In this document: positions 1-64,000 of the stretch, piece after piece
Layout: every line of letters starts with the position of its first letter
Position numbering within the stretch: position 1 is the first letter of the stretch
Program-made: the position numbers and the translations under genes
Source of the DNA: an uncultured Clostridia bacterium
GTDB lineage: Bacteria > Bacillota > Clostridia > TANB77 > CAG-508
Reading direction: 5' to 3'
DNA length: 64,000 nucleotides
Assembly (NCBI GenBank): GCA_947573445.1
Contig: CANPFR010000001.1
Coordinates: 86,984 to 150,983, forward strand
Notes under the pieces: model-generated
Seen by the model: the letters and a program-made list of their open reading frames with translations, nothing else
Told to the model about the DNA's origin: nothing
Databases searched by the model: none

Positions 1-37
1 TTAGTTCTTCTGCTATTTTTTTGTAAATTTTGTTCAT
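1..37 (-). CDS. 5' end of a leftward gene that runs off the window (MNKIYKKIAEEL...)
   Basis: ATG at 35-37 (minus strand) preceded by an AAGGAG RBS (reverse complement of 44-49). Only 12 codons are visible, so the product is unknown. Confidence 0.4.
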   Translation of the reverse strand, partial: MNKIYKKIAEEL

Positions 38-125
38 ATTTTTCTCCTTGTTTCTAATTTATTTTGTATTTTATCATTTTTTTTTACACTTTTCTATACT
101 TTTTGAAAAAATTTTGCAAAAACAC

Positions 126-154
126 TTGCAATTTTATGTAAATTATGATATATA
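126..154 (+). promoter_or_regulatory. sigmaA-type promoter of the 210..755 gene (TTGCAA-17-TATATA)
   Basis: -35 and -10 hexamers with a 17-nt spacer that begins TTTTATGTAAA. About 45 nt here are near-identical to the promoter block of the 9486..10835 gene. Confidence 0.5.
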
Positions 155-209
155 AATATTATGTTATTTATCGAAATCATACCTGCCTCTAAAGCAGAAA
201 GGAGGACAT

Positions 210-755
210 ATGAAATTAAAAGAAAAAGACAAAGCCAAAGTAACCGTTTTAATCAAGCGGGATCGGATGCAAACAAAAACCAATGCTATGTTTAAGCGCG
301 ATCATTTGCTTGGTATTCTGGAATCTACCCATTTAACTTGGGCCAGGCAAAAAACTGATTACCTGCTTAATCACGAAGTCATCTTTAAAAATTGCAAAAC
401 TTACGGAGATACACTCCGTGTGTTAATTGCATTTGATAAGGAAGAACTCATGAACCAAATTGAGTCTATCCTTTCAAAAGCTGGTGTGTCTTGGCCTCAA
501 GAACGTATAAGCGACCTAATATATGAAAATGTTTTTGCTGATTGCAAATGCCATAATGATCTTGTAGACATTATGGAACATCTTGTGATCACAGAAGCTA
601 TCCATGACTTAATTGTGGAAATTGGCTTAAATTGGCCTAAAGAATATGCTAAAAATTTAGCATTGGACTACAAGAATGTATTCCACGGGTGCACAAAACG
701 TGAAGAAGCAATTCAGCGTCTTTTGGAAATTGCTTCTATTGTGACAATTGCATAA
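210..755 (+). CDS. hypothetical protein with three tandem ~45-aa repeats
   Basis: GGAGG RBS 6 nt upstream, own promoter and terminator. Repeat pattern is G-h-x-W-P-x-E...L-x-Y-x-N-V-F-x-x-C-K, seen three times. GC is visibly higher than the neighbours. Confidence 0.75.
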   Translation: MKLKEKDKAKVTVLIKRDRMQTKTNAMFKRDHLLGILESTHLTWARQKTDYLLNHEVIFKNCKTYGDTLRVLIAFDKEELMNQIESILSKAGVSWPQERISDLIYENVFADCKCHNDLVDIMEHLVITEAIHDLIVEIGLNWPKEYAKNLALDYKNVFHGCTKREEAIQRLLEIASIVTIA

Positions 756-776
756 GCAAAGCACTTCCCAAAACAA

Positions 777-814
777 TAAAAAGTATGTACAACCCAATGT
801 TGTACATACTTTTC
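777..814. terminator. bidirectional rho-independent terminator
   Basis: 12-bp perfect stem (agtatgtacaac / gttgtacatact) flanked by an A-run and a T-run, between convergent genes. Confidence 0.7.
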
Positions 815-819
815 ATTGT

Positions 820-2403
820 TTAATTTTTCTCTTCTAAATATTCATCATAACTACATTCTCTTACAGTTACTTGATTATCTGTAAGATCAATTATTTTGTT
901 AGCAACGGTTTGTGTTAATTGATGGTCATGTGAGGTAAAAATCATAATACCTTTGTATTTTTGCATTCCTTCGTTTAAGGCTGTGATAGCTTCCATGTCT
1001 AAGTGATTGGTTGGTTCATCAAAAATTAGGAAATTAGCACCAGAAAGCATTAATTTTGCTAATATACAACGCACCTTTTCTCCTCCAGACATCACATTTA
1101 CTTTTTTCAAAGCCTCTTCTCCAGAAAACAACATACGTCCTAAAAATCCTCTCACATACGTTTCATCTGGATCTTTGGAATATTGACGTAGCCAATCTAC
1201 AATGGTTATTTCCTCCTCAAATAGATAATTATTATCTTTAGGGAAATAATCTTTTGTGATTGTAGTTCCCCAAATAATTTCGCCAGAATCTGGCTCTAGC
1301 TCGCCTGCTAAAATTTGGAATAAAACTGTTTTGGCAATTTCGTTATCAGAAAGTAGTGCAACTTTGTCCTCTCTTTTTATCGTAAAACTGATATTATCTA
1401 ATATTTTTTCTCCATTGATTGTTTTTGATAAATTTTTAACTTCTAAAACTTCTTTTCCTTGTTCTCTATCTGGCTTAAAATCAACATATGGATATTTTCG
1501 ATTGGATGGCTTGATTTCATCAAGCTCGATTTTTTCCAACGATTTTTTTCTTGATGTCGCTTGTTTTGATTTAGATGCATTTGCACTAAAACGCGCAATA
1601 AATTCTTGTAATTCCTTAATACGTTCTTCCTTCTTTTTATTGGCTTCTTTCATTTGTTTTAAGGCCAATTGGCTTGATTCATACCAGAAATCATAATTTC
1701 CTGGATAAACTTTAATTTTGCCAAAATCAACGTCTGCAATATGGGTACAAACTTTGTTCAAAAAATATCTGTCATGTGATACAACAATCACTGTATTTTC
1801 AAAATCAATTAGGAAATCTTGTAACCAATTGATGGTTTTTATATCCAAATCGTTCGTTGGCTCGTCTAATAAAAGAACATCTGGATTGCCAAATAAGCTC
1901 TGGGCAAGTAGTACTTTTACCTTGTCTCTGGCTTCAATTTCGCTCATGTATTTGTAATGAAGTTCGCTGTCAATTCCTAAATCGTTTAATAATTTGGCAG
2001 CATCTGATTCTGCATTCCAGCCATCCAATTCAGCAAAACGCTCCTCTAATTTTGCAGCCTTCATGCCATCAGCTTCTGAAAAATCTGGTTTGGCATAGAT
2101 TTCATCTTTTTCTTTCATGATTCTATATAATTCACTATTTCCCATCATAACAGCATCTATTACTGTATAGCCTTCATAAGCATAGTGATCCTGCTTTAAT
2201 ATAGATAATCGCTCCCCTTTGTCCAAAACAACTTCGCCTTTGTTTGGTTCAATTTCACCGGAAAGAATCTTCAAAAAAGTAGATTTTCCCGCACCATTGG
2301 CACCAATTAAACCATAACAATTTCCTTTTGTAAATTTTATATTAACATCTTCAAATAAGACTCTTTTTCCAAATCTAAGCGTAACACCATTTGAAATAAG
2401 CAT
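820..2403 (-). CDS. ABC-F family ATPase, YbiT-like (no membrane domain)
   Basis: Two ABC cassettes. NBD1 has GANGAGKST, LLLDEPTNDLD and a signature motif; NBD2 has MSGGEKVR and LIFDEPTNHLD. The N-terminus aligns by eye with E. coli YbiT. Confidence 0.92.
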   Translation of the reverse strand: MLISNGVTLRFGKRVLFEDVNIKFTKGNCYGLIGANGAGKSTFLKILSGEIEPNKGEVVLDKGERLSILKQDHYAYEGYTVIDAVMMGNSELYRIMKEKDEIYAKPDFSEADGMKAAKLEERFAELDGWNAESDAAKLLNDLGIDSELHYKYMSEIEARDKVKVLLAQSLFGNPDVLLLDEPTNDLDIKTINWLQDFLIDFENTVIVVSHDRYFLNKVCTHIADVDFGKIKVYPGNYDFWYESSQLALKQMKEANKKKEERIKELQEFIARFSANASKSKQATSRKKSLEKIELDEIKPSNRKYPYVDFKPDREQGKEVLEVKNLSKTINGEKILDNISFTIKREDKVALLSDNEIAKTVLFQILAGELEPDSGEIIWGTTITKDYFPKDNNYLFEEEITIVDWLRQYSKDPDETYVRGFLGRMLFSGEEALKKVNVMSGGEKVRCILAKLMLSGANFLIFDEPTNHLDMEAITALNEGMQKYKGIMIFTSHDHQLTQTVANKIIDLTDNQVTVRECSYDEYLEEKN

Positions 2404-2471
2404 TTTAAAACCTCCTCTTGTATTGTGATTCTTTTATTATAACTCATTTTGTGAGATTTTGCAAATGTTTT

Positions 2472-2521
2472 TCGAGAAAAAATGAAAACCGTTTTTGCTC
2501 CAGAGAGCAAAAACGGCTTTC
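2472..2521 (-). terminator. rho-independent terminator after the lipoprotein gene
   Basis: 17-bp stem with one mismatch, followed by a U-run on the minus strand. Confidence 0.6.
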
Positions 2522-2533
2522 ATTTTCAAAATT

Positions 2534-3184
2534 TTATAGTTTGTTCGTATCCTGCAATACATAATTTGCACGATGGATATAGAGAACTTTTCCATCAATG
2601 AGTAGTTTTGTTGTTTTTGGAATATTTTCACATATTTCAAAATAAACATCATTGCCACTATAAGCACAAATTGGTGTTCCAAACTGGGTCTGAATCATGA
2701 CTACACGTGATTTGCCAAAATAATTTTTATATTTATTGACTAACCGTGCCGCTGCAGTATTATCTGATATTTTTCCCTTTGATGTAGTTTGAATATCTTC
2801 CAAGGAAAAATCCACGTCTTTTTCCAGGCCTTTTTCTGCAAAAATCATTGTATTTCCACAGTTTTCAATTTCATTACCATCCATTGTAATCGTTACTACA
2901 GATGATAACTCGTAACCTTTTATTGGGTCTCCATCATCATCTACATCAATCGTTTGAATTATGTTTCCTGTTAGAATAACTTTCTCTCCGCTTGCTGTCA
3001 TGGTTATCTCGCCATAATTGTCATATATTTCAATGTTATATGGCACTCCAACTAATTCTTCCTTCAAAGATTTGATATCACTCATCAGTCCAGCAACATC
3101 ATCTAAGTTTAAATCACATCCTAACAATAAGCCAGACATCAGCATTGCTACAAGTACTACTGAAAAAAATTTTTTTGTCTTCAT
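2534..3184 (-). CDS. putative lipoprotein
   Basis: Signal peptide with an LLGC lipobox (MKTKKFFSVVLVAMLMSGLLLGC) and a GGAGGG RBS. Confidence 0.8.
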   Translation of the reverse strand: MKTKKFFSVVLVAMLMSGLLLGCDLNLDDVAGLMSDIKSLKEELVGVPYNIEIYDNYGEITMTASGEKVILTGNIIQTIDVDDDGDPIKGYELSSVVTITMDGNEIENCGNTMIFAEKGLEKDVDFSLEDIQTTSKGKISDNTAAARLVNKYKNYFGKSRVVMIQTQFGTPICAYSGNDVYFEICENIPKTTKLLIDGKVLYIHRANYVLQDTNKL

Positions 3185-3569
3185 ATTAAGACCCTCCTAA
3201 TAAAAATATTTTATTTTACTTTGTTGCCTTCCCAAGGTGAAAATATTAGGTTGACTAAAAGTAATTGTTCTTATCATATTATAATTTCCATAATTTGTCA
3301 AATTGTTTTCTCCAACTAGCAGAAATCTCAAAATTATGGGGTTATTTTTAAAATTTATACAAAAATGACTATTTTTTTAAAATAATTCGAATTTAGTACC
3401 TTTCTGTAGCTTACAGTGCTATAAAAAAGTATGGTATCAAGAATTTCATTTTTAGAAATAGCCCTCTAAAACGTTCAAAATTCAATTTTTTTGACGAAAG
3501 GTGAATAAAATCATTAAATATATTATTTTTGCTTAAAATAGCGATTTTAATGCCTTAAAAGTAATTTTT

Positions 3570-3608
3570 CTCAAAAATTGCACAACAAATCGCTCAAAAA
3601 TTGCACAA
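3570..3608 (+). repeat. two perfect 16-nt direct repeats CTCAAAAATTGCACAA, 23 nt apart start to start (candidate operator)
   Basis: Copies at about 3570-3585 and 3593-3608, immediately upstream of the ATPase gene promoter region. Confidence 0.55.
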
Positions 3609-3666
3609 TGCATGCTGCAAAAATTTAAAAACTATGTTATTCTAAATAAAAAAGGGGAAGAATTTG

Positions 3667-4947
3667 ATGAAATTAACAAAACAAGGCTATCTACCAAGAT
3701 TGATTGATAAGACAATCGAAGAAAATTTGAAAATTTTCGGTGCAATCAGTATTGAAGGTCCAAAGTGGTGTGGAAAAACGTGGACAGCTTTAAACCATTC
3801 TAACAGTGTTACATACTTAAACAATACAGCAGATAATTTTAGAGAAAAACATTTAGCAGAAATGGACGTAAATTTAATATTAGATAAAGATAAACCTGAA
3901 CTTATTGATGAATGGCAAGAAGTACCTGCCATCTGGGATGCAGTAAGGTTTCAATGCGACCAAGATATGCAAAAAGGCAAATATATTTTAACAGGTTCTA
4001 GTGTTCCTGTAAGTGATAAAATACATCATTCTGGAGCAGGAAGGATTTGCAAAATGAAAATGTATACCATGTCCTTATATGAATCAGGAGATTCTAGTGG
4101 AGACGTTTCTTTAAAAGACCTATTTGAAGATAAAGTCCAAAATAAGTTAGTAAATAAAGTAGAATTAAAAAGACTAGCAGAGCTAATCGTAAGAGGTGGC
4201 TGGCCAGAAACAGTTCATATTAGCGTGTCTGGAGCCATGAAAATAGCCAAAAGTTACCTTGAAGCAGTATTAGAAAAAGATATTGTAGAAATAGATGGAG
4301 TAAAAAGAGATAAAATAAAAATGGAAATGCTCTTAAGATCCCTTGCAAGAAATGAAAGTACGATTTCGTCTAACAATGTATTAATGAAAGATATTGATGA
4401 TAATGTTACAGAAGAAGATGTAACCATCAGTAGAAATACTGTTACAGACTACCTAAATGTACTAAATGACTTGCATTTGATTGAAAATCAAAATTCTTTT
4501 ATGTATCGAATACGTTCAAGATTAAATGTAGGTAAAAATCCTAAAAGACATCTGGTAGATCCTTCACTAGGCTGTGCCATTTTGAATATAACCCCTGAAA
4601 AATTAATGAATGATCTAGAAACATTCGGATTGTATTTTGAAAGCTTATGTGAAAGAGATTTGAAAATATATGCAGAAAGTATTGGAGCTAAATTATACCA
4701 TTATAGGGAAAATGATACTGGTATTAAAGTGGATAGTATCATTGAAATTGCAGACGGAGAATATGGAGCCATAGAAATCAAGTTAGGTTCCAATAAAGAG
4801 GAAGAAGCAGTGGCAAGTTTAAAAAGATTTTATAAATTAGCTGACGTTAAGCCAAAATTTATGTGTGTGATTTGTGGTTTATATGATGCTGTTATCAAAA
4901 GGCCAGATGGAATTTATGTGCTTCCTATTACAGCTCTAAGGCCTTAA
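3667..4947 (+). CDS. AAA ATPase with C-terminal PD-(D/E)xK-like domain (AAA_14/DUF4143 type)
   Basis: Walker A GPKWCGKT, Walker B LIDEWQ, and a C-terminal ...KVDSIIE...GAIEIK motif. ATG at 3667 follows a GGGGAAG RBS. Confidence 0.85.
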   Translation: MKLTKQGYLPRLIDKTIEENLKIFGAISIEGPKWCGKTWTALNHSNSVTYLNNTADNFREKHLAEMDVNLILDKDKPELIDEWQEVPAIWDAVRFQCDQDMQKGKYILTGSSVPVSDKIHHSGAGRICKMKMYTMSLYESGDSSGDVSLKDLFEDKVQNKLVNKVELKRLAELIVRGGWPETVHISVSGAMKIAKSYLEAVLEKDIVEIDGVKRDKIKMEMLLRSLARNESTISSNNVLMKDIDDNVTEEDVTISRNTVTDYLNVLNDLHLIENQNSFMYRIRSRLNVGKNPKRHLVDPSLGCAILNITPEKLMNDLETFGLYFESLCERDLKIYAESIGAKLYHYRENDTGIKVDSIIEIADGEYGAIEIKLGSNKEEEAVASLKRFYKLADVKPKFMCVICGLYDAVIKRPDGIYVLPITALRP

Positions 4948-5108
4948 ATAAATTTTAATATATTTTCACATTAAATAATAGTACCATTTCAGTCACAATC
5001 TCATTCTTAAAAACTTTATTCTTTCAAATCAGCATAATTTTTTTACCTTCCACTTTGTTTGGGTTAGATGAATACAAAAAAAGACCGTAAAAAACTTAAC
5101 TATTGCGA

Positions 5109-5142
5109 GAAAAATTGAGGGCAACGCCCCCAATTTCTTTCA
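5109..5142 (-). terminator. rho-independent terminator
   Basis: GC-containing stem aaattgaggg/cccccaattt directly after the stop of 5147..5578. Confidence 0.6.
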
Positions 5143-5146
5143 CTTC

Positions 5147-5578
5147 TCACAAAATATTTGAAAGTTTAAAATCTAATGAAATTTCACTGTTTACATCCTC
5201 ATCAAATCTTAACTCTTCTACTTCAAACCAATCTGCAGAAATATTATCATCTTTTTCTGCCTTATCTTTAAAATCAATAAATGCCAGTTCAAGCATCTCT
5301 TTTGTTCCAAGAGAGATATCTTCTTTTTCGTATTCTACTGTTTGATCATTTAAAGAAATACATTCTGCAATTTTACTCCTGTATATGTTCCTATCCCCTT
5401 CTTTTGTAAAATAAAAGATTGTTATACCACTTGTTGTTGCAAAAACTTCATCAGTAAGTTTACTGATTGCCTTTTCAACTGCTTGCAAAAAATCTTCCCA
5501 AAGAAAATCTAAATTTTTATTTCTCACCTTTTTATATCTTGGAGAAATCCGCTCAATTAATTCTACTGATGTTTTCAT
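5147..5578 (-). CDS. hypothetical protein (143 aa, acidic C-terminal half)
   Basis: ORF with a GGAGGAAC RBS and a terminator. No motif recognised. Confidence 0.7.
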   Translation of the reverse strand: MKTSVELIERISPRYKKVRNKNLDFLWEDFLQAVEKAISKLTDEVFATTSGITIFYFTKEGDRNIYRSKIAECISLNDQTVEYEKEDISLGTKEMLELAFIDFKDKAEKDDNISADWFEVEELRFDEDVNSEISLDFKLSNIL

Positions 5579-5936
5579 ATATGTTCCTCCTTCATTTATT
5601 TGACTTAGAAATTGAAAATACCCAATCTCTTTTTAAAAAATATTAGTTTTATTATACTACTTTTCTATGAAAATTGCAATACAAAAACTACATAATTACA
5701 GAATAAAAGTGACTATTGATTTTACTATATTAAATTTACAAAAACAATGAATCTACAATTTAAAACATGCATACCGTTTTTTACACATCTAAATTCTTTA
5801 AATACTGTCATATTAACTGTTACATAGCTTATAAAATTTATTTCATATTTTTATCTGACTATTAGTTTAACTCTTGAAAAAGCTTCGTACTTACGATATA
5901 ATACAAACAAGAAAAATCAAGAAAGGACGGAATTTT

Positions 5937-6824
5937 ATGGAAAAATCTAAAGTTTACTTTTGTAAAAAAATAACCTCAGAAAATGTTGTGAAATTATATG
6001 AAAAGTTGGGGAAAAATTTGCCTGGGAAGGTGGCTGTGAAAGTGCATTCTGGTGAGGAAGGTAATCAGAATTATCTGCATCCAGAATTTATGAAACCAAT
6101 GATTGAACATGTTTCTGGAACCGTTGTAGAATGCAATACAGCTTATGAAGGTGCTCGAAATACGACGGAAAAACACCAAGAATTAATGAAACATCATGGT
6201 TGGACTCAATATTTCGATGTTGATATTATGGATGCCGAAGGCGACGATTTAGTACTTGACATTCCAAATGGGAAAATCATTCAAAAGAATTTTGTTGGAA
6301 AAAATATGGCAAATTATAATTCTATGCTCGTATTATCACATTTTAAAGGTCATCCTATGGGTGGCTATGGGGGAGCCATTAAACAATTGTCAATTGGATG
6401 CGGTTCTTCTGCTGGAAAAACCTGGATTCACACAGCTGGCAAAGAAAAAGACCAATACAAACTATGGGATCAAGTTGCCAAACAAGACGATTTCTTAGAA
6501 GCTATGGCAGATGCTGCTGCCTCTGTGGTAGAATATTTTAAAGGAAATATGGCATTTATTAACATCATGTGTAATATGTCTGTTGATTGCGATTGTTGCA
6601 GTGTCGCTGAAGATCCTTGCATGAAAGATATTGGTATTTTGGCTTCGTTGGATCCAATTGCAATTGATCAAGCTTGTATTGATCTGGTTAAAAATTCGGA
6701 TGATCCTGGAAAAGAGCATTTTCTAGAAAGGGTCACTTCAAGAAATGGCACTCATACCATTGAGGCTTCTGCTAAACTTGGTTTTGGAACAAAAGAATAC
6801 GAATTCATCCAAATTGAAATGTAA
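5937..6824 (+). CDS. DUF362-family protein with C-terminal Cys cluster
   Basis: ATG at 5937 after a GAAAGGA RBS. Contains a DCDCCS cysteine cluster, and the overall pattern matches DUF362 as I remember it. Confidence 0.75.
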   Translation: MEKSKVYFCKKITSENVVKLYEKLGKNLPGKVAVKVHSGEEGNQNYLHPEFMKPMIEHVSGTVVECNTAYEGARNTTEKHQELMKHHGWTQYFDVDIMDAEGDDLVLDIPNGKIIQKNFVGKNMANYNSMLVLSHFKGHPMGGYGGAIKQLSIGCGSSAGKTWIHTAGKEKDQYKLWDQVAKQDDFLEAMADAAASVVEYFKGNMAFINIMCNMSVDCDCCSVAEDPCMKDIGILASLDPIAIDQACIDLVKNSDDPGKEHFLERVTSRNGTHTIEASAKLGFGTKEYEFIQIEM

Positions 6825-6850
6825 AGAAAATACTATCTTCTGACAAAAAA

Positions 6851-6887
6851 CAAGAGAAATTTGAGAGGTTGCCTCAAATTTCTCTTG
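6851..6887. terminator. hairpin terminator between convergent genes
   Basis: 15-bp perfect stem caagagaaatttgag/ctcaaatttctcttg. The U-run is on the minus-strand side, so it serves pcrA. Confidence 0.55.
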
Positions 6888-7018
6888 TCATATAGTAGTT
6901 TTTTTATCATCTTTTCGGAGTTCATATTTTATTACTTATGTAGTTTTTTGTTGGTAATGGTGAAACGTATCATAAAAGTGATAAAACATTTATTAACTAA
7001 TCCACTACTTTTGTCGTT

Positions 7019-9319
7019 TTATTCTATAATTTCCAAACCTGCAAATCTCGCCATTAATCTTTTATGTCCTGCTTTTTCAAACTGAATGTCCACTTTTAAG
7101 TCATCCCCTTCTGTTTCAACAGAATTAATCAAACCTTCACCAAATTTCTTGTGAAATACCTTCACACCTGATTGATAAGCATCTAAATCAATTTCTTTAT
7201 TTTTTGGCTTATTTAAATTGGCTAAAAAGCTTTCTGCACTTTTAAATCCAATATTTGAGGCAGTTGCTTTTCGTGGGATTTCATGACTTTGATAAGAAGT
7301 AACAGGATTATTAAAAAATCCACTATTTTTAGAATTCCCATAACTCCACTCATAGTTATTTCCTCCCAATACGTTGTTATTAGAAGTTTGTTCTAATTCC
7401 TCCATTCCCTCTAACATATCTGCTGGAATTTCTTTGATAAATCTAGAAACTGCATTGAAACTTGTTGAACCAAAAATGGTTCTTTGCTTGCTACAAGTCA
7501 GAAACAATTTTTCCTTAGCACGTGTGATTCCAACATAACATAATCTACGCTCTTCTTCCAACTCTTTTGGTTCCCCAATTGATTTGTAGCCTGGAAAAAT
7601 TCCTTCTTCCATTCCAACTAGAAACACAGCAGGAAATTCAAGTCCTTTGGCACTATGTAATGTCATTAAAGTAACAGACTCTTCTGTTTCTTCCATTCCA
7701 TCTAAATCTGAACTTAATGTGATTCCTTCTAAAAATTCTGTCAGTGAATTATCAGCAGATTGTTCTTCAAATTCAATAGCAACTGTCAAAAATTCGTTTA
7801 AGTTTTCAATTCTATTTTCTGCTTCTAGTGTATTTTCATCTTCTAATGCTTTTGTATAACCTGTTTTTTTCAAAGTTTCTTTGATTAATTCGGAAATTAC
7901 TTTGGAATCTTTGACTTGACGTAATTCTTCTATTGTACTAATAAATTCACGGGTATTTCCAAATACTCTATTTAACCCAAATTCATCAGCCCTTTTGATG
8001 ACTTCATACATCGATATTCCATTACTATTAGCAAGTGTTTCAACATTTTCTAAACTGGTTTTGCCAACACCACGTTTTGGTTCGTTGATGATTCTTGTCA
8101 AGCTTAAATTGTCAGCTGTATTGTGAATCAATCTTAAATACGCGATAATATCTTTGATTTCTTTTCTTTCATAGAATTTTAAACCACCTATTATTTTATA
8201 TGGAATATTTTCTCTACGCAAAACATCTTCTATGCTACGAGACTGTGTATTCATTCTGTATAAGACTGCAAAATCTGAATATTTATAATATTCTTCTCTA
8301 CGCAAATGATTGATTTCACTTACAATATAATTTGCTTCATCATATTCGTTATCTCCACGATACACTTTTGGGAGACTTCCTGCTTCGTTGCTTGTCCATA
8401 ATTTCTTCTCGTATTTGGTCTCATTGTTCTTAATCACTTCATTGGCTGCATTTAGGACACTTTGTGTACATCTGTAGTTTTGTTCTAATTTTATAATTTT
8501 GGTTCCTGGAAAATCTTTTTCAAAATTTAAAATGTTGGAAATATCGGCTCCACGAAATGAATAAATTCCTTGGTCATTATCACCAACTACTGTGATATTT
8601 CCAAATTTGCTAGCAAATAAGGTAATGAGAGTAAATTGTGCTTTGTTGGTATCTTGATATTCGTCTACTAAAACATATTTAAATTTGTCTGAGTAAAATT
8701 CTAAAATGTCTGGATTGTCAAGTAATATTTCAATTGTAAAATTAATGATATCATCAAAATCAATGGCGTTATTTTCCTTTAGCCTTTTTTGATACATACT
8801 ATAAATTTCGGCAATGTTTTCTTTTCTAAAATCACCATTGGCTCGTGCTGCATATTGTGCAGGTGTGAGCATTTCATTTTTCGCATTGCTAATTTCATAT
8901 AAAACAGATTTGTCAGTAAATATTTTGTCGTCTAAATTTTTCTCTTTTAGAATCTTTTTGACCATTGATTTTTGGTCTGATGTGTCAAAAATGACAAAGG
9001 AACTGTCAAATCCTAATCTATCAATTGTTTTTCTTAAAATACGAACACAAATCGAATGGAATGTTCCCATCCAGATATCATCTGCACCAGTTGCAACTAA
9101 ATTCCTTACTCTTTCTTTCATTTCATTGGCCGCTTTATTGGTGAAAGTGATGGCTAAAATATTCCATGGTTTTACATTTTTTTCTCCCATTAAATAAGCA
9201 ATTTTATGCGTTAATACTTTTGTTTTACCACTTCCCGCTCCTGCTATGACTAAGCTTGGCCCTTCTGTGGTAGTTACTGCTTCGTATTGTTTATCGTTTA
9301 ATTCATCTAATAATCCCAT
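7019..9319 (-). CDS. pcrA: ATP-dependent DNA helicase PcrA
   Basis: UvrD/PcrA motifs AGAGSGKT, LVDEYQDTN and VGDNDQGIYSFRGAD. 766 aa with the typical PcrA C-terminal tail. Confidence 0.95.
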   Translation of the reverse strand: MGLLDELNDKQYEAVTTTEGPSLVIAGAGSGKTKVLTHKIAYLMGEKNVKPWNILAITFTNKAANEMKERVRNLVATGADDIWMGTFHSICVRILRKTIDRLGFDSSFVIFDTSDQKSMVKKILKEKNLDDKIFTDKSVLYEISNAKNEMLTPAQYAARANGDFRKENIAEIYSMYQKRLKENNAIDFDDIINFTIEILLDNPDILEFYSDKFKYVLVDEYQDTNKAQFTLITLFASKFGNITVVGDNDQGIYSFRGADISNILNFEKDFPGTKIIKLEQNYRCTQSVLNAANEVIKNNETKYEKKLWTSNEAGSLPKVYRGDNEYDEANYIVSEINHLRREEYYKYSDFAVLYRMNTQSRSIEDVLRRENIPYKIIGGLKFYERKEIKDIIAYLRLIHNTADNLSLTRIINEPKRGVGKTSLENVETLANSNGISMYEVIKRADEFGLNRVFGNTREFISTIEELRQVKDSKVISELIKETLKKTGYTKALEDENTLEAENRIENLNEFLTVAIEFEEQSADNSLTEFLEGITLSSDLDGMEETEESVTLMTLHSAKGLEFPAVFLVGMEEGIFPGYKSIGEPKELEEERRLCYVGITRAKEKLFLTCSKQRTIFGSTSFNAVSRFIKEIPADMLEGMEELEQTSNNNVLGGNNYEWSYGNSKNSGFFNNPVTSYQSHEIPRKATASNIGFKSAESFLANLNKPKNKEIDLDAYQSGVKVFHKKFGEGLINSVETEGDDLKVDIQFEKAGHKRLMARFAGLEIIE

Positions 9320-9431
9320 TTTTTCTCCTTTATTTTTGATGTTTTTTAGAAAACTTCTGTTTGTTTATTATTATATCATGATTCGAAAAAAAGTCAACAT
9401 CTTTCTTGGATTTTAAATAAGATTTTTGGAG

Positions 9432-9474
9432 AAAAAAAGCGATACGCCACAAGTGTGGTGTATCGCTTTTTATT
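9432..9474 (-). terminator. rho-independent terminator
   Basis: Stem aagcgatacgccac/gtggtgtatcgctt with flanking A and T runs. Confidence 0.7.
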
Positions 9475-9485
9475 TAAACTACTAA

Positions 9486-10835
9486 CTATTTTTCTAATAT
9501 CTCCTTTACTAGCTTTTTGCTACCTAAGTACATTTCAACTATATTTTCAGCATCTATGAGTTCATCTTCATTCAGTTTGCTCAACTCTGCTTTTATAGCT
9601 ACTTGTAACTGTTTTTGTTTATTTTTATCTCCCGAAAAGGCATATACATTGTATACCTCGATGCATAATTGTTGTAATTTTGCATGTTTTAAAGGATTAA
9701 ACATTTGTACTTCCGCCTGCTCCATAAACCACTTGTGTAGTTTTTGTAAAATTGGCGTTATTTCTACTTTTCTAGCTTTAATTGCAACAACGCGTCTCTT
9801 AATAGCACCTAAAAAATAAGGTTCTTCACTACCTGCAACATACTCCTTCCAACACTCTAAATCAGCCGCCAGATAATCTGCTCCTTTGATTAATTTAAAG
9901 TGTTGCTCATTTTCTGGTTCTTCGAACATCACTTCTTTGACTTTTTGCTCCATAAATTGCGGAAGTTTTGCATAAAAATGCTGGGCCGTCATTTTGGTTT
10001 CGTATTTTTCTGTAACTTCACGAAATCCTGGGATTCGGTCTTTAATACTAGACGGAATATCACCCGTCCAAGTTTCTGGACTATCGTGAATAAGCCCCAT
10101 GAAAAAGTGTTTGGTTGCCAGCTTTTCATCCTGACACTTTTCTAAGCTCATTAAGTAAGCAAAACAAGCTGTATCAAATAAATGGCCTAAAACAGAACAT
10201 GGTACAATATAAGCCAGTTCACACCAACGTGCATGATTACGTAGTGTAGAAATCTCTTTTATAATATTAATCCAATACTGTTCTTCTTCCATTTTTTGAA
10301 CACCTGAAACATGCTTATATTCAGCCAACTCTTCTCGTACTTCAGCATATTTTAATGTGTATGTGTCCATTGAAACCACAGGCTGATGTTCCATCAACTC
10401 AATATACGTAGCAATTTTGCTCGCAGCTTTATACATCTCATACTCCTTGGTTCCCAAACATTCCTGCAAAAATCCTGCAAACTCTTCTGACGTCTTTTCA
10501 GCAATAACTTCTAATGTTATTTCTTCAAAAACATTCTTTTTGAGTCCGCCATCTTCCCGCATTTCTTCTAGATTTTTCTCCCTTGTGTCAAAATTAACAT
10601 AGACTTTTTGAAATGCACGGAAAATTGCAATTTTGGGAAAGCGAGTCCAATTTATGCTTTCGTCTTCTTGTTCTGCATGATTTGCAACTGCGAATGTACA
10701 CAAACAATTCAGGGCTTGTTTGTTTAGCTCATTGTACTTGCTCTGGTCTTGGATATAAGACCAGCGTTTTAGGTTATTGAGCCGTCGTAATGCTTCTGAT
10801 ATTGCTCTAACAGTTTTGTAATTCAAATTTAACAT
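9486..10835 (-). CDS. tandem YfbR-like HD-domain protein (degenerate N-terminal copy, intact C-terminal copy)
   Basis: The C-terminal half has H218...H250-D251...D320 in a YfbR-like context (LRNHARW..., GLIHDSPETWTGDIP, KGADYLAA). The N-terminal half repeats the L-x-R-L-x-x-x-K-R-W start but lacks the His/Asp ligands. Confidence 0.8.
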   Translation of the reverse strand: MLNLNYKTVRAISEALRRLNNLKRWSYIQDQSKYNELNKQALNCLCTFAVANHAEQEDESINWTRFPKIAIFRAFQKVYVNFDTREKNLEEMREDGGLKKNVFEEITLEVIAEKTSEEFAGFLQECLGTKEYEMYKAASKIATYIELMEHQPVVSMDTYTLKYAEVREELAEYKHVSGVQKMEEEQYWINIIKEISTLRNHARWCELAYIVPCSVLGHLFDTACFAYLMSLEKCQDEKLATKHFFMGLIHDSPETWTGDIPSSIKDRIPGFREVTEKYETKMTAQHFYAKLPQFMEQKVKEVMFEEPENEQHFKLIKGADYLAADLECWKEYVAGSEEPYFLGAIKRRVVAIKARKVEITPILQKLHKWFMEQAEVQMFNPLKHAKLQQLCIEVYNVYAFSGDKNKQKQLQVAIKAELSKLNEDELIDAENIVEMYLGSKKLVKEILEK

Positions 10836-10913
10836 AATAAACCTCCTTTTATTATTTCTTCTTGTTTTGATAAAAATGTCTTTTAAGAAGATAACTATAA
10901 TTTCAATATTAGT

Positions 10914-10942
10914 ATTTTATTACGATTTTACATAAAATGCAA
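10914..10942 (-). promoter_or_regulatory. sigmaA-type promoter TTGCAT-17-TAAAAT
   Basis: The spacer contains TTTTATGTAAA. The ~45-nt block is near-identical to positions 100-145. Confidence 0.5.
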
Positions 10943-10963
10943 GTGTTTGCGAAAATTTTTCTA

Positions 10964-10999
10964 AAAAATAGACATTTTTGACTAAAATGTCTATTTTTT
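10964..10999 (-). terminator. rho-independent terminator after htpX
   Basis: Stem aaatagacatttt/aaaatgtctattt with a U-run. Confidence 0.7.
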
Positions 11000-11000
11000 A

Positions 11001-11897
11001 CTATTTTAAATTTTCTAAAGCTTCCACTCTTTCTTCTACTGATGGATGCGTTGAGAATAAATCGCTCCTCTTTTTTACTCGCTTTTTTGGAAATGGATTG
11101 TCGATATACATATAACTGTTGCTGTTGCTAGCAACCTCTAATTCAGAGTCATCACTTGAAATTTTCTTAAGTGCAGAAATGAGTCCATCTGGGTTTCGTG
11201 TGAATTGTATGGCTGTGCTGTCAGCTAAGTATTCTCTTCTGCGGGAAACAGCGAGTTGTATTAAATTAGAAATGATGGGTGATAAAATAAGGAATATTAG
11301 CCCAATTATCAATAATAGACCATTTGCTTTGTTATCATCATCTTTGTTTCTGTTAGATGAACGGAACATCGTTCTTGTAAAAATATCTGACAGCATAATC
11401 ACAAAACCTACCATAACACTTATCACAGCAGAAAGCAAGATATCATAATTTTTTATGTGTGATAATTCATGAGCAATAACGCCTTCTAATTCATAATAAT
11501 CTAATTTTTCCAAAAGTCCTGTTGTGACACAAATAATAGCATTTTGAGGATTTCTACCAGTCGCAAATGCATTGGGTTGTCTGGATTCCATAACATATAA
11601 ACGTGGCTTATATTCTAATCCTGATGCTACCATTAAGGCATCCAAAATATTAGTCAATTGTAAATCTTCTTCGTGTGTTGCTTCTCTTGCATGTACACTT
11701 GCTAATACGATTTTATCACAATTGTAATAAGTGGCAATAGTTGAAATAATGGAAAACGCTAATGCAATTGTGATGGCAACATAACTACTTATGTCAAACA
11801 TATAACATATATAATATAAAATCAGGGTTATCATTAGTAAAAATGTGAAAACAATGATTCCTGTTTTCCTTTTGTTTCTTTTGATATCTTCGTACAT
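11001..11897 (-). CDS. htpX: zinc metalloprotease HtpX
   Basis: HELSHIKN (HExxH) motif, four transmembrane segments, typical HtpX length. Confidence 0.92.
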   Translation of the reverse strand: MYEDIKRNKRKTGIIVFTFLLMITLILYYICYMFDISSYVAITIALAFSIISTIATYYNCDKIVLASVHAREATHEEDLQLTNILDALMVASGLEYKPRLYVMESRQPNAFATGRNPQNAIICVTTGLLEKLDYYELEGVIAHELSHIKNYDILLSAVISVMVGFVIMLSDIFTRTMFRSSNRNKDDDNKANGLLLIIGLIFLILSPIISNLIQLAVSRRREYLADSTAIQFTRNPDGLISALKKISSDDSELEVASNSNSYMYIDNPFPKKRVKKRSDLFSTHPSVEERVEALENLK

Positions 11898-11952
11898 TTA
11901 ATTCTCCTTCCTAAAATATAAGGGCGCATTTCTGTTGCACCCCCCTTTATTT

Positions 11953-12507
11953 TTAATTATTAAAATCAACTCTAACATTTTTTCTAGCTTCTTCAGAATC
12001 TGTTTTAAACAATTCTTCTGGTTTGAAATTAAACATTCCAGCAATTATGTTTGTTGGAATTACTTCTAATTTTGTATTATACATGGTAACACTATCATTA
12101 TAAAATTGTCTTGAATAAGAAATTTTATTTTCTGTGTTTCTTAATTCTTCTTGTAATTCACTGAAATTTTGATTTGCTTTTAAATCAGGATAATTTTCTG
12201 AAACTGCCATAATTGTTTTTAGGGCACCAGATAATTGATTATCTAATTCTGCCTTTTCTGCAACGGTTGTTGCACCAGCCCAAGAAGTTCTAAGTTCTGT
12301 CACTTTTGTTAAAACACCTTCTTCATGTTTCATGTAACCTTTTACAGAATCTACTAAATTAGGAATTAAATCGAATCTTCTTTGTAATTGAACATCAATT
12401 TGACTCCAAGCATTCTTGACTTTATTTCTTGATGTTACTAATCCATTATACATTCCTGCAATGAGAATTAATAAAACAACAATGACTATAATTATCACTA
12501 ATCCCAT
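11953..12507 (-). CDS. lemA: LemA family membrane protein
   Basis: N-terminal transmembrane segment plus the LemA pattern (NxWSQIDVQLQRRxDLIPNLV). ATG at 12507 follows AAGGAGG. Confidence 0.9.
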   Translation of the reverse strand: MGLVIIIVIVVLLILIAGMYNGLVTSRNKVKNAWSQIDVQLQRRFDLIPNLVDSVKGYMKHEEGVLTKVTELRTSWAGATTVAEKAELDNQLSGALKTIMAVSENYPDLKANQNFSELQEELRNTENKISYSRQFYNDSVTMYNTKLEVIPTNIIAGMFNFKPEELFKTDSEEARKNVRVDFNN

Positions 12508-12575
12508 ATTTTCAACCTCCTTATTGAACAATTAATTTGATTATATCATATAAAAAAATATATACAAGCGTTTTT

Positions 12576-13340
12576 TCAAATTTTATAAATTTGTTTTGCA
12601 TTTTGGTAGGTAAGTTGCGAAATTTCTGCTAAGCTTACCCCTTTTATCTCAGCAATTTTGTTTGCCACCAGTTTTACATTTCTAGAATCATTTCTACAAC
12701 TCCTGAAAGGTTCGGGGGTTAGATAAGGACTGTCCGTTTCTATTAGGATTTTATCAATAGGAACTTCTTCTATAGCCTCCTTCGGTTTGGCATTTTTAAA
12801 TGTTATGTTTCCACTAAAAGATATGTAAAATCCAAGTTTAACTGCTTCTTTTATCAGCTCCTTATTTAACATACAACAATGAAAAATACCTCTCTGTTTA
12901 GGGTTGATTTGATTTTTTAAAATGTCCAAAGTATCCATTACAGCATCTCTACAATGAATAACAATTGGCAAATTAAGTGTATCTGCAAGTTCGATTTGTC
13001 TAATAAAAAATGCTTTTTGTTGCTCTTGATTTTCTTTATTCCAATAATAATCTAGGCCGATTTCTCCAATGGCAACTACTTTATTGTTTTGAGCAAGTTC
13101 TGCAATTTTATTAACATCTTCTATTTTAACTCCTGTTATGTCATTTGGCGAAATCCCCACTGTAGCATAAATAAAATCATATTGTTTGCTTAATCTTACG
13201 GCAAATTCGCTGGATTTTATATTATATCCAGCACAAGTAATTTTGGTTACATTTTCAGCAAATATTTTAGTTATCGTTTCTTCTCGATCTTGGTTAAATT
13301 GATCATCGTTATAATGAGCATGTGAATCGAAAAATTCCAT
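12576..13340 (-). CDS. TatD-family metal-dependent hydrolase
   Basis: DSHAH start motif, EIGLDY, HCR and ETDSPYL motifs. Confidence 0.9.
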   Translation of the reverse strand: MEFFDSHAHYNDDQFNQDREETITKIFAENVTKITCAGYNIKSSEFAVRLSKQYDFIYATVGISPNDITGVKIEDVNKIAELAQNNKVVAIGEIGLDYYWNKENQEQQKAFFIRQIELADTLNLPIVIHCRDAVMDTLDILKNQINPKQRGIFHCCMLNKELIKEAVKLGFYISFSGNITFKNAKPKEAIEEVPIDKILIETDSPYLTPEPFRSCRNDSRNVKLVANKIAEIKGVSLAEISQLTYQNAKQIYKI

Positions 13341-13404
13341 TTTTACCTCCTTGAATCGCTTTTTCTAAGAGCAAAAAAGCTCTATTTTTCACTATGTTTG
13401 TAGT

Positions 13405-13773
13405 TTATTGGCTAAATATTGCAATAACGTTAGCTGTAGCATATTGTTTGCAATGGGATATGCTAATATCAATGCTTTCTAAATTAGCGATTTCACGATT
13501 TACTTTTATTTCTGGCTTTCCATTTTGTAACTTTGCTACTTCAAACATTTTCCAATCCATTTTATGTTGTACAAGCTTGCTCAATGCTTTAAAAGCTGCT
13601 TCTTTAGCTGCAAATCTTGCTGCATAATGTTGATATTTTTGGTTTTTTTTGGTCTCACAATATTCGATTTCTTTTTGAGTAAAAACCGTTTGTAAAAATT
13701 TATCACCTGCATTTTGAATGGCTCTTTGTATTCTATCAATTTCTATGATATCAGTTCCACATGTTATCTTCAT
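13405..13773 (-). CDS. acpS: holo-[acyl-carrier-protein] synthase
   Basis: 122 aa with GTDIIEIxRI, FAAKEAxxKA and SISH motifs. Confidence 0.9.
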   Translation of the reverse strand: MKITCGTDIIEIDRIQRAIQNAGDKFLQTVFTQKEIEYCETKKNQKYQHYAARFAAKEAAFKALSKLVQHKMDWKMFEVAKLQNGKPEIKVNREIANLESIDISISHCKQYATANVIAIFSQ

Positions 13774-13825
13774 TTTTTTCTCCCTTCATGAAATAAGGAC
13801 ACGAACGCTGTCCGTGCCTCATTTT

Positions 13826-15340
13826 TTACTTGGTATATACATTCAAATTTAAATCTTTGTTTAAATACCACGTGTTGATAAAATCAACATATAAAAATTG
13901 GTCTAAATTGATGCTTGGCTGAACAACTACCGTCCCATCTGATTTTAAACAACCCCAAAGTCCATCTTTTTTTACTGCACAATAGCCAAATTTGTTTTGT
14001 TCTTTAGCGTCATCATATATGCAATCTACAATTCTTTCTTTCTTTTTATTTTCATAGCCATACTTTCCATTTTCTTTAACTAAAAATAATGTATTGGTTG
14101 TTAATGCTTCTTGACTTGTCTGTTTTTGAAACTTAAAATTATAATAATTATATTCTTCGCCTTCTCTTACTCGAATATAGCCATCTTCCAAATTTAGCTC
14201 TGATATGATAACATTCTCTAATGCTATTTTGAATTCTCTATCAATTAAATCGGTTCTGTAATTTTCTTTATCAGCTTGAATAAAATCTGCTGTTTTGATG
14301 TATTCCATGGTGGTATAGGCAAAGTCAACAACCGTTTCACCTGATGTTGAAATAACCCCATATGTTCCTGCTTTCTTCGCGATATAATAGGTACTGTATA
14401 TATATTTTAGTTCTTCGTATTCACTAGCAATTACTGAGTTACCGTCCAGTTTGATGACACCATATAAATTATTTTGTTGTATCGTGATATCCTCTCCATT
14501 GATTGCTTCAATTTTATCAAATCCTGTTGTTAAAACGTCTTGACCATTGGCATCAATTAATTTTGTTTTTCCATTTTGGGTGACTACATAATGCCCATCT
14601 GATGTCACATTTTCAATTTTATCGTAAACTGGCTCGAATATAATTTTGGCATCTGCACTAATGATACCATATTTCCCCTCTTTTCCTATAATATAGCCAT
14701 TTTCATAGGTTTGTGTTAAGGTAGAAATATCTGTATATTCTGGCTTGATAATAACTTCCCCCATACTTGTATTAACCAAACCTTTTTGATTCTCTTTTTC
14801 TACAATAATATTTTTTTGATTTCCCTCTAGTGCATAAATCTTGTCATATTCTGCATTAGAAATCAATTTTCCATCAAAATCAATTAAACCATATTTTCCA
14901 TCTTGTTCAAATTTCAAAATATTATTTTCATACCAAATATCTGTGCCATCTGAATTCTCGATTGCTTGTACATTGTGATAATTAGTCAAAAGTTCTTTGC
15001 CATTTTTGTCTAGCACTTTTGTGTTATAGGTCTCATTTTCATAGTTGATATCGGATGTGCAGATAAATAAATCTCTATTTTTGTCTGGCACAATGACCAT
15101 TTCATCATAGGTTGTATCTATAATCAATTGGCCAGTGTTGTCAATAACTCCCCATTTTTCATTTGCATAAACAGGAAAATAGGTTTCCATTGTGCTCACT
15201 TCTTTGGTAACTGGCGAACTGGATAATAAATTTTTAATAGAAAAAACAAACATAAGCACAACAATTACTGCCACAATAGTTGCAACAACTTTTTTTATAT
15301 TTAGCTTGGGTTCATCATCAAATCGCCTTCCTCTACTCAT
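13826..15340 (-). CDS. membrane-anchored WG-repeat (KWG) protein
   Basis: N-terminal transmembrane segment followed by many repeats of the G(K)(Y/W)G(V/L)ID.xG type. Confidence 0.8.
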   Translation of the reverse strand: MSRGRRFDDEPKLNIKKVVATIVAVIVVLMFVFSIKNLLSSSPVTKEVSTMETYFPVYANEKWGVIDNTGQLIIDTTYDEMVIVPDKNRDLFICTSDINYENETYNTKVLDKNGKELLTNYHNVQAIENSDGTDIWYENNILKFEQDGKYGLIDFDGKLISNAEYDKIYALEGNQKNIIVEKENQKGLVNTSMGEVIIKPEYTDISTLTQTYENGYIIGKEGKYGIISADAKIIFEPVYDKIENVTSDGHYVVTQNGKTKLIDANGQDVLTTGFDKIEAINGEDITIQQNNLYGVIKLDGNSVIASEYEELKYIYSTYYIAKKAGTYGVISTSGETVVDFAYTTMEYIKTADFIQADKENYRTDLIDREFKIALENVIISELNLEDGYIRVREGEEYNYYNFKFQKQTSQEALTTNTLFLVKENGKYGYENKKKERIVDCIYDDAKEQNKFGYCAVKKDGLWGCLKSDGTVVVQPSINLDQFLYVDFINTWYLNKDLNLNVYTK

Positions 15341-15356
15341 GGTTACCTCCTAATTT

Positions 15357-17744
15357 TTATTTCTTTCTTACCACTTTTGCTATTATCACGGTTATATCGT
15401 CCCTTGCAATTCCAAAACTTTTGTCAACAGCTTCTGCTACAATTAAATCAGCTACTTTTTGAACATTGGTTGTATTAATATTTTTCAAATATTCTTGAAT
15501 CCAGTCTTTTCTGATATCTTCTTGGGTTTCTAGTAATCCATCACTACACATAACAATGATATCACCATCATCAACACGAATGGTTTGGACATCTAAGTCT
15601 GTTTTTTCAACAATTCCAACTGGCATTGTTTGCGATTGGATCGTTTTTACATTACGTCTATTTTTGATATACGTATTACAAGCCCCACTTTTAGCAACTT
15701 TTACATTTCCTGTGAACAAATCTAATATGGCAAAATCCAATGTTGCATACATTTCCTGACTGGTATTAAGATTCACTTTATCATTGATGAATGTAATTAG
15801 TTCTTCTTTGTCAAATCCATTTGTTAACATTTCCTCTAGCATATTAATCGTAAGTTTACTGCTCTCACGTGCAATTTTTCCACTCCCCATACCATCACTG
15901 ATCGCTAATAAATATTTTCCATCCTTTAATTTCATTTGTAAATTGCAATCTCCAGAAACAGTACTTCCTTCTTTCGTCACTTTGCTACTTCCAATTTGTA
16001 ATACAAATTTATCCTCACTCATATACGTTTGTATGTATTTAGGCTGTTTTGTGTCTTTCATGAATACCATTTTAGAAGTAATACTTTTGCTTACTATATT
16101 AGAAATGTTGGCAATATATTGCTTTTCTTTTACTTTATCATTGGCAAATGTAATATCTACCATATATTTATTATTTGAAGACTGTGTTATTTTACATGCA
16201 ATTGCACTTGGATACTTATTTTGTAGCAAAACAAGTAATTCCTTTTCTTTGGCAATAAATTTCCCTTTGGATGCATTTTCATCTGTTTTTACACTATTTT
16301 TAATAGCACTTGAAATGTTCTCTAATCCTTTTTTCATCGTTTTTAGATTTTTGTTTTTTTCTTGTATTTTTGTGACTTCAATTTGTAACATTTTATAAGA
16401 ACGATTGATAATTTTAATCATTTCCTGCAAATCATTTTTGATATTCATATCTTGCATGATGATATAATTATTGTGATTTTTCAATATTTCAATTAAATCA
16501 TTTTCTAATAAAATATCATTTGTTTGTAAAGTTTTATAAATGTCATCTGCAATTTTATTTTCTTCTTGGACAATATCTTCATAAAACATATTACTAGCTA
16601 TTTCTTCTAAATTACCAAATAAAATGTCTTTGAAATCTTCTGCCAAATCAGTAATTTCTTGTGGTTTTTCCTCTACCATTCCAGAGATTGTGTCTGAAAT
16701 AACATTCAATTTTTGAATCATTTCTTCATTTTGTGCTAACCTATTTTCACCTAAATCACTTAATAATTTGTTTTTTCCAACTAAATCTTCTATTTTTATT
16801 TTTATTTTACTTGGTACAAAAAGTAACGCAATTGCTGCAATAAATATTTCTCTAAAATATACAATTTGTATCGTATTCCCATTCGTCAAATAAATAAGCA
16901 AGCTATTTCCTAAAATAAAGCCTACAATCACTCCAATTTTACCAAAACGATTCAAACATCCTGCTAAAATGCCTGAAACAGCAAAAACTGCTATTTGCAA
17001 ACCATTTTGAAGTTCAATCATAGAAACAACAAGTCCCATGCTTAAACCAGCTGTACATCCTACCAACATGCCATTTTTAAGCCCCAATAGCATAACGCAA
17101 AAGACAATTACAACATTACTCAAATGAAAATTAAATACTGTAATACGATTTAAAATAATGCTTGCTATCGCAATCATTATACTGCTTCCAATGACTTCTT
17201 CCAGTGTAAATGCTCGTTTAATTCGCCAATCTTTTATGATAACTAGTCCATTGACAAATATTTTATAAAATACATATGTTAATGTTGCACTTACAATCGC
17301 CATAAAAATATCATATGTAAGAACAATTCCTTTTACATTTTGGAAAAATGTTACTATAAAACAAGCAATAAATAATCGTTTACCTGTTTTCAATAATTCA
17401 TTTCTTTCTTCAATGGCAATTTTAGGTTTGAAAATAAGCACAAGAGCAAAGTAAATGATGGAACTAAGCATAAAATTTAAAAATGCATTGAGACCATTTC
17501 CAACTAGAGTTCCCGCTCCTGCCATAATTACAACCCCAAAAATAGGAATTCCACTACTTAAAGTCGCTGCTACCATAGCTAGTCCAAATGGCGTAATCTC
17601 ATCTTCAATGGACAGCATTGACATACAAAAAGTCAACACCAATAAAATAAGATTTTGCACTCTTAATAATTCTTTTAATATTAATTTCATCTTACTAACA
17701 TCATTTCTTTGCTCTTTAGCACTTTCTGTTATATTTTGAAACAT
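15357..17744 (-). CDS. spoIIE: stage II sporulation protein E (PP2C phosphatase with polytopic N-terminus)
   Basis: About 10 transmembrane segments, then a C-terminal PP2C domain (AISDGMGSG, MCSDGL). 795 aa. Confidence 0.9.
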   Translation of the reverse strand: MFQNITESAKEQRNDVSKMKLILKELLRVQNLILLVLTFCMSMLSIEDEITPFGLAMVAATLSSGIPIFGVVIMAGAGTLVGNGLNAFLNFMLSSIIYFALVLIFKPKIAIEERNELLKTGKRLFIACFIVTFFQNVKGIVLTYDIFMAIVSATLTYVFYKIFVNGLVIIKDWRIKRAFTLEEVIGSSIMIAIASIILNRITVFNFHLSNVVIVFCVMLLGLKNGMLVGCTAGLSMGLVVSMIELQNGLQIAVFAVSGILAGCLNRFGKIGVIVGFILGNSLLIYLTNGNTIQIVYFREIFIAAIALLFVPSKIKIKIEDLVGKNKLLSDLGENRLAQNEEMIQKLNVISDTISGMVEEKPQEITDLAEDFKDILFGNLEEIASNMFYEDIVQEENKIADDIYKTLQTNDILLENDLIEILKNHNNYIIMQDMNIKNDLQEMIKIINRSYKMLQIEVTKIQEKNKNLKTMKKGLENISSAIKNSVKTDENASKGKFIAKEKELLVLLQNKYPSAIACKITQSSNNKYMVDITFANDKVKEKQYIANISNIVSKSITSKMVFMKDTKQPKYIQTYMSEDKFVLQIGSSKVTKEGSTVSGDCNLQMKLKDGKYLLAISDGMGSGKIARESSKLTINMLEEMLTNGFDKEELITFINDKVNLNTSQEMYATLDFAILDLFTGNVKVAKSGACNTYIKNRRNVKTIQSQTMPVGIVEKTDLDVQTIRVDDGDIIVMCSDGLLETQEDIRKDWIQEYLKNINTTNVQKVADLIVAEAVDKSFGIARDDITVIIAKVVRKK

Positions 17745-17970
17745 CCTTAACCACCTCTACTTTTCAAATATTTATCTTTTGTAAGTATTTAATCACTAAA
17801 TGGATTATTTTTTTGTCGTTTTCTCTACCTAAATATTGAAAAGTTATTTACATTTTGTGATAATTTTTTTATATTTTATTACATTTATGCGAAAAAGACA
17901 AGAGTTAATTGAAAAAATGACAAAAAAAGTTGTCGAATTTAAAAAAATATGAATCCTTTTACCTTGTAAC

Positions 17971-17999
17971 TTGACATAACATTTATAATGTGATATAAT
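17971..17999 (+). promoter_or_regulatory. consensus promoter TTGACA-17-TATAAT with TG extension
   Basis: Perfect hexamers upstream of 18047. Confidence 0.55.
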
Positions 18000-18046
18000 T
18001 TAAATATATCATTATTTTGATTATTTAGCAGAAAGGGGGCATATAC

Positions 18047-18358
18047 GTGCTACTTGAACAGAAACTTCTTAATGAAGATCTTCACATCTCTGGATGTGCT
18101 CTTCGGGAAAAAGGCTTTGAAATATTTCAGAGCCATAAAGAGGCTAAAGAATTCCTGATACATTTTTTAATTTTAGAATGCATTTCAGGTACTAATTTTT
18201 CTCGGAAAGAACTTTTCGCTATTAGTTATAGAATTAAAAGATTAGTAGCGAAAAAAAACCTTATCTCTTCTGAAGAACTTCCCTACAATGGAAAACAGCC
18301 AACTTCAGAGGTGAAATTTATTCTGAAAGATTGCACTTGTCTAATAAAACAGCTCTAG
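18047..18358 (+). CDS. hypothetical small protein (103 aa, GTG start)
   Basis: GGGGG RBS, own consensus promoter and terminator, and opposite orientation to its neighbours. No motif recognised. Confidence 0.6.
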   Translation: MLLEQKLLNEDLHISGCALREKGFEIFQSHKEAKEFLIHFLILECISGTNFSRKELFAISYRIKRLVAKKNLISSEELPYNGKQPTSEVKFILKDCTCLIKQL

Positions 18359-18385
18359 TAACATTTGTTACTAGAGCTGTTTTTC
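18349..18385. terminator. bidirectional terminator
   Basis: 13-bp perfect stem acagctctagtaa/ttactagagctgt overlapping the stop codon, with a T-run downstream. Confidence 0.75.
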
Positions 18386-18386
18386 T

Positions 18387-19397
18387 TTAAGCTTCTCTTT
18401 GTTCTTCATTTCTCCTCTTAATACTCTCTTGTTTCTTGTTCTTTTGCCTTTTGTATTCTTCTAATTCTTTAATAAAAAGAGGAGATGGTCTACCACCATG
18501 TTTCTGTCTATAAATCCTTTCTTCGTTTTCTCGCTCTTCATTATATTTATTGATTTTTGCTAAATAACTATTTACTAAATTCTTGACTCTCGCGGTATTC
18601 TCTTGGCTTGGTACATAATTATCAATGCTTTTTGTATAACTTTCAATGACATAGAAATCTGGTTTCTTTGGATTCACCAATAAACATTCATCTGTAATTT
18701 CTGTTTTTTCCTCTCTCTTTCTGATTAGTTTTTTATCAAAATTTGTAAAAGTTTGACTTGCATCTCCTATACCAATTTCTAATACTGCTGCAATTAAATA
18801 AGTGCAATTATTTTCATCATCTTTATTTATACAATCAAACGCTGTTTTTGCTACTGTATTATCAAAACGAGCTTTCCTTTTTTCTCCTTTTTGTAACATT
18901 TCTTCTACCAACCCATATTTCATCTTAACAGCTTCCCTCTCTTCTCCTTTTTCAATTTCTGCTATTGCATTATACAGTCCATATCCTTCTATAACAGCGA
19001 TGAATTCTAAGTCCTTTGTAGAAATTTGTTTATTTTTATCTAATTGATTCATAATATCTGCTAATAAGTTTCTAGTATCTTTAGATGTTACATCTGCTAA
19101 TTGTATCTCTGGATTTTCTTCTATTGTTACATCAAACATTTTCTTATATATTCTATAATCGTCAATATCTTCTTTTGGATCTAGACCCTCTATTTTAAAA
19201 AAATTTCCCAAACTGATTGTAGGATCGTTGATTTTTAATAAATTTGTAATGTTTTTTGAGCGCTGTTGTCTATCATATACATTTAGCATCTTTTTTAATC
19301 TTTGATATCGATGATAAATATCTATGTTTTTATCAATTTCTACTTTACTGGCTTTCATATTTAATATCTTATTTATTGGGTTAGGCATTGTCTTCAT
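18387..19397 (-). CDS. hypothetical K/E-rich protein (336 aa)
   Basis: Long ORF with a highly basic C-terminal tail. No motif recognised. Confidence 0.75.
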   Translation of the reverse strand: MKTMPNPINKILNMKASKVEIDKNIDIYHRYQRLKKMLNVYDRQQRSKNITNLLKINDPTISLGNFFKIEGLDPKEDIDDYRIYKKMFDVTIEENPEIQLADVTSKDTRNLLADIMNQLDKNKQISTKDLEFIAVIEGYGLYNAIAEIEKGEEREAVKMKYGLVEEMLQKGEKRKARFDNTVAKTAFDCINKDDENNCTYLIAAVLEIGIGDASQTFTNFDKKLIRKREEKTEITDECLLVNPKKPDFYVIESYTKSIDNYVPSQENTARVKNLVNSYLAKINKYNEERENEERIYRQKHGGRPSPLFIKELEEYKRQKNKKQESIKRRNEEQREA

Positions 19398-19551
19398 CTG
19401 TATTTTTTCCTTTACACTTTTGTATTGTTCTATTTTATTATAACATAAATCCTCTAAAAAAGCAAATATTTATTCCAAATAAAATTTCTATCAATTCTAT
19501 CTAAATTTTATAAATAAACTCTAACTTGATAATAAATTCCCCTAAATAATT

Positions 19552-19587
19552 AAAAAAAGCCACTATTTTGAATAGTGACTAAAAAAT
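19552..19587 (-). terminator. terminator after spoVG
   Basis: 10-bp stem with flanking A and T runs. Confidence 0.6.
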
Positions 19588-19602
19588 TAATATACTTATA
19601 TA

Positions 19603-19881
19603 TTATTCTGCTGATTCTGCAATTTCAGCATCTGGAGCATCATAAGCCTCTAAAATTGCTTTTTGAACTTTCTCTCTTGTTTCAGCATTAATTGGATGAG
19701 CTATATCTTTAAACTCTCCGTTTGGAGTTTTTCTGCTAGGCATAGCTATAAATAATCCATTTGCACTTTCGATAACTTTGATATCGTGAATTACGAATTC
19801 ATTATCGAATGTTACAGAAGCAACAGCTTTCATTCTGTTCTCTGAATTTACTTTTCTTAAACGTACATCTGTTATTTGCAT
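19603..19881 (-). CDS. spoVG: septation/sporulation regulator SpoVG
   Basis: [11 protein letters not shown]... and [21 protein letters not shown] are the canonical SpoVG sequence. Confidence 0.95.
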
Positions 19882-20029
19882 TTTGGCACCTCTTTCTATT
19901 GTTTATATTAATACATAAGTTATTTTTTGTATGTATTAATTATATTATTCGCCAAAATATAAAAAATTCCTTCTAATTTTTACAATATTTTTTTATTTTT
20001 TCAAAATCTGAATTTTTTTAGTAAAATCA

Positions 20030-20058
20030 TTGACATTTTATGTAAAATATTATATATC
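20030..20058 (+). promoter_or_regulatory. candidate promoter TTGACA + TTTTATGTAAA spacer
   Basis: Same -35/spacer motif as the promoters at 126, 10942 and 31996. The -10 is less clear (TATATC). Confidence 0.4.
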
Positions 20059-20119
20059 ATCATAGTAATTTGTTGTCAATGCAACTAAGTAAATTTTTAT
20101 TATCATAAGGAAGAAAATT

Positions 20120-20185
20120 ATGCCAAAATTGTCTTCCATTTTTCAACTTAAAATAATCAAAACTACTAAACTTTATTGTTTGTAG
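20120..20185 (+). CDS. possible 21-aa peptide MPKLSSIFQLKIIKTTKLYCL
   Basis: AAGGAAG RBS 6 nt upstream. It is the only ORF downstream of the 20030 promoter. Very short, so weak. Confidence 0.2.
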   Translation: MPKLSSIFQLKIIKTTKLYCL

Positions 20186-20266
20186 TCTTCTTTGCTAAGG
20201 TTTTCATTACATTGAATTGAAAAATTTATGTTACTAAATCTGAAAATAAAAACATAGGAAAGTTTT

Positions 20267-20798
20267 TTATTTCCAAATTTCGCCATTAATAAATTTTACT
20301 AAAGCCATGATAAATGCTTGTTTTGTCAAATCGATTCTAGAAATCTCATCATGCGTTAACTTGTTAATTCCACCACCTTGTTTGTTCAATTCTTTTCCAT
20401 GAAAAAGTTTATCCATTACTTTTCCAAGCTCTGTAGATTTGATTTCTGCCAAATATTTTTCTGGAATTGGGAAACCTGCACTTGCCCCCACACTTTGCTC
20501 ACCCACTGAATTTTCGATAACTGCCATATTAAAATCTAGCCATTCTCCTAATAGATTTGTGATTCCTGCTTCACTTGCAATAAAAAAATCAGCTTTGATA
20601 TTATTTACTTCTGCATACTTTTTCAAATTTTTGACCCTATTTTTAGCACCTCCGCAAAATTTCTTCATTAATTGGCTGATTCCCCACATTAGATTCCACA
20701 GAAATCCCTTGTATTTCAACATTTTCAAAATATTTTGAAAATGCTTGTCTTGCACCTTCTATTTTTCCTGGATTTTTAGTTCCCATTAATAATTTCAT
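20267..20798 (-). pseudogene. inosine/xanthosine triphosphatase (YjjX/DUF84-like) with +1 frameshift
   Basis: ATG at 20798 (ATGA overlap with the upstream stop) gives MKLLMGTKNPGKIEGA...NQPINEEIL, then a stop. The next frame continues CGGAKNRV... through the rest of the YjjX-like sequence. The shift lies in the A/T run at about 20656-20659. Confidence 0.8.
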
Positions 20799-21535
20799 TT
20801 TTTCCTCCTTATAATTGGCTTGTCTTCTATGATCAAACCTGGATTAATCTCGGTCATTAATTCCCAATAATCTTGGTCTATTATTTTTAATAATTTCTTT
20901 TTTATTTCATCAAACTTCTCATAAAAACATCGGTTGATATGATGAACATCAGAGGAAAGATAATGAATCTTTTCATCCTTTAAGAATTTCTTGAGTGTTT
21001 TTTTAGCATCTTTTCCATAAGCTCCAATGATACTTGCATAATTTGACTGAAAAATGATGTCTTCCTCAAAATATTCTTCTATTTTTTTCGGTTTTTTTTG
21101 CAAATATTGATATCTTTCTGGATGTGCAATCACAATTTGAAAGCCTTTTTGTTTTACTTTGTCAAGTAATTTTTTCACAACTTCCTGTGGTAGTTCTTGG
21201 TACATTGGTAATTCGATTAAAGCGTAATGACTATTGGCTAATGTTGCAATTTCATTATTTTCTAATAAATCTCCCATATTTTCAGAAATAAAAATTTCAT
21301 TTCCTAATAACATTTTAATGAAAATTTCTTCTTCTTTTGCCTTGTTTTGCACTTCTTCTAAAACCTGTTGATTTTGTTTTATTGTCTTAATGTGCCCTGG
21401 TTCAGCATAATGTGGCGTAAAACAAATTGTACTAAATCCTGCTTTTTCAGCTGATTTTAGCAAATCGATTGTTTCTTCCATACTTTGTGAACCATCGTCT
21501 ACCTTTGGTAAAATATGACAATGTAAATCTATCAT
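20795..21535 (-). CDS. PHP-family protein-tyrosine phosphatase (CpsB/YwqE type)
   Basis: MIDLHCHILPKVDDG start, HPERY and SDVHH motifs. Confidence 0.88.
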   Translation of the reverse strand: MIDLHCHILPKVDDGSQSMEETIDLLKSAEKAGFSTICFTPHYAEPGHIKTIKQNQQVLEEVQNKAKEEEIFIKMLLGNEIFISENMGDLLENNEIATLANSHYALIELPMYQELPQEVVKKLLDKVKQKGFQIVIAHPERYQYLQKKPKKIEEYFEEDIIFQSNYASIIGAYGKDAKKTLKKFLKDEKIHYLSSDVHHINRCFYEKFDEIKKKLLKIIDQDYWELMTEINPGLIIEDKPIIRRKK

Positions 21536-21567
21536 AATTCCTCCTTTTGAAAAATTTCATTTTTATA

Positions 21568-21597
21568 TTGACAAGTAGGTAGTTTTTGCGTTATAAT
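21568..21597 (+). promoter_or_regulatory. tRNA-Lys promoter TTGACA-18-TATAAT
   Basis: Consensus hexamers about 15 nt upstream of the tRNA 5' end. Confidence 0.6.
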
Positions 21598-21612
21598 AAT
21601 AATGTTATAAAT

Positions 21613-21688
21613 GCGCTATTAGCTCAGTTGGTAGAGCAGCAGACTCTTAATCTGATGGTCGGAGGTTCGACCCCTCTATGGCGCACCA
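21613..21688 (+). tRNA. tRNA-Lys (anticodon CUU), CCA encoded
   Basis: Folded by hand. Acceptor stem is 7 bp with one G-U, D stem is GCTC/GAGC, anticodon loop is CTCTTAA, T loop is TTCGACC, ending in CCA. Confidence 0.95.
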
Positions 21689-21690
21689 GG

Positions 21691-21726
21691 AATATCAAGC
21701 CTTTTGTGGTTTGATATTTTTTTATT
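21691..21726 (+). terminator. terminator after tRNA-Lys
   Basis: Stem aatatcaagcc/ggtttgatatt plus a T-run. Confidence 0.65.
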
Positions 21727-21789
21727 TTAATCTAAAAAGTGGACTTTAGGAATTTTTTAGTTTCTCGTTTTATAAATTGATTTGTTCTT

Positions 21790-22080
21790 CTAGTCTGTTA
21801 TTTCATTATGAAAATCCTCCAGAAACTCATCATTTGTTTTATTGGATTTATCATTTTCTGGTTTTTTTTCAATTTCTTCAGCCTCTTTTATCGCATCTAA
21901 CATCTCATCACTAAATTGGGGGGCCTTTATTTGAAATGGAATACCATTATTTAAGATAATTTGTTTCAAATAAATATTAATCGCTTCAGCAGATGTCATT
22001 CCTAATGTAACTAAAATTTTCTCAACTTGTTCTTTCACTTCTGGCTCTACTCTTACATGAATTGAACTCGTTTTAGCCAT
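21790..22080 (-). CDS. RelB/DinJ-family antitoxin-like protein (no partner toxin)
   Basis: MAKTSSIHVRVEPEVKEQ...MTSAEAINIYLKQI is a ribbon-helix-helix DinJ pattern. GGGAGG RBS before the ATG at 22080. Acidic C-terminal tail. Confidence 0.78.
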   Translation of the reverse strand: MAKTSSIHVRVEPEVKEQVEKILVTLGMTSAEAINIYLKQIILNNGIPFQIKAPQFSDEMLDAIKEAEEIEKKPENDKSNKTNDEFLEDFHNEITD

Positions 22081-22176
22081 ACCTTTTACCTCCCTCTCTT
22101 TTTTTGACAATATTGTAGCACATTTGTTATACATTGTCAACCACATTGCAACCAAATTGCACGTAATCTTCTTTTA

Positions 22177-23430
22177 TTATTCATACCTCAAAGCATCAAC
22201 TGGATTCAACTTAGCTGCTTTATTGGCTGGATAAATACCAAATATGATTCCTATGACGCCACAGAACCCTATGGTTTTTGCAGTAGTTACCATATTGATA
22301 GCTAGTACAAATCCACTTTCACTAAATTCAGAATTACTAATAAATTGATTAACTCCATAGACAACTCCCATTGCAATCAGCATTCCAATGACTCCAGAAA
22401 GAATCGTGAGCATAATTCCTTCAATTAGAAATTGAAGTTTAATATTTCCTGAATTTGCACCAAGTGCCATTCTAATGCCAATTTCTTTGATTCTTTCATT
22501 AACAGAAACTAACATAATATTCATAATACCAATTCCACCAACCAATATCGAAAGCCCCGCAATTCCACCAAATACTAATTCGATTATTCCAAATACGGAA
22601 CTTAATTGATCTTCATAAGAAGAAAAATCTTGCTCCATGAAAAATTCATTTGAATTCAAATATTCTAACAGTTTATTATTAACCGTTTCAGTTACTGTAT
22701 CCTTTAAATCAGGTGATATTGGCTCAATTTGATAATATTTTTGTTGTGGTATAATATCTTGGCCAAAATGGTATTTTGCATAAGAATTGAGTACATATAC
22801 AACAGATTCGTAATAAGTATCTTTGGCAGAATACACACCAATTACTTCAAAATCAATATTGTTTATTTTTAGCGTGTTACCAATAACATCGTTACTTTTT
22901 CGTAACATTTTATTTGCAATTTCAGTTGATATCACACAAAATGGTAATCGGTTAATATCATCCATTTGTGAAAAATTTCTTCCTTCTATTAAGGAAAGCT
23001 GAGATGTTTCACTCATATCTAAGGCACTATAGGTAATCGCTTGACATTGATAAGAATTCCACCACATTCCACTGGATTCCTCTGCCTCTTTTTGACGCAT
23101 TTCATCAACCTCTTTGTAGCTATATGTTACAAGTTCATCCACCTTTTTTATATTTTCATCTTTCTCTAGTGCAAATATCTCACTACTTGGAATATTAATT
23201 ATATTTGTTCCTGTTTCTTCATCAAAAGAACCTGTAATCGATACCTTAATTTTGGAAGTATCATCCAAAAAAGATAATTGACTTGTAAGTGAATGTTGAG
23301 TAGCTGTTGAAATTGCAAAAATAATAGTGATTGAAAAAATTCCAATGATAATGCCAAGCATCGTCAAAAAAGTTCTAAGTTTATTTGTTTTAAAAACTTT
23401 AAACACCATTTTTATGGATTCATAAATCAC
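22177..23430 (-). CDS. ABC transporter permease, MacB/FtsX type
   Basis: N-terminal transmembrane segment, a large extracytoplasmic domain, and a C-terminal FtsX 3-TM bundle (...IGIRMALGA...). Confidence 0.9.
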   Translation of the reverse strand: MIYESIKMVFKVFKTNKLRTFLTMLGIIIGIFSITIIFAISTATQHSLTSQLSFLDDTSKIKVSITGSFDEETGTNIINIPSSEIFALEKDENIKKVDELVTYSYKEVDEMRQKEAEESSGMWWNSYQCQAITYSALDMSETSQLSLIEGRNFSQMDDINRLPFCVISTEIANKMLRKSNDVIGNTLKINNIDFEVIGVYSAKDTYYESVVYVLNSYAKYHFGQDIIPQQKYYQIEPISPDLKDTVTETVNNKLLEYLNSNEFFMEQDFSSYEDQLSSVFGIIELVFGGIAGLSILVGGIGIMNIMLVSVNERIKEIGIRMALGANSGNIKLQFLIEGIMLTILSGVIGMLIAMGVVYGVNQFISNSEFSESGFVLAINMVTTAKTIGFCGVIGIIFGIYPANKAAKLNPVDALRYE

Positions 23431-24116
23431 TATCTTTCACCTACTTTCACATCAGAAATAATTTTTCCATCTGATACCGTAATTTTTCTTCTAGCTTGAT
23501 TAGCAATATCAATATCATGTGTTACAACAATTACGGTTTTGCCCTCTTTATTTAGTTCTTTTAAGATATTCATAATCTGAATTCCAGTTGCTTCATCTAA
23601 AGCTCCTGTTGGTTCGTCTGCAATAATAATTTGAGGATTAGTCACCAAAGCTCTTGCAATAGCAATTCTTTGCTGTTGACCTCCAGATAGTTCGTTCGGT
23701 TTATGAGAAAGTCTTTCCTTAATTCCCACTTTTTCAGCATATTCTTCGATTAATTTTTTACGATTTCTCCTTGGCACTTTTTTATAAATCAATGGCACCT
23801 CAATATTTTCATAAGCAGTCAACTTCTGTAATAAGTTGAAATTTTGAAAAACAAAGCCAAAATATTTATTTCTAATCTTTGCCAGTTGTTTTTGTTTTTT
23901 CTTATTGATTAAAATATTATCTAGAAAATATTCTCCTTTTATTTGCTTATCTAAACAAGCAATTGTATTCAACAACGTCGTTTTTCCAGAACCAGATTTT
24001 CCAATAATAGCAACAAACTCCCCTTGCTGTATCTCAAGTGAAACATTATTTAAAGCAATAACGGAGTTTTGTTTGGATAAAACATACTTTTTTTGAATAT
24101 TTTTTAACTTAATCAT
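23430..24116 (-). CDS. ABC transporter ATP-binding protein (MacB/LolD type)
   Basis: GKSGSGKTT, LSGGQQQRIAIARAL and IIADEPTGALD motifs. Confidence 0.93.
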   Translation of the reverse strand: MIKLKNIQKKYVLSKQNSVIALNNVSLEIQQGEFVAIIGKSGSGKTTLLNTIACLDKQIKGEYFLDNILINKKKQKQLAKIRNKYFGFVFQNFNLLQKLTAYENIEVPLIYKKVPRRNRKKLIEEYAEKVGIKERLSHKPNELSGGQQQRIAIARALVTNPQIIIADEPTGALDEATGIQIMNILKELNKEGKTVIVVTHDIDIANQARRKITVSDGKIISDVKVGER

Positions 24117-24148
24117 ATTTTATATCTCTTTCAACTAAAATTTATCAA

Positions 24149-25015
24149 TTACCAAGCTAATTTTATAATACTCTGACCTTCTTGCAATCCTTCTGTCACT
24201 TCTATGGTTTTAGAAGTGATAAGTCCTGTTTTTATATAGGTTCTTTTTTCTTCTGGTATTGCCATTCCTGTGCCATTTGTCCAGGATTGGAACAAATCTT
24301 CTTTGCAGTTTTCAGTAAGAACGTAATATCTTCCATCATCTGTCATAGAAACATAAGCATAAGGAACTGTTATGACATCCTTTTTTTCTTGAGTAACAAC
24401 ACTGACATTACTACTATACCCAAATTTTACATCTTCTGAATAATCAATTTTAATTCGTACTGCATATCTCTCATTTTGTGGCAGACTCGCAATATAGGAA
24501 ACTGTGCCTTCTAGTTCTTTCTCTAAAGCTGGCACATTTATAATCGCTCTTTGGCCAATTGCAATATTAGGAATGTCTTTTTCTGAAAACGTAACTTTCA
24601 CCCCAACATCATCAATGTTATAAATACAATATTCTGTATTTCCTAATTCTTTTTCGATACAAAAGAATTTACCTGATATTCCCGCTTTTAAAATTTTTTC
24701 TTTTCCATTACTTGTAACTTTCATGATTTTTTCATTACTTTTTATTGATTGACCTTCTGATACTAAAATTTCTTTTATTTGGTCACCTGTTTCTAATCTA
24801 ACAGTTTCTATCTGAAATGAAGTAATATTACCACTACTGCGTGCATAAGAAATAACATCATTTTTGGAAACTGTGTGAGTTGTAAATAAATTATCAGAAT
24901 AAGAATTTTCCACCTCTTGGTACGCCGAAATTCTAGTTTTCACAACATTTACAATAATCATTACAATAACTGCAATAACAGCTATTACAATGACTGCATT
25001 CTTTAACTTTCTCAT
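24149..25015 (-). CDS. HlyD-family periplasmic adaptor-like protein (paralogue 1)
   Basis: N-terminal transmembrane segment, a lipoyl-like hairpin (GDQIKEILVSEGQSIKSNEKIMKV) and a beta-barrel region. Confidence 0.78.
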   Translation of the reverse strand: MRKLKNAVIVIAVIAVIVMIIVNVVKTRISAYQEVENSYSDNLFTTHTVSKNDVISYARSSGNITSFQIETVRLETGDQIKEILVSEGQSIKSNEKIMKVTSNGKEKILKAGISGKFFCIEKELGNTEYCIYNIDDVGVKVTFSEKDIPNIAIGQRAIINVPALEKELEGTVSYIASLPQNERYAVRIKIDYSEDVKFGYSSNVSVVTQEKKDVITVPYAYVSMTDDGRYYVLTENCKEDLFQSWTNGTGMAIPEEKRTYIKTGLITSKTIEVTEGLQEGQSIIKLAW

Positions 25016-25030
25016 TCAAAATCTCCCTTT

Positions 25031-25996
25031 TTATACATCTTCCTCGATACCAATCTGACCATTTTCATAATGAAGTCTCCAATACTCTCTCCAGTATTCA
25101 TTCCAATATTCACTCCAGTATCCATTATAGTAGTCTGAAATATCTTCCATATCATATTCTAGTTCATCTGGATTTTGAATTTCTGACTCCTCCATTGGTA
25201 AATCTGATTCGCCCAACATATCTTCTGAAAATTCAAGCATATCTGGTACTTCAATGTTAGATGTATTGGGCACATTTTTATAGGTTATGGCCGTTTTTCC
25301 AATTTTTATAAAACTGTCTTTTGTATCGAATTCTTTGACTGTTGTATCAATTTCTTTGTCAAGCAAAATCTCAGCTTTGGCTGTATACCCAAATTTAATT
25401 CTTTCATCATAATCAATTTTTACTTTTACCTTTATGATTCCGCCATTTGAAATCTTTGAAATATAATACACTTTACCAGTTATCGCTTCTGACAAAGAAT
25501 TAATATTAACATTAACAAATTGGCCTATTTTTAATTTTGAAGCTTCTTCTTCCCCTACTTCCATTTCAAATCCTATATTTTCTAAGTCATAAATGAGATA
25601 ATTTTTTCTATCCTTCATCTCTTCTATAAAGAATTTTCCAGAAATTGTAGAATATATAACACCAGTTGCATCTTGATTGGATACTTTTAAAATTTTTTGA
25701 TTGGCTTTAATTATGTCGCCTTCATTAACGTACACTTGTTCTATTTTTGACCAATGTTCCGTGTCTATTTTTTCTGTATGAAAAGAGACTATGGTACCTT
25801 TCCCTTTAATTGTTTTTGACTCTTCTTTTTCCTGAATCCCTTGCGTCATTTCTCCCTCTTCATATAGCATTCCCTCTTCAGGCGGGAACTCAATTATCTC
25901 TTGTGTGGAAAAATTTCGTTTATTAACTGTTAATACCACTAATACGATAATCATTATTATAACAATAATTGTTATTATCTTTTTTTTCATTTTCAC
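25031..25996 (-). CDS. HlyD-family adaptor-like protein (paralogue 2) with W/Y-rich C-terminal tail
   Basis: Same architecture as 24149..25015 (IEQVYVNEGDIIKANQKILKV; KVKIDYDERIKFGYTA versus RIKIDYSEDVKFGYSS). The tail is YYNGYWSEYWNEYWREYWRLHY. Confidence 0.75.
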   Translation of the reverse strand: MKMKKKIITIIVIIMIIVLVVLTVNKRNFSTQEIIEFPPEEGMLYEEGEMTQGIQEKEESKTIKGKGTIVSFHTEKIDTEHWSKIEQVYVNEGDIIKANQKILKVSNQDATGVIYSTISGKFFIEEMKDRKNYLIYDLENIGFEMEVGEEEASKLKIGQFVNVNINSLSEAITGKVYYISKISNGGIIKVKVKIDYDERIKFGYTAKAEILLDKEIDTTVKEFDTKDSFIKIGKTAITYKNVPNTSNIEVPDMLEFSEDMLGESDLPMEESEIQNPDELEYDMEDISDYYNGYWSEYWNEYWREYWRLHYENGQIGIEEDV

Positions 25997-26142
25997 TCCT
26001 TATTTTCGTCATTATATACCATTCATGACAATATGTAAATGATTTTTAAGATTTTTTCCGTTTGTCTCAAAATTAGACCTCTTGTTTTCATTCTATTGAA
26101 AAAATTTGCAAAAAATTGTATACTAAAGATAAGGAGAAAATA

Positions 26143-26598
26143 ATGAAAATTAATATTGAAAAAATCATTAACCATACATTAGAAAATAATCAAATCTATT
26201 TAAAAATAGAAATGAAAAGTGAAAATGAAAATACAGAAGACTTCATCCAATATATTGAAAATTTTGAAAATAAAAAAGTTTTTGTGATAAATAACAATGA
26301 ACTAAAAAATATAAAAATAAATGATATTTTATATTTCTACAGTGATAAAAAATATAATTATTGCAAAACAACAAAACAAGAATTTAAAATAAAAAGTAAA
26401 TTATATGAATTAGAAAAAATGAATCCAGATTTTTTAAGAATATCAAAAAGTTGTATTATTAATCTTCAAAATGTAAAATGTTTCGATTTGGGTGAAACAG
26501 GAAAAATTATTGTGAAATTTTATAATAATTTAGAACAACCAGTATCCAGAAGAAAAATTCATGATGTTATGAATTATTTAGAGGAAAGGGGGATTTAA
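26143..26598 (+). CDS. LytTR-domain DNA-binding protein (no receiver domain)
   Basis: C-terminal LytTR pattern (FLRISKSCIINLQNV...VSRRK). AAGGAG RBS before the ATG at 26143. Confidence 0.85.
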   Translation: MKINIEKIINHTLENNQIYLKIEMKSENENTEDFIQYIENFENKKVFVINNNELKNIKINDILYFYSDKKYNYCKTTKQEFKIKSKLYELEKMNPDFLRISKSCIINLQNVKCFDLGETGKIIVKFYNNLEQPVSRRKIHDVMNYLEERGI

Positions 26599-26599
26599 T

Positions 26600-26887
26600 A
26601 TGAAGTTTAGAAAGGTCTTTTTTAGTTACATTTTATATTATTTTTCAGGAAACATTTGTTTTAATATGGTTTTTGCCATCACAAAAACCACTTTTATCAA
26701 TCAATTGGGAGCAAAAGAAAGTTTAGGCAACAATTTACTATTTAGTTTTCGCGAAACTTTTGTATTTTATACGTTTCTGTTTATGATTCTATTGATTGCC
26801 AATATAACCTATAAAAAATATACAATTACTCAATTAAACCAAAGATTAAATAAAATAAAAAAAGGAGGTGATCATTATGAAAAATAA
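26600..26887 (+). CDS. small membrane protein coupled to the LytTR gene
   Basis: Starts 1 nt after the LytTR stop and has at least two hydrophobic helices. Confidence 0.7.
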   Translation: MKFRKVFFSYILYYFSGNICFNMVFAITKTTFINQLGAKESLGNNLLFSFRETFVFYTFLFMILLIANITYKKYTITQLNQRLNKIKKGGDHYEK

Positions 26888-27125
26888 AAAATTAATGATT
26901 ATCATATTCATCATCCTAGCAATCTGTGCAATTGGATTTGGCTTATTTAGAGCTACTCATAATCCAAACTATTTATACAATGAGGATGGAACTATTTCAG
27001 ATGGACATCAGGATTTAATTGAACATTTAAAAAGCGTTGAAGATGATGTTGAAAGAAAAAAACAGGTTGACTTTTCTTTAGAACAAAATATTATTACACA
27101 AGAAGAAGCTAATAAGTTATACTAA
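26877..27125 (+). CDS. small single-pass membrane protein
   Basis: AGGAGG RBS, N-terminal transmembrane segment, overlaps the previous gene by 11 nt. Confidence 0.65.
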   Translation: MKNKKLMIIIFIILAICAIGFGLFRATHNPNYLYNEDGTISDGHQDLIEHLKSVEDDVERKKQVDFSLEQNIITQEEANKLY

Positions 27126-27168
27126 ACAATAGATGAGATACCCATTTCGTGTATCTCATCTATTGTTT
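27126..27168. terminator. bidirectional hairpin terminator
   Basis: 17-bp stem aacaatagatgagatac/gtatctcatctattgtt. Confidence 0.6.
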
Positions 27169-27893
27169 TTCTTCAAATATTCCATTCCTTTTTTCGCTTG
27201 CGAATATTCTTTAAAATGATTTATTTTATACTTTTTTCCATTCATCATAAAATTGGATCCTGTTTGATGAAAATCAAATGGAACTTTATATTTATCGCAA
27301 GTCTTTTTGATTTTTTCTACCCAAGAAAAATCGCAAACACGAGCATTCTCATAAGATTCCCCACCAACTGAAACCAAATCTATCTTGCCACTCTCTAAAA
27401 AATGACTTAAATCAATTTCTTCTAAAATGGGCGAAACAAAAATATATTTCCTTTTTACTTTTATCTCTAAAAAAATAGGTAATCTTTCTTCTGTTTTCTC
27501 CTGATTTTCACATGTAACCGCTAGAATCACATTATCATAACCATCTCCCCAATCACTTGGAATACAGCTATTGAATCGTTCTATTCTTTTGGTACAAATC
27601 AGGAAATTAACATCCTTTCTTTGTTTAATAATCTGCCAAGCTTCATCTCTCCACTCATCAGCTTCCTGAATAAAAAAATCAGATGTAAAACAGGTGGCAA
27701 CTTCACTTCCCGAAACTATCTTAAAATTACCATTTCTATCTTTTTTTAATGGTAAATTAAAATTTGTTTTTGACCTTGTAACAATGTTAGAATCTTTATT
27801 ACGCAATTGATCTAGAAAATAAACATAACAATTTAAACATCCTGGACTACATTTGTGGCAACCATGCCATGGATTCCACTGTAAATGACGCAT
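27156..27893 (-). CDS. DUF5131 (phage Gp37/Gp68) family protein
   Basis: N-terminal WNPWHGCHKCSPGCLNCY three-Cys motif, typical of the family. Confidence 0.85.
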   Translation of the reverse strand: MRHLQWNPWHGCHKCSPGCLNCYVYFLDQLRNKDSNIVTRSKTNFNLPLKKDRNGNFKIVSGSEVATCFTSDFFIQEADEWRDEAWQIIKQRKDVNFLICTKRIERFNSCIPSDWGDGYDNVILAVTCENQEKTEERLPIFLEIKVKRKYIFVSPILEEIDLSHFLESGKIDLVSVGGESYENARVCDFSWVEKIKKTCDKYKVPFDFHQTGSNFMMNGKKYKINHFKEYSQAKKGMEYLKKNNR

Positions 27894-27964
27894 TTTTTCT
27901 CTCCTTTTGAGTATTATATCAAAAAATCAAGTAGTTAGCAACTACCTGATTTTTAAATATTTTT

Positions 27965-29734
27965 TTACACTTGTGGTGTTTGGCCAATTGCCGGATCTTG
28001 CGGTGGAGTTGGAGCTGGCTCTGCACTTGGCACAGAAGATGGTTGTTCAACCGTTGGTGCTGGTGCTGGCTCAGGTGTAGCTTCAGGTACTGGCTCTGCT
28101 ACTGTTGGAATACTTGGTCCAACATTTACAATCGTTTTCATCGCATTATACGTATCATTAGACAATACATTTTTAGAAACAACTGCTCCACCAAGTCTTT
28201 TTTCAATATAAGTAGTAACCTTGCATCCACTATGCCCTGCTTGCTTTACCACTTGCTTGCCTGGCGTTAATGTCGCATCTTGCACATATTCGGTTTGATA
28301 TGGTATCGTTTGAGTCGTGACTGGGATAATTTTGATTTCATATTCCACTTCTTCTTTTATGCCATGAATTTTAAATTCGGCAATTCCATTGGCTACATTT
28401 GCTGCAATTTTAATCGGATAAGTTCTGGAATTTTTAAATTTAAAATCTTGTGTTCCATAAACCACTGTGGCATCCCTTCCAGCAGGTACATAAGTCGAGG
28501 TAAACGAATGATTACGTCTTTCAGTAACTTCTAAATTAGCTAATAATACAGCATTATATAAAGTTGAAGAAATCTGACAAATTCCACCTGCTAAGCCATC
28601 TACAACTTGACCATTTTCGTATATTTTTGCATTTCTATAACCTTCTTCAATCGTCCTTTTACCAACTATTTCATTAAATGAAAATTCTTCCCCTGGCATC
28701 AAAACCGTTCCATTTATTTTATTCGCTGCTAATTTTAGATTTCCACTTCTGTTTGTGTTACTTGCATCATATTTCGTAGAAAAAGAAGATACAAGATATG
28801 GGAATGCTTCTGTTCCAATATCATCAATTGTTTTTGCAGCTGGTGTAAGTTTTAGTGGTATCACGTATTCTTCTGTATTTTCAGCCTGAATAATAGCATT
28901 TGCTTCTTCCATGGTTATCGCAAAATCAACCCCATTTTCTTCTGGGAACAATTGAAATGGCTCTAGCACAAAATAAGCATCTTTTGGTTCTTTATGTATT
29001 TCAATGTATATTTTTTGTAAATCTATTGGATCTGGGGAAACATTTTCTACTTGTATTTGGACAACTTGTTCTTGACTATCTTGCATGATTTTTAGTGCAT
29101 CTCTTTCTTTCATATTATGCAAAATATCTTCTTTTAATTTGTCTTTCTTCACTACAATTCCAGCTTTTCCGTTATTGATAATAAGTTGATCTCCTTCCAT
29201 ATTGTAACTTGCTTGAACAACCAAACCTGGAACTTTTGCAGAAACATCCTCTACAATTCCATTCAAAGACTCTTCGTTATAAGAAGTTTTGACATCTACA
29301 TTTTTGCCAAAAAATACACTACCTAATAATATATAATTGTTTAATATAATATTTTCACTTTTTCCAATGCTGTAGGCTTCTTTTACTGCCTCTGCTACAT
29401 CATAGGAATATTGCACTTGATTGGCATCAAAATCAACTGTATATTCTTCTCCATAAACTAGCCTCATTCCTAATAATAACTCAACATTAACTGCTTCGTT
29501 AATTTTATTAGTAGCTTCCTCTATGGTTAAATTTGAGACATCAATTCCTTTTATTGTAACACCTTTCGCAATGGTGTTTTTACCTAAATTTAGCAAAGCA
29601 AATATGGTAGAAAATACGAGAGTTGTTATTAGAATAACTAGTATAATAATCAATTTCCATAAATTTTTATTTTTGGCTTGTTTTTCTTTTTTATCTAAAT
29701 TCTCATTTGAATTAGCTGTATCTTCAGTGGACAT
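27965..29734 (-). CDS. VanW-family protein with G5 domain and Pro-rich tail
   Basis: Transmembrane anchor, VanW core (GGICQISSTLYNA), G5-like segment and a PxP-rich C-terminus. The ATG at 29734 has a GGGGGAA RBS. The longer ORF extension would overlap the divergent promoter. Confidence 0.88.
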   Translation of the reverse strand: MSTEDTANSNENLDKKEKQAKNKNLWKLIIILVILITTLVFSTIFALLNLGKNTIAKGVTIKGIDVSNLTIEEATNKINEAVNVELLLGMRLVYGEEYTVDFDANQVQYSYDVAEAVKEAYSIGKSENIILNNYILLGSVFFGKNVDVKTSYNEESLNGIVEDVSAKVPGLVVQASYNMEGDQLIINNGKAGIVVKKDKLKEDILHNMKERDALKIMQDSQEQVVQIQVENVSPDPIDLQKIYIEIHKEPKDAYFVLEPFQLFPEENGVDFAITMEEANAIIQAENTEEYVIPLKLTPAAKTIDDIGTEAFPYLVSSFSTKYDASNTNRSGNLKLAANKINGTVLMPGEEFSFNEIVGKRTIEEGYRNAKIYENGQVVDGLAGGICQISSTLYNAVLLANLEVTERRNHSFTSTYVPAGRDATVVYGTQDFKFKNSRTYPIKIAANVANGIAEFKIHGIKEEVEYEIKIIPVTTQTIPYQTEYVQDATLTPGKQVVKQAGHSGCKVTTYIEKRLGGAVVSKNVLSNDTYNAMKTIVNVGPSIPTVAEPVPEATPEPAPAPTVEQPSSVPSAEPAPTPPQDPAIGQTPQV

Positions 29735-29873
29735 TTTTATGTTTTCCCCCTTATAAAACACTAATACATATATATTATCATAAGTGTTTTTTTTTAGCAA
29801 GAAATTTACGAATATTTCATAAAATTTTTGAAATATTTTTCTTGATGTCGAATAGCTTGTTATATCACAATTC

Positions 29874-29902
29874 TTGACAAATTTACATAAAAATGTTATA
29901 AT
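29874..29902 (+). promoter_or_regulatory. consensus promoter TTGACA-17-TATAAT (TG extended)
   Basis: Perfect hexamers. The spacer carries the reverse complement of TTTTATGTAAA. Confidence 0.6.
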
Positions 29903-29945
29903 ATTGTATGTAACATGAGAATAGGTCAAAACAAGGAGGTTTTCT

Positions 29946-31247
29946 ATGGAAAACAAAAATATGTTATTATCATCAGAGACTATTTTAAAGGAGCTTTTTA
30001 ATTCTCAGGATTTTGATCCTGAGAAAAATACAGAAGTTCTATCTTCTTCTGTATATCACTTTAAAATCACCAATAAATTCATTCTTTATTTTACACAATT
30101 ATTGCAATTTGCATTTGAGCAAAATCTTCTTAATGAAGATGCTCGAAATACCATTGCCAATCTTTTATTAGGGAGTTTTAGCAAACATGCAGAAGAAAAG
30201 GTACGGATAGTTAGTAACTATTTGTACATAACTACACTTTGGTTACAATCTATGAGCAACTGGGAGGCTTGGTTGCAACTTAGTAGCATAACCAGTGCGA
30301 AAGAGGCATCAAACTTTTTGACGTCAGCTCTTTCTTGGTTTGACGAAAAATTAAATCAACTTTTAAAAGACCTGAAACTAAACCAAAGAAATTGCTTGGC
30401 TTTGAAAGAAAGGTCCATCGCCAATGCATTTTCGGATTTGGAAAAGACGATTCGTGAAACCAAAAACCTGTCGTCTGTGAATTTAAAATTTCTTCATAAA
30501 TCACAGATTGCCGTTCCTTATACTTTTCTAGTTGAACCAGAAGCACCTAACTATCTGGAAAGACTGGAAAAAACTGTCCAGAACTTTTCGATTGAAATGG
30601 ATATCCTCGCTAAAATAAATGCCAAAACTATCATACAAGAAAAACGCAAGGAGATTAATCAATCGAAACAAAAAGAAGGTCAAAAAGAACTTCTTTTGCA
30701 ATCTAGTTTCAATACGGCACTAGAAAAATTAAAAAATCACTATCAAGAAAAAAAAGAAATTGCTCAAAAAGCTCAAGAATCTTTAAGCGAAAAAATCGAT
30801 ACCCTGGAAAAAGAGTTTGCTGCTAAGCACCCTCACTTAAAAGACAGAGCACTCGACCAAGCTTTCGAAGATTATCTTGATACTTTGCCAGATGATTTCT
30901 TTGATACCAACGCTGAGGACCCCGTGGAAATCGATAGGTGGTATGCTACTATGCAACAACAACTCCTGGAAAAATTGGAGAAAAGTCAGAAAAAACTCCA
31001 AAAAGAACAAGACGTTAGCACCGAAATACTCTTGGAAAATGACTATAATCTTGATAGTATCATCCGGGAATTTGCACTTTTTTCATTGGCCAAAAACCAA
31101 TGCGTGCCTTATCCAGAAACTTTGGAAGAACGAAGTTTAATGTTGGCACAGATTCCAAATAACGTTGCTATTTCAGAGTTTTTGATGGAAACTAATGGAC
31201 AATTTTCAGATGCTGAACTGGAGTATTTGGAAATTGCTACAAAATAA
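29946..31247 (+). CDS. hypothetical all-helical protein (433 aa)
   Basis: AAGGAGG RBS, long ORF, central K/E/Q coiled-coil-like segment, GC visibly above the neighbours. No motif recognised. Confidence 0.8.
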   Translation: MENKNMLLSSETILKELFNSQDFDPEKNTEVLSSSVYHFKITNKFILYFTQLLQFAFEQNLLNEDARNTIANLLLGSFSKHAEEKVRIVSNYLYITTLWLQSMSNWEAWLQLSSITSAKEASNFLTSALSWFDEKLNQLLKDLKLNQRNCLALKERSIANAFSDLEKTIRETKNLSSVNLKFLHKSQIAVPYTFLVEPEAPNYLERLEKTVQNFSIEMDILAKINAKTIIQEKRKEINQSKQKEGQKELLLQSSFNTALEKLKNHYQEKKEIAQKAQESLSEKIDTLEKEFAAKHPHLKDRALDQAFEDYLDTLPDDFFDTNAEDPVEIDRWYATMQQQLLEKLEKSQKKLQKEQDVSTEILLENDYNLDSIIREFALFSLAKNQCVPYPETLEERSLMLAQIPNNVAISEFLMETNGQFSDAELEYLEIATK

Positions 31248-31261
31248 TAACATATACCAAC

Positions 31262-31300
31262 AAAGAACGGCAGAGGCTAACTAGCTCTGTCGTTCTTTGC
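31262..31300 (+). terminator. long hairpin after the 433-aa gene
   Basis: About 18-bp stem caaagaacggcagaggcta/tagctctgtcgttctttg with two G-U pairs. No clear T-run. Confidence 0.5.
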
Positions 31301-31309
31301 TCATATGGA

Positions 31310-31333
31310 AAAAGCAGGAAAATATTCCTGCTA
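31310..31333 (-). terminator. terminator after the acidic-protein gene
   Basis: Stem agcagga/tcctgct with a U-run on the minus strand. Confidence 0.5.
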
Positions 31334-31376
31334 ATATCACACTCCTTTCGTAATTTCAAAACCGTTCAGATGCTCA

Positions 31377-31916
31377 TCAGTCCTCAATAACTTCCTCATC
31401 CGATTCATCTGAAGAGATATAATCCTGATATACAGCCATAATCTGTATATCCGACAACTTTTCTTCAAACATCTCTGCAAGCTCTGAAGAATCCATTGCT
31501 AATAAATCCTCCAAAACTCTTTCCAACGGATAGCTTTCCTGGAGCACCTTTAGTACTCGCACTAAGCATTCCTCTTGCATTTTGAAACCTTCTAAAATCT
31601 CTACAATTTTAAAGATTGCTTCTTCATCCTCTTCGCAGAGCTGCCAAATTTCTTCTGCTGGAAACTGCCAAACTGAATCCTCTTCGTCATCATCTAGAAC
31701 CCGTTCCCAAAGTGACTTCTCACTTGGAAACTCTTCTGACATGACCAGAAGTTCATCTCCTTGCTGCCGGATAAATAATGGAAGCCAAGTTGTACCACTT
31801 ACTGGAATCAATGCAACACCATCACTCATTGGCTCTGCAAGCACAACGTTTTCATTACGTCTTAAGTAGCCTTGCAATTCTTGGCTACTATTTGTCAGCA
31901 TAATATCCTTTTTCAT
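31377..31916 (-). CDS. hypothetical hyper-acidic protein (179 aa)
   Basis: ATG at 31916 after a GAAAGGTGG RBS. D/E-rich throughout, ending in a DESDEEVIED tail. Own consensus promoter. Confidence 0.75.
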   Translation of the reverse strand: MKKDIMLTNSSQELQGYLRRNENVVLAEPMSDGVALIPVSGTTWLPLFIRQQGDELLVMSEEFPSEKSLWERVLDDDEEDSVWQFPAEEIWQLCEEDEEAIFKIVEILEGFKMQEECLVRVLKVLQESYPLERVLEDLLAMDSSELAEMFEEKLSDIQIMAVYQDYISSDESDEEVIED

Positions 31917-31967
31917 AATAGATGCCCACCTTTCATTTTTTGCTGTTTCTATATGCTTCATAACATT

Positions 31968-31996
31968 ATTATAGCACAATTTACATAAAAAGTCAA
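31968..31996 (-). promoter_or_regulatory. consensus promoter TTGACT-17-TATAAT (TG extended)
   Basis: The spacer begins TTTTATGTAAA. Confidence 0.6.
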
Positions 31997-32041
31997 TACT
32001 TTCTTATTGACATGCAAAAAGAGCCCTATAAAAAGAGGCTC

Positions 32042-32692
32042 TTAGTCTTTCTTACTTAGTTTGCAATCTACATAACAAAGCAAATATGATATCATATGAA
32101 TACATATGCCAATTAGTAATATCCATTTTACTACGCCTTTATATCCTATTTTTTCATAATCCAGAAAGAAATAAGCATACTTTTTGGAACCACCAATATT
32201 GTAAAATTCTCCACCTAAATAACGATATGTGTAAACATAAATTACATAATAAAGTGGAAAAACCAACCAAAAAGCTGTATCACTATGTTTGAATTTTCCT
32301 TTTTCGTCAAAAAGAAAATAATCCAAAATTACAGCAATTGGCGAAATTGCGTGAACCAATAAATTAGCAATTTGTTTAGACAATGTTTGACTATATGTCA
32401 TTTGAAATTGATTTGGAGCTAAAGCAATTGTGTAAATAAAACCAGTCACAAAAATTGCAATCATCAAAGCTCCTTTTATTTTGTAATATAGTGTGGTTTT
32501 GTAGGATTTCTTCCGCATTTCCTGATACGTAAAATAAACAAATGCAATTAAACAAATGATATTACTTTGGAGCGTATAATAAGATAAAATGGAACGAATA
32601 GAGCGTGTTGTCAATATATTTAGTAAGATTCCTACTGTAAGAAAACAAATGGTAAGAATTTTATAACTGATCGAAATTATTCTCCGTGTCAT
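32042..32692 (-). CDS. polytopic membrane protein (possibly Pr6Pr family)
   Basis: Six predicted transmembrane helices and a YTLQSN motif in TM2. AAGGAG RBS before the ATG at 32692. Confidence 0.75.
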   Translation of the reverse strand: MTRRIISISYKILTICFLTVGILLNILTTRSIRSILSYYTLQSNIICLIAFVYFTYQEMRKKSYKTTLYYKIKGALMIAIFVTGFIYTIALAPNQFQMTYSQTLSKQIANLLVHAISPIAVILDYFLFDEKGKFKHSDTAFWLVFPLYYVIYVYTYRYLGGEFYNIGGSKKYAYFFLDYEKIGYKGVVKWILLIGICIHMISYLLCYVDCKLSKKD

Positions 32693-32877
32693 AAAATTTC
32701 TCCTTTCTTTCATTCAAGTTTATAAACTATTTTTATTATAGCATAATTTTGATTCATTTTCAAGCAAAAAATACTTTTCTGCCCAGGAAAAATGTGTATC
32801 ATTTTTTACAATACTCTTGCTCTAAAATAAATATTATATTTAAATAAACTACGTTTATCCTTCGTTTGGCTGTTATT

Positions 32878-33478
32878 TTACATCTCACTCCTACCCTCTA
32901 AAGCTTTCATTAACGTAATCTCATCTGTATATTCTAAATCTCCTCCAACTGGGATTCCTCTTGCAATTCTGGTAACTTTAATTCCCATTGGTTTCACCAA
33001 TTTTGAAATATACATTGAAGTTGCCTCGCCTTCAACACGTGGATTTGTCGCTAAAATTAATTCTTTTACTGTTCCATCCATTAACCTAGCTAATAATTCC
33101 TTTATTTTGATATCATCTGGGCCAATCCCATTCATAGGTGATATCGAACCATGTAAAATATGATAAACCCCGTTTATATTCGTGTGTTCTTTCCATCGCA
33201 AAAACATCTCGTACGTCTTCTACAACACAAATTGTACTTTGATCTCTTTTAACGTCTGAACAAATATTACATGGATCTGTATCTGAAATATTAAAACACT
33301 TGGAACAAAATTTCAAATTTCGTTTCGCATTCAAAATTGCATCTGTAAACTCTTTTGCTTCTTCATTACTTACATCTAACATATAAAAAGCCAAACGTTG
33401 AGCCGTTTTATGGCCAATGCTTGGTAATTTTTCAAAACTTTCTATCAATTTTTCAATGGATGGTGAATAATTTGCCAT
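32878..33478 (-). pseudogene. recR: recombination protein RecR with +1 frameshift
   Basis: The N-terminal ORF has the HhH and Cys4 zinc finger (CSKCFNISDTDPCNIC) and the C-terminal ORF has the Toprim part (NGVYHILHG...). They join if one A is removed from gaatatAAAcgggg, at about 33173-33175. Confidence 0.9.
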
Positions 33479-33562
33479 TTTTCTTAAGTCCTTTTCTGAT
33501 TATTTTCATTTTATTAATATATATCATATCTCCTTTAATAATTCAACAACTTCTTACAAAAA

Positions 33563-33591
33563 TTGACTTTTCTTACAAAATGTGTTATAAT
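33563..33591 (+). promoter_or_regulatory. consensus promoter TTGACT-17-TATAAT (TG extended)
   Basis: Perfect spacing, upstream of 33649. Confidence 0.6.
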
Positions 33592-33648
33592 TAACTTATA
33601 ATAACACTTTTATATAAAAACAAAGCCCTCTGGGCAGAAAGGGAATCT

Positions 33649-33987
33649 ATGAAAAAATTTCAATGTTTTCCACAGGAATGCATTCAAGAAATTCTTCAAA
33701 CCCTCTTGAATATTCCTAAAAATGTAACACAAGAAGCAACACCTCATTACTTAATCATCTCTGACTATTTTCCTTATGAGGCAAAGCCTGCTGAAAAAGA
33801 AGCTGAAATGATTATTCAGCAGCACAAAGGCAAGCTAGAAACTACACCTTTACTTGCTAAAACAGAATCTGGCAATTCAATCTTATTAGCTTATTTGCCA
33901 GAAATTCCCAAAAACCCCTTATACCAAAATCGTTTTTGGGAGTTGACAAACCAAATTAATATGTTAGATGTATTTTGGTATTGTTAA
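33649..33987 (+). CDS. hypothetical small protein (112 aa)
   Basis: Own promoter and terminator. The RBS (AAGGGAA) can pair with an upstream CCCT. Inserted antisense between ybaB and recR. Confidence 0.6.
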   Translation: MKKFQCFPQECIQEILQTLLNIPKNVTQEATPHYLIISDYFPYEAKPAEKEAEMIIQQHKGKLETTPLLAKTESGNSILLAYLPEIPKNPLYQNRFWELTNQINMLDVFWYC

Positions 33988-34006
33988 CAAACATAAATGA
34001 AAGAGG

Positions 34007-34075
34007 CTGTAAAAAACTTAATTTCTCTTGTTCTTTTTGAGAAAGATATCGTTTTTTACAGTCCCTTTTTATTTT
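34007..34075. terminator. compound hairpin terminator
   Basis: ctgtaaaaaac ... gttttttacag stem followed by a T-run. Confidence 0.5.
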
Positions 34076-34084
34076 AAATAATCT

Positions 34085-34429
34085 TTACATTAATCCTGGA
34101 ATATTATATTTTCCAAAACTCTGGCTTTGTGCAGCATCCACTTTTCTTAGTGCCTCGTTAACACATGTTAGAATTAAATCTTCTAGCATCTCTACATCCT
34201 CTGGATCAACAACATCCTTTTGAATTTTAATTTCTTTGATTTCTTTAGCACCTGAAACCTTCACTGATATTGCATTGCCTCCAGCAGATGCTTCAAATGT
34301 TTTTTCTTGTAATTCTTCTTGTGTTTTTTCCATGTCTTCTTGCATTTTTTTGGCTTGTTTCATCAATTGATTCATATTCATTCCGCCAAATCCACCCATT
34401 CCTCCTGGAAATCCACCTCGTTTTGCCAT
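34085..34429 (-). CDS. ybaB: nucleoid-associated protein YbaB/EbfC
   Basis: G/M-rich N-terminus, the MNQLMKQAKKMQEDMEK pattern, 114 aa, located downstream of dnaX. Confidence 0.93.
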   Translation of the reverse strand: MAKRGGFPGGMGGFGGMNMNQLMKQAKKMQEDMEKTQEELQEKTFEASAGGNAISVKVSGAKEIKEIKIQKDVVDPEDVEMLEDLILTCVNEALRKVDAAQSQSFGKYNIPGLM

Positions 34430-34516
34430 TTTTCCTCTCTCCTCTCTTTGTTTTGATAAAATTATAATATATTGTTGATATTATATCGTTATTTTTATAT
34501 AAAAATATTGATATAA

Positions 34517-36079
34517 TTAATCTATAATATTAATATCTATCCCCAAATCCTCAAACCCAGATGATGTTGTTTCTACTGGTTTTGTAGCTTTTCCATCTTT
34601 TAATTTGATATTGATTTCTTTCCCTGTTAATAATGCAATTGTTTTGATTAAATCATTTCGATTCGTCACATCCTCTAGAATTTTTTGGTTAAAAGCAGTT
34701 AAACCGTTTGGAAACTCAATTTCCCAAGTTTGATCGTTGAGTTTGTTTATGGTCGTATTTACCAAACAAGTAAATAATCGAATTTTTCCACTTTTTTTAA
34801 GATTTTCTACAATTTCTTTCCAGTCTTCTGTCTGTTTTCCTGCTGTAGGCATAGAAACTGACTGTGTCACCTGCTGAGGTCTTGCTGACGCTTGCCTTGG
34901 TGGCAATGAATTGGTCATTTTTTGTGGCATAGCATTTATATGATTTAATTTCTGCTCTAATACAGCAACTTTTTTCTCTAATTGAGCAATATCACCATTT
35001 GCTTGATTCATACAGATTTTGATAATACCAGCTTGTAATATAATCGTTTTTTGCGTAGAATTTTTGATATTGGCTTCTAATCCAGATAACTCATAAATCA
35101 CATTTAAAAGGCGCTCTTTTTCAGTTTTTTCCGCTAACTTTTGGAGCTCAGAAAGTTCTTGTTCTGAATATAAGGTAAGTTTTTGAGTTGCTTTATAGAC
35201 CAATATATCCTTGGTGTATTTAATTACTTCCCATAAAAAATTATATAAATCTTTGCCCTCTTCGATGACATCATCAATTGCTTGCAAAGCAACAGTTTCC
35301 TCATTTTCTAGAATGGCTTTGGTTAGTTTGTGGATATAATCTAAACTTGGTAATCCTACCAAGTCTTTGACCAAATTAATGGTAATCTCTTCTGTGCTCT
35401 CTTGACTACATCTCTCTAAAATACTAATTGCATCACGCATTGCCCCCTCTGATAAAACAGCAATTGTTTTCAATGCATCATCTGTAATTTTGATGTTGGA
35501 TTCTGCACAGATTATTCTTAAACGTTTGATAATATTTTCATCATTTATTTTTTTGTAATCAAATCTTTGGCAACGAGAAAGTATGGTCGCTGGCAATTTT
35601 TGCGGTTCTGTTGTAGCTAGCATGAATTTGACGTGCTCTGGTGGTTCTTCTAATGTCTTAAGCAACGCATTAAATGCTCCTACTGAAAGCATATGAACCT
35701 CATCAATAATATAGACTCTATATTTTGCTTTTGTTGGTAAAAAATTCACTTCATCACGAATGGCACGGATATCTTCTACACTATTATTGGAAGCTGCATC
35801 CATTTCTACAACATCTGTCAAAGACCCTTCTAAAATTTCTTTGCAAATTTCACATTCATTACATGGCTCTCCATCTTGTGGATTTAAACAATTCACTGCA
35901 CGTGCTAAAATTTTGGCTGTGGTTGTTTTTCCTGTGCCACGACCACCATTAAACAAATAAGCATGACCAACACGATTTGCCATGATTTGATTTCTGAGTG
36001 TTTTAGTAATGTGCTCTTGCCCAACCATATCTTCAAATCTTATTGGTCTAAATGTTCTGTATAATGCCGTATAAGCCAT
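34517..36079 (-). CDS. dnaX: DNA polymerase III subunit gamma/tau
   Basis: GGRGTGKTT Walker A, the CNECEICKE zinc module, IIDEVHML and the SRCQRF sensor. AGAGGTG RBS before the ATG at 36079. Confidence 0.95.
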   Translation of the reverse strand: MAYTALYRTFRPIRFEDMVGQEHITKTLRNQIMANRVGHAYLFNGGRGTGKTTTAKILARAVNCLNPQDGEPCNECEICKEILEGSLTDVVEMDAASNNSVEDIRAIRDEVNFLPTKAKYRVYIIDEVHMLSVGAFNALLKTLEEPPEHVKFMLATTEPQKLPATILSRCQRFDYKKINDENIIKRLRIICAESNIKITDDALKTIAVLSEGAMRDAISILERCSQESTEEITINLVKDLVGLPSLDYIHKLTKAILENEETVALQAIDDVIEEGKDLYNFLWEVIKYTKDILVYKATQKLTLYSEQELSELQKLAEKTEKERLLNVIYELSGLEANIKNSTQKTIILQAGIIKICMNQANGDIAQLEKKVAVLEQKLNHINAMPQKMTNSLPPRQASARPQQVTQSVSMPTAGKQTEDWKEIVENLKKSGKIRLFTCLVNTTINKLNDQTWEIEFPNGLTAFNQKILEDVTNRNDLIKTIALLTGKEINIKLKDGKATKPVETTSSGFEDLGIDINIID

Positions 36080-36108
36080 ATTTAAAACACCTCTTTTCAA
36101 AATATTAA

Positions 36109-36227
36109 GGTTTCTCTTAAGGAAGGCATGTCATTCACATAAATACACTACTTATCGCTGCTTTCTCTCGAACCTGACGAGATTCATAGCTTTTTATTGA
36201 AACATACCTTCCTAAAAAGAAACCCTG
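36109..36227 (-). ncRNA. ffs: small (4.5S-type) signal recognition particle RNA
   Basis: The minus strand reads ...GTCAGGTTCGAGAGAAAGCAGC..., the domain IV consensus. Long terminal helix gggtttctttttaggaaggtatg / catgccttccttaagagaaacc. A TTGCAA-17-TATAAT promoter lies upstream, in the conserved position before dnaX. Ends are within about 10 nt. Confidence 0.8.
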
Positions 36228-36284
36228 TTCAACTTTTATTATTATATAATGAAAACTTCAATTTTGCAATAGTTTTTTAGAAAA

Positions 36285-37109
36285 TTAAGGATTATATTTT
36301 TTTAAAAATGGATAATAACCAATTTCATCTGCGATTTGAATAATATAACCACTTTTTACACTTCCTTCTTCTGTTTCAAGTTGTAAATCAGCACTCATGT
36401 TGCAAATAAAATCTTCATCTAAATTATTTTTTAGGTGAATTGTAAAACTAATTTGAGGAGATAATTCATTCAAGTTCATATCCATATTATTGAAAATCCT
36501 GCCATCAAATGAAACCAAGCCATTTTCTTTGGTAACCTGATAATTATTCATAATATCTTTATTAATGAAACCAATTGTGATTGGATTCGAACAATCTGCA
36601 AAAAAAGTAGGGGTTTGGTAATCACTATTTTGGTTTTGTTCATTTGTGTAAACAATGTTATATTGCAAAGAATCTTCTATTTTATTTTGTTCTATCATTC
36701 TATATTTCGAAATCTCTAGAGGATTTTTGTAGTATAAGGCAGGTGAACCATATTTATATCCGATATCAATCTTAAAATTATCTAAGTACAATTCTTTTAC
36801 AGAATTTTTCTCTGTCAACTCGTCTCCCATATTTTCAATATAAATAGCAATATCAGAGTATTGTTGAATACTCAAGTTCTGTAGGTTTTGTTCTACTGTA
36901 TTGTCAATTGCCTCTGCACTACTATATTTTATGATTTTGGAAACTTTAAAAATTGTTTCTTTGTTAGCATCTGCAATTTGGATTAACTCTTTTGCAAACT
37001 CATTTTTTTTAATAATTTTGCTGAAAATCAATCGATTGTCGATATACAAGATTGCCAATATTATAAGCAATAATATTGGCAAAGCAAATTTGTAAAGTTT
37101 TGTTTTCAT
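36285..37109 (-). CDS. membrane-anchored hypothetical protein (paralogue of 39085..39813)
   Basis: N-terminal transmembrane segment followed by a beta-rich ectodomain. Several blocks align with the 39085 protein. Confidence 0.75.
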   Translation of the reverse strand: MKTKLYKFALPILLLIILAILYIDNRLIFSKIIKKNEFAKELIQIADANKETIFKVSKIIKYSSAEAIDNTVEQNLQNLSIQQYSDIAIYIENMGDELTEKNSVKELYLDNFKIDIGYKYGSPALYYKNPLEISKYRMIEQNKIEDSLQYNIVYTNEQNQNSDYQTPTFFADCSNPITIGFINKDIMNNYQVTKENGLVSFDGRIFNNMDMNLNELSPQISFTIHLKNNLDEDFICNMSADLQLETEEGSVKSGYIIQIADEIGYYPFLKKYNP

Positions 37110-37121
37110 ACTCACTCCATT

Positions 37122-38561
37122 TTATAATCTATTGTATAAATACTCCATATATTTATATATCTTATTATGCCACTCTGTGTCACTCGCATACCTTGTATTT
37201 ACACCTGCAACGGTTGGCCCGTTGTAATACGCTGCTTTAGCCACTTCTCCTTCATAAATTGGTGTGCCAGCTTCATTTATGTAATTTTTAACCAGAACTT
37301 TGGCAACCAACTCAATTCCTTCTGCATATGTTTCAAATGAATAGGAACTCGCATAAGGTGAACTATCATATGCACCATATCCAAATAAATTCTTCTTCTC
37401 TTTCGAAATCGTTGATGTTGCCCATCCACTTTCGTGAATTGCCATAGAAGCTAAAAATACACCATTCATGTTATAATTTTTATCCATATTATAAAACACT
37501 TCTGCATTTTCCTCTATCACACGATTTTTATCAGATGCATTGCCAGATAATATTCGTTTATAATCTTCTAGCGTCAAATCTGTAGAATGATTCAATGGCA
37601 TATTTTCCTCTACTGTCATTTTAATTCTTTGAACTCGATTAGCTTCGATGATACCTGGTGTAACTTTGCTAGTCGTTAAATCTTTGCATTTTACAAAACC
37701 TTCTAATCCATCATATTCAATTTTGCACCATTCTTCATCAGATAACTGTTCCAATGTAACATCCAAACTTTTAAAAATCTTGCAAATTTCAGTAGCAGAA
37801 TCATTGGCTTGATCCATTAATGAAACTTCTTTGGTAACATACATCGTATCTCCCAAATGAGCTTTATTTCTGCTTAAGAACTTTGATGTTCCTTTATCAA
37901 TTACTTGTGGTTGATATGGCTCTGTAACAATAGATTCTAAAATATCTTCTCCCACCAAAACATTATTTTCATAGGATTTGATTACTTTTACTTGTTGCTT
38001 TCCAGCTGTACCTTGTTTTGTTATTACTTCTTCACCTTCTGGCAAATTAGGATTTTCATTGTAGGTAATTTCAAATGGAACTGGACGTTCTTCTTCTATG
38101 TACTCTTTGGATTTTAACACACTAACATTTTCCATTAAAATTTCTTCTAGTTGTATAGCATTTTCGTTTTTTTCTAAAATAAGTTCTGCATTTTCTACTT
38201 GTCCACTTGGAGATTCTTCTTGCGGTTGATTTTCTACAGGTACATTATTTTCAGAATATTCTTCGTTTGCTATCGTTTGATTTTCAATTGTATTTTCAGA
38301 AATAGTTTTAGCAAAAATGCTAGTCGAAAAAATAAAGGTAAAAGCAACAATTGCAATTGTTACCATTACAATAATATGTTCTCCTTGTGCGATTTTCTTA
38401 AGCTTTTTATCTTTTATTGGATTTATTTTTTTACTAACAGCTCGTCTTCCTTTCGCTTTATGTCTCTCTGGCTTAGTCATTTCAATACGTTGGATATTTT
38501 CCAGATTATTTTTCATCTGTTCTAGATTTTGCTGCATTTTTTCAAAATCGTTTATTCTCAT
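37122..38561 (-). CDS. cell-wall hydrolase: TM anchor + G5 + SH3 + N-acetylglucosaminidase domains
   Basis: G5-like segment (ITKQGTAGKQQVKV...DKGT), an SH3-like segment, and the glucosaminidase motif LASMAIHESGWATS. Confidence 0.88.
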   Translation of the reverse strand: MRINDFEKMQQNLEQMKNNLENIQRIEMTKPERHKAKGRRAVSKKINPIKDKKLKKIAQGEHIIVMVTIAIVAFTFIFSTSIFAKTISENTIENQTIANEEYSENNVPVENQPQEESPSGQVENAELILEKNENAIQLEEILMENVSVLKSKEYIEEERPVPFEITYNENPNLPEGEEVITKQGTAGKQQVKVIKSYENNVLVGEDILESIVTEPYQPQVIDKGTSKFLSRNKAHLGDTMYVTKEVSLMDQANDSATEICKIFKSLDVTLEQLSDEEWCKIEYDGLEGFVKCKDLTTSKVTPGIIEANRVQRIKMTVEENMPLNHSTDLTLEDYKRILSGNASDKNRVIEENAEVFYNMDKNYNMNGVFLASMAIHESGWATSTISKEKKNLFGYGAYDSSPYASSYSFETYAEGIELVAKVLVKNYINEAGTPIYEGEVAKAAYYNGPTVAGVNTRYASDTEWHNKIYKYMEYLYNRL

Positions 38562-38739
38562 AACATTACCCTATTATATAATTTCTTAATTATTATACAA
38601 TATAATTTTGTACATGTCCATACAATTTTTTTGATAATTTAGAAATTTTATCCAAAAATATCCGTTTAAATACTCTCTAAAAACTTTTTCGTGTAATTCG
38701 TATTTCGTGTGGTTTTTAAGAGTATTTTCTTAAATATGT

Positions 38740-38995
38740 AAATGGAACCAGCAATTATGGTTCAACTGCAAAAATTTTTGAAGTGTCAAAAATAGAAGAC
38801 GCCACAAAAGAGATGCAAGGAATCTTAGATGGCTGGTTCTCAGACTACAATTTCGTTGTATAATCAGGGTAATCTGTTCTTTATACGTGGTAGTTCTCGT
38901 GACAACAATAGGTAGGCAGGCTGGTTCTATTCATACAACTACGTTAAGAAACAATTCTGACTATCACAGTTTCGCGTGGACTAGCAGGTTCGTGA
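38740..38995 (+). pseudogene. possible decayed gene remnant (multiple stops and frame changes)
   Basis: GC-richer, ORF-free stretch. Its frames read ...DGWFSDYNFVV*, ...FIRGSSRDNNR*AGWFYSYNYV..., ...YHSFAW.SRFVIAL*, with a repeated ggctggttct...tacaa..cgtt unit. Confidence 0.3.
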
Positions 38996-39020
38996 TTGCT
39001 CTTTAAATAAGATTTATTAA

Positions 39021-39062
39021 AAAACCAAAAAAACAGAACTTTTTTCTGTTTTTTGGTTTTTG
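39021..39062. terminator. bidirectional terminator
   Basis: 17-bp stem aaaaccaaaaaaacagaa/ttctgttttttggtttt. Confidence 0.7.
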
Positions 39063-39084
39063 TATTGGAGCTTCCCCATTTTTA

Positions 39085-39813
39085 TTACATTCTCTTAAAA
39101 ATAACATCTCCGAAATCCTTAATTTCAAAATTCGAACTACCATTTTGTATCATATCTTCTCCAGGTAAATCAACTGACATACTTCCTTTATAAATAACAT
39201 TTTGATTGGTTTCAATCAAAATATCAAAACTCAACTGTAGCTTTATCTCCTCTAGCGTAACTCCGATATTTTGTAACAATGTACCATCATACGTAATTTC
39301 TGTGGATTCATTTGAAATATAGGTTCCTAAATTATTCAATGCCACTCTACATCCAATTACACCACCTGTATTAGCTATTTCTAGTGTTTTTAAGTCATCA
39401 ATTGCAGCTCCAGTGTAAGTTAAACTTTCGTTTAAATAATTTTGTTCACTATACGTATATAAATTTTCCAATTCTCCAGTTGGTCTATAAATTGTAACTT
39501 CTCCTTTTTGAGGTGACTTTGTTAACGCAAAATTTTCGATAGTAATTTGTTTGATAGTCTCATCAGTCGCATCATTTTTATCAATATAAAAATATAAATC
39601 ATTTACCTGTTTTATATTGATATTCCAGATATTTTCTCCATCGTCAGTTGGTGTTCCTTCCACTGTGCTAATAACAAAAATTTTAGATATATTATATGGT
39701 AACGTCCTTTCCCCTTCTACCTCGTATTTTAACATAATTGAAATAACAACCATTAAAACAACTATCAGGCAAAATAAAAATACACATTTTTTGAGAACTT
39801 GAATTTTTTTCAT
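39085..39813 (-). CDS. membrane-anchored hypothetical protein (paralogue of 36285..37109)
   Basis: N-terminal transmembrane segment. Blocks such as DLYFYIDKNDATDETIKQITIENFAL and LSFDILIETNQNVIYKGSMSVDL match the paralogue. Confidence 0.75.
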   Translation of the reverse strand: MKKIQVLKKCVFLFCLIVVLMVVISIMLKYEVEGERTLPYNISKIFVISTVEGTPTDDGENIWNINIKQVNDLYFYIDKNDATDETIKQITIENFALTKSPQKGEVTIYRPTGELENLYTYSEQNYLNESLTYTGAAIDDLKTLEIANTGGVIGCRVALNNLGTYISNESTEITYDGTLLQNIGVTLEEIKLQLSFDILIETNQNVIYKGSMSVDLPGEDMIQNGSSNFEIKDFGDVIFKRM

Positions 39814-39833
39814 CTTTAGAATTCCTTTCTTTG

Positions 39834-40299
39834 CTATTTTTTAACTTCTTTTTTACGTTCACGTAACTGTTTGAAAAATGTTTTGAGGATTGTCTCACAT
39901 TCATCTTTTAATATATATTGCTCAACTTCAATTTTATGATTAAATTTATATTCCAAAACATTCAAAAACGAACCAAAAGCCCCTGTTTTGTCATCTTGTG
40001 TTCCAATATATAATTTTCTGATTCTAGCATTGATTAAAGCTCCTGCACACATTGTGCATGGTTCTAAGGTAACATACATATCACAATCAGATAAGCGCCA
40101 TGCTCCTAGTTTTTTGCATGCTTTCTGGAGTGCCAAAATTTCAGCGTGACTGGTAGCATCACATTTTAGTTCTTTTATATTATGTGCCCTTGCAATAATT
40201 TTATTATCCTTTACAATGACAGCACCAACTGGTACTTCATCCTTTGCAAAGGCTTTTCCGTGCCTCTTTGAGTGCTTCTTTCATAAATTTTTCCTTCAT
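39834..40299 (-). pseudogene. tadA: tRNA-specific adenosine deaminase TadA with +1 frameshift
   Basis: ATG at 40299 gives MKEKFMKEALKEARK, then a stop. The next frame reads AFAKDEVPVGAVIV...SHAEILALQKAC...LEPCTMCAGAL, with the HAE and PCxxC motifs. There is an extra A in cggAAAAgcc at about 40254-40257. Confidence 0.88.
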
Positions 40300-40416
40300 A
40301 TTCCACCTTCTTATTATTTTATAGTTATATCATATTTTATTTTTTTTGACAAGCATCAAAAACAGCACTTACAAAAATTATCCTGTAAGTGCTGTTCTTC
40401 AAATTTTCGGAAGTTT

Positions 40417-41178
40417 TTAAGAAATTGGATATGCATGACTTGTCCAAATATATTGATCTGCAAATCGGTCATCTCCATAATAATCACGCGGAATTGCAAA
40501 ATACTGACGTGCCCCTGGAAGCTTAGCATAAATTAAATCTTCGCCCCAAGTTCCTGCCCCTGGATTCTCATCCATTTGATACAATACACATTCCTCAAGA
40601 CATGGAATCGTACCATCTATCAAGCCCTGTGCAACATACCAGGATTCTGGAGAAGCCTCTTTTCCAGATTCTACTGCCCTTTTCGTATTTGAGTGATATT
40701 GATATTTTTGATACAATACCTCATAAATTGAGTGGACATTACAAAAATCTGGATGATTTGTTTCTGCCCTATTAATAATGACTGAACCAACATAGATTCG
40801 ATCAGAAATCTTGTCTTCAGCTGTTTCTCCCGCTTCACACTCAATCATTATCGCAAGAACACCAACTTGTGAGGCATACTGCGGAAAACCTTTAATCACT
40901 GGCGTTATATTTCCTTTTCTTGTCAGATTCACAGAAGCAACCTTGGGTTTTTGAATTGTCTTTACCTCTTTTAAAACATTGTCTGGAACTTTTGGTAAAT
41001 CTATCGATTTAATCACCATTATAGGTTGTTTAGCCTGTAGTTCCTCCGCATTCATCATCAGGATTCCCAGCAACAATAAAATAGCTACTGATTCACACAG
41101 ATTTTTGTTTTGCCGTATAATCATTTGCAAATTTTCTTCTATCTGCTTAGTGGAAATCCCTTTGAAACTCTTTTTCAT
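40417..41178 (-). CDS. SleB/CwlJ-type cell-wall hydrolase
   Basis: N-terminal signal/TM segment, then LAIMIECEAGETAE...VGSVIINRAE...YQYHS, a hydrolase_2-like pattern. Confidence 0.78.
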   Translation of the reverse strand: MKKSFKGISTKQIEENLQMIIRQNKNLCESVAILLLLGILMMNAEELQAKQPIMVIKSIDLPKVPDNVLKEVKTIQKPKVASVNLTRKGNITPVIKGFPQYASQVGVLAIMIECEAGETAEDKISDRIYVGSVIINRAETNHPDFCNVHSIYEVLYQKYQYHSNTKRAVESGKEASPESWYVAQGLIDGTIPCLEECVLYQMDENPGAGTWGEDLIYAKLPGARQYFAIPRDYYGDDRFADQYIWTSHAYPIS

Positions 41179-41430
41179 TTGATTCTCCTTCCTTGTTTCA
41201 ATTTTTTTGTAACATATTTTATTATTTTACCACATTCTGTTAAGTTTGACAAGTCTTTCTGGAACTTTTCTATAATTTTTTGTAGTGTTACAATTGATTT
41301 GAAGCAAAAATAACTTGTTTTATATCAATTTTTTCATATTTCCTGCAAAAATCGATATTATGAAATCATACTCAAAAACTCCTTCTCCTTATTGTATTCA
41401 AACAGCTATATCAAACTTTCATGCTTAGAT

Positions 41431-41850
41431 TCAACCACTTTTATCCACATCTTTTAAATTATCATACATTTTTAACGCCTTACCATGTTGCACACACATA
41501 TACTTATAATTATAATTCATATGATTGGCCACTGTAACCAATGAATCTCCATTCACATATACTTCTGTCAAAATATTACGATACGGTTGTCCAATCTTAA
41601 GCAGAGCTCTATCAATCCTACTCAAATCCTGTTCCAACTTAATTGCAAAATTCAAAGCCTCAATTTTCATATCCAACAAAATCGCCAAACTCTCTGCCAT
41701 CTCATCCTGCACCCTCACACTCCCTTTCATTTTTGCCTGATACTTCACAATCATCCTTTGAACACTCTCATACTCATTCTCAATACTCTCTTTTCTAGCC
41801 TCAATCCATCTCTTATTTTCTTTATATTCCACCAAATCTTGTCGATTCAT
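41431..41850 (-). CDS. phage-type sigma-70 region-4-like regulator (DUF1492/RinA-like)
   Basis: N-terminal coiled segment (LVEYKENKRWIE...) and a C-terminal HTH (RNILTEVYVNGDSLVTVANHMNYNYKYMCVQHGKALK). Confidence 0.65.
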   Translation of the reverse strand: MNRQDLVEYKENKRWIEARKESIENEYESVQRMIVKYQAKMKGSVRVQDEMAESLAILLDMKIEALNFAIKLEQDLSRIDRALLKIGQPYRNILTEVYVNGDSLVTVANHMNYNYKYMCVQHGKALKMYDNLKDVDKSG

Positions 41851-42065
41851 TCGTACCTCCTTATTTCTTCCAAAATAACTTTTTCTACATAAGCCAAAGC
41901 TTCATACTTTGTTATAAACCTCTCATATCTATTTCTTCTATCATACCTCACTATTTTAACTCTCTGATTATAACTTCTTTCATATACTTTAGCCACCTGA
42001 TATTTACTTAATCCACTTTTCCACAACTTTATTATTTCGTCATCTCTCATATTCTTATTATTCAC
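41847..42065 (-). CDS. small HTH protein
   Basis: IIKLWKSGLSKYQVAKVY is a helix-turn-helix pattern. Overlaps the downstream gene by 4 nt. The start is ambiguous (GTG at 42065 or ATG at 42050). Confidence 0.55.
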   Translation of the reverse strand: MNNKNMRDDEIIKLWKSGLSKYQVAKVYERSYNQRVKIVRYDRRNRYERFITKYEALAYVEKVILEEIRRYE

Positions 42066-42651
42066 AATAATATATTTTTATATTTATTCCCTTTTCTCTC
42101 TGCTAATATATCTATCACTCCTTTTAGCTTTTCCTAAAAATTACATCATCAGAATTAACTTTATTATTACTATTTCCTTTTTTTCCATAGCGATTCACAT
42201 CTTTTCTTATTATGATAATTTTACAAAAACCTAGGAGATTTCAATCATGAGCAAGTATCATATACATTTAACATGAAAACAATACAGAAAAATTTGTATC
42301 CCTATTCCAAAAAATCTCACCCTTAATTTTTCCAAAATATCTCTATAATTTGCATACGTCTTATTCATTTCACGTTTCAAATCATCTAGCCTATTACACT
42401 GTAATAAAAATAGCATCAAAAAAAATCAATTAGAAACTTTATAAAAATACACTGAATCAGGAATGTCAGCAAAAGTCTGTAGCAAAATCTACATTATAAA
42501 AAATTCAAACCATATTAGATACTCATACAAGTGTTTTTGAAAAATATAATATATACATAAAACAAAATAAATTTTAGAATACTATTGCATTAATTAAACA
42601 GAAAAAACTACACAACCCATTGTCATTTCAATATTGCAGAGTTTTTTATTT

Positions 42652-42689
42652 TGGTGCACCCAACTGGAATCGAACCAGCGACCTTCCGC
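42652..42689 (-). other. 3' fragment of a tRNA gene (anticodon-stem 3' strand to CCA): prophage attachment-site core
   Basis: The minus strand reads GCGGA-AGGTC-GCTGG-TTCGATT-CCAGT-TGGGTGC-A-CCA. No matching 5' acceptor strand lies upstream, so it is a displaced tRNA 3' end. The isotype could not be determined. Confidence 0.7.
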
Positions 42690-42772
42690 TTACTCAAAAC
42701 CCATTTCATACCACTTTCAAATTCGCCAAAACACCTGAAAATACTCGTTTTTTCAAAAAATCACACTTCAAC

Positions 42773-42816
42773 TTATTCCAAGTTATTCCAAACCAAGTCG
42801 GGAAAAAGTCGGGAAA
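42773..42816 (+). repeat. two adjacent pairs of tandem direct repeats, (TTATTCCAA)x2 and (AAGTCGGGAAA)x2
   Basis: Copies at 42773-42781 and 42783-42791, and perfectly tandem at 42795-42805 and 42806-42816. They lie about 85-165 nt inside the prophage from the att core. Confidence 0.6.
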
Positions 42817-43023
42817 TTTTTGAAACCAATGTTCGTTATTTTTATTGCGTAAAATCAACTCAAAAGAAATCTTAGAAATTATTCATATTATAACTTACCT
42901 CCATCAACATTATAACAAATTTCATTATAAGATTAACATAACTACTTGCCTAATTTCTAAAAACATGATACAATATCATTAGAACCCATTTTGAAAAATA
43001 CAAAGCAATGGAGGTAGACAACC

Positions 43024-43191
43024 ATGACAGAAGTATTTATAAAATTAATCCTTGGAATCATCTTCATATTTATTGGAAAAAAACTTTTGCAAAAAAGCGA
43101 AAAAGCCACTCGTCACACCATCGAAAACACCTTATTCATAGTTGGAATGCTAATCCTTTGGACTGGTATTCTATGTTGCTTTATGGTTTGA
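43024..43191 (+). CDS. 55-aa two-TM membrane protein (att-proximal prophage moron)
   Basis: GGAGG RBS 9 nt upstream, TTGCCT-17-TACAAT (TG extended) promoter at about 42950-42978, and a hairpin downstream. Sequence is MTEVFIKLILGIIFIFIGKK...LFIVGMLILWTGILCCFMV. Not in the ORF track because it is under 60 aa. Confidence 0.55.
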   Translation: MTEVFIKLILGIIFIFIGKKLLQKSEKATRHTIENTLFIVGMLILWTGILCCFMV

Positions 43192-43312
43192 CTAACATTA
43201 GAAACAAGGTAAACAAAAAAAGTTTCTCGTCGCATAATTGCGACAAGGAACTTTTTTTATTTTAAATTTCAGTAAAACCAGCTAGATTCATATCAACCCA
43301 GCTGGTTCTATT

Positions 43313-44044
43313 CTACTTACATCCACCTTTCCATCTCACATAACCACACTTATATGTATTTGTCCCATTCACCTTATACCTCACAAGCGGTCTATCGTTA
43401 TCGATCGAAAGATATTCTGCCGTCTCACGTGGATCCAACGCCCCTATCTTTTTACTCAACCCCGTATCTGCAAAAACAGGTTCTGGTGTACTACCATTCA
43501 CATACTTTTTAGCCATCTCTAAACTTCCTCCTTCATTATTATTATCTTGAACTGGTATTGCTTGATAATCCAAATGCCTCCTTATCTTATTCAAAAATCT
43601 TTCCCAGCCCAAATCCAACGTCCTATGTGGACAATACTTCTTACTATAATCTTGATGTTTCTTCACCTTATCAACTCCCCAATTACGTTCCTTCAGCAAC
43701 ATCGCAATATAACTAGCAGCCAAATCTTCTGCCTCATTAAATCGTTCATCACCCGACTTGCTATAACAAATCTCAATCGATATTGCTTTACGATTTCCTC
43801 GACCATTTCTTCCATCTCCCGCATGAAATGCATTACGATTAAACGGAATCCCAGTCACAACTCTATAATCATCAACTGCCACATGAAAAGATGTACTCGA
43901 ATTATTTCCCAGCATATAACTTACCTCTGACATTGCACTCGCATCATTCGCCGTATTATGCACCGCAATTTCCTCTGCCACCATCTCATACGGACACTTC
44001 AAACCATACTTCCCACTCGGGCACTTAACATTCGTTATTTGCAT
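43313..44044 (-). CDS. endolysin: N-acetylmuramoyl-L-alanine amidase (amidase_2/PGRP) + C-terminal binding domain
   Basis: Motifs ...IAVHNTAN..., FHVAVDD, ISIEIC and KKHQDYSKKYCPH. Strong GGAGGGG RBS. Confidence 0.92.
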   Translation of the reverse strand: MQITNVKCPSGKYGLKCPYEMVAEEIAVHNTANDASAMSEVSYMLGNNSSTSFHVAVDDYRVVTGIPFNRNAFHAGDGRNGRGNRKAISIEICYSKSGDERFNEAEDLAASYIAMLLKERNWGVDKVKKHQDYSKKYCPHRTLDLGWERFLNKIRRHLDYQAIPVQDNNNEGGSLEMAKKYVNGSTPEPVFADTGLSKKIGALDPRETAEYLSIDNDRPLVRYKVNGTNTYKCGYVRWKGGCK

Positions 44045-44162
44045 ACTCTTCCCCTCCTACTCCATCAAACTCATCAACTTCCGCAAAAGCATTCTCTTGC
44101 AAATTCTTTTGATACAACTCTTCACAAAACTCAACTTCTTCCACTTCAATATTATCATCCAT
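44025..44162 (-). CDS. possible 45-aa acidic peptide between holin and endolysin
   Basis: The ATG directly follows the holin stop and the ORF overlaps the endolysin start. Sequence is MDDNIEVEEVEFCEELYQ... No separate RBS. Confidence 0.3.
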   Translation of the reverse strand: MDDNIEVEEVEFCEELYQKNLQENAFAEVDEFDGVGGEEYANNEC

Positions 44163-44354
44163 TTATTTCTCCTCCATTTCCGGCAATCCTGCCACACTCG
44201 TTAGTAAACTCAAAATTCCAGCCAACAACGACGCACTTCCAACCATCATCCAATCAATATCACTCATCACACTTCCAACACCAATCAACGATACCGCCGT
44301 CTGTGCAACCGTTTTCACAGCCCTCACACCAGCACAACTAAACCAATCTTTCAT
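44163..44354 (-). CDS. putative holin (63 aa, two TM)
   Basis: Two hydrophobic helices, a charged C-terminus, and a position just upstream of the endolysin. Confidence 0.75.
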   Translation of the reverse strand: MKDWFSCAGVRAVKTVAQTAVSLIGVGSVMSDIDWMMVGSASLLAGILSLLTSVAGLPEMEEK

Positions 44355-44367
44355 ATCAACTCACCCC

Positions 44368-44607
44368 CTACTTCAACTTACTCTCCAAATCACTAATCCT
44401 ATGATTCGCAACCTTCAACTCCTCATCCTGCACCGCATTATCCTGCTCTAACTTATAAACCCTCTCAATCACATGATTATGTTTCTCAACCTTCTTCTCC
44501 AACTGCTCCACTCGATAATTCGTCAGCTTATTCGCCACCAAAATACCTCCAAAACTACCAATCAACGTTCCAAACAACGAAATCACAGATATTATAATCT
44601 CATTCAC
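44368..44607 (-). CDS. membrane-anchored coiled-coil lysis-cassette protein
   Basis: N-terminal transmembrane segment followed by heptad-like LEKKVEKH...LESKLK. GTG start with a G-rich RBS. Confidence 0.6.
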   Translation of the reverse strand: MNEIIISVISLFGTLIGSFGGILVANKLTNYRVEQLEKKVEKHNHVIERVYKLEQDNAVQDEELKVANHRISDLESKLK

Positions 44608-44626
44608 CTACAACCCCCCCTTCTCC

Positions 44627-45055
44627 TCAATTCTTAAATCCAACAATCTTCAAAATCCTCATATAAGTCGCATCCTTCACAGCAAAACTCTGTCCACCAA
44701 AATCAATATCAATATCCTTCTCCCTCTCCAAACTAAAAGAAACACCCGACAAGCGAACACGTGCCGAATATCCATAAAAATGATTATCATTAGCTACACT
44801 ACCGCCCCAAAGCGGTATCAATATATCTCCACTACCACTCCTGCCACTCGTCAAAACCTCTTGTGAAAAAACCTGTCCTGGTCCCTCCAAACCATCTACA
44901 TACCCATACACAATCAGCCTCTCATAATTCTCTATCGTATCATTCAACTTCCCTGACACAACATGGTCAGCCCCCTCATACAACAATCTACCATTAAACT
45001 CTTCCTGTAACACTCCATCCACCAAGCATTTGTTATCCTTAATCAACTTTCCCAT
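44627..45055 (-). CDS. phage hypothetical protein (142 aa)
   Basis: ORF with a GGAGGA RBS in the tail-fibre/lysis region. Confidence 0.65.
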   Translation of the reverse strand: MGKLIKDNKCLVDGVLQEEFNGRLLYEGADHVVSGKLNDTIENYERLIVYGYVDGLEGPGQVFSQEVLTSGRSGSGDILIPLWGGSVANDNHFYGYSARVRLSGVSFSLEREKDIDIDFGGQSFAVKDATYMRILKIVGFKN

Positions 45056-45250
45056 TTACATTTCCTCCTTCTCCTCAATCTCCTTATAATTCTCAACATC
45101 ATCATTCCTACCCAAATAAATTTTTCTTCCTTGCACATTCGGTACATCCTGTCCTAACTCTTCATCAAAATACATTGCCTTACTCTGTATTATCTTCCCT
45201 TCCTCTGCAACTAACTTCACATTCTTATTTTCTAACTCTATAACCTTCAT
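45056..45250 (-). CDS. phage hypothetical protein (64 aa)
   Basis: ATG at 45250 after a GGGATGGAG RBS. The longer track ORF would overlap the upstream gene. Confidence 0.55.
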   Translation of the reverse strand: MKVIELENKNVKLVAEEGKIIQSKAMYFDEELGQDVPNVQGRKIYLGRNDDVENYKEIEEKEEM

Positions 45251-45263
45251 AACTCCATCCCTT

Positions 45264-46382
45264 CTAATTAATCGTCCAACCCTTATTCTGTCCAATCGCC
45301 AACTCCTCATCTCTCAACTTCGCCAAATTAACACCTCCCAGCGTAATTGTATGCGTATTCCCATCATCAGCATAATCATACAAAGCATTCAAAATTCGCA
45401 TCAACGTATCATAATCAAGAGCATAACAATCATTAAAATTCAAATTTATCTTAATACTTCCAACAATACTCCTTATCTCCCTCAAGCAAAAACAACTCAA
45501 AAACACATTCGTATTCAAACTTTCAGCCACAGCACCATCAAAACTGATTCCATCAATCACCTGCAAATTATAATCTCCATTAAAACAATTCTTAAAACTT
45601 GTACAATTTACAGTATTCAACACAGGTAACCTCACCAAATTCTCTGACTGAAAACTCACACTACTATACACACTATAATCATTCAACCCAATAAGCTCAT
45701 TTATATCTTCACTCGACAACTTTCCAAAACCATGTTCCACACAATCAAAAACACTATCCTCCACAAAAACCTTCTCTATAAACTGTGGTAACTGTAACTT
45801 CTCAACATGACAATTCTTAAACTTCAAAGCCTGCAAATATGTCATCTGCGGATAAGTATACCCCCAATTGCCTGAACTTTGATTCGTATTCTCAAATATC
45901 GCATACAACGCATACTTAAAACTACCCCTCCAAAGAGACCAATTAAAATTAGTTGTATCATAGTAAAAAATCATATATCTCGTTTTATATCCCAAGCCAC
46001 ACTCCTTATCCTTACCTCTATCCCAAAAATGCCTAAACACTTTATCCGTATACTCAACTCCATCACTTGTCCTACACTTCCTAAAATTACCAAACGGACT
46101 TCCTCCTCTATCCGTAACTTCTGTCATATCCTCAGCATCCCTCATCAACACAATAGCCTTCGCTGGATATTCCTCCCTATCATTCGCCAAAACCTCATCA
46201 ATATCAATCCAATCCTCCTGCGGTCTCCAGCCATCACCAGCCTCCTGCGGAATCCCTGCAATCGTATCAGCCAAATTACTACTATTCTGCACCCCTGGCA
46301 AACTAGCCCCCTTCTCTTCCACTTTACTGTAAGCATTCGCAATATTACCCTTAATCCTTGCAATCTCACTCACTACACTCAT
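45264..46382 (-). CDS. putative tail fibre / receptor-binding protein
   Basis: N-terminal IARIKGNIANAYSKVEEKGASLP segment. The C-terminal part shows F-x-x-C-x-x-L periodicity suggestive of BspA-type LRR (tentative). Confidence 0.6.
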   Translation of the reverse strand: MSVVSEIARIKGNIANAYSKVEEKGASLPGVQNSSNLADTIAGIPQEAGDGWRPQEDWIDIDEVLANDREEYPAKAIVLMRDAEDMTEVTDRGGSPFGNFRKCRTSDGVEYTDKVFRHFWDRGKDKECGLGYKTRYMIFYYDTTNFNWSLWRGSFKYALYAIFENTNQSSGNWGYTYPQMTYLQALKFKNCHVEKLQLPQFIEKVFVEDSVFDCVEHGFGKLSSEDINELIGLNDYSVYSSVSFQSENLVRLPVLNTVNCTSFKNCFNGDYNLQVIDGISFDGAVAESLNTNVFLSCFCLREIRSIVGSIKINLNFNDCYALDYDTLMRILNALYDYADDGNTHTITLGGVNLAKLRDEELAIGQNKGWTIN

Positions 46383-46385
46383 CCC

Positions 46386-47267
46386 TTACACCTCCTTCAA
46401 CAAATCTTCAATATTTCCCAAATCAGCACTCAACCTTTCAACATCAGACACACTCGCCTTATCATCCAAAGCCATCTTAATCACCTTATTCTGCACAGGA
46501 TTCTTACTCTCATCACTTAAAAAATCATCTATCGTTGTCACATTAACTACATTGGGATCAATCACATCCAACTCCACCATCGTTCCAATCACATCCAGAG
46601 GTTTCACCAACACAACACAATTCCCCTCAACCACATACTCACTTCGACACAATCTAATCCCATTCACATACACATCCACACTACAATCCTCATGATAAAC
46701 ATATGGCAACTCAAACCTACTTTCCGCTTCATTCACCGTAACATAACTCTTAACCATCCTCTTATAGCCACCACTACCACCAAGAGACTTCAGCCACTCC
46801 GCCTCACTCCCTTCAAAACCATTACGAACAGCCACCTCATAAGCACTCAATCCCCTCAAATCATCATAATCGCCTTCCGCAATTCCAACCGCCTTTGTCA
46901 CAACCAGCTCCACAACAGAACCAATCACATCCAAAACTCTCGTCAAAACCACATCCCTGTCAACAACCTCATACTCACTTGGATTCAAATAAAAACCATT
47001 CACATACACATCCAGCATACACAACTCTGTATACTCACTCGGTAATCCAAACCTATCCTCATCCTCCAAAATCGTCTTATAAACTCTCCTAAATCTTTTA
47101 TAATAACTCTTCTTATCCTCCAACAACTTCGCAAAATACTCATTCCTCAATCGCTCATTCTCAACACGAACCAATTCATTCTCAATTCGTTTCTCCTCAT
47201 TCTCTCGAATATCAGACAAATACTCCGAAAAATTATCTTCCAATCGAATCACAATATCTTCCAACAT
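46386..47267 (-). CDS. tail fibre protein with internal ~65-aa duplication
   Basis: SAYEVAVRNGFEGSEAEWLKSL motif, common in phage fibres. Duplicated blocks are ...RFGLPSEY..DVYVNGFYL..SEYEVV..VLDVIGSVVELVV and ...RFELPYVY..DVYVNGIRL..SEYVVE..PLDVIGTMVELDV. Confidence 0.72.
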   Translation of the reverse strand: MLEDIVIRLEDNFSEYLSDIRENEEKRIENELVRVENERLRNEYFAKLLEDKKSYYKRFRRVYKTILEDEDRFGLPSEYTELCMLDVYVNGFYLNPSEYEVVDRDVVLTRVLDVIGSVVELVVTKAVGIAEGDYDDLRGLSAYEVAVRNGFEGSEAEWLKSLGGSGGYKRMVKSYVTVNEAESRFELPYVYHEDCSVDVYVNGIRLCRSEYVVEGNCVVLVKPLDVIGTMVELDVIDPNVVNVTTIDDFLSDESKNPVQNKVIKMALDDKASVSDVERLSADLGNIEDLLKEV

Positions 47268-47268
47268 A

Positions 47269-47622
47269 TCACACCTCATTCCTTGTTCTCGTATAATCCG
47301 TCGCCAAAACAACAATCCCCTCTAAAATTGTCCTCTTTTTTCTTCCCGAAATCAGCTCCAAATCATAAAAATACTCATAATCAGCCTGCATATCATCCGT
47401 ATCCGTCGCCTCAATCGTCAGCAATATCCTATAAGTTGTATCATTCTTCGAAACAACCTCCAAGCCATCTCCAATCTTCTTCTGAATCAAAACCTTCGCC
47501 TTATCATTACTTCTTATTGTCAAATATATTTCATCAATCGGAACATGCACATTCTCCAAAACAATATTCCTTATATACGTATCCCCTCGATAAAACTCAA
47601 AATTCTCCACATTCTTATCCAT
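47269..47622 (-). CDS. phage structural protein (BppU-N-like fold, tentative)
   Basis: FYRGDTY... and YEYFYDLELISG...ILEG pattern. Paralogous to 47938..48333. Confidence 0.6.
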   Translation of the reverse strand: MDKNVENFEFYRGDTYIRNIVLENVHVPIDEIYLTIRSNDKAKVLIQKKIGDGLEVVSKNDTTYRILLTIEATDTDDMQADYEYFYDLELISGRKKRTILEGIVVLATDYTRTRNEV

Positions 47623-47941
47623 CCTCATTTCCTCCCATCAAAGGTCTCAAAACCTCCTGTAACTCCTTAGACAACTTCTCAAAACCAACACTACCATTCG
47701 CAATCCCTTGTGCTTGATACAAACCACCATCCAGCCAAACATCCAGTTCCTTATCGTAATAAAACCAATGGCCATTCAAACCATCCTTAGAATTTAATAT
47801 AACATAATGAAAATTCCTATCCACACCAGAATCAAACTGCAACTCCTCAAAACTCCCCTTATAAACCTTCGGCGTTCCAACTGCTCCAGTCTCTCCCTTC
47901 TCTCCTTTAAAACCTAAAGAACCTCTCAAAACATCACTCAT
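47615..47941 (-). CDS. phage structural protein with short collagen-like stretch
   Basis: GFKGEKGETGAVG G-X-Y run near the N-terminus. Confidence 0.6.
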   Translation of the reverse strand: MSDVLRGSLGFKGEKGETGAVGTPKVYKGSFEELQFDSGVDRNFHYVILNSKDGLNGHWFYYDKELDVWLDGGLYQAQGIANGSVGFEKLSKELQEVLRPLMGGNEDG

Positions 47942-48333
47942 CTCTTTTCACCTCCCTCTGGAAAAACAATCAACCTCTTAGCCCCTTCATCATCATAGCC
48001 CAAAATTGTCACATTATCATTTAATACAATATCATACCAATACGTCACTCTCTTATTTTTTAGTTCAAACTTCTTCGTATCCTCTGCTGTTAATTTAATT
48101 ACTGGATACTCCGTCTTCTTCTCAATCACAAACTCTTTTCTCAAAACCTCATCTTTTGTATACCCCTTCTTAGAAACAACAATAAAAGAAATCTTATCTC
48201 CCTTTTTAAATTGGTAATTCTCCTCCTGCCCTGTTTCTTTATTTAAAATCGGGTAAAAAAAAGAAAGGTTATCCACCTTATCCCCTCTTGTCAAATAAAT
48301 TGTTGTACGATCTTCTCCATCTACTGCAATCAT
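47938..48333 (-). CDS. phage structural protein (BppU-N-like fold, tentative)
   Basis: YLTRGDK... and TYWYDIVLNDN..ILGYD pattern. Paralogue of 47269..47622. Confidence 0.6.
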   Translation of the reverse strand: MIAVDGEDRTTIYLTRGDKVDNLSFFYPILNKETGQEENYQFKKGDKISFIVVSKKGYTKDEVLRKEFVIEKKTEYPVIKLTAEDTKKFELKNKRVTYWYDIVLNDNVTILGYDDEGAKRLIVFPEGGEKR

Positions 48334-48347
48334 AAAATTTTCCTCCT

Positions 48348-48638
48348 TTATATTTCTGCCAATAAAGACTCTATATCACCAATCTTCTCATCTATCTCCT
48401 CCTTCCTATAATAATCCTCTAAATTTATTAAATCTAGTTTTTCATTCTGCTCTGTTACTTTATCTTCCAATAAATTATATTTTGCATCCAACTCCTCACT
48501 CTTCTTCTCCAATCCAGCAATCGTTTCTATCTTTCCTCTTAGCTCCCTATCTATCTCAGAAACTCCTCCTAGATTGTATTTTCTTTCGATATCTTTCGCT
48601 GTTCTAACTAAAGACCTGTCTTTTTTTGGTAAATTCAT
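48348..48638 (-). CDS. phage coiled-coil protein (96 aa)
   Basis: Heptad-rich sequence and a GGAAG RBS. First gene after the moron terminator. Confidence 0.6.
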   Translation of the reverse strand: MNLPKKDRSLVRTAKDIERKYNLGGVSEIDRELRGKIETIAGLEKKSEELDAKYNLLEDKVTEQNEKLDLINLEDYYRKEEIDEKIGDIESLLAEI

Positions 48639-48654
48639 TTTTCACTTCCTTTCA

Positions 48655-48684
48655 AATAAAAAACACCTACCTTAAGTAAGTGTC
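48655..48684 (-). terminator. terminator closing the moron cassette
   Basis: 8-bp stem (one G-U pair on the minus strand) followed by a U-run. Confidence 0.5.
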
Positions 48685-48686
48685 TT

Positions 48687-48935
48687 CTATTTACTTTTGT
48701 TCTCAACTTTCAGTTCATCTATCTTTTTTAATAAATAACAAATATACAACAATGTAGTAACTACTATAGTGATGCCAATATAACATAAAATATCTGTTTT
48801 CTTTTGTAAATTATCATTTAAAACTATCATATGTCCACCAGCTGAATCCGTTCTTGCTGAATGTGAATAAGTGATTAGTGGAATAAATAATATTACAAAA
48901 ATTAATATAATTATTGTTTTTATTTCATTCTGCAT
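48687..48935 (-). CDS. moron gene 2: 82-aa two-TM protein with HSxRTDSxGGH motif
   Basis: N-terminal transmembrane segment, then YSHSARTDSAGGH, then a second transmembrane segment. AGGAGG RBS. Very low GC. Confidence 0.65.
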   Translation of the reverse strand: MQNEIKTIIILIFVILFIPLITYSHSARTDSAGGHMIVLNDNLQKKTDILCYIGITIVVTTLLYICYLLKKIDELKVENKSK

Positions 48936-48947
48936 TTATTAAACCTC

Positions 48948-49466
48948 CTAGAAAAAGTCTACCAAAACTTTTTCTACCAATACAAAACTCTCTTGAATAC
49001 ATATTTCATATTTTTTCATATCATTAGAAAAATTTGTATTATTTTTTTCATTTATTATATTTATCATTTCATCTAAAATTAAATTACATATTTTTTCAAA
49101 CTCAAAAAAATTAGTATATTCATAAGAATCATAAATATTTTCTATCATTTGATACGCTATATCGAAATATTCAGAAATTTCCTTGAAAAGATTTTTTTCA
49201 CTAATATGAAAACTCGAACTCACATCTTCCATAAAAGAAATTTTATAAGCTTTATAAAGCTTCTTATAAAAGAAGTGTCCTTTCTTTAGTTTTAAACAAT
49301 TTTGATGTATACGAGAAATAAAATAAGCTTTCATGTATGTTACCACAGACATATCATCAATATGATTTAACCTATCCATAATCTCTACAAGTAACTTATC
49401 ATTTGAATGACATATTAAAGTTACAAATTCAATTAAAGTTATTTTATTTTTCATTACTTTCCACAC
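48948..49466 (-). CDS. moron gene 1: hypothetical protein (~170 aa)
   Basis: Very AT-rich ORF. The start is ambiguous (GTG at 49466 or ATG at 49454). No motif recognised. Confidence 0.65.
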   Translation of the reverse strand: MWKVMKNKITLIEFVTLICHSNDKLLVEIMDRLNHIDDMSVVTYMKAYFISRIHQNCLKLKKGHFFYKKLYKAYKISFMEDVSSSFHISEKNLFKEISEYFDIAYQMIENIYDSYEYTNFFEFEKICNLILDEMINIINEKNNTNFSNDMKKYEICIQESFVLVEKVLVDFF

Positions 49467-49507
49467 TTTCTATCAAAAATATAATACTGTATTTGTAATA
49501 GAAAGCG

Positions 49508-49556
49508 TGTCGAAATTTGTCGTATTTCAAACAAAATTTATCGACAAAATTCGACA
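49508..49556. promoter_or_regulatory. 15-nt inverted repeat TGTCGAAATTTGTCG / CGACAAAATTCGACA (19-nt loop)
   Basis: 14 of 15 positions are complementary. It abuts the stop codon of the giant gene and precedes the moron. Confidence 0.5.
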
Positions 49557-52500
49557 TCACCATTCAAAACTACCATCCTTCATCTCTGTCTTTCCCTTTA
49601 AAGTCTTAACAATCTTCACTTGTTCAGAACTATCCAAAGATTTTATATAACTCAGCAACGTATTATAATTCGATTTTTCTGCATTCGTATTCAAATTATA
49701 TTCTGTAGCAAGCAAGTAAATCTTAGCCGTCTTATTCAGATTTAAACCATTAATCGTATTTACAATCTTTTCCTTCTTCGTACCACTAATTGTCTTTCCA
49801 CTCTTAGTTCCATCATCTTCTTTATCTGCCTCTCTATCCGATAGCATAAATTTCAAATAAGCATCAATACTATTTCCTTTATTCATACTTTTTAGAATCT
49901 CATATTTATTTTTATTACTTTCACTAGCAATTACATTCACATACAAAGCTTCTGTCTGTTCTTTACTATATTTACTATCCACCAGCAACTGTGTCTTTTC
50001 AGAACTATCCAAAGACTGTCCTTCTTCTTTTTCTCCACTCGCCTTTAATTCTGCCAACTTCTCATTTGCCTTTACCTTATAATCCAAATATTGATTTATA
50101 ATTTCCTCAGCCTTATAATTCTTACCACCAACACGAGAATTATCCTTATAATACTCCTTCAATTCTTCATATTCACTCTTCTTATCCTCTGATTTGCTCA
50201 TAATATAATTACTATATATTTCATCCTTCTCTTTACTCGAATAATTAGAACTTTGCAATATTTGCATCTTCTCAATCGAACTCAACTGAGCTCCTTCTTT
50301 TCCAGTACTATTTCTTTTTGCTAATGTAGCCTCTTGCGTTTTATTTTTATAATCCGCATAAGTATCAAGCGAAAGATTTCCCATCTTCTCTTTCTCTCCA
50401 TCTGACATCACTTTCCATTCACCATCAACCTTATAATACTCTTCTCCACCTAAGCTTGCTGAATCACCACTTATCTTCATCTCCTCCAAATCATTCAAGG
50501 TTTTTTTCACCTTTTCATTAATTTGTGCCTGCAACTCTTTTGATTGCTTCTTTTTCTCGCTATCTGGCAAATCAGAACTTTGTACATCTCTTTTCTTCGC
50601 ATACAATTCTCCAATCTCTTTCGAGCCACTACTCAAATATTTATAAACAATCTTATCTGTATCACTTGCAAACTCACTATTATTCAACAATTCACTATTT
50701 TGTAACTCTGTATAAAAAACTTCCACATTTTTATTCTTAAGTACTGAATCCGTTATGAACTTATCACTGATTATATTATTTTCTGCATACGGCGTAGCCA
50801 TTGGTAACAAAACATCACCAACTCCTCCTGAATATTGATCCAGCACATAATTAATCTTCTTTGGACTAATCCCTAATTTATCTGCAATATATTTTGTAAT
50901 ATCATTACTCTGCAATACTTCTGAAATTTTATTGCTCAACTCATCCGTCTTCTCATCCGTTCGTTCTGCAACTGGCAATTTTTGTAATCTAGTACCTTCA
51001 ATCTCTCCACCATACCAAGCTTCATTTCTTTTTGCTTGCACAACTGGAGCAATTAAATTTTCTTTAAAAGGATTATTGGGTGCTAGATTATCTACAACCC
51101 CACTAACTGAATTTTTTGCTGTCTCTAATAAATCTTGCTCACCTTGTATATACTCTGTAAAATTTCTGCCAATTATTCCTAATGTTGCAACAACTCTTCC
51201 TTTTGGAATACGATAAAACTCGCCATCCTTTCCTTTCGGAAACAAATAATAACTATCCTTAATATAATCTGGCAAATCCTCATAATACTCCTCATCATCG
51301 CTACCACTAAGCAATAAATGATTCAAAACTGAAGGAGCCACTCCCAAAACAGTCGCCCTCGTTATCAAATTAGCATACCCCTTCACGCCATTCTGCCCTG
51401 TTATATTTCGAATTTGTTTATCCAAACCTTGCACACTCGCATTCAAAAAATTAGCACCATATCGATTAAAAATCTTTGTAATCTCTCCACCACGTTTAAA
51501 ATTCGTCGTAATTTCAGCACCATTATACAAAGCCTCACTCTTTGTTCCACCATTTTCAAGAGTTGTTATATACTCTGCGAGCCTTGGAGCCTGTTCCAAA
51601 ATTTCATTGAAACTTTTAATTTTATCAACCACTTTTTGAACCTTGCTTCGATTCGGCAAAACACCACCTTCATAATCAAAATAAGTATTACTATTTCCAC
51701 CATTACGAATATAATCCTTGTAAATTTCACCTTTCGTGCCTAACTGATACAATGATTTCACGTAATTTTTAGCAAACTCTGAAACACTATATTTCGTGTT
51801 AAAAATAGCATCCTGTATATCCTTAATCGGATTATTAAAAGAAAAACCAATCGAATATGTTGTCAGTAAATCTCTTTGTGCCTTTGATAACTTTTCAACT
51901 GGTGCCAGCAAAGCATTCGCCAACTTATCATTTCGAATACGATTAGACAACGTATCCTTTTGAAAAGCAGTATACAAATCATCACTAATCTTAAACTGTG
52001 TCATCTGTCCATCCTCAAAAATCACAAACGTATTCATACCATCCTGTGCCTTTTGAATCACATCTCCTGCCAAACTTTGAATAGCTCCTGCATCAAAATC
52101 AATACCATCAAACACTTTACTGTCTTTTCCTAAAGTTTTATACAGTTCTACACCCAATTCATTCATACGAATTGCTTTCTTAATCGCCAATGTTTGCTCT
52201 GCCATTGCCTCTTTAGGATCCAATATTTTTTGATCACCACCAGTTGCTCTTCCTAGCACATTACTACCAACAGAATTATCATCAAATATCACTTTTTCAT
52301 CAATAATATCTCGATATGTCGGAATATAATCTCCATACAAAGAACGTAATCGATTAAACATATCTTGGCTAAGCATTCCAGTATCCACCATATCTTGTAG
52401 ATTGTTTTCATTATATTTACTTACTTTTTGACTCCATTCTTTAAACTCTGGATGTTTTGTCTCATAATCTGCCACAATTCTGCTACTTTGTGGAGCAGAA

Positions 52501-55500
52501 ACTTCATCCCCATATAAACTTTTACCAGCTACAATTCTTGCTATATTGTGTTTATTCAACAAATAATCACCAAACTCTTTTTCTAAGCCTGCCTCTTCTG
52601 CTCCTTCAAATATTTGTTTCAATGATTCTCCAACTACTTCACCTTTTGAATTTACTTGTTCCTCTCCAATCGAATATTGTGCTTCATTAAAAGCATTCAT
52701 CGTTCTATCATATTTATAAGTCAGTTCTTTATTTCCAGTCTTGTTTGCTAATTTATCCATATAATGTCCTTTATTAACAAACTTTTGCATAAAACTATCC
52801 AGTAATTCTCCTGAAGAAGCTTTGTGCTTTCGTCTTTTGCTGGAAATATATCTCATCGTATCTGGTAATTCACCTGTTTCTGCCATTTCATCTATTTGTT
52901 CTGTAGAGATGTCTTTTCCCATATTATCTGTTGCTAGTTTGAAAGCTCGAACGTTTTCATCTTCATAAATTAATGGATTAGTTTGAAGTTCTGTTTTATT
53001 TAAAGTTATTTCTTTTGTTTTAGTATAATCTATATTTCTATAATTAAATCTTGTAATTGCTGTAGGATCCTCAATTGAAATAATATTTCCATCTTTATCA
53101 ATTTCATAATCAATATGTTCACTATCCAAATAATCAAATAATTCATTATTTCCTTGCAAAGAAAAAGAACTCTCGTTCGAGTTCTCTATCTTTCCACTAT
53201 TTCCTTTGTTTTCAACATAACTTGTCTGTTCGTTGCTGTTGGATGTTCTTTTAGAAACTCCAACATCTCCTTCTGTTGTTCCTCTGTTTTGAGATTGGTC
53301 ATCGAGGTCATACAAGCGTCCTCTACTACTCCCGCTTCTCTCATTAGTCTCAATACTTCCTTTACTAGTGGTGTTACTTCCATCATTTTCATCAATCCTC
53401 TCATTCAAAATATTAATTTCTGTATTATCCTTAGTTACTCCTACATTCTCCCAACTTTCAACCAACTTAACTGGAACATTTTCTATTCCCAATTCATTTG
53501 CAATTTGTAATCTATGATTTCCATTTTCTATTCCATACGTTCCATCGTTTTTTCTATAAATTTCAATCGGCTCTGTAATTCCATTTTCTTGAATACTTCT
53601 TCTTAAATCTAAAATTTGCTCATTGGTTCTATATCCGCCTCCATTATATAATGACATCAACTCTTTCGTGAAAATATTCTTTCTTTCACCTAATTTCAGA
53701 TTATTATATCCTATTTCCTGACTATTTGCAAGGCTATTTTTTTCATTTAGAACTTGCATTTTATTTTCATTTTGTGGTATAATAGTATTAGAAAGATTCG
53801 TATCACTGCTCGTTTCGGACGTTGTGTTTAGGGTTTCTACATTAGACGCAGTGACAGAATCTATTTTTTTATCATTTTTAAATTTATACATAGTTTGTAA
53901 TTCTAAATTTTTATGCTTATCTGACGTATACGTAATTACAACATTATTGCCATTAATATTCTTTTCAAATTTTATAGAAGGTTTTCCTTGTTTACTCTTC
54001 CCTGACAATTCGATATTGTCTGGATTATTTATTATATCAGGTATATTTTGAAAATCTTCTGATGTTAATGCAACTTGCCCTCTAGCATTTTCCACATCTA
54101 CATTTGAATGCTTTTTAATAGTATGTCTAATACTATCTGCACTTAAAGAAATATTGTAATTATTTACATCAATTCCTAATCTAGATTTTATTGTATCAGC
54201 AATATTTTGTTTTACTTTTCCTAAATACATCTTAAAATTATTAGGAACACTCCTTGATTGTTGAACAAAATTACTAATATCTTGTTTGCTTTCTGCAATT
54301 TTTATCTTATCACTTTTGATATTTTGTATTTCTTTTTGCGAATATCCGTTAAATTCATTAACCTTTTCAATATCTTGCTCCATATTTGCATTTTGAGTAA
54401 TTTTATTTTCTTGTTCAGTAATTTTTTCATTGTTCTGTAAAACTTCGTTATCTTGCAATCTCATACCTTCATTTTGTAAAATCTGCTCTGACACATCTTG
54501 CATTTTATTATCTAACTGTTTATTTGTATTCAATTCTCTTTGCAATTCATTTACTGAAGAATTTTTATCAATAAACAAATTAGACGTTTCCCCATTTTGT
54601 TTTTTAATCATAATATTATTATGATTACTCTCAACTCCATATCTATTAGCAAGCATATTAGCAATTTGATTTTCTTCTTGTCTATTGCGTTTTACCAATT
54701 CATCTTTTCTGTTTTCTTGTAACTTTGTTTCCTTTATCTCCTCTATATTATTTTTATTATTCAATTCTTGCTGTTTTACTTCCTTATAAGTGTTTCCTCC
54801 CAATCCTAAAGCATTCAAAGTAAGCGTCGTCCAAAAAGTATCAGAACTTGTTTGTTTCGCATCATTAATCACATCTTGCAAGGTTATTCCCTTTTGATTA
54901 ATCACATAATCAATCAAATACCCTGCCATATTCTCTAAATTCTCTTCCGCAATTTCTCCACCAAATTCATACACCTTACTTGCCAACCATTTCTTACCAT
55001 TACTTAATGTCGACTGTGCTAACTTATTTCTTACAATATCATCAACACTACCTTTACTAATAATATTACCACCAGTAAGTCTCTCTGTAGCCATACTAAC
55101 ACCGCCCTTAGCAATACCTGTAAAAAATGCTTTTAATTGATTGTCTTGGTTTTCATTCAGTGTATTTAAATATTCAGATGACATGACGCCCATTCCTTGT
55201 ACTGCATTAGGTAGTATTCCTGCACCACCAGTTAAAATACCTGTTGCAATAGAAGGAGCCATATTACCAATTGCTCCTGACACATTTCCAGCTGTTCTAA
55301 CAACACTATTATCAATCATCGAATTTCTTTCCTGATATCCTTTTGCTAAAAACTTACCAGTATTCACTAAATTTTCCCTATCTCTCGTCTGTGGGTTTAA
55401 ACTAGCCAACATTGTACCAGTATTTACAACACTATTCATAGCCTCATTAGGAACACCACTTAATACATGACCAATAGCAGAACTGTACCTTCCATTTTTC

Positions 55501-55979
55501 ACATCTTCATTAATTTTATTTGCCTTTTTCATATTCTCATTAGTACGCCTTAAGCTATCTATTTTTGTATTTATTTTCCCTTTTTCATTGTTTCCTACTG
55601 GTAATGAACCAATCATCCTACTAGAATCCTTTTTATCCATTTGTGACAGTTGTCCTACTTGTTTTTCTGTTAAATCAAATGTATTTTTTGATTTCATCAA
55701 TGGATTTTCAACTGATGCCAATATTCTATTCTCATTAACTCCCAATATACTCTTTACAACCGAATTTGTATTTACTGGAGCAATCCTTCTTCCAGCAGAC
55801 TGCATCACATCCGCCATCGATGCATTTCTATTTACTGTTAAATTATTTCTTGCTTGAACGTCACTTGCAATATTCGTATTCACTTCTCTCTTAGCATTGT
55901 TTGAAACTGGTGCAACCTGCATACTCCAATTTTCTCTATAATTTTTATCCTTTTTTATTTTGCTCAAATCAATTCCCAT
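49557..55979 (-). CDS. giant (2140 aa) polyvalent-type virion protein with ParB-like and PBECR-like modules
   Basis: Uninterrupted 6.4-kb ORF with an RBS. Contains the ParB-like motif ITEPIEIYRKNDGTYGIENGNHRLQIANELGIENVP (aa ~800-837), a SADSIRHTIKKHSN... module (aa ~570-705) and a Gly-rich hydrophobic segment (aa ~225-300). Confidence 0.85.
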   Translation of the reverse strand: MGIDLSKIKKDKNYRENWSMQVAPVSNNAKREVNTNIASDVQARNNLTVNRNASMADVMQSAGRRIAPVNTNSVVKSILGVNENRILASVENPLMKSKNTFDLTEKQVGQLSQMDKKDSSRMIGSLPVGNNEKGKINTKIDSLRRTNENMKKANKINEDVKNGRYSSAIGHVLSGVPNEAMNSVVNTGTMLASLNPQTRDRENLVNTGKFLAKGYQERNSMIDNSVVRTAGNVSGAIGNMAPSIATGILTGGAGILPNAVQGMGVMSSEYLNTLNENQDNQLKAFFTGIAKGGVSMATERLTGGNIISKGSVDDIVRNKLAQSTLSNGKKWLASKVYEFGGEIAEENLENMAGYLIDYVINQKGITLQDVINDAKQTSSDTFWTTLTLNALGLGGNTYKEVKQQELNNKNNIEEIKETKLQENRKDELVKRNRQEENQIANMLANRYGVESNHNNIMIKKQNGETSNLFIDKNSSVNELQRELNTNKQLDNKMQDVSEQILQNEGMRLQDNEVLQNNEKITEQENKITQNANMEQDIEKVNEFNGYSQKEIQNIKSDKIKIAESKQDISNFVQQSRSVPNNFKMYLGKVKQNIADTIKSRLGIDVNNYNISLSADSIRHTIKKHSNVDVENARGQVALTSEDFQNIPDIINNPDNIELSGKSKQGKPSIKFEKNINGNNVVITYTSDKHKNLELQTMYKFKNDKKIDSVTASNVETLNTTSETSSDTNLSNTIIPQNENKMQVLNEKNSLANSQEIGYNNLKLGERKNIFTKELMSLYNGGGYRTNEQILDLRRSIQENGITEPIEIYRKNDGTYGIENGNHRLQIANELGIENVPVKLVESWENVGVTKDNTEINILNERIDENDGSNTTSKGSIETNERSGSSRGRLYDLDDQSQNRGTTEGDVGVSKRTSNSNEQTSYVENKGNSGKIENSNESSFSLQGNNELFDYLDSEHIDYEIDKDGNIISIEDPTAITRFNYRNIDYTKTKEITLNKTELQTNPLIYEDENVRAFKLATDNMGKDISTEQIDEMAETGELPDTMRYISSKRRKHKASSGELLDSFMQKFVNKGHYMDKLANKTGNKELTYKYDRTMNAFNEAQYSIGEEQVNSKGEVVGESLKQIFEGAEEAGLEKEFGDYLLNKHNIARIVAGKSLYGDEVSAPQSSRIVADYETKHPEFKEWSQKVSKYNENNLQDMVDTGMLSQDMFNRLRSLYGDYIPTYRDIIDEKVIFDDNSVGSNVLGRATGGDQKILDPKEAMAEQTLAIKKAIRMNELGVELYKTLGKDSKVFDGIDFDAGAIQSLAGDVIQKAQDGMNTFVIFEDGQMTQFKISDDLYTAFQKDTLSNRIRNDKLANALLAPVEKLSKAQRDLLTTYSIGFSFNNPIKDIQDAIFNTKYSVSEFAKNYVKSLYQLGTKGEIYKDYIRNGGNSNTYFDYEGGVLPNRSKVQKVVDKIKSFNEILEQAPRLAEYITTLENGGTKSEALYNGAEITTNFKRGGEITKIFNRYGANFLNASVQGLDKQIRNITGQNGVKGYANLITRATVLGVAPSVLNHLLLSGSDDEEYYEDLPDYIKDSYYLFPKGKDGEFYRIPKGRVVATLGIIGRNFTEYIQGEQDLLETAKNSVSGVVDNLAPNNPFKENLIAPVVQAKRNEAWYGGEIEGTRLQKLPVAERTDEKTDELSNKISEVLQSNDITKYIADKLGISPKKINYVLDQYSGGVGDVLLPMATPYAENNIISDKFITDSVLKNKNVEVFYTELQNSELLNNSEFASDTDKIVYKYLSSGSKEIGELYAKKRDVQSSDLPDSEKKKQSKELQAQINEKVKKTLNDLEEMKISGDSASLGGEEYYKVDGEWKVMSDGEKEKMGNLSLDTYADYKNKTQEATLAKRNSTGKEGAQLSSIEKMQILQSSNYSSKEKDEIYSNYIMSKSEDKKSEYEELKEYYKDNSRVGGKNYKAEEIINQYLDYKVKANEKLAELKASGEKEEGQSLDSSEKTQLLVDSKYSKEQTEALYVNVIASESNKNKYEILKSMNKGNSIDAYLKFMLSDREADKEDDGTKSGKTISGTKKEKIVNTINGLNLNKTAKIYLLATEYNLNTNAEKSNYNTLLSYIKSLDSSEQVKIVKTLKGKTEMKDGSFEW

Positions 55980-55997
55980 ATCAGTTTCCCTTCTTTT

Positions 55998-57026
55998 TTA
56001 GGTAGCTTTTATTCTCTTTACCCACTTTTCAAGCTCTTGCTGTTTTACCTCATTAGAATCGTTTGGATTTACATTTAATGTATATAGCTTTCCATTCACT
56101 TCTCCCTTATAAATTCCATTACCAATATCAGATATCTTAACTCCATCATACACATATCCGTCATTCTCCGTATTAATCTTCGAAGAAGTTCCAGAACTAG
56201 ACTTACCATCCGAAAAATTCGAACCCTTCGAACTCCTAGAACTCTTCGAACCTCCAGAACCCTTACTACTACTCGCCCTCTTCGACAACTCATACTGAGC
56301 CTTCCATTGATTATCCGCCACAGCATCCCTCTCCTTCTGATATGCCATCGACTCATTATACTGCCTAATCTGTTCAGCCAATGCATTCTCCGTATTAATC
56401 TGATTCACAACATCCTGATACCTCTGATAATAACGATCCCCCACATCAAGCTCCGTATTCAACTCATTCATCAGCAACGAATTTTTATACTGAAACCCCT
56501 CCAAAGCAAGTTCCAACTGTTTCTGAAGAGAATTAAATGCAATCTCTGCTAAACTACTGCTATTCGCAAGTTCTGCCTGCGTAATCTGATTATTATAGCT
56601 CTGCACCGCTTGATGATACGTCTCTTTCGCCACAGCATATCGATTTTGGTAAGTATTATACATACTCACCCTAGAACTTTCACTATACCCAGAACCACTC
56701 AAACCAGCAGATGCCATTTGCTCACTATTCACACCATATGCATTTGTCTGTTTTGCATAATCCGCATAAGAAGCTTTCTGTTCTTTTAAATAATCCCTTT
56801 CATCCTGTTCCTTATTTTGATTAATCTCCTCAATCATCTGATCCGTTCTAGCCTGTTGCAACTCACTTTGCTTTTGCTCATAACTTTGAGTCGCCTGTTT
56901 CAAATCATTATAATACGAATCAGCACCATTAATCATACCATTATAAGTATCATTCACCTTCCCCATTGTAGCTTCTTTTTCAGCTTGAACCTGTGCAAAA
57001 CGTTCATCATTGTAATCAATTGCCAT
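55998..57026 (-). CDS. phage structural/internal protein, Q/N/S-rich (342 aa)
   Basis: Coiled Q/N-rich body, an SSSKGSGGSKSSRSSKGS low-complexity run, and a small C-terminal beta domain. Confidence 0.7.
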   Translation of the reverse strand: MAIDYNDERFAQVQAEKEATMGKVNDTYNGMINGADSYYNDLKQATQSYEQKQSELQQARTDQMIEEINQNKEQDERDYLKEQKASYADYAKQTNAYGVNSEQMASAGLSGSGYSESSRVSMYNTYQNRYAVAKETYHQAVQSYNNQITQAELANSSSLAEIAFNSLQKQLELALEGFQYKNSLLMNELNTELDVGDRYYQRYQDVVNQINTENALAEQIRQYNESMAYQKERDAVADNQWKAQYELSKRASSSKGSGGSKSSRSSKGSNFSDGKSSSGTSSKINTENDGYVYDGVKISDIGNGIYKGEVNGKLYTLNVNPNDSNEVKQQELEKWVKRIKAT

Positions 57027-57037
57027 TCCATTCCCTC

Positions 57038-58747
57038 CTATCTCTTCACCACATTACCAATATACGCCTCCAACGTACAACTATATAAAACAAACGGTAA
57101 ATCCGACCAAAACTTAACCTGTATACTCTTAAACTTCTTCGCCTTAATTCTAGGTTTAAAATACCCCTTCGTACTTGTGCTATACGTTCCAATCTTAATA
57201 AAATCTTCATTATCCTTTCTCATAGACAACATTATTTTCTCTCCCTCACAATCTACTACAGTCCCTTTTTTATTCGTCGTTTTCCACATCTGGGGATATC
57301 TCATTTCATCTGCCATTGTACAAAAATAACTTTCAATTTTCCTACTTCCCTTATCATCTGTCAAAGTATATACTTTATTATCACTACACAAATAAAGCAC
57401 TCCAGCCTTCACAAAAGTAGCACTTATACTCTCTTCCATCTCCCAATAAAACCACTCATATTCAATATGGTCATTCAAAGTATGTTTACCTCTTGAATCT
57501 GCTAAATAAACTTTATTATCAATACAAACTAATAAATAACCTTCCCATTCTTCCAGCAACATATTTTTATAATTCACTTCATTCAACAAACAATTATCAA
57601 TCAACGAACTCCTATGACAAATCACCTGTTCTGTCGTCACATCTCCTGAAACACTCTCCATACCACGTGAACTAAAAAACACAATATCATCATTAAAATT
57701 AATACCCTTACCCACACAACCAGTCGAAATACTAGAATGCGTAGACGGATAAATCTTCCCATAATCACTTTCAACACCAGGATTATGATAATAAATCGTC
57801 GTATTACTTTGACTTGGCTCCTTCATCACCCACAAAGCATTATTACCAGCAACAATCGCCTTAATCGCCGAATCATCTGTCCCCTCCGTATAATAATCCA
57901 AATCACTACAATAACTTGGGTCATCTAACGAGCAATGCCACAACATATTCGGGTATTTTGGATTTCCAGCAAAAAACACCCTATTATCAAAAACCTGCAC
58001 CAACATGCAACCTTCAATCCTCTCACGATACCCTTTTATCACCTTTTGAAACTGTACAATTATATTATCCTGTCCATCCGTCTCAGGCTTACTTGGAGCT
58101 ACAGCAAACTCAATATAACCTTTGTCCGCATGCACCGTAAAACCACTTTTCAACTCTGTTCCATTTACCCAAACCCTGACCCCATAATCATCATCAAAAC
58201 ACTCCACATCTAAATAATACTCTCTACTCATACCATCACTACAAAACTGATTTTTCCTAAGTCCTGTCAATAAATTTACATCTTCATATACTTTACCATT
58301 ACCAGCAGCACTCTTACTAATCGTCGTAGTAGGAACATAACCTTCTACCTCTTTTACTTCCCTACCATCATATACAAGATACTTCTTACCATCTAAAATA
58401 TACAGCAACGAATTATAAATAAAAAACACACTTCTATTCTGAAACATGTCCTCATAAATCACATTTCCATTATCATATAGTTTATTTCCACTATGTATTA
58501 CCATGTTATTATTAAAAAAATAAATCCCATAAATTTTATCTTCATATTCTTTCATTAGTTCAGTACAAGGTCTTGACTCAACACATAAGCCATTACTCCC
58601 TTTATAATTTTTCCACATATTCAAAGCATCTGGAGAACGATATAATGAAATCTCATCTTTGCGATTACTAAAATCAACCCCCCTAAAATCAGCATACTCT
58701 CGAAAAATCAAACTGCCACTTGCACCACTACTCAAAGTAGAACTCAT
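57038..58747 (-). CDS. phage structural protein, beta-repeat rich (569 aa)
   Basis: Recurrent ...NKVY..D... strand motifs suggest a propeller or tail-hub type protein. Function is not assigned. Confidence 0.7.
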   Translation of the reverse strand: MSSTLSSGASGSLIFREYADFRGVDFSNRKDEISLYRSPDALNMWKNYKGSNGLCVESRPCTELMKEYEDKIYGIYFFNNNMVIHSGNKLYDNGNVIYEDMFQNRSVFFIYNSLLYILDGKKYLVYDGREVKEVEGYVPTTTISKSAAGNGKVYEDVNLLTGLRKNQFCSDGMSREYYLDVECFDDDYGVRVWVNGTELKSGFTVHADKGYIEFAVAPSKPETDGQDNIIVQFQKVIKGYRERIEGCMLVQVFDNRVFFAGNPKYPNMLWHCSLDDPSYCSDLDYYTEGTDDSAIKAIVAGNNALWVMKEPSQSNTTIYYHNPGVESDYGKIYPSTHSSISTGCVGKGINFNDDIVFFSSRGMESVSGDVTTEQVICHRSSLIDNCLLNEVNYKNMLLEEWEGYLLVCIDNKVYLADSRGKHTLNDHIEYEWFYWEMEESISATFVKAGVLYLCSDNKVYTLTDDKGSRKIESYFCTMADEMRYPQMWKTTNKKGTVVDCEGEKIMLSMRKDNEDFIKIGTYSTSTKGYFKPRIKAKKFKSIQVKFWSDLPFVLYSCTLEAYIGNVVKR

Positions 58748-59301
58748 ACCTCTATTCCTCCATCTATAAACAAACTTCCCATACTCCTTCTTGGATCCAA
58801 TCTTTGTAACATTTGTTCATATCTCTCTGCATACAATCTACCGTAATTTGCCGAAACATCCGCCTTCAATAAATCTCCAGCCACACCATAAACCATAATC
58901 TCCAGGCACTCTTTATCTAATTCAAATACATAATCATCATCCGTTTCCTCATCAATCTGCACAGGATACTTATAATAAAAAATTTGAGCCAATCCCTCTG
59001 ACTCAAAAATAACCTTATTACCCAAAACAGTTGACTCAACCCCACGAATCATATTCACTTGATAAATCCTTCTATCAATATCCGTAATATTTATTATTCT
59101 TTCATTCTCTTCATCTTCAAATACAACATCTATCCTAATATATCCATCAATCTTTTTCAGTCTTGCTACTTCGTTCATAATACTATTAATCACACTATTC
59201 ATTTTACTCGACAAATCTTGATCCTCTGTCAAATCCTCAGCCTCTTCATTATATTCCTCAATTAATTCATACACCTTCGCCTTAAACTCTTCTAAAGTCA
59301 T
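58744..59301 (-). CDS. phage head-tail joining region protein (185 aa)
   Basis: Assigned by position downstream of the capsid gene and a 4-nt overlap with the next gene. No motif recognised. Confidence 0.6.
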   Translation of the reverse strand: MTLEEFKAKVYELIEEYNEEAEDLTEDQDLSSKMNSVINSIMNEVARLKKIDGYIRIDVVFEDEENERIINITDIDRRIYQVNMIRGVESTVLGNKVIFESEGLAQIFYYKYPVQIDEETDDDYVFELDKECLEIMVYGVAGDLLKADVSANYGRLYAERYEQMLQRLDPRRSMGSLFIDGGIEV

Positions 59302-59302
59302 C

Positions 59303-59620
59303 TCACTCCTCCTTGTCTAAATCTTTTATGCACTCCAAATCTTCCAATGCTTCCGAAATCCTTACATATCGATCAACTGGTACCACATAGCCCCTATTCT
59401 CATTCTCAAACAAAACAACCATACCCTCTTTCAAGTAAATTATTGTTTTCGTTTCACTTTCAAAATTTTCTGCTTTCCTCTTCTCTACCTGCACAAACTT
59501 CAAATCACTCAATTCTTGTTTTATTCTTCCATCTTCACTTTCAAACTTCAATTTCGTTTCCTTATCTACCTTCACACCTGCATATAATGTAACATCTGGT
59601 ATTTTCATATATCTATTCAT
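59303..59620 (-). CDS. phage hypothetical protein (105 aa)
   Basis: GGGAGGAA RBS, immediately after the capsid-gene hairpin. Confidence 0.6.
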   Translation of the reverse strand: MNRYMKIPDVTLYAGVKVDKETKLKFESEDGRIKQELSDLKFVQVEKRKAENFESETKTIIYLKEGMVVLFENENRGYVVPVDRYVRISEALEDLECIKDLDKEE

Positions 59621-59708
59621 AATTTCCTCCCTTTTCGTAGCAATAGGAATTGCACCTATTAAAACTCTCTTACCACGATATAAAAAGGGTCAAAATAACC
59701 CTCTCCAA

Positions 59709-60545
59709 TTAAGACGCTTTTGTTGTTCTGGCCACAGCTGTTGAATTTGTAATTTTTAATACTTGGATTCTATCATTATCAATCACCTTTGCACCAAACG
59801 TATCCAAACCTCTCACAATATCCTTAAACCTCTTCTCAGCCCTCAATGCTTCCACCTCATTAATCTGTCCAGCAAAAGCAATCGCCTTCTTACCACGAAT
59901 ATCACAATAAGTAAAACTTCCATCATTCTTCATATTATTACTCATAATCACATCAAAATCATCATAAACCCCAACTTTACCCTTCTTAATATATTCTGGG
60001 TTATCCGTCGATAAAGTAATCAATTGTTTTTTAAACTTATTATAAACCTTTGGCGTAATTTCAATCACACCATCCTCATCAAAATTTCTTTCACGAAGAG
60101 CCACAATCCCTTCATCAACACCATCTACAATTGCTTGTTCTGTCATACTAGTTATCTCTGTCACATTTGTACCAGTAGAAATCAACTCTGCTACATAACT
60201 ATCCCTCGCCACAGCCAAACCATGTACCGCTTTCTCTTGATATTTCTCCTTTAATCCTGGAACAGATTGTGCCTGATTAATATCATCCACATAAAAAGCA
60301 AAATAATTTGCTTGGTCAATTATCAAAACTTGACCCTTATCAGACATCTCCTCAATATCAATATCTTTTGAACCATCATATGCTCCTATCGTAGGCTCTC
60401 CAACCCCCAATATCTTTACAGATTGTGCATACTTACAATCTCCCTCATAATCACGTAAACAATTATCCACCAATTTACATTTAAGCTCCAAATCATCTTG
60501 GATTTTCTTACTCCAAATCGTTTGAATAAAATTTGTTACAGCCAT
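59709..60545 (-). CDS. major capsid protein (P22-coat-like family)
   Basis: N-terminal FIQTIWSKKIQDDLE...DNCLRDYEGD...SVKILG pattern, typical of this capsid family. Follows the scaffold gene and has a hairpin downstream. Confidence 0.85.
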   Translation of the reverse strand: MAVTNFIQTIWSKKIQDDLELKCKLVDNCLRDYEGDCKYAQSVKILGVGEPTIGAYDGSKDIDIEEMSDKGQVLIIDQANYFAFYVDDINQAQSVPGLKEKYQEKAVHGLAVARDSYVAELISTGTNVTEITSMTEQAIVDGVDEGIVALRERNFDEDGVIEITPKVYNKFKKQLITLSTDNPEYIKKGKVGVYDDFDVIMSNNMKNDGSFTYCDIRGKKAIAFAGQINEVEALRAEKRFKDIVRGLDTFGAKVIDNDRIQVLKITNSTAVARTTKAS

Positions 60546-60583
60546 TTTTCATTACCTTCCTTTCTCCTTAAAAACAAAAAGAA

Positions 60584-61348
60584 CTATTTCCACTTCGCCA
60601 TAGAAGTCTCAATCGCTTTCATAAGTTCTGGAATCTTATCCAAATCTTCTCTCGTAAACTTTCTAGCCTCTTCAATGGTATAAAACTCCTTCACCCCATT
60701 ATCCTTTGACGAACTTGTTTTCATGCTTCCAATTGTTTCAATTTTCTTTTTTGGTTTCATTTTTTCGTACATCTCGTACTTTTCTTTTATCGATAAGTTC
60801 GGATTCAACTTACTAGAAAACTCTTTAAACTCATTATCTTCTAATACTTCCTTACCTACCCCTATTTTTGCAAGTTCCTTCATTCCTTCCTGTCTACCTC
60901 TTTCCTCAGCAAGCCTTGTAAATACTAATTTTTCATATGCCGACATGTTATCAGCACCTTTCTCAGCCAATTTATCAACATATTTCACAATTTCATCATA
61001 GCCATCGTTAATCACATCTCTAACCTCAGCCTCAGCCAATATTTGCTCTTGTCTTGCTGTTAACTTTGTTTCAGGAATTTCAACACCTTGCCCTTTGTAA
61101 AAATCCGTCAATTTTTGAGTAGCCTCTTCCACATTATCTGTTTCAAGTCCAGCTTTCAACACCATCTCTAATCTGCCATATTTCTGTTCATACTCCTCAC
61201 GAATTTTTTGTTCTTGTCTGGATAATCTATCCTTGACAAATCGATCTACATCCTCCTGGGTAAACTTTAGCCCTTTTTCCTCCTCTACAGTCGCCCCTTC
61301 TTTTTCAGTTTCTACTCCCTCTGTAAATTCAGTAGGTTCTACTTGCAC
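60584..61348 (-). CDS. capsid scaffolding protein (DUF4355-like)
   Basis: Acidic N-terminus, FTQEDVDRFVKDRLSRQEQK motif, located between portal and capsid. A possible N-terminal extension to 61430 is described in the findings. Confidence 0.8.
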   Translation of the reverse strand: MQVEPTEFTEGVETEKEGATVEEEKGLKFTQEDVDRFVKDRLSRQEQKIREEYEQKYGRLEMVLKAGLETDNVEEATQKLTDFYKGQGVEIPETKLTARQEQILAEAEVRDVINDGYDEIVKYVDKLAEKGADNMSAYEKLVFTRLAEERGRQEGMKELAKIGVGKEVLEDNEFKEFSSKLNPNLSIKEKYEMYEKMKPKKKIETIGSMKTSSSKDNGVKEFYTIEEARKFTREDLDKIPELMKAIETSMAKWK

Positions 61349-61553
61349 CCCTGCCTCGATTTCTTCTGTAGCTCCGAGTATCTACATTTTCAGTATCGTT
61401 AGTTGTTTCTAACATTTCATCTTTTTCCATTTAAAATCTCCTTTTTAAAGTCTGTCGACTATAATCTCTTGATAGCAGTTTTCTGTCATACACATGGTTT
61501 GGACGTATAAAAAAACACTTCACTTAAAAGGCAAGTGTTTATATAACTACTTC

Positions 61554-63266
61554 TTAGTTTTCTTCTATATCCTGTTCTTGTGGTTGTTGCTGAGCTTGTG
61601 AAATTTGACTTGCCTGTGTTTCCACATCACCATTTAAAAATTGACTTGCCCTATGTTGCATCATTTGAGCTTTAGCCTTAATCATTGCAATTTTTCTCTG
61701 TTCCTCTTCTTGTTTCTCTACAATCTCTAATAGTTTCTGTTTTGGCATTGTACTATCATCTGGCAAAGCCTCCAAATACAACTTTAATTGCGGAAGCATT
61801 TCAGGTGAAAAATAACCACCCTTCAATAAATTCTCTAAAGATAATTCTTGAGCATATCGATCAAAAGCACTTTTTGGCGTAATATCTACCTTAACAGTCC
61901 CTTGTAGCTCACTCATAACACTCTCTGGTACTGTAATTAACTGTGTATATTCTTCTCCTGTTTGTGGGTCTGTTTCTGTATCTTCCAACACCATTCCATC
62001 TGGTGTATAAACAACCCACATATCAAGCCAAATTCTTGCTAAATCTTCAATGCTACTCTTAAGTCCACTTAACTGTTTATTCATCGGTTGCTTACTTGCA
62101 TTCTGTATTGCCAGAATTGCCTTACCAGATGCTTTCTCTGGATCAGCTCCACCTGTCACCACATCAGAAGCATTTTTTAGTTCTCTTGTAATATTAATCA
62201 AATTCTGGATTAATGTTTGCACATCACCACTCATCTGTGCTGGTTGAACATAACCGAACACTTTTTTTACATCATCTACTGTCTGATCATTCGTTTTTAT
62301 GATACCACCAACCTGTTTTACTGCACTTTGATTTTGTATTTTACTTATATTTACAATTTTTTGTGGATACGCATTTTGTTTTATCGACAACAAACTTCTA
62401 GCAAGTGTCTTATTTAGCTCAATCTGATTTGGGATTAAATATCTTACCTCTCCTTCACCTCTACTATTGCCTTTTTTACTCTTCCAGTTAAAATGCGTTA
62501 AAGGATAATAATGTAATCCTGTATCAGTATCTTCTTTTATTTCCACATACTTAACCGCTTTCGCATAATGGAGAGTTCCATTTTCCATCCATAACTTCGT
62601 AATTAAAGTACACATTTCTTCTTTTTCATATTTACTATCCTCGCCAGCCTCTTCAAAATTATCTTTATCCGCATAAATAAAAGAGATTTTCTCTTCACTT
62701 ATTCCCTTTTCTCTCGCCATCTTCTCAATTTCAATATAGGACTTTCTTTGTTTTATGATAATATATGGTTGACTTTGAATATCTGAATTGTTTTCATTTC
62801 CATATTGCACATCATTTTTTGATAAAATTTCATTGACTGGATTTTGTTTTTCAGTATCATAATCCACATAAATAATTCCCTCATCATTTACTGCCGAATC
62901 TGTCGAAAACTCTCTAATCTTATCATCCATATTATCCTTTTCCCATACTTTTGAAGCTTTTTTGTTTAATAATTCACATGTTTTCTCAGCTGTCCTTCGA
63001 AACTCTCTATTCTCAAAATTCTCACTCGAATAATTAATTCCCCATAAATTGCTATTAATCGTACTCACCTTATGATCCACAATCGTCTCAATAAAATTAA
63101 ACTGTGCCTGCTCAATCCCCTCAATCTTAGCACCTTCCCATTGATTACCATTATAAAAACGATAATTCTTATCCGTATCCGAAAACACATTCCTCATACG
63201 CATAAAATTTCTGCCCTTTTCATATAGTTTCCAAATATCAGTTTCCCTTAGTTCTTTTAAATCCAC
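61554..63266 (-). CDS. portal protein
   Basis: 570 aa, immediately downstream of terminase. NYRFYNGNQWEG motif near the N-terminus and an acidic C-terminus. Confidence 0.85.
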   Translation of the reverse strand: MDLKELRETDIWKLYEKGRNFMRMRNVFSDTDKNYRFYNGNQWEGAKIEGIEQAQFNFIETIVDHKVSTINSNLWGINYSSENFENREFRRTAEKTCELLNKKASKVWEKDNMDDKIREFSTDSAVNDEGIIYVDYDTEKQNPVNEILSKNDVQYGNENNSDIQSQPYIIIKQRKSYIEIEKMAREKGISEEKISFIYADKDNFEEAGEDSKYEKEEMCTLITKLWMENGTLHYAKAVKYVEIKEDTDTGLHYYPLTHFNWKSKKGNSRGEGEVRYLIPNQIELNKTLARSLLSIKQNAYPQKIVNISKIQNQSAVKQVGGIIKTNDQTVDDVKKVFGYVQPAQMSGDVQTLIQNLINITRELKNASDVVTGGADPEKASGKAILAIQNASKQPMNKQLSGLKSSIEDLARIWLDMWVVYTPDGMVLEDTETDPQTGEEYTQLITVPESVMSELQGTVKVDITPKSAFDRYAQELSLENLLKGGYFSPEMLPQLKLYLEALPDDSTMPKQKLLEIVEKQEEEQRKIAMIKAKAQMMQHRASQFLNGDVETQASQISQAQQQPQEQDIEEN

Positions 63267-63282
63267 TTATCACACCTCTTTT

Positions 63283-63528
63283 CTATATAGGTACATCTTT
63301 CTGTCCATTTGACGTTCCATCATAATTATCAATATTCTGCATAATCACATCCATTTTTTCTTGTTCCCTCTTAACCTCTTTCTTTTCCTTGTATTCTTTA
63401 TGTTTCTTTATTGGATTTATATTAGGCAATCTTATATCTAGCTCTTCATTTCTACACAACTTTGAACCCAAATAAAAAGACAATAGGTTTATCCCACCTA
63501 CTGCCAACACCAGCAGAATATCATTCAT
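63283..63528 (-). CDS. small membrane protein (81 aa)
   Basis: N-terminal transmembrane segment and a K/E-rich tail. Overlaps the terminase stop. Confidence 0.5.
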   Translation of the reverse strand: MNDILLVLAVGGINLLSFYLGSKLCRNEELDIRLPNINPIKKHKEYKEKKEVKREQEKMDVIMQNIDNYDGTSNGQKDVPI

Positions 63529-64000
63529 ATCACCGTCAACTCCTCTCCATAATCCCTACTCGAACTATTCCTTCTCTCCACATCAAAACTAAATTGATGT
63601 TTCACCTCAATCGGTTCCTCATTAAATACAACTTGTTTTCTCACTTCATAAGCAATTGCTAATCCCATCATCTGGTCATCATGTCCTCCCTCTGGTGCCT
63701 CAATCCTGCCCTTCTCATTTCGAATAATCGTAAGTAACTCCTCTAAAGTATCTTTATCATTAATCAATTCTGTATGTTCTCTTACAATTTCAATCAGATT
63801 TGCTAAAATCGTAGGTCTTGTAATCAACGTCGTCTTAAATCCAAAGCGTTTTTCAACTGCTCCTGTATAAGTATCAGGTCTTTCTCTTACATATTGATTT
63901 GTATATTTTAAGCGTTGTAACTCCATGATAGGAAAACTATCAAAATTCGCCTCAATCCCAATCAAAGCATACTTATAATACATTCCCAAACAATACATCT
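63525..64000 (-). CDS. terL: terminase large subunit, C-terminal (nuclease) part; the gene continues beyond the window
   Basis: ...IEANFDSF..., ...GFKTT..TR and GGHDDQMMGLAIA, typical of the terminase RNaseH-like nuclease domain. The open frame reaches the window edge. Confidence 0.85.
   Translation of the reverse strand, partial: MYCLGMYYKYALIGIEANFDSFPIMELQRLKYTNQYVRERPDTYTGAVEKRFGFKTTLITRPTILANLIEIVREHTELINDKDTLEELLTIIRNEKGRIEAPEGGHDDQMMGLAIAYEVRKQVVFNEEPIEVKHQFSFDVERRNSSSRDYGEELTVI

Follow-up and report, generated by a model that had tools for sequence, protein, structure and literature searches.

Phage-type polyvalent proteins form a class that has already been described (Iyer et al. 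2017, PMC5512222), and the virion RNA polymerase of phage N4 is counted among them in the same work. Members that bear the LPD38 domain (PF18857), as in phages phi24B, PTXU04 and Page, are giant single polypeptides encoded among the virion genes of short-tailed phages. The 2807-aa protein of the Stx podophage phi24B (gp47, or vb_24B_48), which is reported to carry LPD5, LPD1 and MuF-C domains, is abundant in the virion proteome, is invisible in the cryo-EM map and has been proposed to be an ejection protein (bioRxiv 10.64898/2026.04.10.717836). The homologous gp25 (2198 aa) of E. coli podophage PTXU04 is essential by CRISPRi-ART (PMC11879866); of the four virion bands of this phage that were identified by peptide fingerprinting, none was gp25. 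Bacillus phage Page, whose gp20 has 1679 aa, is a podophage by TEM (PMC3990757).

Giant genes are also found in gut Clostridia. Prophages phi1 and phi4 of Clostridium clostridioforme LM41, each of ~41 kb, carry at their 3ʹ ends 8-kb ORFs that occupy ~20% of the genome and resemble large polyvalent protein-associated domains; these prophages have neither tape measure nor sheath, and their particles are podovirus-like by TEM (Microbiology 2024, PMC11318856). The similarity reported for the LM41 ORFs is to LPD3, and we liken them to the protein studied here on the strength of their published description. In addition, ParB-superfamily and PBECR domains occur together in the virion-packaged antirestriction proteins of the phage P1 DdrB/DarB type and in the polyvalent jhp1044 proteins of a Helicobacter prophage, all of them phage proteins linked to late or virion genes.

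A giant gene in the window, as we call the whole 64-kb stretch of DNA that was analysed, encodes another member of this large family (Table 1). We judge, with a probability of roughly 0.6, that its product is a late-expressed, virion-packaged polyvalent protein that serves both in ejection and as an effector for a temperate podovirus-like phage. The window protein shares with those of phi24B, PTXU04 and Page a homologous C-terminal superdomain of ~800 aa, preceded by variable N-terminal parts with effector-type domains. However, its cargo is PBECR3 and ParB_N instead of the LPD5, LPD1 and MuF-C of phi24B, and its host is a low-GC Clostridia-type Gram-positive, whereas the hosts of those three phages are a proteobacterium or Bacillus.

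Table 1. Features of the giant gene, its protein product and neighbouring genes in the window.
Feature	Position	Strand	Basis or remark
Stable hairpin	49497..49556	-	directly 3ʹ of giant gene's stop; -20.9 kcal/mol, z -4.7
Giant gene, polyvalent protein (2140 aa, 240 kDa, pI 5.4)	49557..55979	-	ORF and translation
C-terminal tail with two ~55-aa repeats (aa ~1880-2140)	49560..50342	-	self-alignment, homologues
LPD38 superdomain, ~830 aa, conserved, mostly helical (aa ~1040-1870)	50370..52862	-	alignments, model, profile
Pfam LPD38 core, inside superdomain (aa 1564-1729)	50793..51290	-	Pfam, E 1.3e-31
Ser/Asn/Gly/Asp/Glu-rich low-complexity linker (aa ~860-965)	53085..53402	-	composition
ParB/sulfiredoxin-type N-terminal domain cassette (aa ~764-845)	53445..53690	-	Pfam, PHROG and structure-profile searches
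PBECR3 cassette, predicted RNase (aa 588-705)	53865..54218	-	Pfam PF18812
Lys/Glu/Asn/Gln-rich linker (aa ~431-560)	54300..54689	-	composition
N-terminal module, all-helical, conserved (aa ~90-430)	54690..55712	-	homologue alignment, profile, AF2 model
Gly/Ala-rich segment, inside N-terminal module (aa 231-266)	55182..55289	-	composition, hydropathy
Partner gene, 342 aa: coiled-coil, Ser/Gly-rich linker, small C-terminal domain	55998..57026	-	directly upstream of giant gene
Virion structural protein, 569 aa, homologue of Page gp15	57038..58747	-	homology
Major capsid protein, HK97-type	59709..60545	-	phrog_267, E 4e-28; PDB 8E16, E 7e-21
Portal protein, podovirus type	61554..63266	-	phrog_156; similarity to L004 and Page portals

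The giant gene and its structural block

The giant gene is an intact open reading frame of 2140 codons and a stop, with an ATG start, exactly where the original prediction had placed a single 6.4-kb frame. Given the base composition of the window, a frame of this length would stay open by chance with a probability of ~1e-87. A ribosome-binding site (AAGGGA) lies ~7 nt 5ʹ of the ATG, which begins 18 nt past the stop codon of the preceding gene, and the hairpin beyond the giant gene is a probable transcript end or stabiliser.

The prophage lies only partly inside the window. Genes for the portal, scaffold, capsid, a virion protein, the giant protein, fibre-like proteins, a holin and an amidase form one block that runs in a single direction. 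Eleven genes are collinear with a related locus, L004, whose P22-type portal (PF16510, P22_portal) is 37% identical to the portal in the window. Four proteins have homologues in Page, namely the portal (27% identical), a 185-aa protein, the 569-aa virion protein and the giant protein. Immediately upstream of their giant genes, L004 and locus L002 each encode a weak homologue of the 342-aa partner (34% and 27% identity, respectively), and the one in L002 has a LysM domain. From these sequences, the prophage is predicted to be a podovirus-like, temperate phage of a low-GC Clostridia host.

The original prediction had set the giant protein where a tape measure would normally sit. That framing was mistaken, because the structural module is podovirus-like, as judged by the Page homologues and the P22-type portal in L004, and no tape measure is expected in such a module. 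Its accompanying claim that tail-tube, sheath and chaperone-frameshift genes are missing holds: no ORF between the capsid and lysis genes matches a tail-tube, sheath, chaperone or tape-measure family, and tube or chaperone genes sought specifically at 55998-59620 were not recognisable there. The protein could still substitute for a tape measure if the phage were long-tailed and its tube and chaperone genes had diverged beyond recognition, since it is very long and helix-rich, carries Gly/Ala-rich hydrophobic stretches and lies downstream of head genes, as many tape measures do, and since many neighbouring ORFs have no family match at all. Also, the nearest solved relative of the capsid protein is the major capsid protein of mycobacteriophage Che8 (8E16), and capsid homology alone is therefore no guide to tail type. 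We nevertheless regard this reading as very improbable, given that tape-measure homology was found neither in Pfam nor in PHROGs, that fold matches to tape measures were at noise (E >= 0.9, probability <= 0.16), and that the four homologues in TEM-verified Page, the superdomain common to podophages phi24B and PTXU04 and the P22-type portal of the syntenic relative all point elsewhere.

A podovirus internal or ejection protein appears to be the better analogy. The giant protein is proposed to be stored in the capsid and expelled at infection, as are T7 gp14/gp15/gp16, P22 gp7/gp16/gp20 and N4 virion RNA polymerase. This analogy is functional only, and beyond the ParB N-terminal domain the giant protein has no sequence similarity to solved structures, podovirus internal and ejection proteins included.

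Chassis and cargo of the giant protein

All five parts of the protein that had been predicted are present, with some changes in their description. The N-terminal module, the LPD38 superdomain and the repeat tail constitute a conserved chassis of fixed order, and exchangeable cargo cassettes are probably tethered by flexible linkers between the first two. The N-terminal module occurs in 29 of 60 homologues at 27-79% identity, its profile matches 79 of the 208 proteins examined, and it contains an invariant acidic motif (GGEIAEENLEN, aa 340-350). An AF2 model of moderate confidence (pLDDT 66) is all-helical, and its best matches in a fold search were weak and fell on N-terminal portions of other phage polyvalent proteins rather than on tape measures. 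The predicted Gly/Ala-rich segment GNVSGAIGNMAPSIATGILTGGAGILPNAVQGMGVM was found within this module, although its hydrophobicity is moderate (Kyte-Doolittle 19-residue mean ~1.0, under the usual transmembrane cut-off). A helix at aa 1534-1556 of the superdomain is likewise moderately hydrophobic, and none of the protein's 'hydrophobic' segments reaches usual transmembrane thresholds. The first linker is little conserved among homologues; the second corresponds to the predicted S/N/G/E-rich linker, with 64 of 106 residues being Ser, Asn, Glu, Asp or Gly.

The module expected to resemble PBECR nucleases is matched by Pfam PBECR3 well above threshold (PF18812, E 3.2e-23, 82 bits versus a cut-off of 30). 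This match includes SADSIRHTIKKHSN (aa 613-626), and the alignment with five PBECR3-bearing relatives keeps His624, Arg633-Gly-Gln, Ser685 and Gln695-Thr-Met; the published PBECR active-site pattern of His and Ser/Thr (PMC5512222) is conserved. The predicted ParB/sulfiredoxin motif (IENGNHRLQIA, aa 817-827, with GNHR at aa 820-823) was also borne out. As a single sequence it falls just under the Pfam ParB_N cut-off (aa 786-838, E 5e-5, 23.7 versus 26.3 bits), but a PHROG of ParB-like nucleases matches the giant protein at 2e-7, and a profile of five orthologous segments finds solved ParB, Noc, Spo0J, SbnI and sulfiredoxin chains with E values of 2e-7 to 8e-4. Unlike the DdrB-like ParB domains that accompany PBECR in the P1 DdrB/DarB-type proteins and jhp1044, this domain matches general ParB_N, aligns best with canonical ParB/Noc N-domains, and has no Pfam match to the DdrB-type family PF18763 that is typical of polyvalent proteins. 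The window protein also differs from those systems in having no self-processing metallopeptidase and in using the LPD38 superdomain as its chassis. PBECR3 is predicted to be a metal-independent endoRNase and the ParB/sulfiredoxin-type domain to bind NTPs or nick DNA, as their families and the conserved catalytic residues suggest.

Polyvalent proteins are usually packaged or processed by way of MuF, portal-fusion or metallopeptidase domains. Pfam detects none of these in the giant protein, and no RNA polymerase, lytic transglycosylase or peptidase domain. With no peptidase domain, the protein is not expected to cleave itself into separate effectors.

The predicted C-terminal region ending in repeats proved to hold the LPD38 superdomain, which carries the motifs APRLAEY, TTNFKRGG, NFLNASVQG, DDEEYYEDLPDYIKDSYY, FYRIPKGR, APNNP and SPKKINYVLDQYSGG. 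Its profile matches 25,483 protein clusters, and detects the giant protein of phi24B (E 9e-93) and Page gp20 (E 1e-86). Its AF2 model (pLDDT 74, pTM 0.71) can be laid over PTXU04 gp25 in the C-terminal part of that protein (TM 0.70, E 7e-22), whereas a PDB fold search gave no match, solved podovirus ejection proteins included (best E ~1). The superdomain lies near the C-terminus in 182 of 182 proteins, with a median of 1352 aa on its N-terminal and 177 aa on its C-terminal side, and minimal relatives of 1082-1225 aa comprise little beyond superdomain and tail. In the tail, two ~55-aa repeats are clear (aa 1894-1948 and 1985-2037, spacing ~90 aa; alignment score 101, where the highest of 2000 shuffled comparisons gave 57), while a third copy was not significant in the same test. 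The tail occurs even in relatives without an LPD38 superdomain. Neither the N-terminal module nor the repeat tail was detected in phi24B or Page, and BLAST matches to isolated phages are limited to aa 1177-1832 in the superdomain region.

Among the 60 homologues, chassis parts are common and the middles differ, with ART, MuF_C, LPD3, LPD23, SprT-like, Pol-beta NTase, ParB, PBECR3 and other domains. The closest relative is 70-78% identical in the flanks and carries another cassette of ~210 aa where ParB sits here. The exact combination of PBECR3, ParB and LPD38 was seen in none of the other 207 proteins examined. The combination is, however, a single outcome of a combinatorial cassette system already described. 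With more than 25,000 superdomain clusters, and with giant ORFs published from podovirus-like prophages of gut Clostridia, the novelty is smaller than was first supposed.

Proposed role and alternative readings

With PBECR3 and LPD38 above Pfam thresholds and ParB significant by PHROG and profile searches, the HMM evidence agrees with the polyvalent-protein concept put forward originally and with the phage-type class (PMC5512222). Late-block position, strand and close spacing suggest that the giant gene is co-transcribed with the structural genes, presumably late. A few copies would then be built into the capsid via the chassis, as homology to the virion-associated phi24B protein suggests. At infection, the protein might exit by way of the portal and short tail, either together with the DNA or before it, and the chassis might help to build or extend a conduit across the cell envelope; because the superdomain has no PDB match, the conduit role is pure conjecture. 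The ready-made RNase and ParB domains could act in the cytoplasm ahead of phage gene expression, with host or defence RNAs, and DNA or nucleotides, as candidate substrates. On this reading, the exchange of cassettes among close relatives reflects an arms race with host defences.

A protein that is made late and stays unpackaged in the cytoplasm of the producing cell, where it serves superinfection exclusion, inter-phage conflict or the phage's own nucleic acids, seems improbable to us. Presence in the virion is argued from homology, Pfam finds no MuF or portal-binding domain, the strong hairpin at the gene end could permit separate regulation, and conflict systems outside virions also use ParB and BECR domains (PMC5512222). 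However, the gene is embedded among virion structural genes, shares their orientation and follows its neighbour after a gap of just 18 nt, and purified phi24B virions contain the homologous protein in abundance. Somewhat less remote, though still unlikely, is a packaged and ejected protein whose cassettes serve entry of the phage's own genome, so that it acts mainly as an ejection machine rather than as a carrier of anti-defence effectors. In that role, PBECR3 would resemble T4 RegB in processing early phage transcripts, and ParB would act on the phage DNA during its entry, as a clamp or by nicking it. Conservation is concentrated in the chassis, the homologous PTXU04 gene is essential, action on phage mRNAs and help in early replication are among the options listed by Iyer et al. 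(PMC5512222), and ParB aligns best with canonical rather than DdrB-like domains. Yet the cargo is wholly different between close relatives with 60-78% identical chassis, a turnover that is typical of conflict effectors and hard to square with a housekeeping task during genome entry, and many relatives carry ADP-ribosyltransferases or acetyltransferases instead.

Domain composition of the giant protein

The giant gene is an intact ORF that begins with ATG and encodes a protein of 2140 aa (240 kDa, pI 5.4). Given the AT-rich composition of the window, a run of 2140 consecutive sense codons would occur by chance with a probability of ~1e-87. The start codon lies 18 nt past the stop codon of the preceding gene and has a putative ribosome binding site (AAGGGA) upstream. 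Directly 3ʹ of the giant-gene stop is a hairpin with ~14 stem pairs and a folding energy of -20.9 kcal/mol (z-score -4.7), a stability that none of 200 shuffled sequences reaches. Only a weak U-tract is present behind this structure, which probably serves as a terminator or as a transcript stabiliser.

The original prediction held that this gene encodes a polyvalent protein, a class defined by Iyer et al. (PMC5512222). Pfam searches indicate three unrelated effector-type or LPD domains within the single large polypeptide. LPD38 (PF18857), which has been reported only in the phage type of polyvalent protein (PMC5512222), is matched at aa 1564-1729 (110.6 bits, cut-off 27, E 1.3e-31), and is preceded by PBECR3 and by a ParB_N segment that scores slightly under its threshold. 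This composition, combined with the lack of tape-measure homology described below, supports the polyvalent interpretation when judged by the criteria that the original prediction had set. A zincin-like metallopeptidase (MPTase) or MuF hub domain is frequent but not obligatory in such proteins (PMC5512222), and neither yields a Pfam match at E <= 1 in the giant protein, although some of its relatives carry MuF_C or SprT-like domains. Likewise, searches of Pfam and PHROGs reveal no peptidase, RNA polymerase or lysozyme domain in the giant protein, and NCBIfam yields no match for this protein, the portal or the neighbouring 569-aa protein.

The presence of a PBECR nuclease module is borne out by a PBECR3 (PF18812) match far above the Pfam threshold (82.3 bits, cut-off 30, E 3.2e-23), which extends over aa 588-705 and covers profile positions 2-113 of 115. 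His624, Arg633-Gly-Gln, Ser685 and Gln695-Thr-Met are invariant in all six aligned PBECR3 sequences. The active-site pattern of PBECR domains consists of a His plus a Ser/Thr (PMC5512222), and His624 and Ser685, as putative active-site residues, fit this pattern.

The proposed ParB/sulfiredoxin motif received a more divided verdict. As a single sequence, aa 786-838 match ParB_N (PF02195) with 23.7 bits (E 5e-5), just under the 26.3 cut-off, and thus strict membership in the Pfam family is not reached. However, a profile built from this segment and four orthologous segments of relatives matches ParB, Noc, Spo0J, SbnI and sulfiredoxin chains among PDB sequences (E 2e-7 to 8e-4), with GNHR of the giant protein aligned to the GERR box of ParB. 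Membership in the ParB/Srx superfamily is therefore well supported at the level of sequence profiles. Searches of PHROGs match the protein to ParB-like nuclease families (best E 2e-7), and also to two families of giant proteins that have no assigned function. The DdrB-like ParB domain (PF18763), which represents the ParB clade typical of polyvalent proteins, gives no Pfam match at E <= 1.

Each motif quoted in the original prediction is present where it had been read in the protein. The linker at aa ~860-965 consists to 60% of Ser, Asn, Glu, Asp or Gly. The Gly/Ala-rich hydrophobic segment exists at aa 231-266, but its hydrophobicity is moderate (Kyte-Doolittle mean ~1.0). The C-terminal repeats of ~55 aa are represented by two clear copies ~90 aa apart (alignment score 101, shuffled maximum 57). 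A third copy falls short of significance.

Exchangeable cassettes and the LPD38 superdomain

A search of 5.8 billion proteins produced 60 homologues of the giant protein, which range in length from 1356 to 3363 aa. Pairwise mapping reveals a common module corresponding to aa ~1040-1870 (20-78% identity), hereafter the LPD38 superdomain, as well as an N-terminal module (N-module, aa ~90-430) common to about half of the homologues. The C-terminal tail (aa ~1880-2140) is kept even in homologues without the large module. The region in the middle is variable: different relatives carry ART-PolyVal, MuF_C, LPD3, LPD23, LPD1, LPD5, a Pol-beta nucleotidyltransferase, GNAT acetyltransferases, SprT-like, RadC, DdrB-ParB or PBECR1 domains. 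Mosaicism of this kind, in which the same chassis (N-module, superdomain and tail) is combined with different cargo, is evident across sets of 60 to 208 relatives.

The closest relative (P0002) is 70-78% identical in the flanking regions, and has an unrelated segment of ~210 aa (aa ~710-923) in place of the ParB cassette. On the aligned sequences, this pair is a direct example of cassette replacement. The substituted segment includes the stretch YHEVLESDILH.

It had also been suggested that the domain combination might be undescribed. Local profile searches of 208 family members found the full set of N-module, PBECR3, ParB, superdomain and tail only once, in the giant protein itself, whereas subsets of these parts recur. 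The combination therefore appears unreported among the relatives examined, but such combinations arise by a known combinatorial process, of which this is one result. A scan of GTDB genomes with the giant protein matched one contig of 3 kb, which belongs to an uncultured Eubacteriales MAG (84% identity), and a scan of IMG/VR yielded no close relative.

To define the superdomain, aa 1040-1870 were aligned with 17 homologous segments (alignment A1), and this alignment served as input to AlphaFold2. The resulting model is mostly helical (mean pLDDT 74, pTM 0.71). A fold search against the PDB gave no significant match (best E 1.1), and therefore we draw no mechanistic analogy from solved structures. 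Among predicted viral structures there are 71 matches at E < 1e-3, typically with a TM of ~0.7, and all are C-terminal parts of phage proteins annotated as 'large polyvalent protein associated domain', including gp25 of the E. coli podophage PTXU04.

When used as a profile against 1.84 billion cluster representatives, A1 recovers 25,483 proteins at E <= 1e-3, of which 17,308 also pass E <= 1e-30. The best 150 matches contain the whole module of ~820 positions, close to the C-terminal end of proteins that are 1082-3422 aa long. In 182 proteins with the superdomain, the median length is 1352 residues before it and 177 after it. The Pfam LPD38 model (189 positions) is therefore, on profile evidence, the core of a much larger and very common unit of ~830 aa that is found in >25,000 protein clusters. 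Three members of 1082-1225 aa (P0075, P0150 and P0169) hold little beyond the superdomain and a tail of ~140-190 aa, which suggests that these two parts form an autonomous core for which N-terminal cargo is optional.

For the N-module, aa 60-450 were aligned with 16 homologues (alignment A3). The corresponding model is all-helical and of moderate confidence (pLDDT 66), and the profile has no matches among PDB sequences. Matches to predicted viral structures are weak (E >= 0.01), and the top-ranking ones (E 0.01-0.4) fall on N-terminal pieces of other giant polyvalent proteins.

Phage setting and proposed role in the virion

The giant gene is located in a prophage between genes for capsid and virion proteins and genes for fibres and lysis, all on the minus strand.

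Features of the late gene block and its surroundings (window coordinates; block genes listed in order of transcription)
Feature	Coordinates	Strand	Remarks
Terminase fragment		-	First in the block, before portal
Portal	61554-63266	-	Page portal, 27% identity, E 6e-50; portal of locus L004, 37% identity
Scaffold		-	Between portal and major capsid protein
Major capsid protein	59709-60545	-	PDB 8E16, E 7e-21
Two small proteins, 569-aa protein		-	Between capsid and giant gene
342-aa ORF	55998-57026	-	Directly upstream of giant gene
Giant gene	49557-55979	-	2140 aa
Hairpin	~49497-49556	-	Directly 3ʹ of giant-gene stop
ORFs of 172 aa and 82 aa	48687-49466	-	Just downstream of giant gene
Small ORFs, two fibre-like proteins, holin-like protein, amidase		-	After giant gene; collagen or fibre N-terminal motifs in the fibre-like proteins
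phrog_36-type transcriptional regulator	41431-41850		Near the 253-aa hydrolase gene
253-aa hydrolase	40417-41178	-	Beyond holin-amidase cassette
tadA-like gene	39834-40300	-	Apparent frameshift
G5-glucosaminidase	37122-38561		
DNA polymerase III tau/gamma	34517-36100		
tRNA-Lys(CTT)	21613-21688		In left 40 kb

Several products of this block have counterparts in Bacillus megaterium phage Page, a podophage by electron microscopy (PMC3990757). In addition to the portal, the 569-aa protein matches Page gp15 ('virion structural protein'; 26% identity, 93% coverage) and homologues in relatives of Page, and a 185-aa protein matches gp12. Page gp20, a hypothetical protein of 1679 aa encoded by the last structural gene before the holin, has its counterpart in the C-terminal part of the giant protein. 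The A1 profile recovers Page gp20 at E 1e-86. Moreover, eleven genes of the window are collinear with those of a metagenomic relative, locus L004, whose portal has a P22_portal match. Given the Page homologues and this collinearity, the prophage is podovirus-like by gene content.

This affinity bears directly on whether the protein might be a tape measure, whose usual place the giant gene was said to occupy. We dropped that framing, since a podovirus-like prophage would never be expected to encode a tape measure, and none is missing. The accompanying observation that tail-tube, sheath and chaperone genes had not been found is borne out: no tail-tube, sheath, chaperone or tape-measure family is matched among the block genes, and ten neighbouring ORFs have no Pfam match at E <= 0.01. 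A tape-measure identity for the giant protein itself was rejected on the lack of Pfam or PHROG matches, on fold matches at noise level (E >= 0.9 for tape-measure folds against the N-module model) and on its podophage homology. The protein also differs from ejection proteins of the T7/P22 type, in that its sequence has no match to solved structures beyond weak ParB or chance ones, and the superdomain has no PDB fold match at E < 1.

The protein instead belongs to a known and very large class, whose phage context and likely virion location have been described before. Gp47 of the Stx podophage phi24B, which bears LPD38, is an abundant component of the virion proteome that the cryo-EM map does not show, and has been proposed to be an encapsidated ejection protein (bioRxiv 10.64898/2026.04.10.717836). 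PTXU04, a podovirus of ~60 kb, encodes the 2198-aa polyvalent protein gp25, which was essential in a CRISPRi-ART screen (PMC11879866); virion proteomics of this phage is uninformative, as it identified only four bands, none of them gp25. Prophages phi1 and phi4 of C. clostridioforme LM41 (~41 kb) lack a tape measure, release podovirus-like particles and contain an ORF of 8 kb that resembles polyvalent-protein domains (PMC11318856). The giant protein is homologous both to the virion-associated protein of phi24B (2807 aa; A1 profile E 9e-93, aa 1903-2802) and to the essential protein of PTXU04, and the former relationship is indirect evidence that it would be delivered into the cell.

The best-supported reading is that the giant protein is expressed late, packaged in the capsid and has two roles. 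The chassis would provide for packaging and ejection, and the middle cassettes, a putative RNase and a ParB-type domain for NTP binding or nicking, would be pre-made effectors released with the DNA into the cell. Packaging and ejection of the giant protein, its enzymatic activities and their targets are inferred. A further step, in which the protein forms a conduit, is speculative because the superdomain is unlike any solved ejection protein and the hydrophobic stretches are weak. We consider it rather unlikely that the superdomain, together with the Gly/Ala-rich N-module and the repeat tail that accompany it in this gut-Clostridia lineage, constitutes a very widespread single-polypeptide 'ejectosome' of short-tailed phages. 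Such a protein would be anchored in the capsid, would form or lengthen the DNA conduit across the envelope, and would be a universal carrier of exchangeable pre-made effectors. If so, the prophage would be a Gram-positive example in which a canonical-type ParB has been recruited as injected cargo.

Among phage weapons, polyvalent proteins are believed to arrive first in the host cytoplasm. To our knowledge, almost none has been studied by experiment, and we know of no structure or function for the conserved LPD38 region. The giant protein offers clean domain boundaries for a predicted PBECR3 RNase and a small ParB-type domain, and shows, for a Gram-positive gut prophage, how N-module, cargo, superdomain and tail follow one another in a fixed order. 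It is chiefly of use as a well-delimited case for experimental work on LPD38-type proteins of Gram-positive gut phages.

Other genes of the prophage and its left flank

Among solved structures, the major capsid protein is closest to gp6 of mycobacteriophage Che8, despite the podophage-like portal and virion proteins, and hence head and tail modules of the prophage differ in affinity as judged by homology. We considered the Che8 likeness uninformative as a guide to tail type.

The 342-aa protein comprises a coiled-coil, a Ser/Gly-rich linker and a small C-terminal domain. In two other loci, weak homologues of it are encoded at the corresponding position next to the giant gene, and the counterpart in one of these (L002) has a LysM domain. 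This protein may be a conserved partner protein. The 172-aa ORF and the hydrophobic 82-aa ORF reside in the stretch of the late region with the lowest GC content (27.8%). PHROGs (E <= 0.001) and tblastn against L004 give no match for either ORF, and Pfam gives none for the 172-aa ORF at E <= 0.01; the pair may be a moron insertion.

The 253-aa protein has a SleB/CwlJ-type Cell Wall Hydrolase domain (Pfam Hydrolase_2, E 4.5e-6), and its gene, which like that of the phrog_36-type regulator may be of phage or host origin, is the leftmost ORF on the prophage side. Less than ~300 bp away is the gene resembling tadA, for a tRNA adenosine deaminase. An ATG at ~40298 reads MKEKFMKEALKEARKSLCKG and then a stop, and the deaminase frame, GKAFAKDEVPVGAVIV...HAE...PC..C, resumes in a different frame at an A-run near 40262. 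The apparent frameshift is either a sequencing error or the mark of a pseudogene. Positions 1-40000, with a GC content of ~30%, look like host chromosome.
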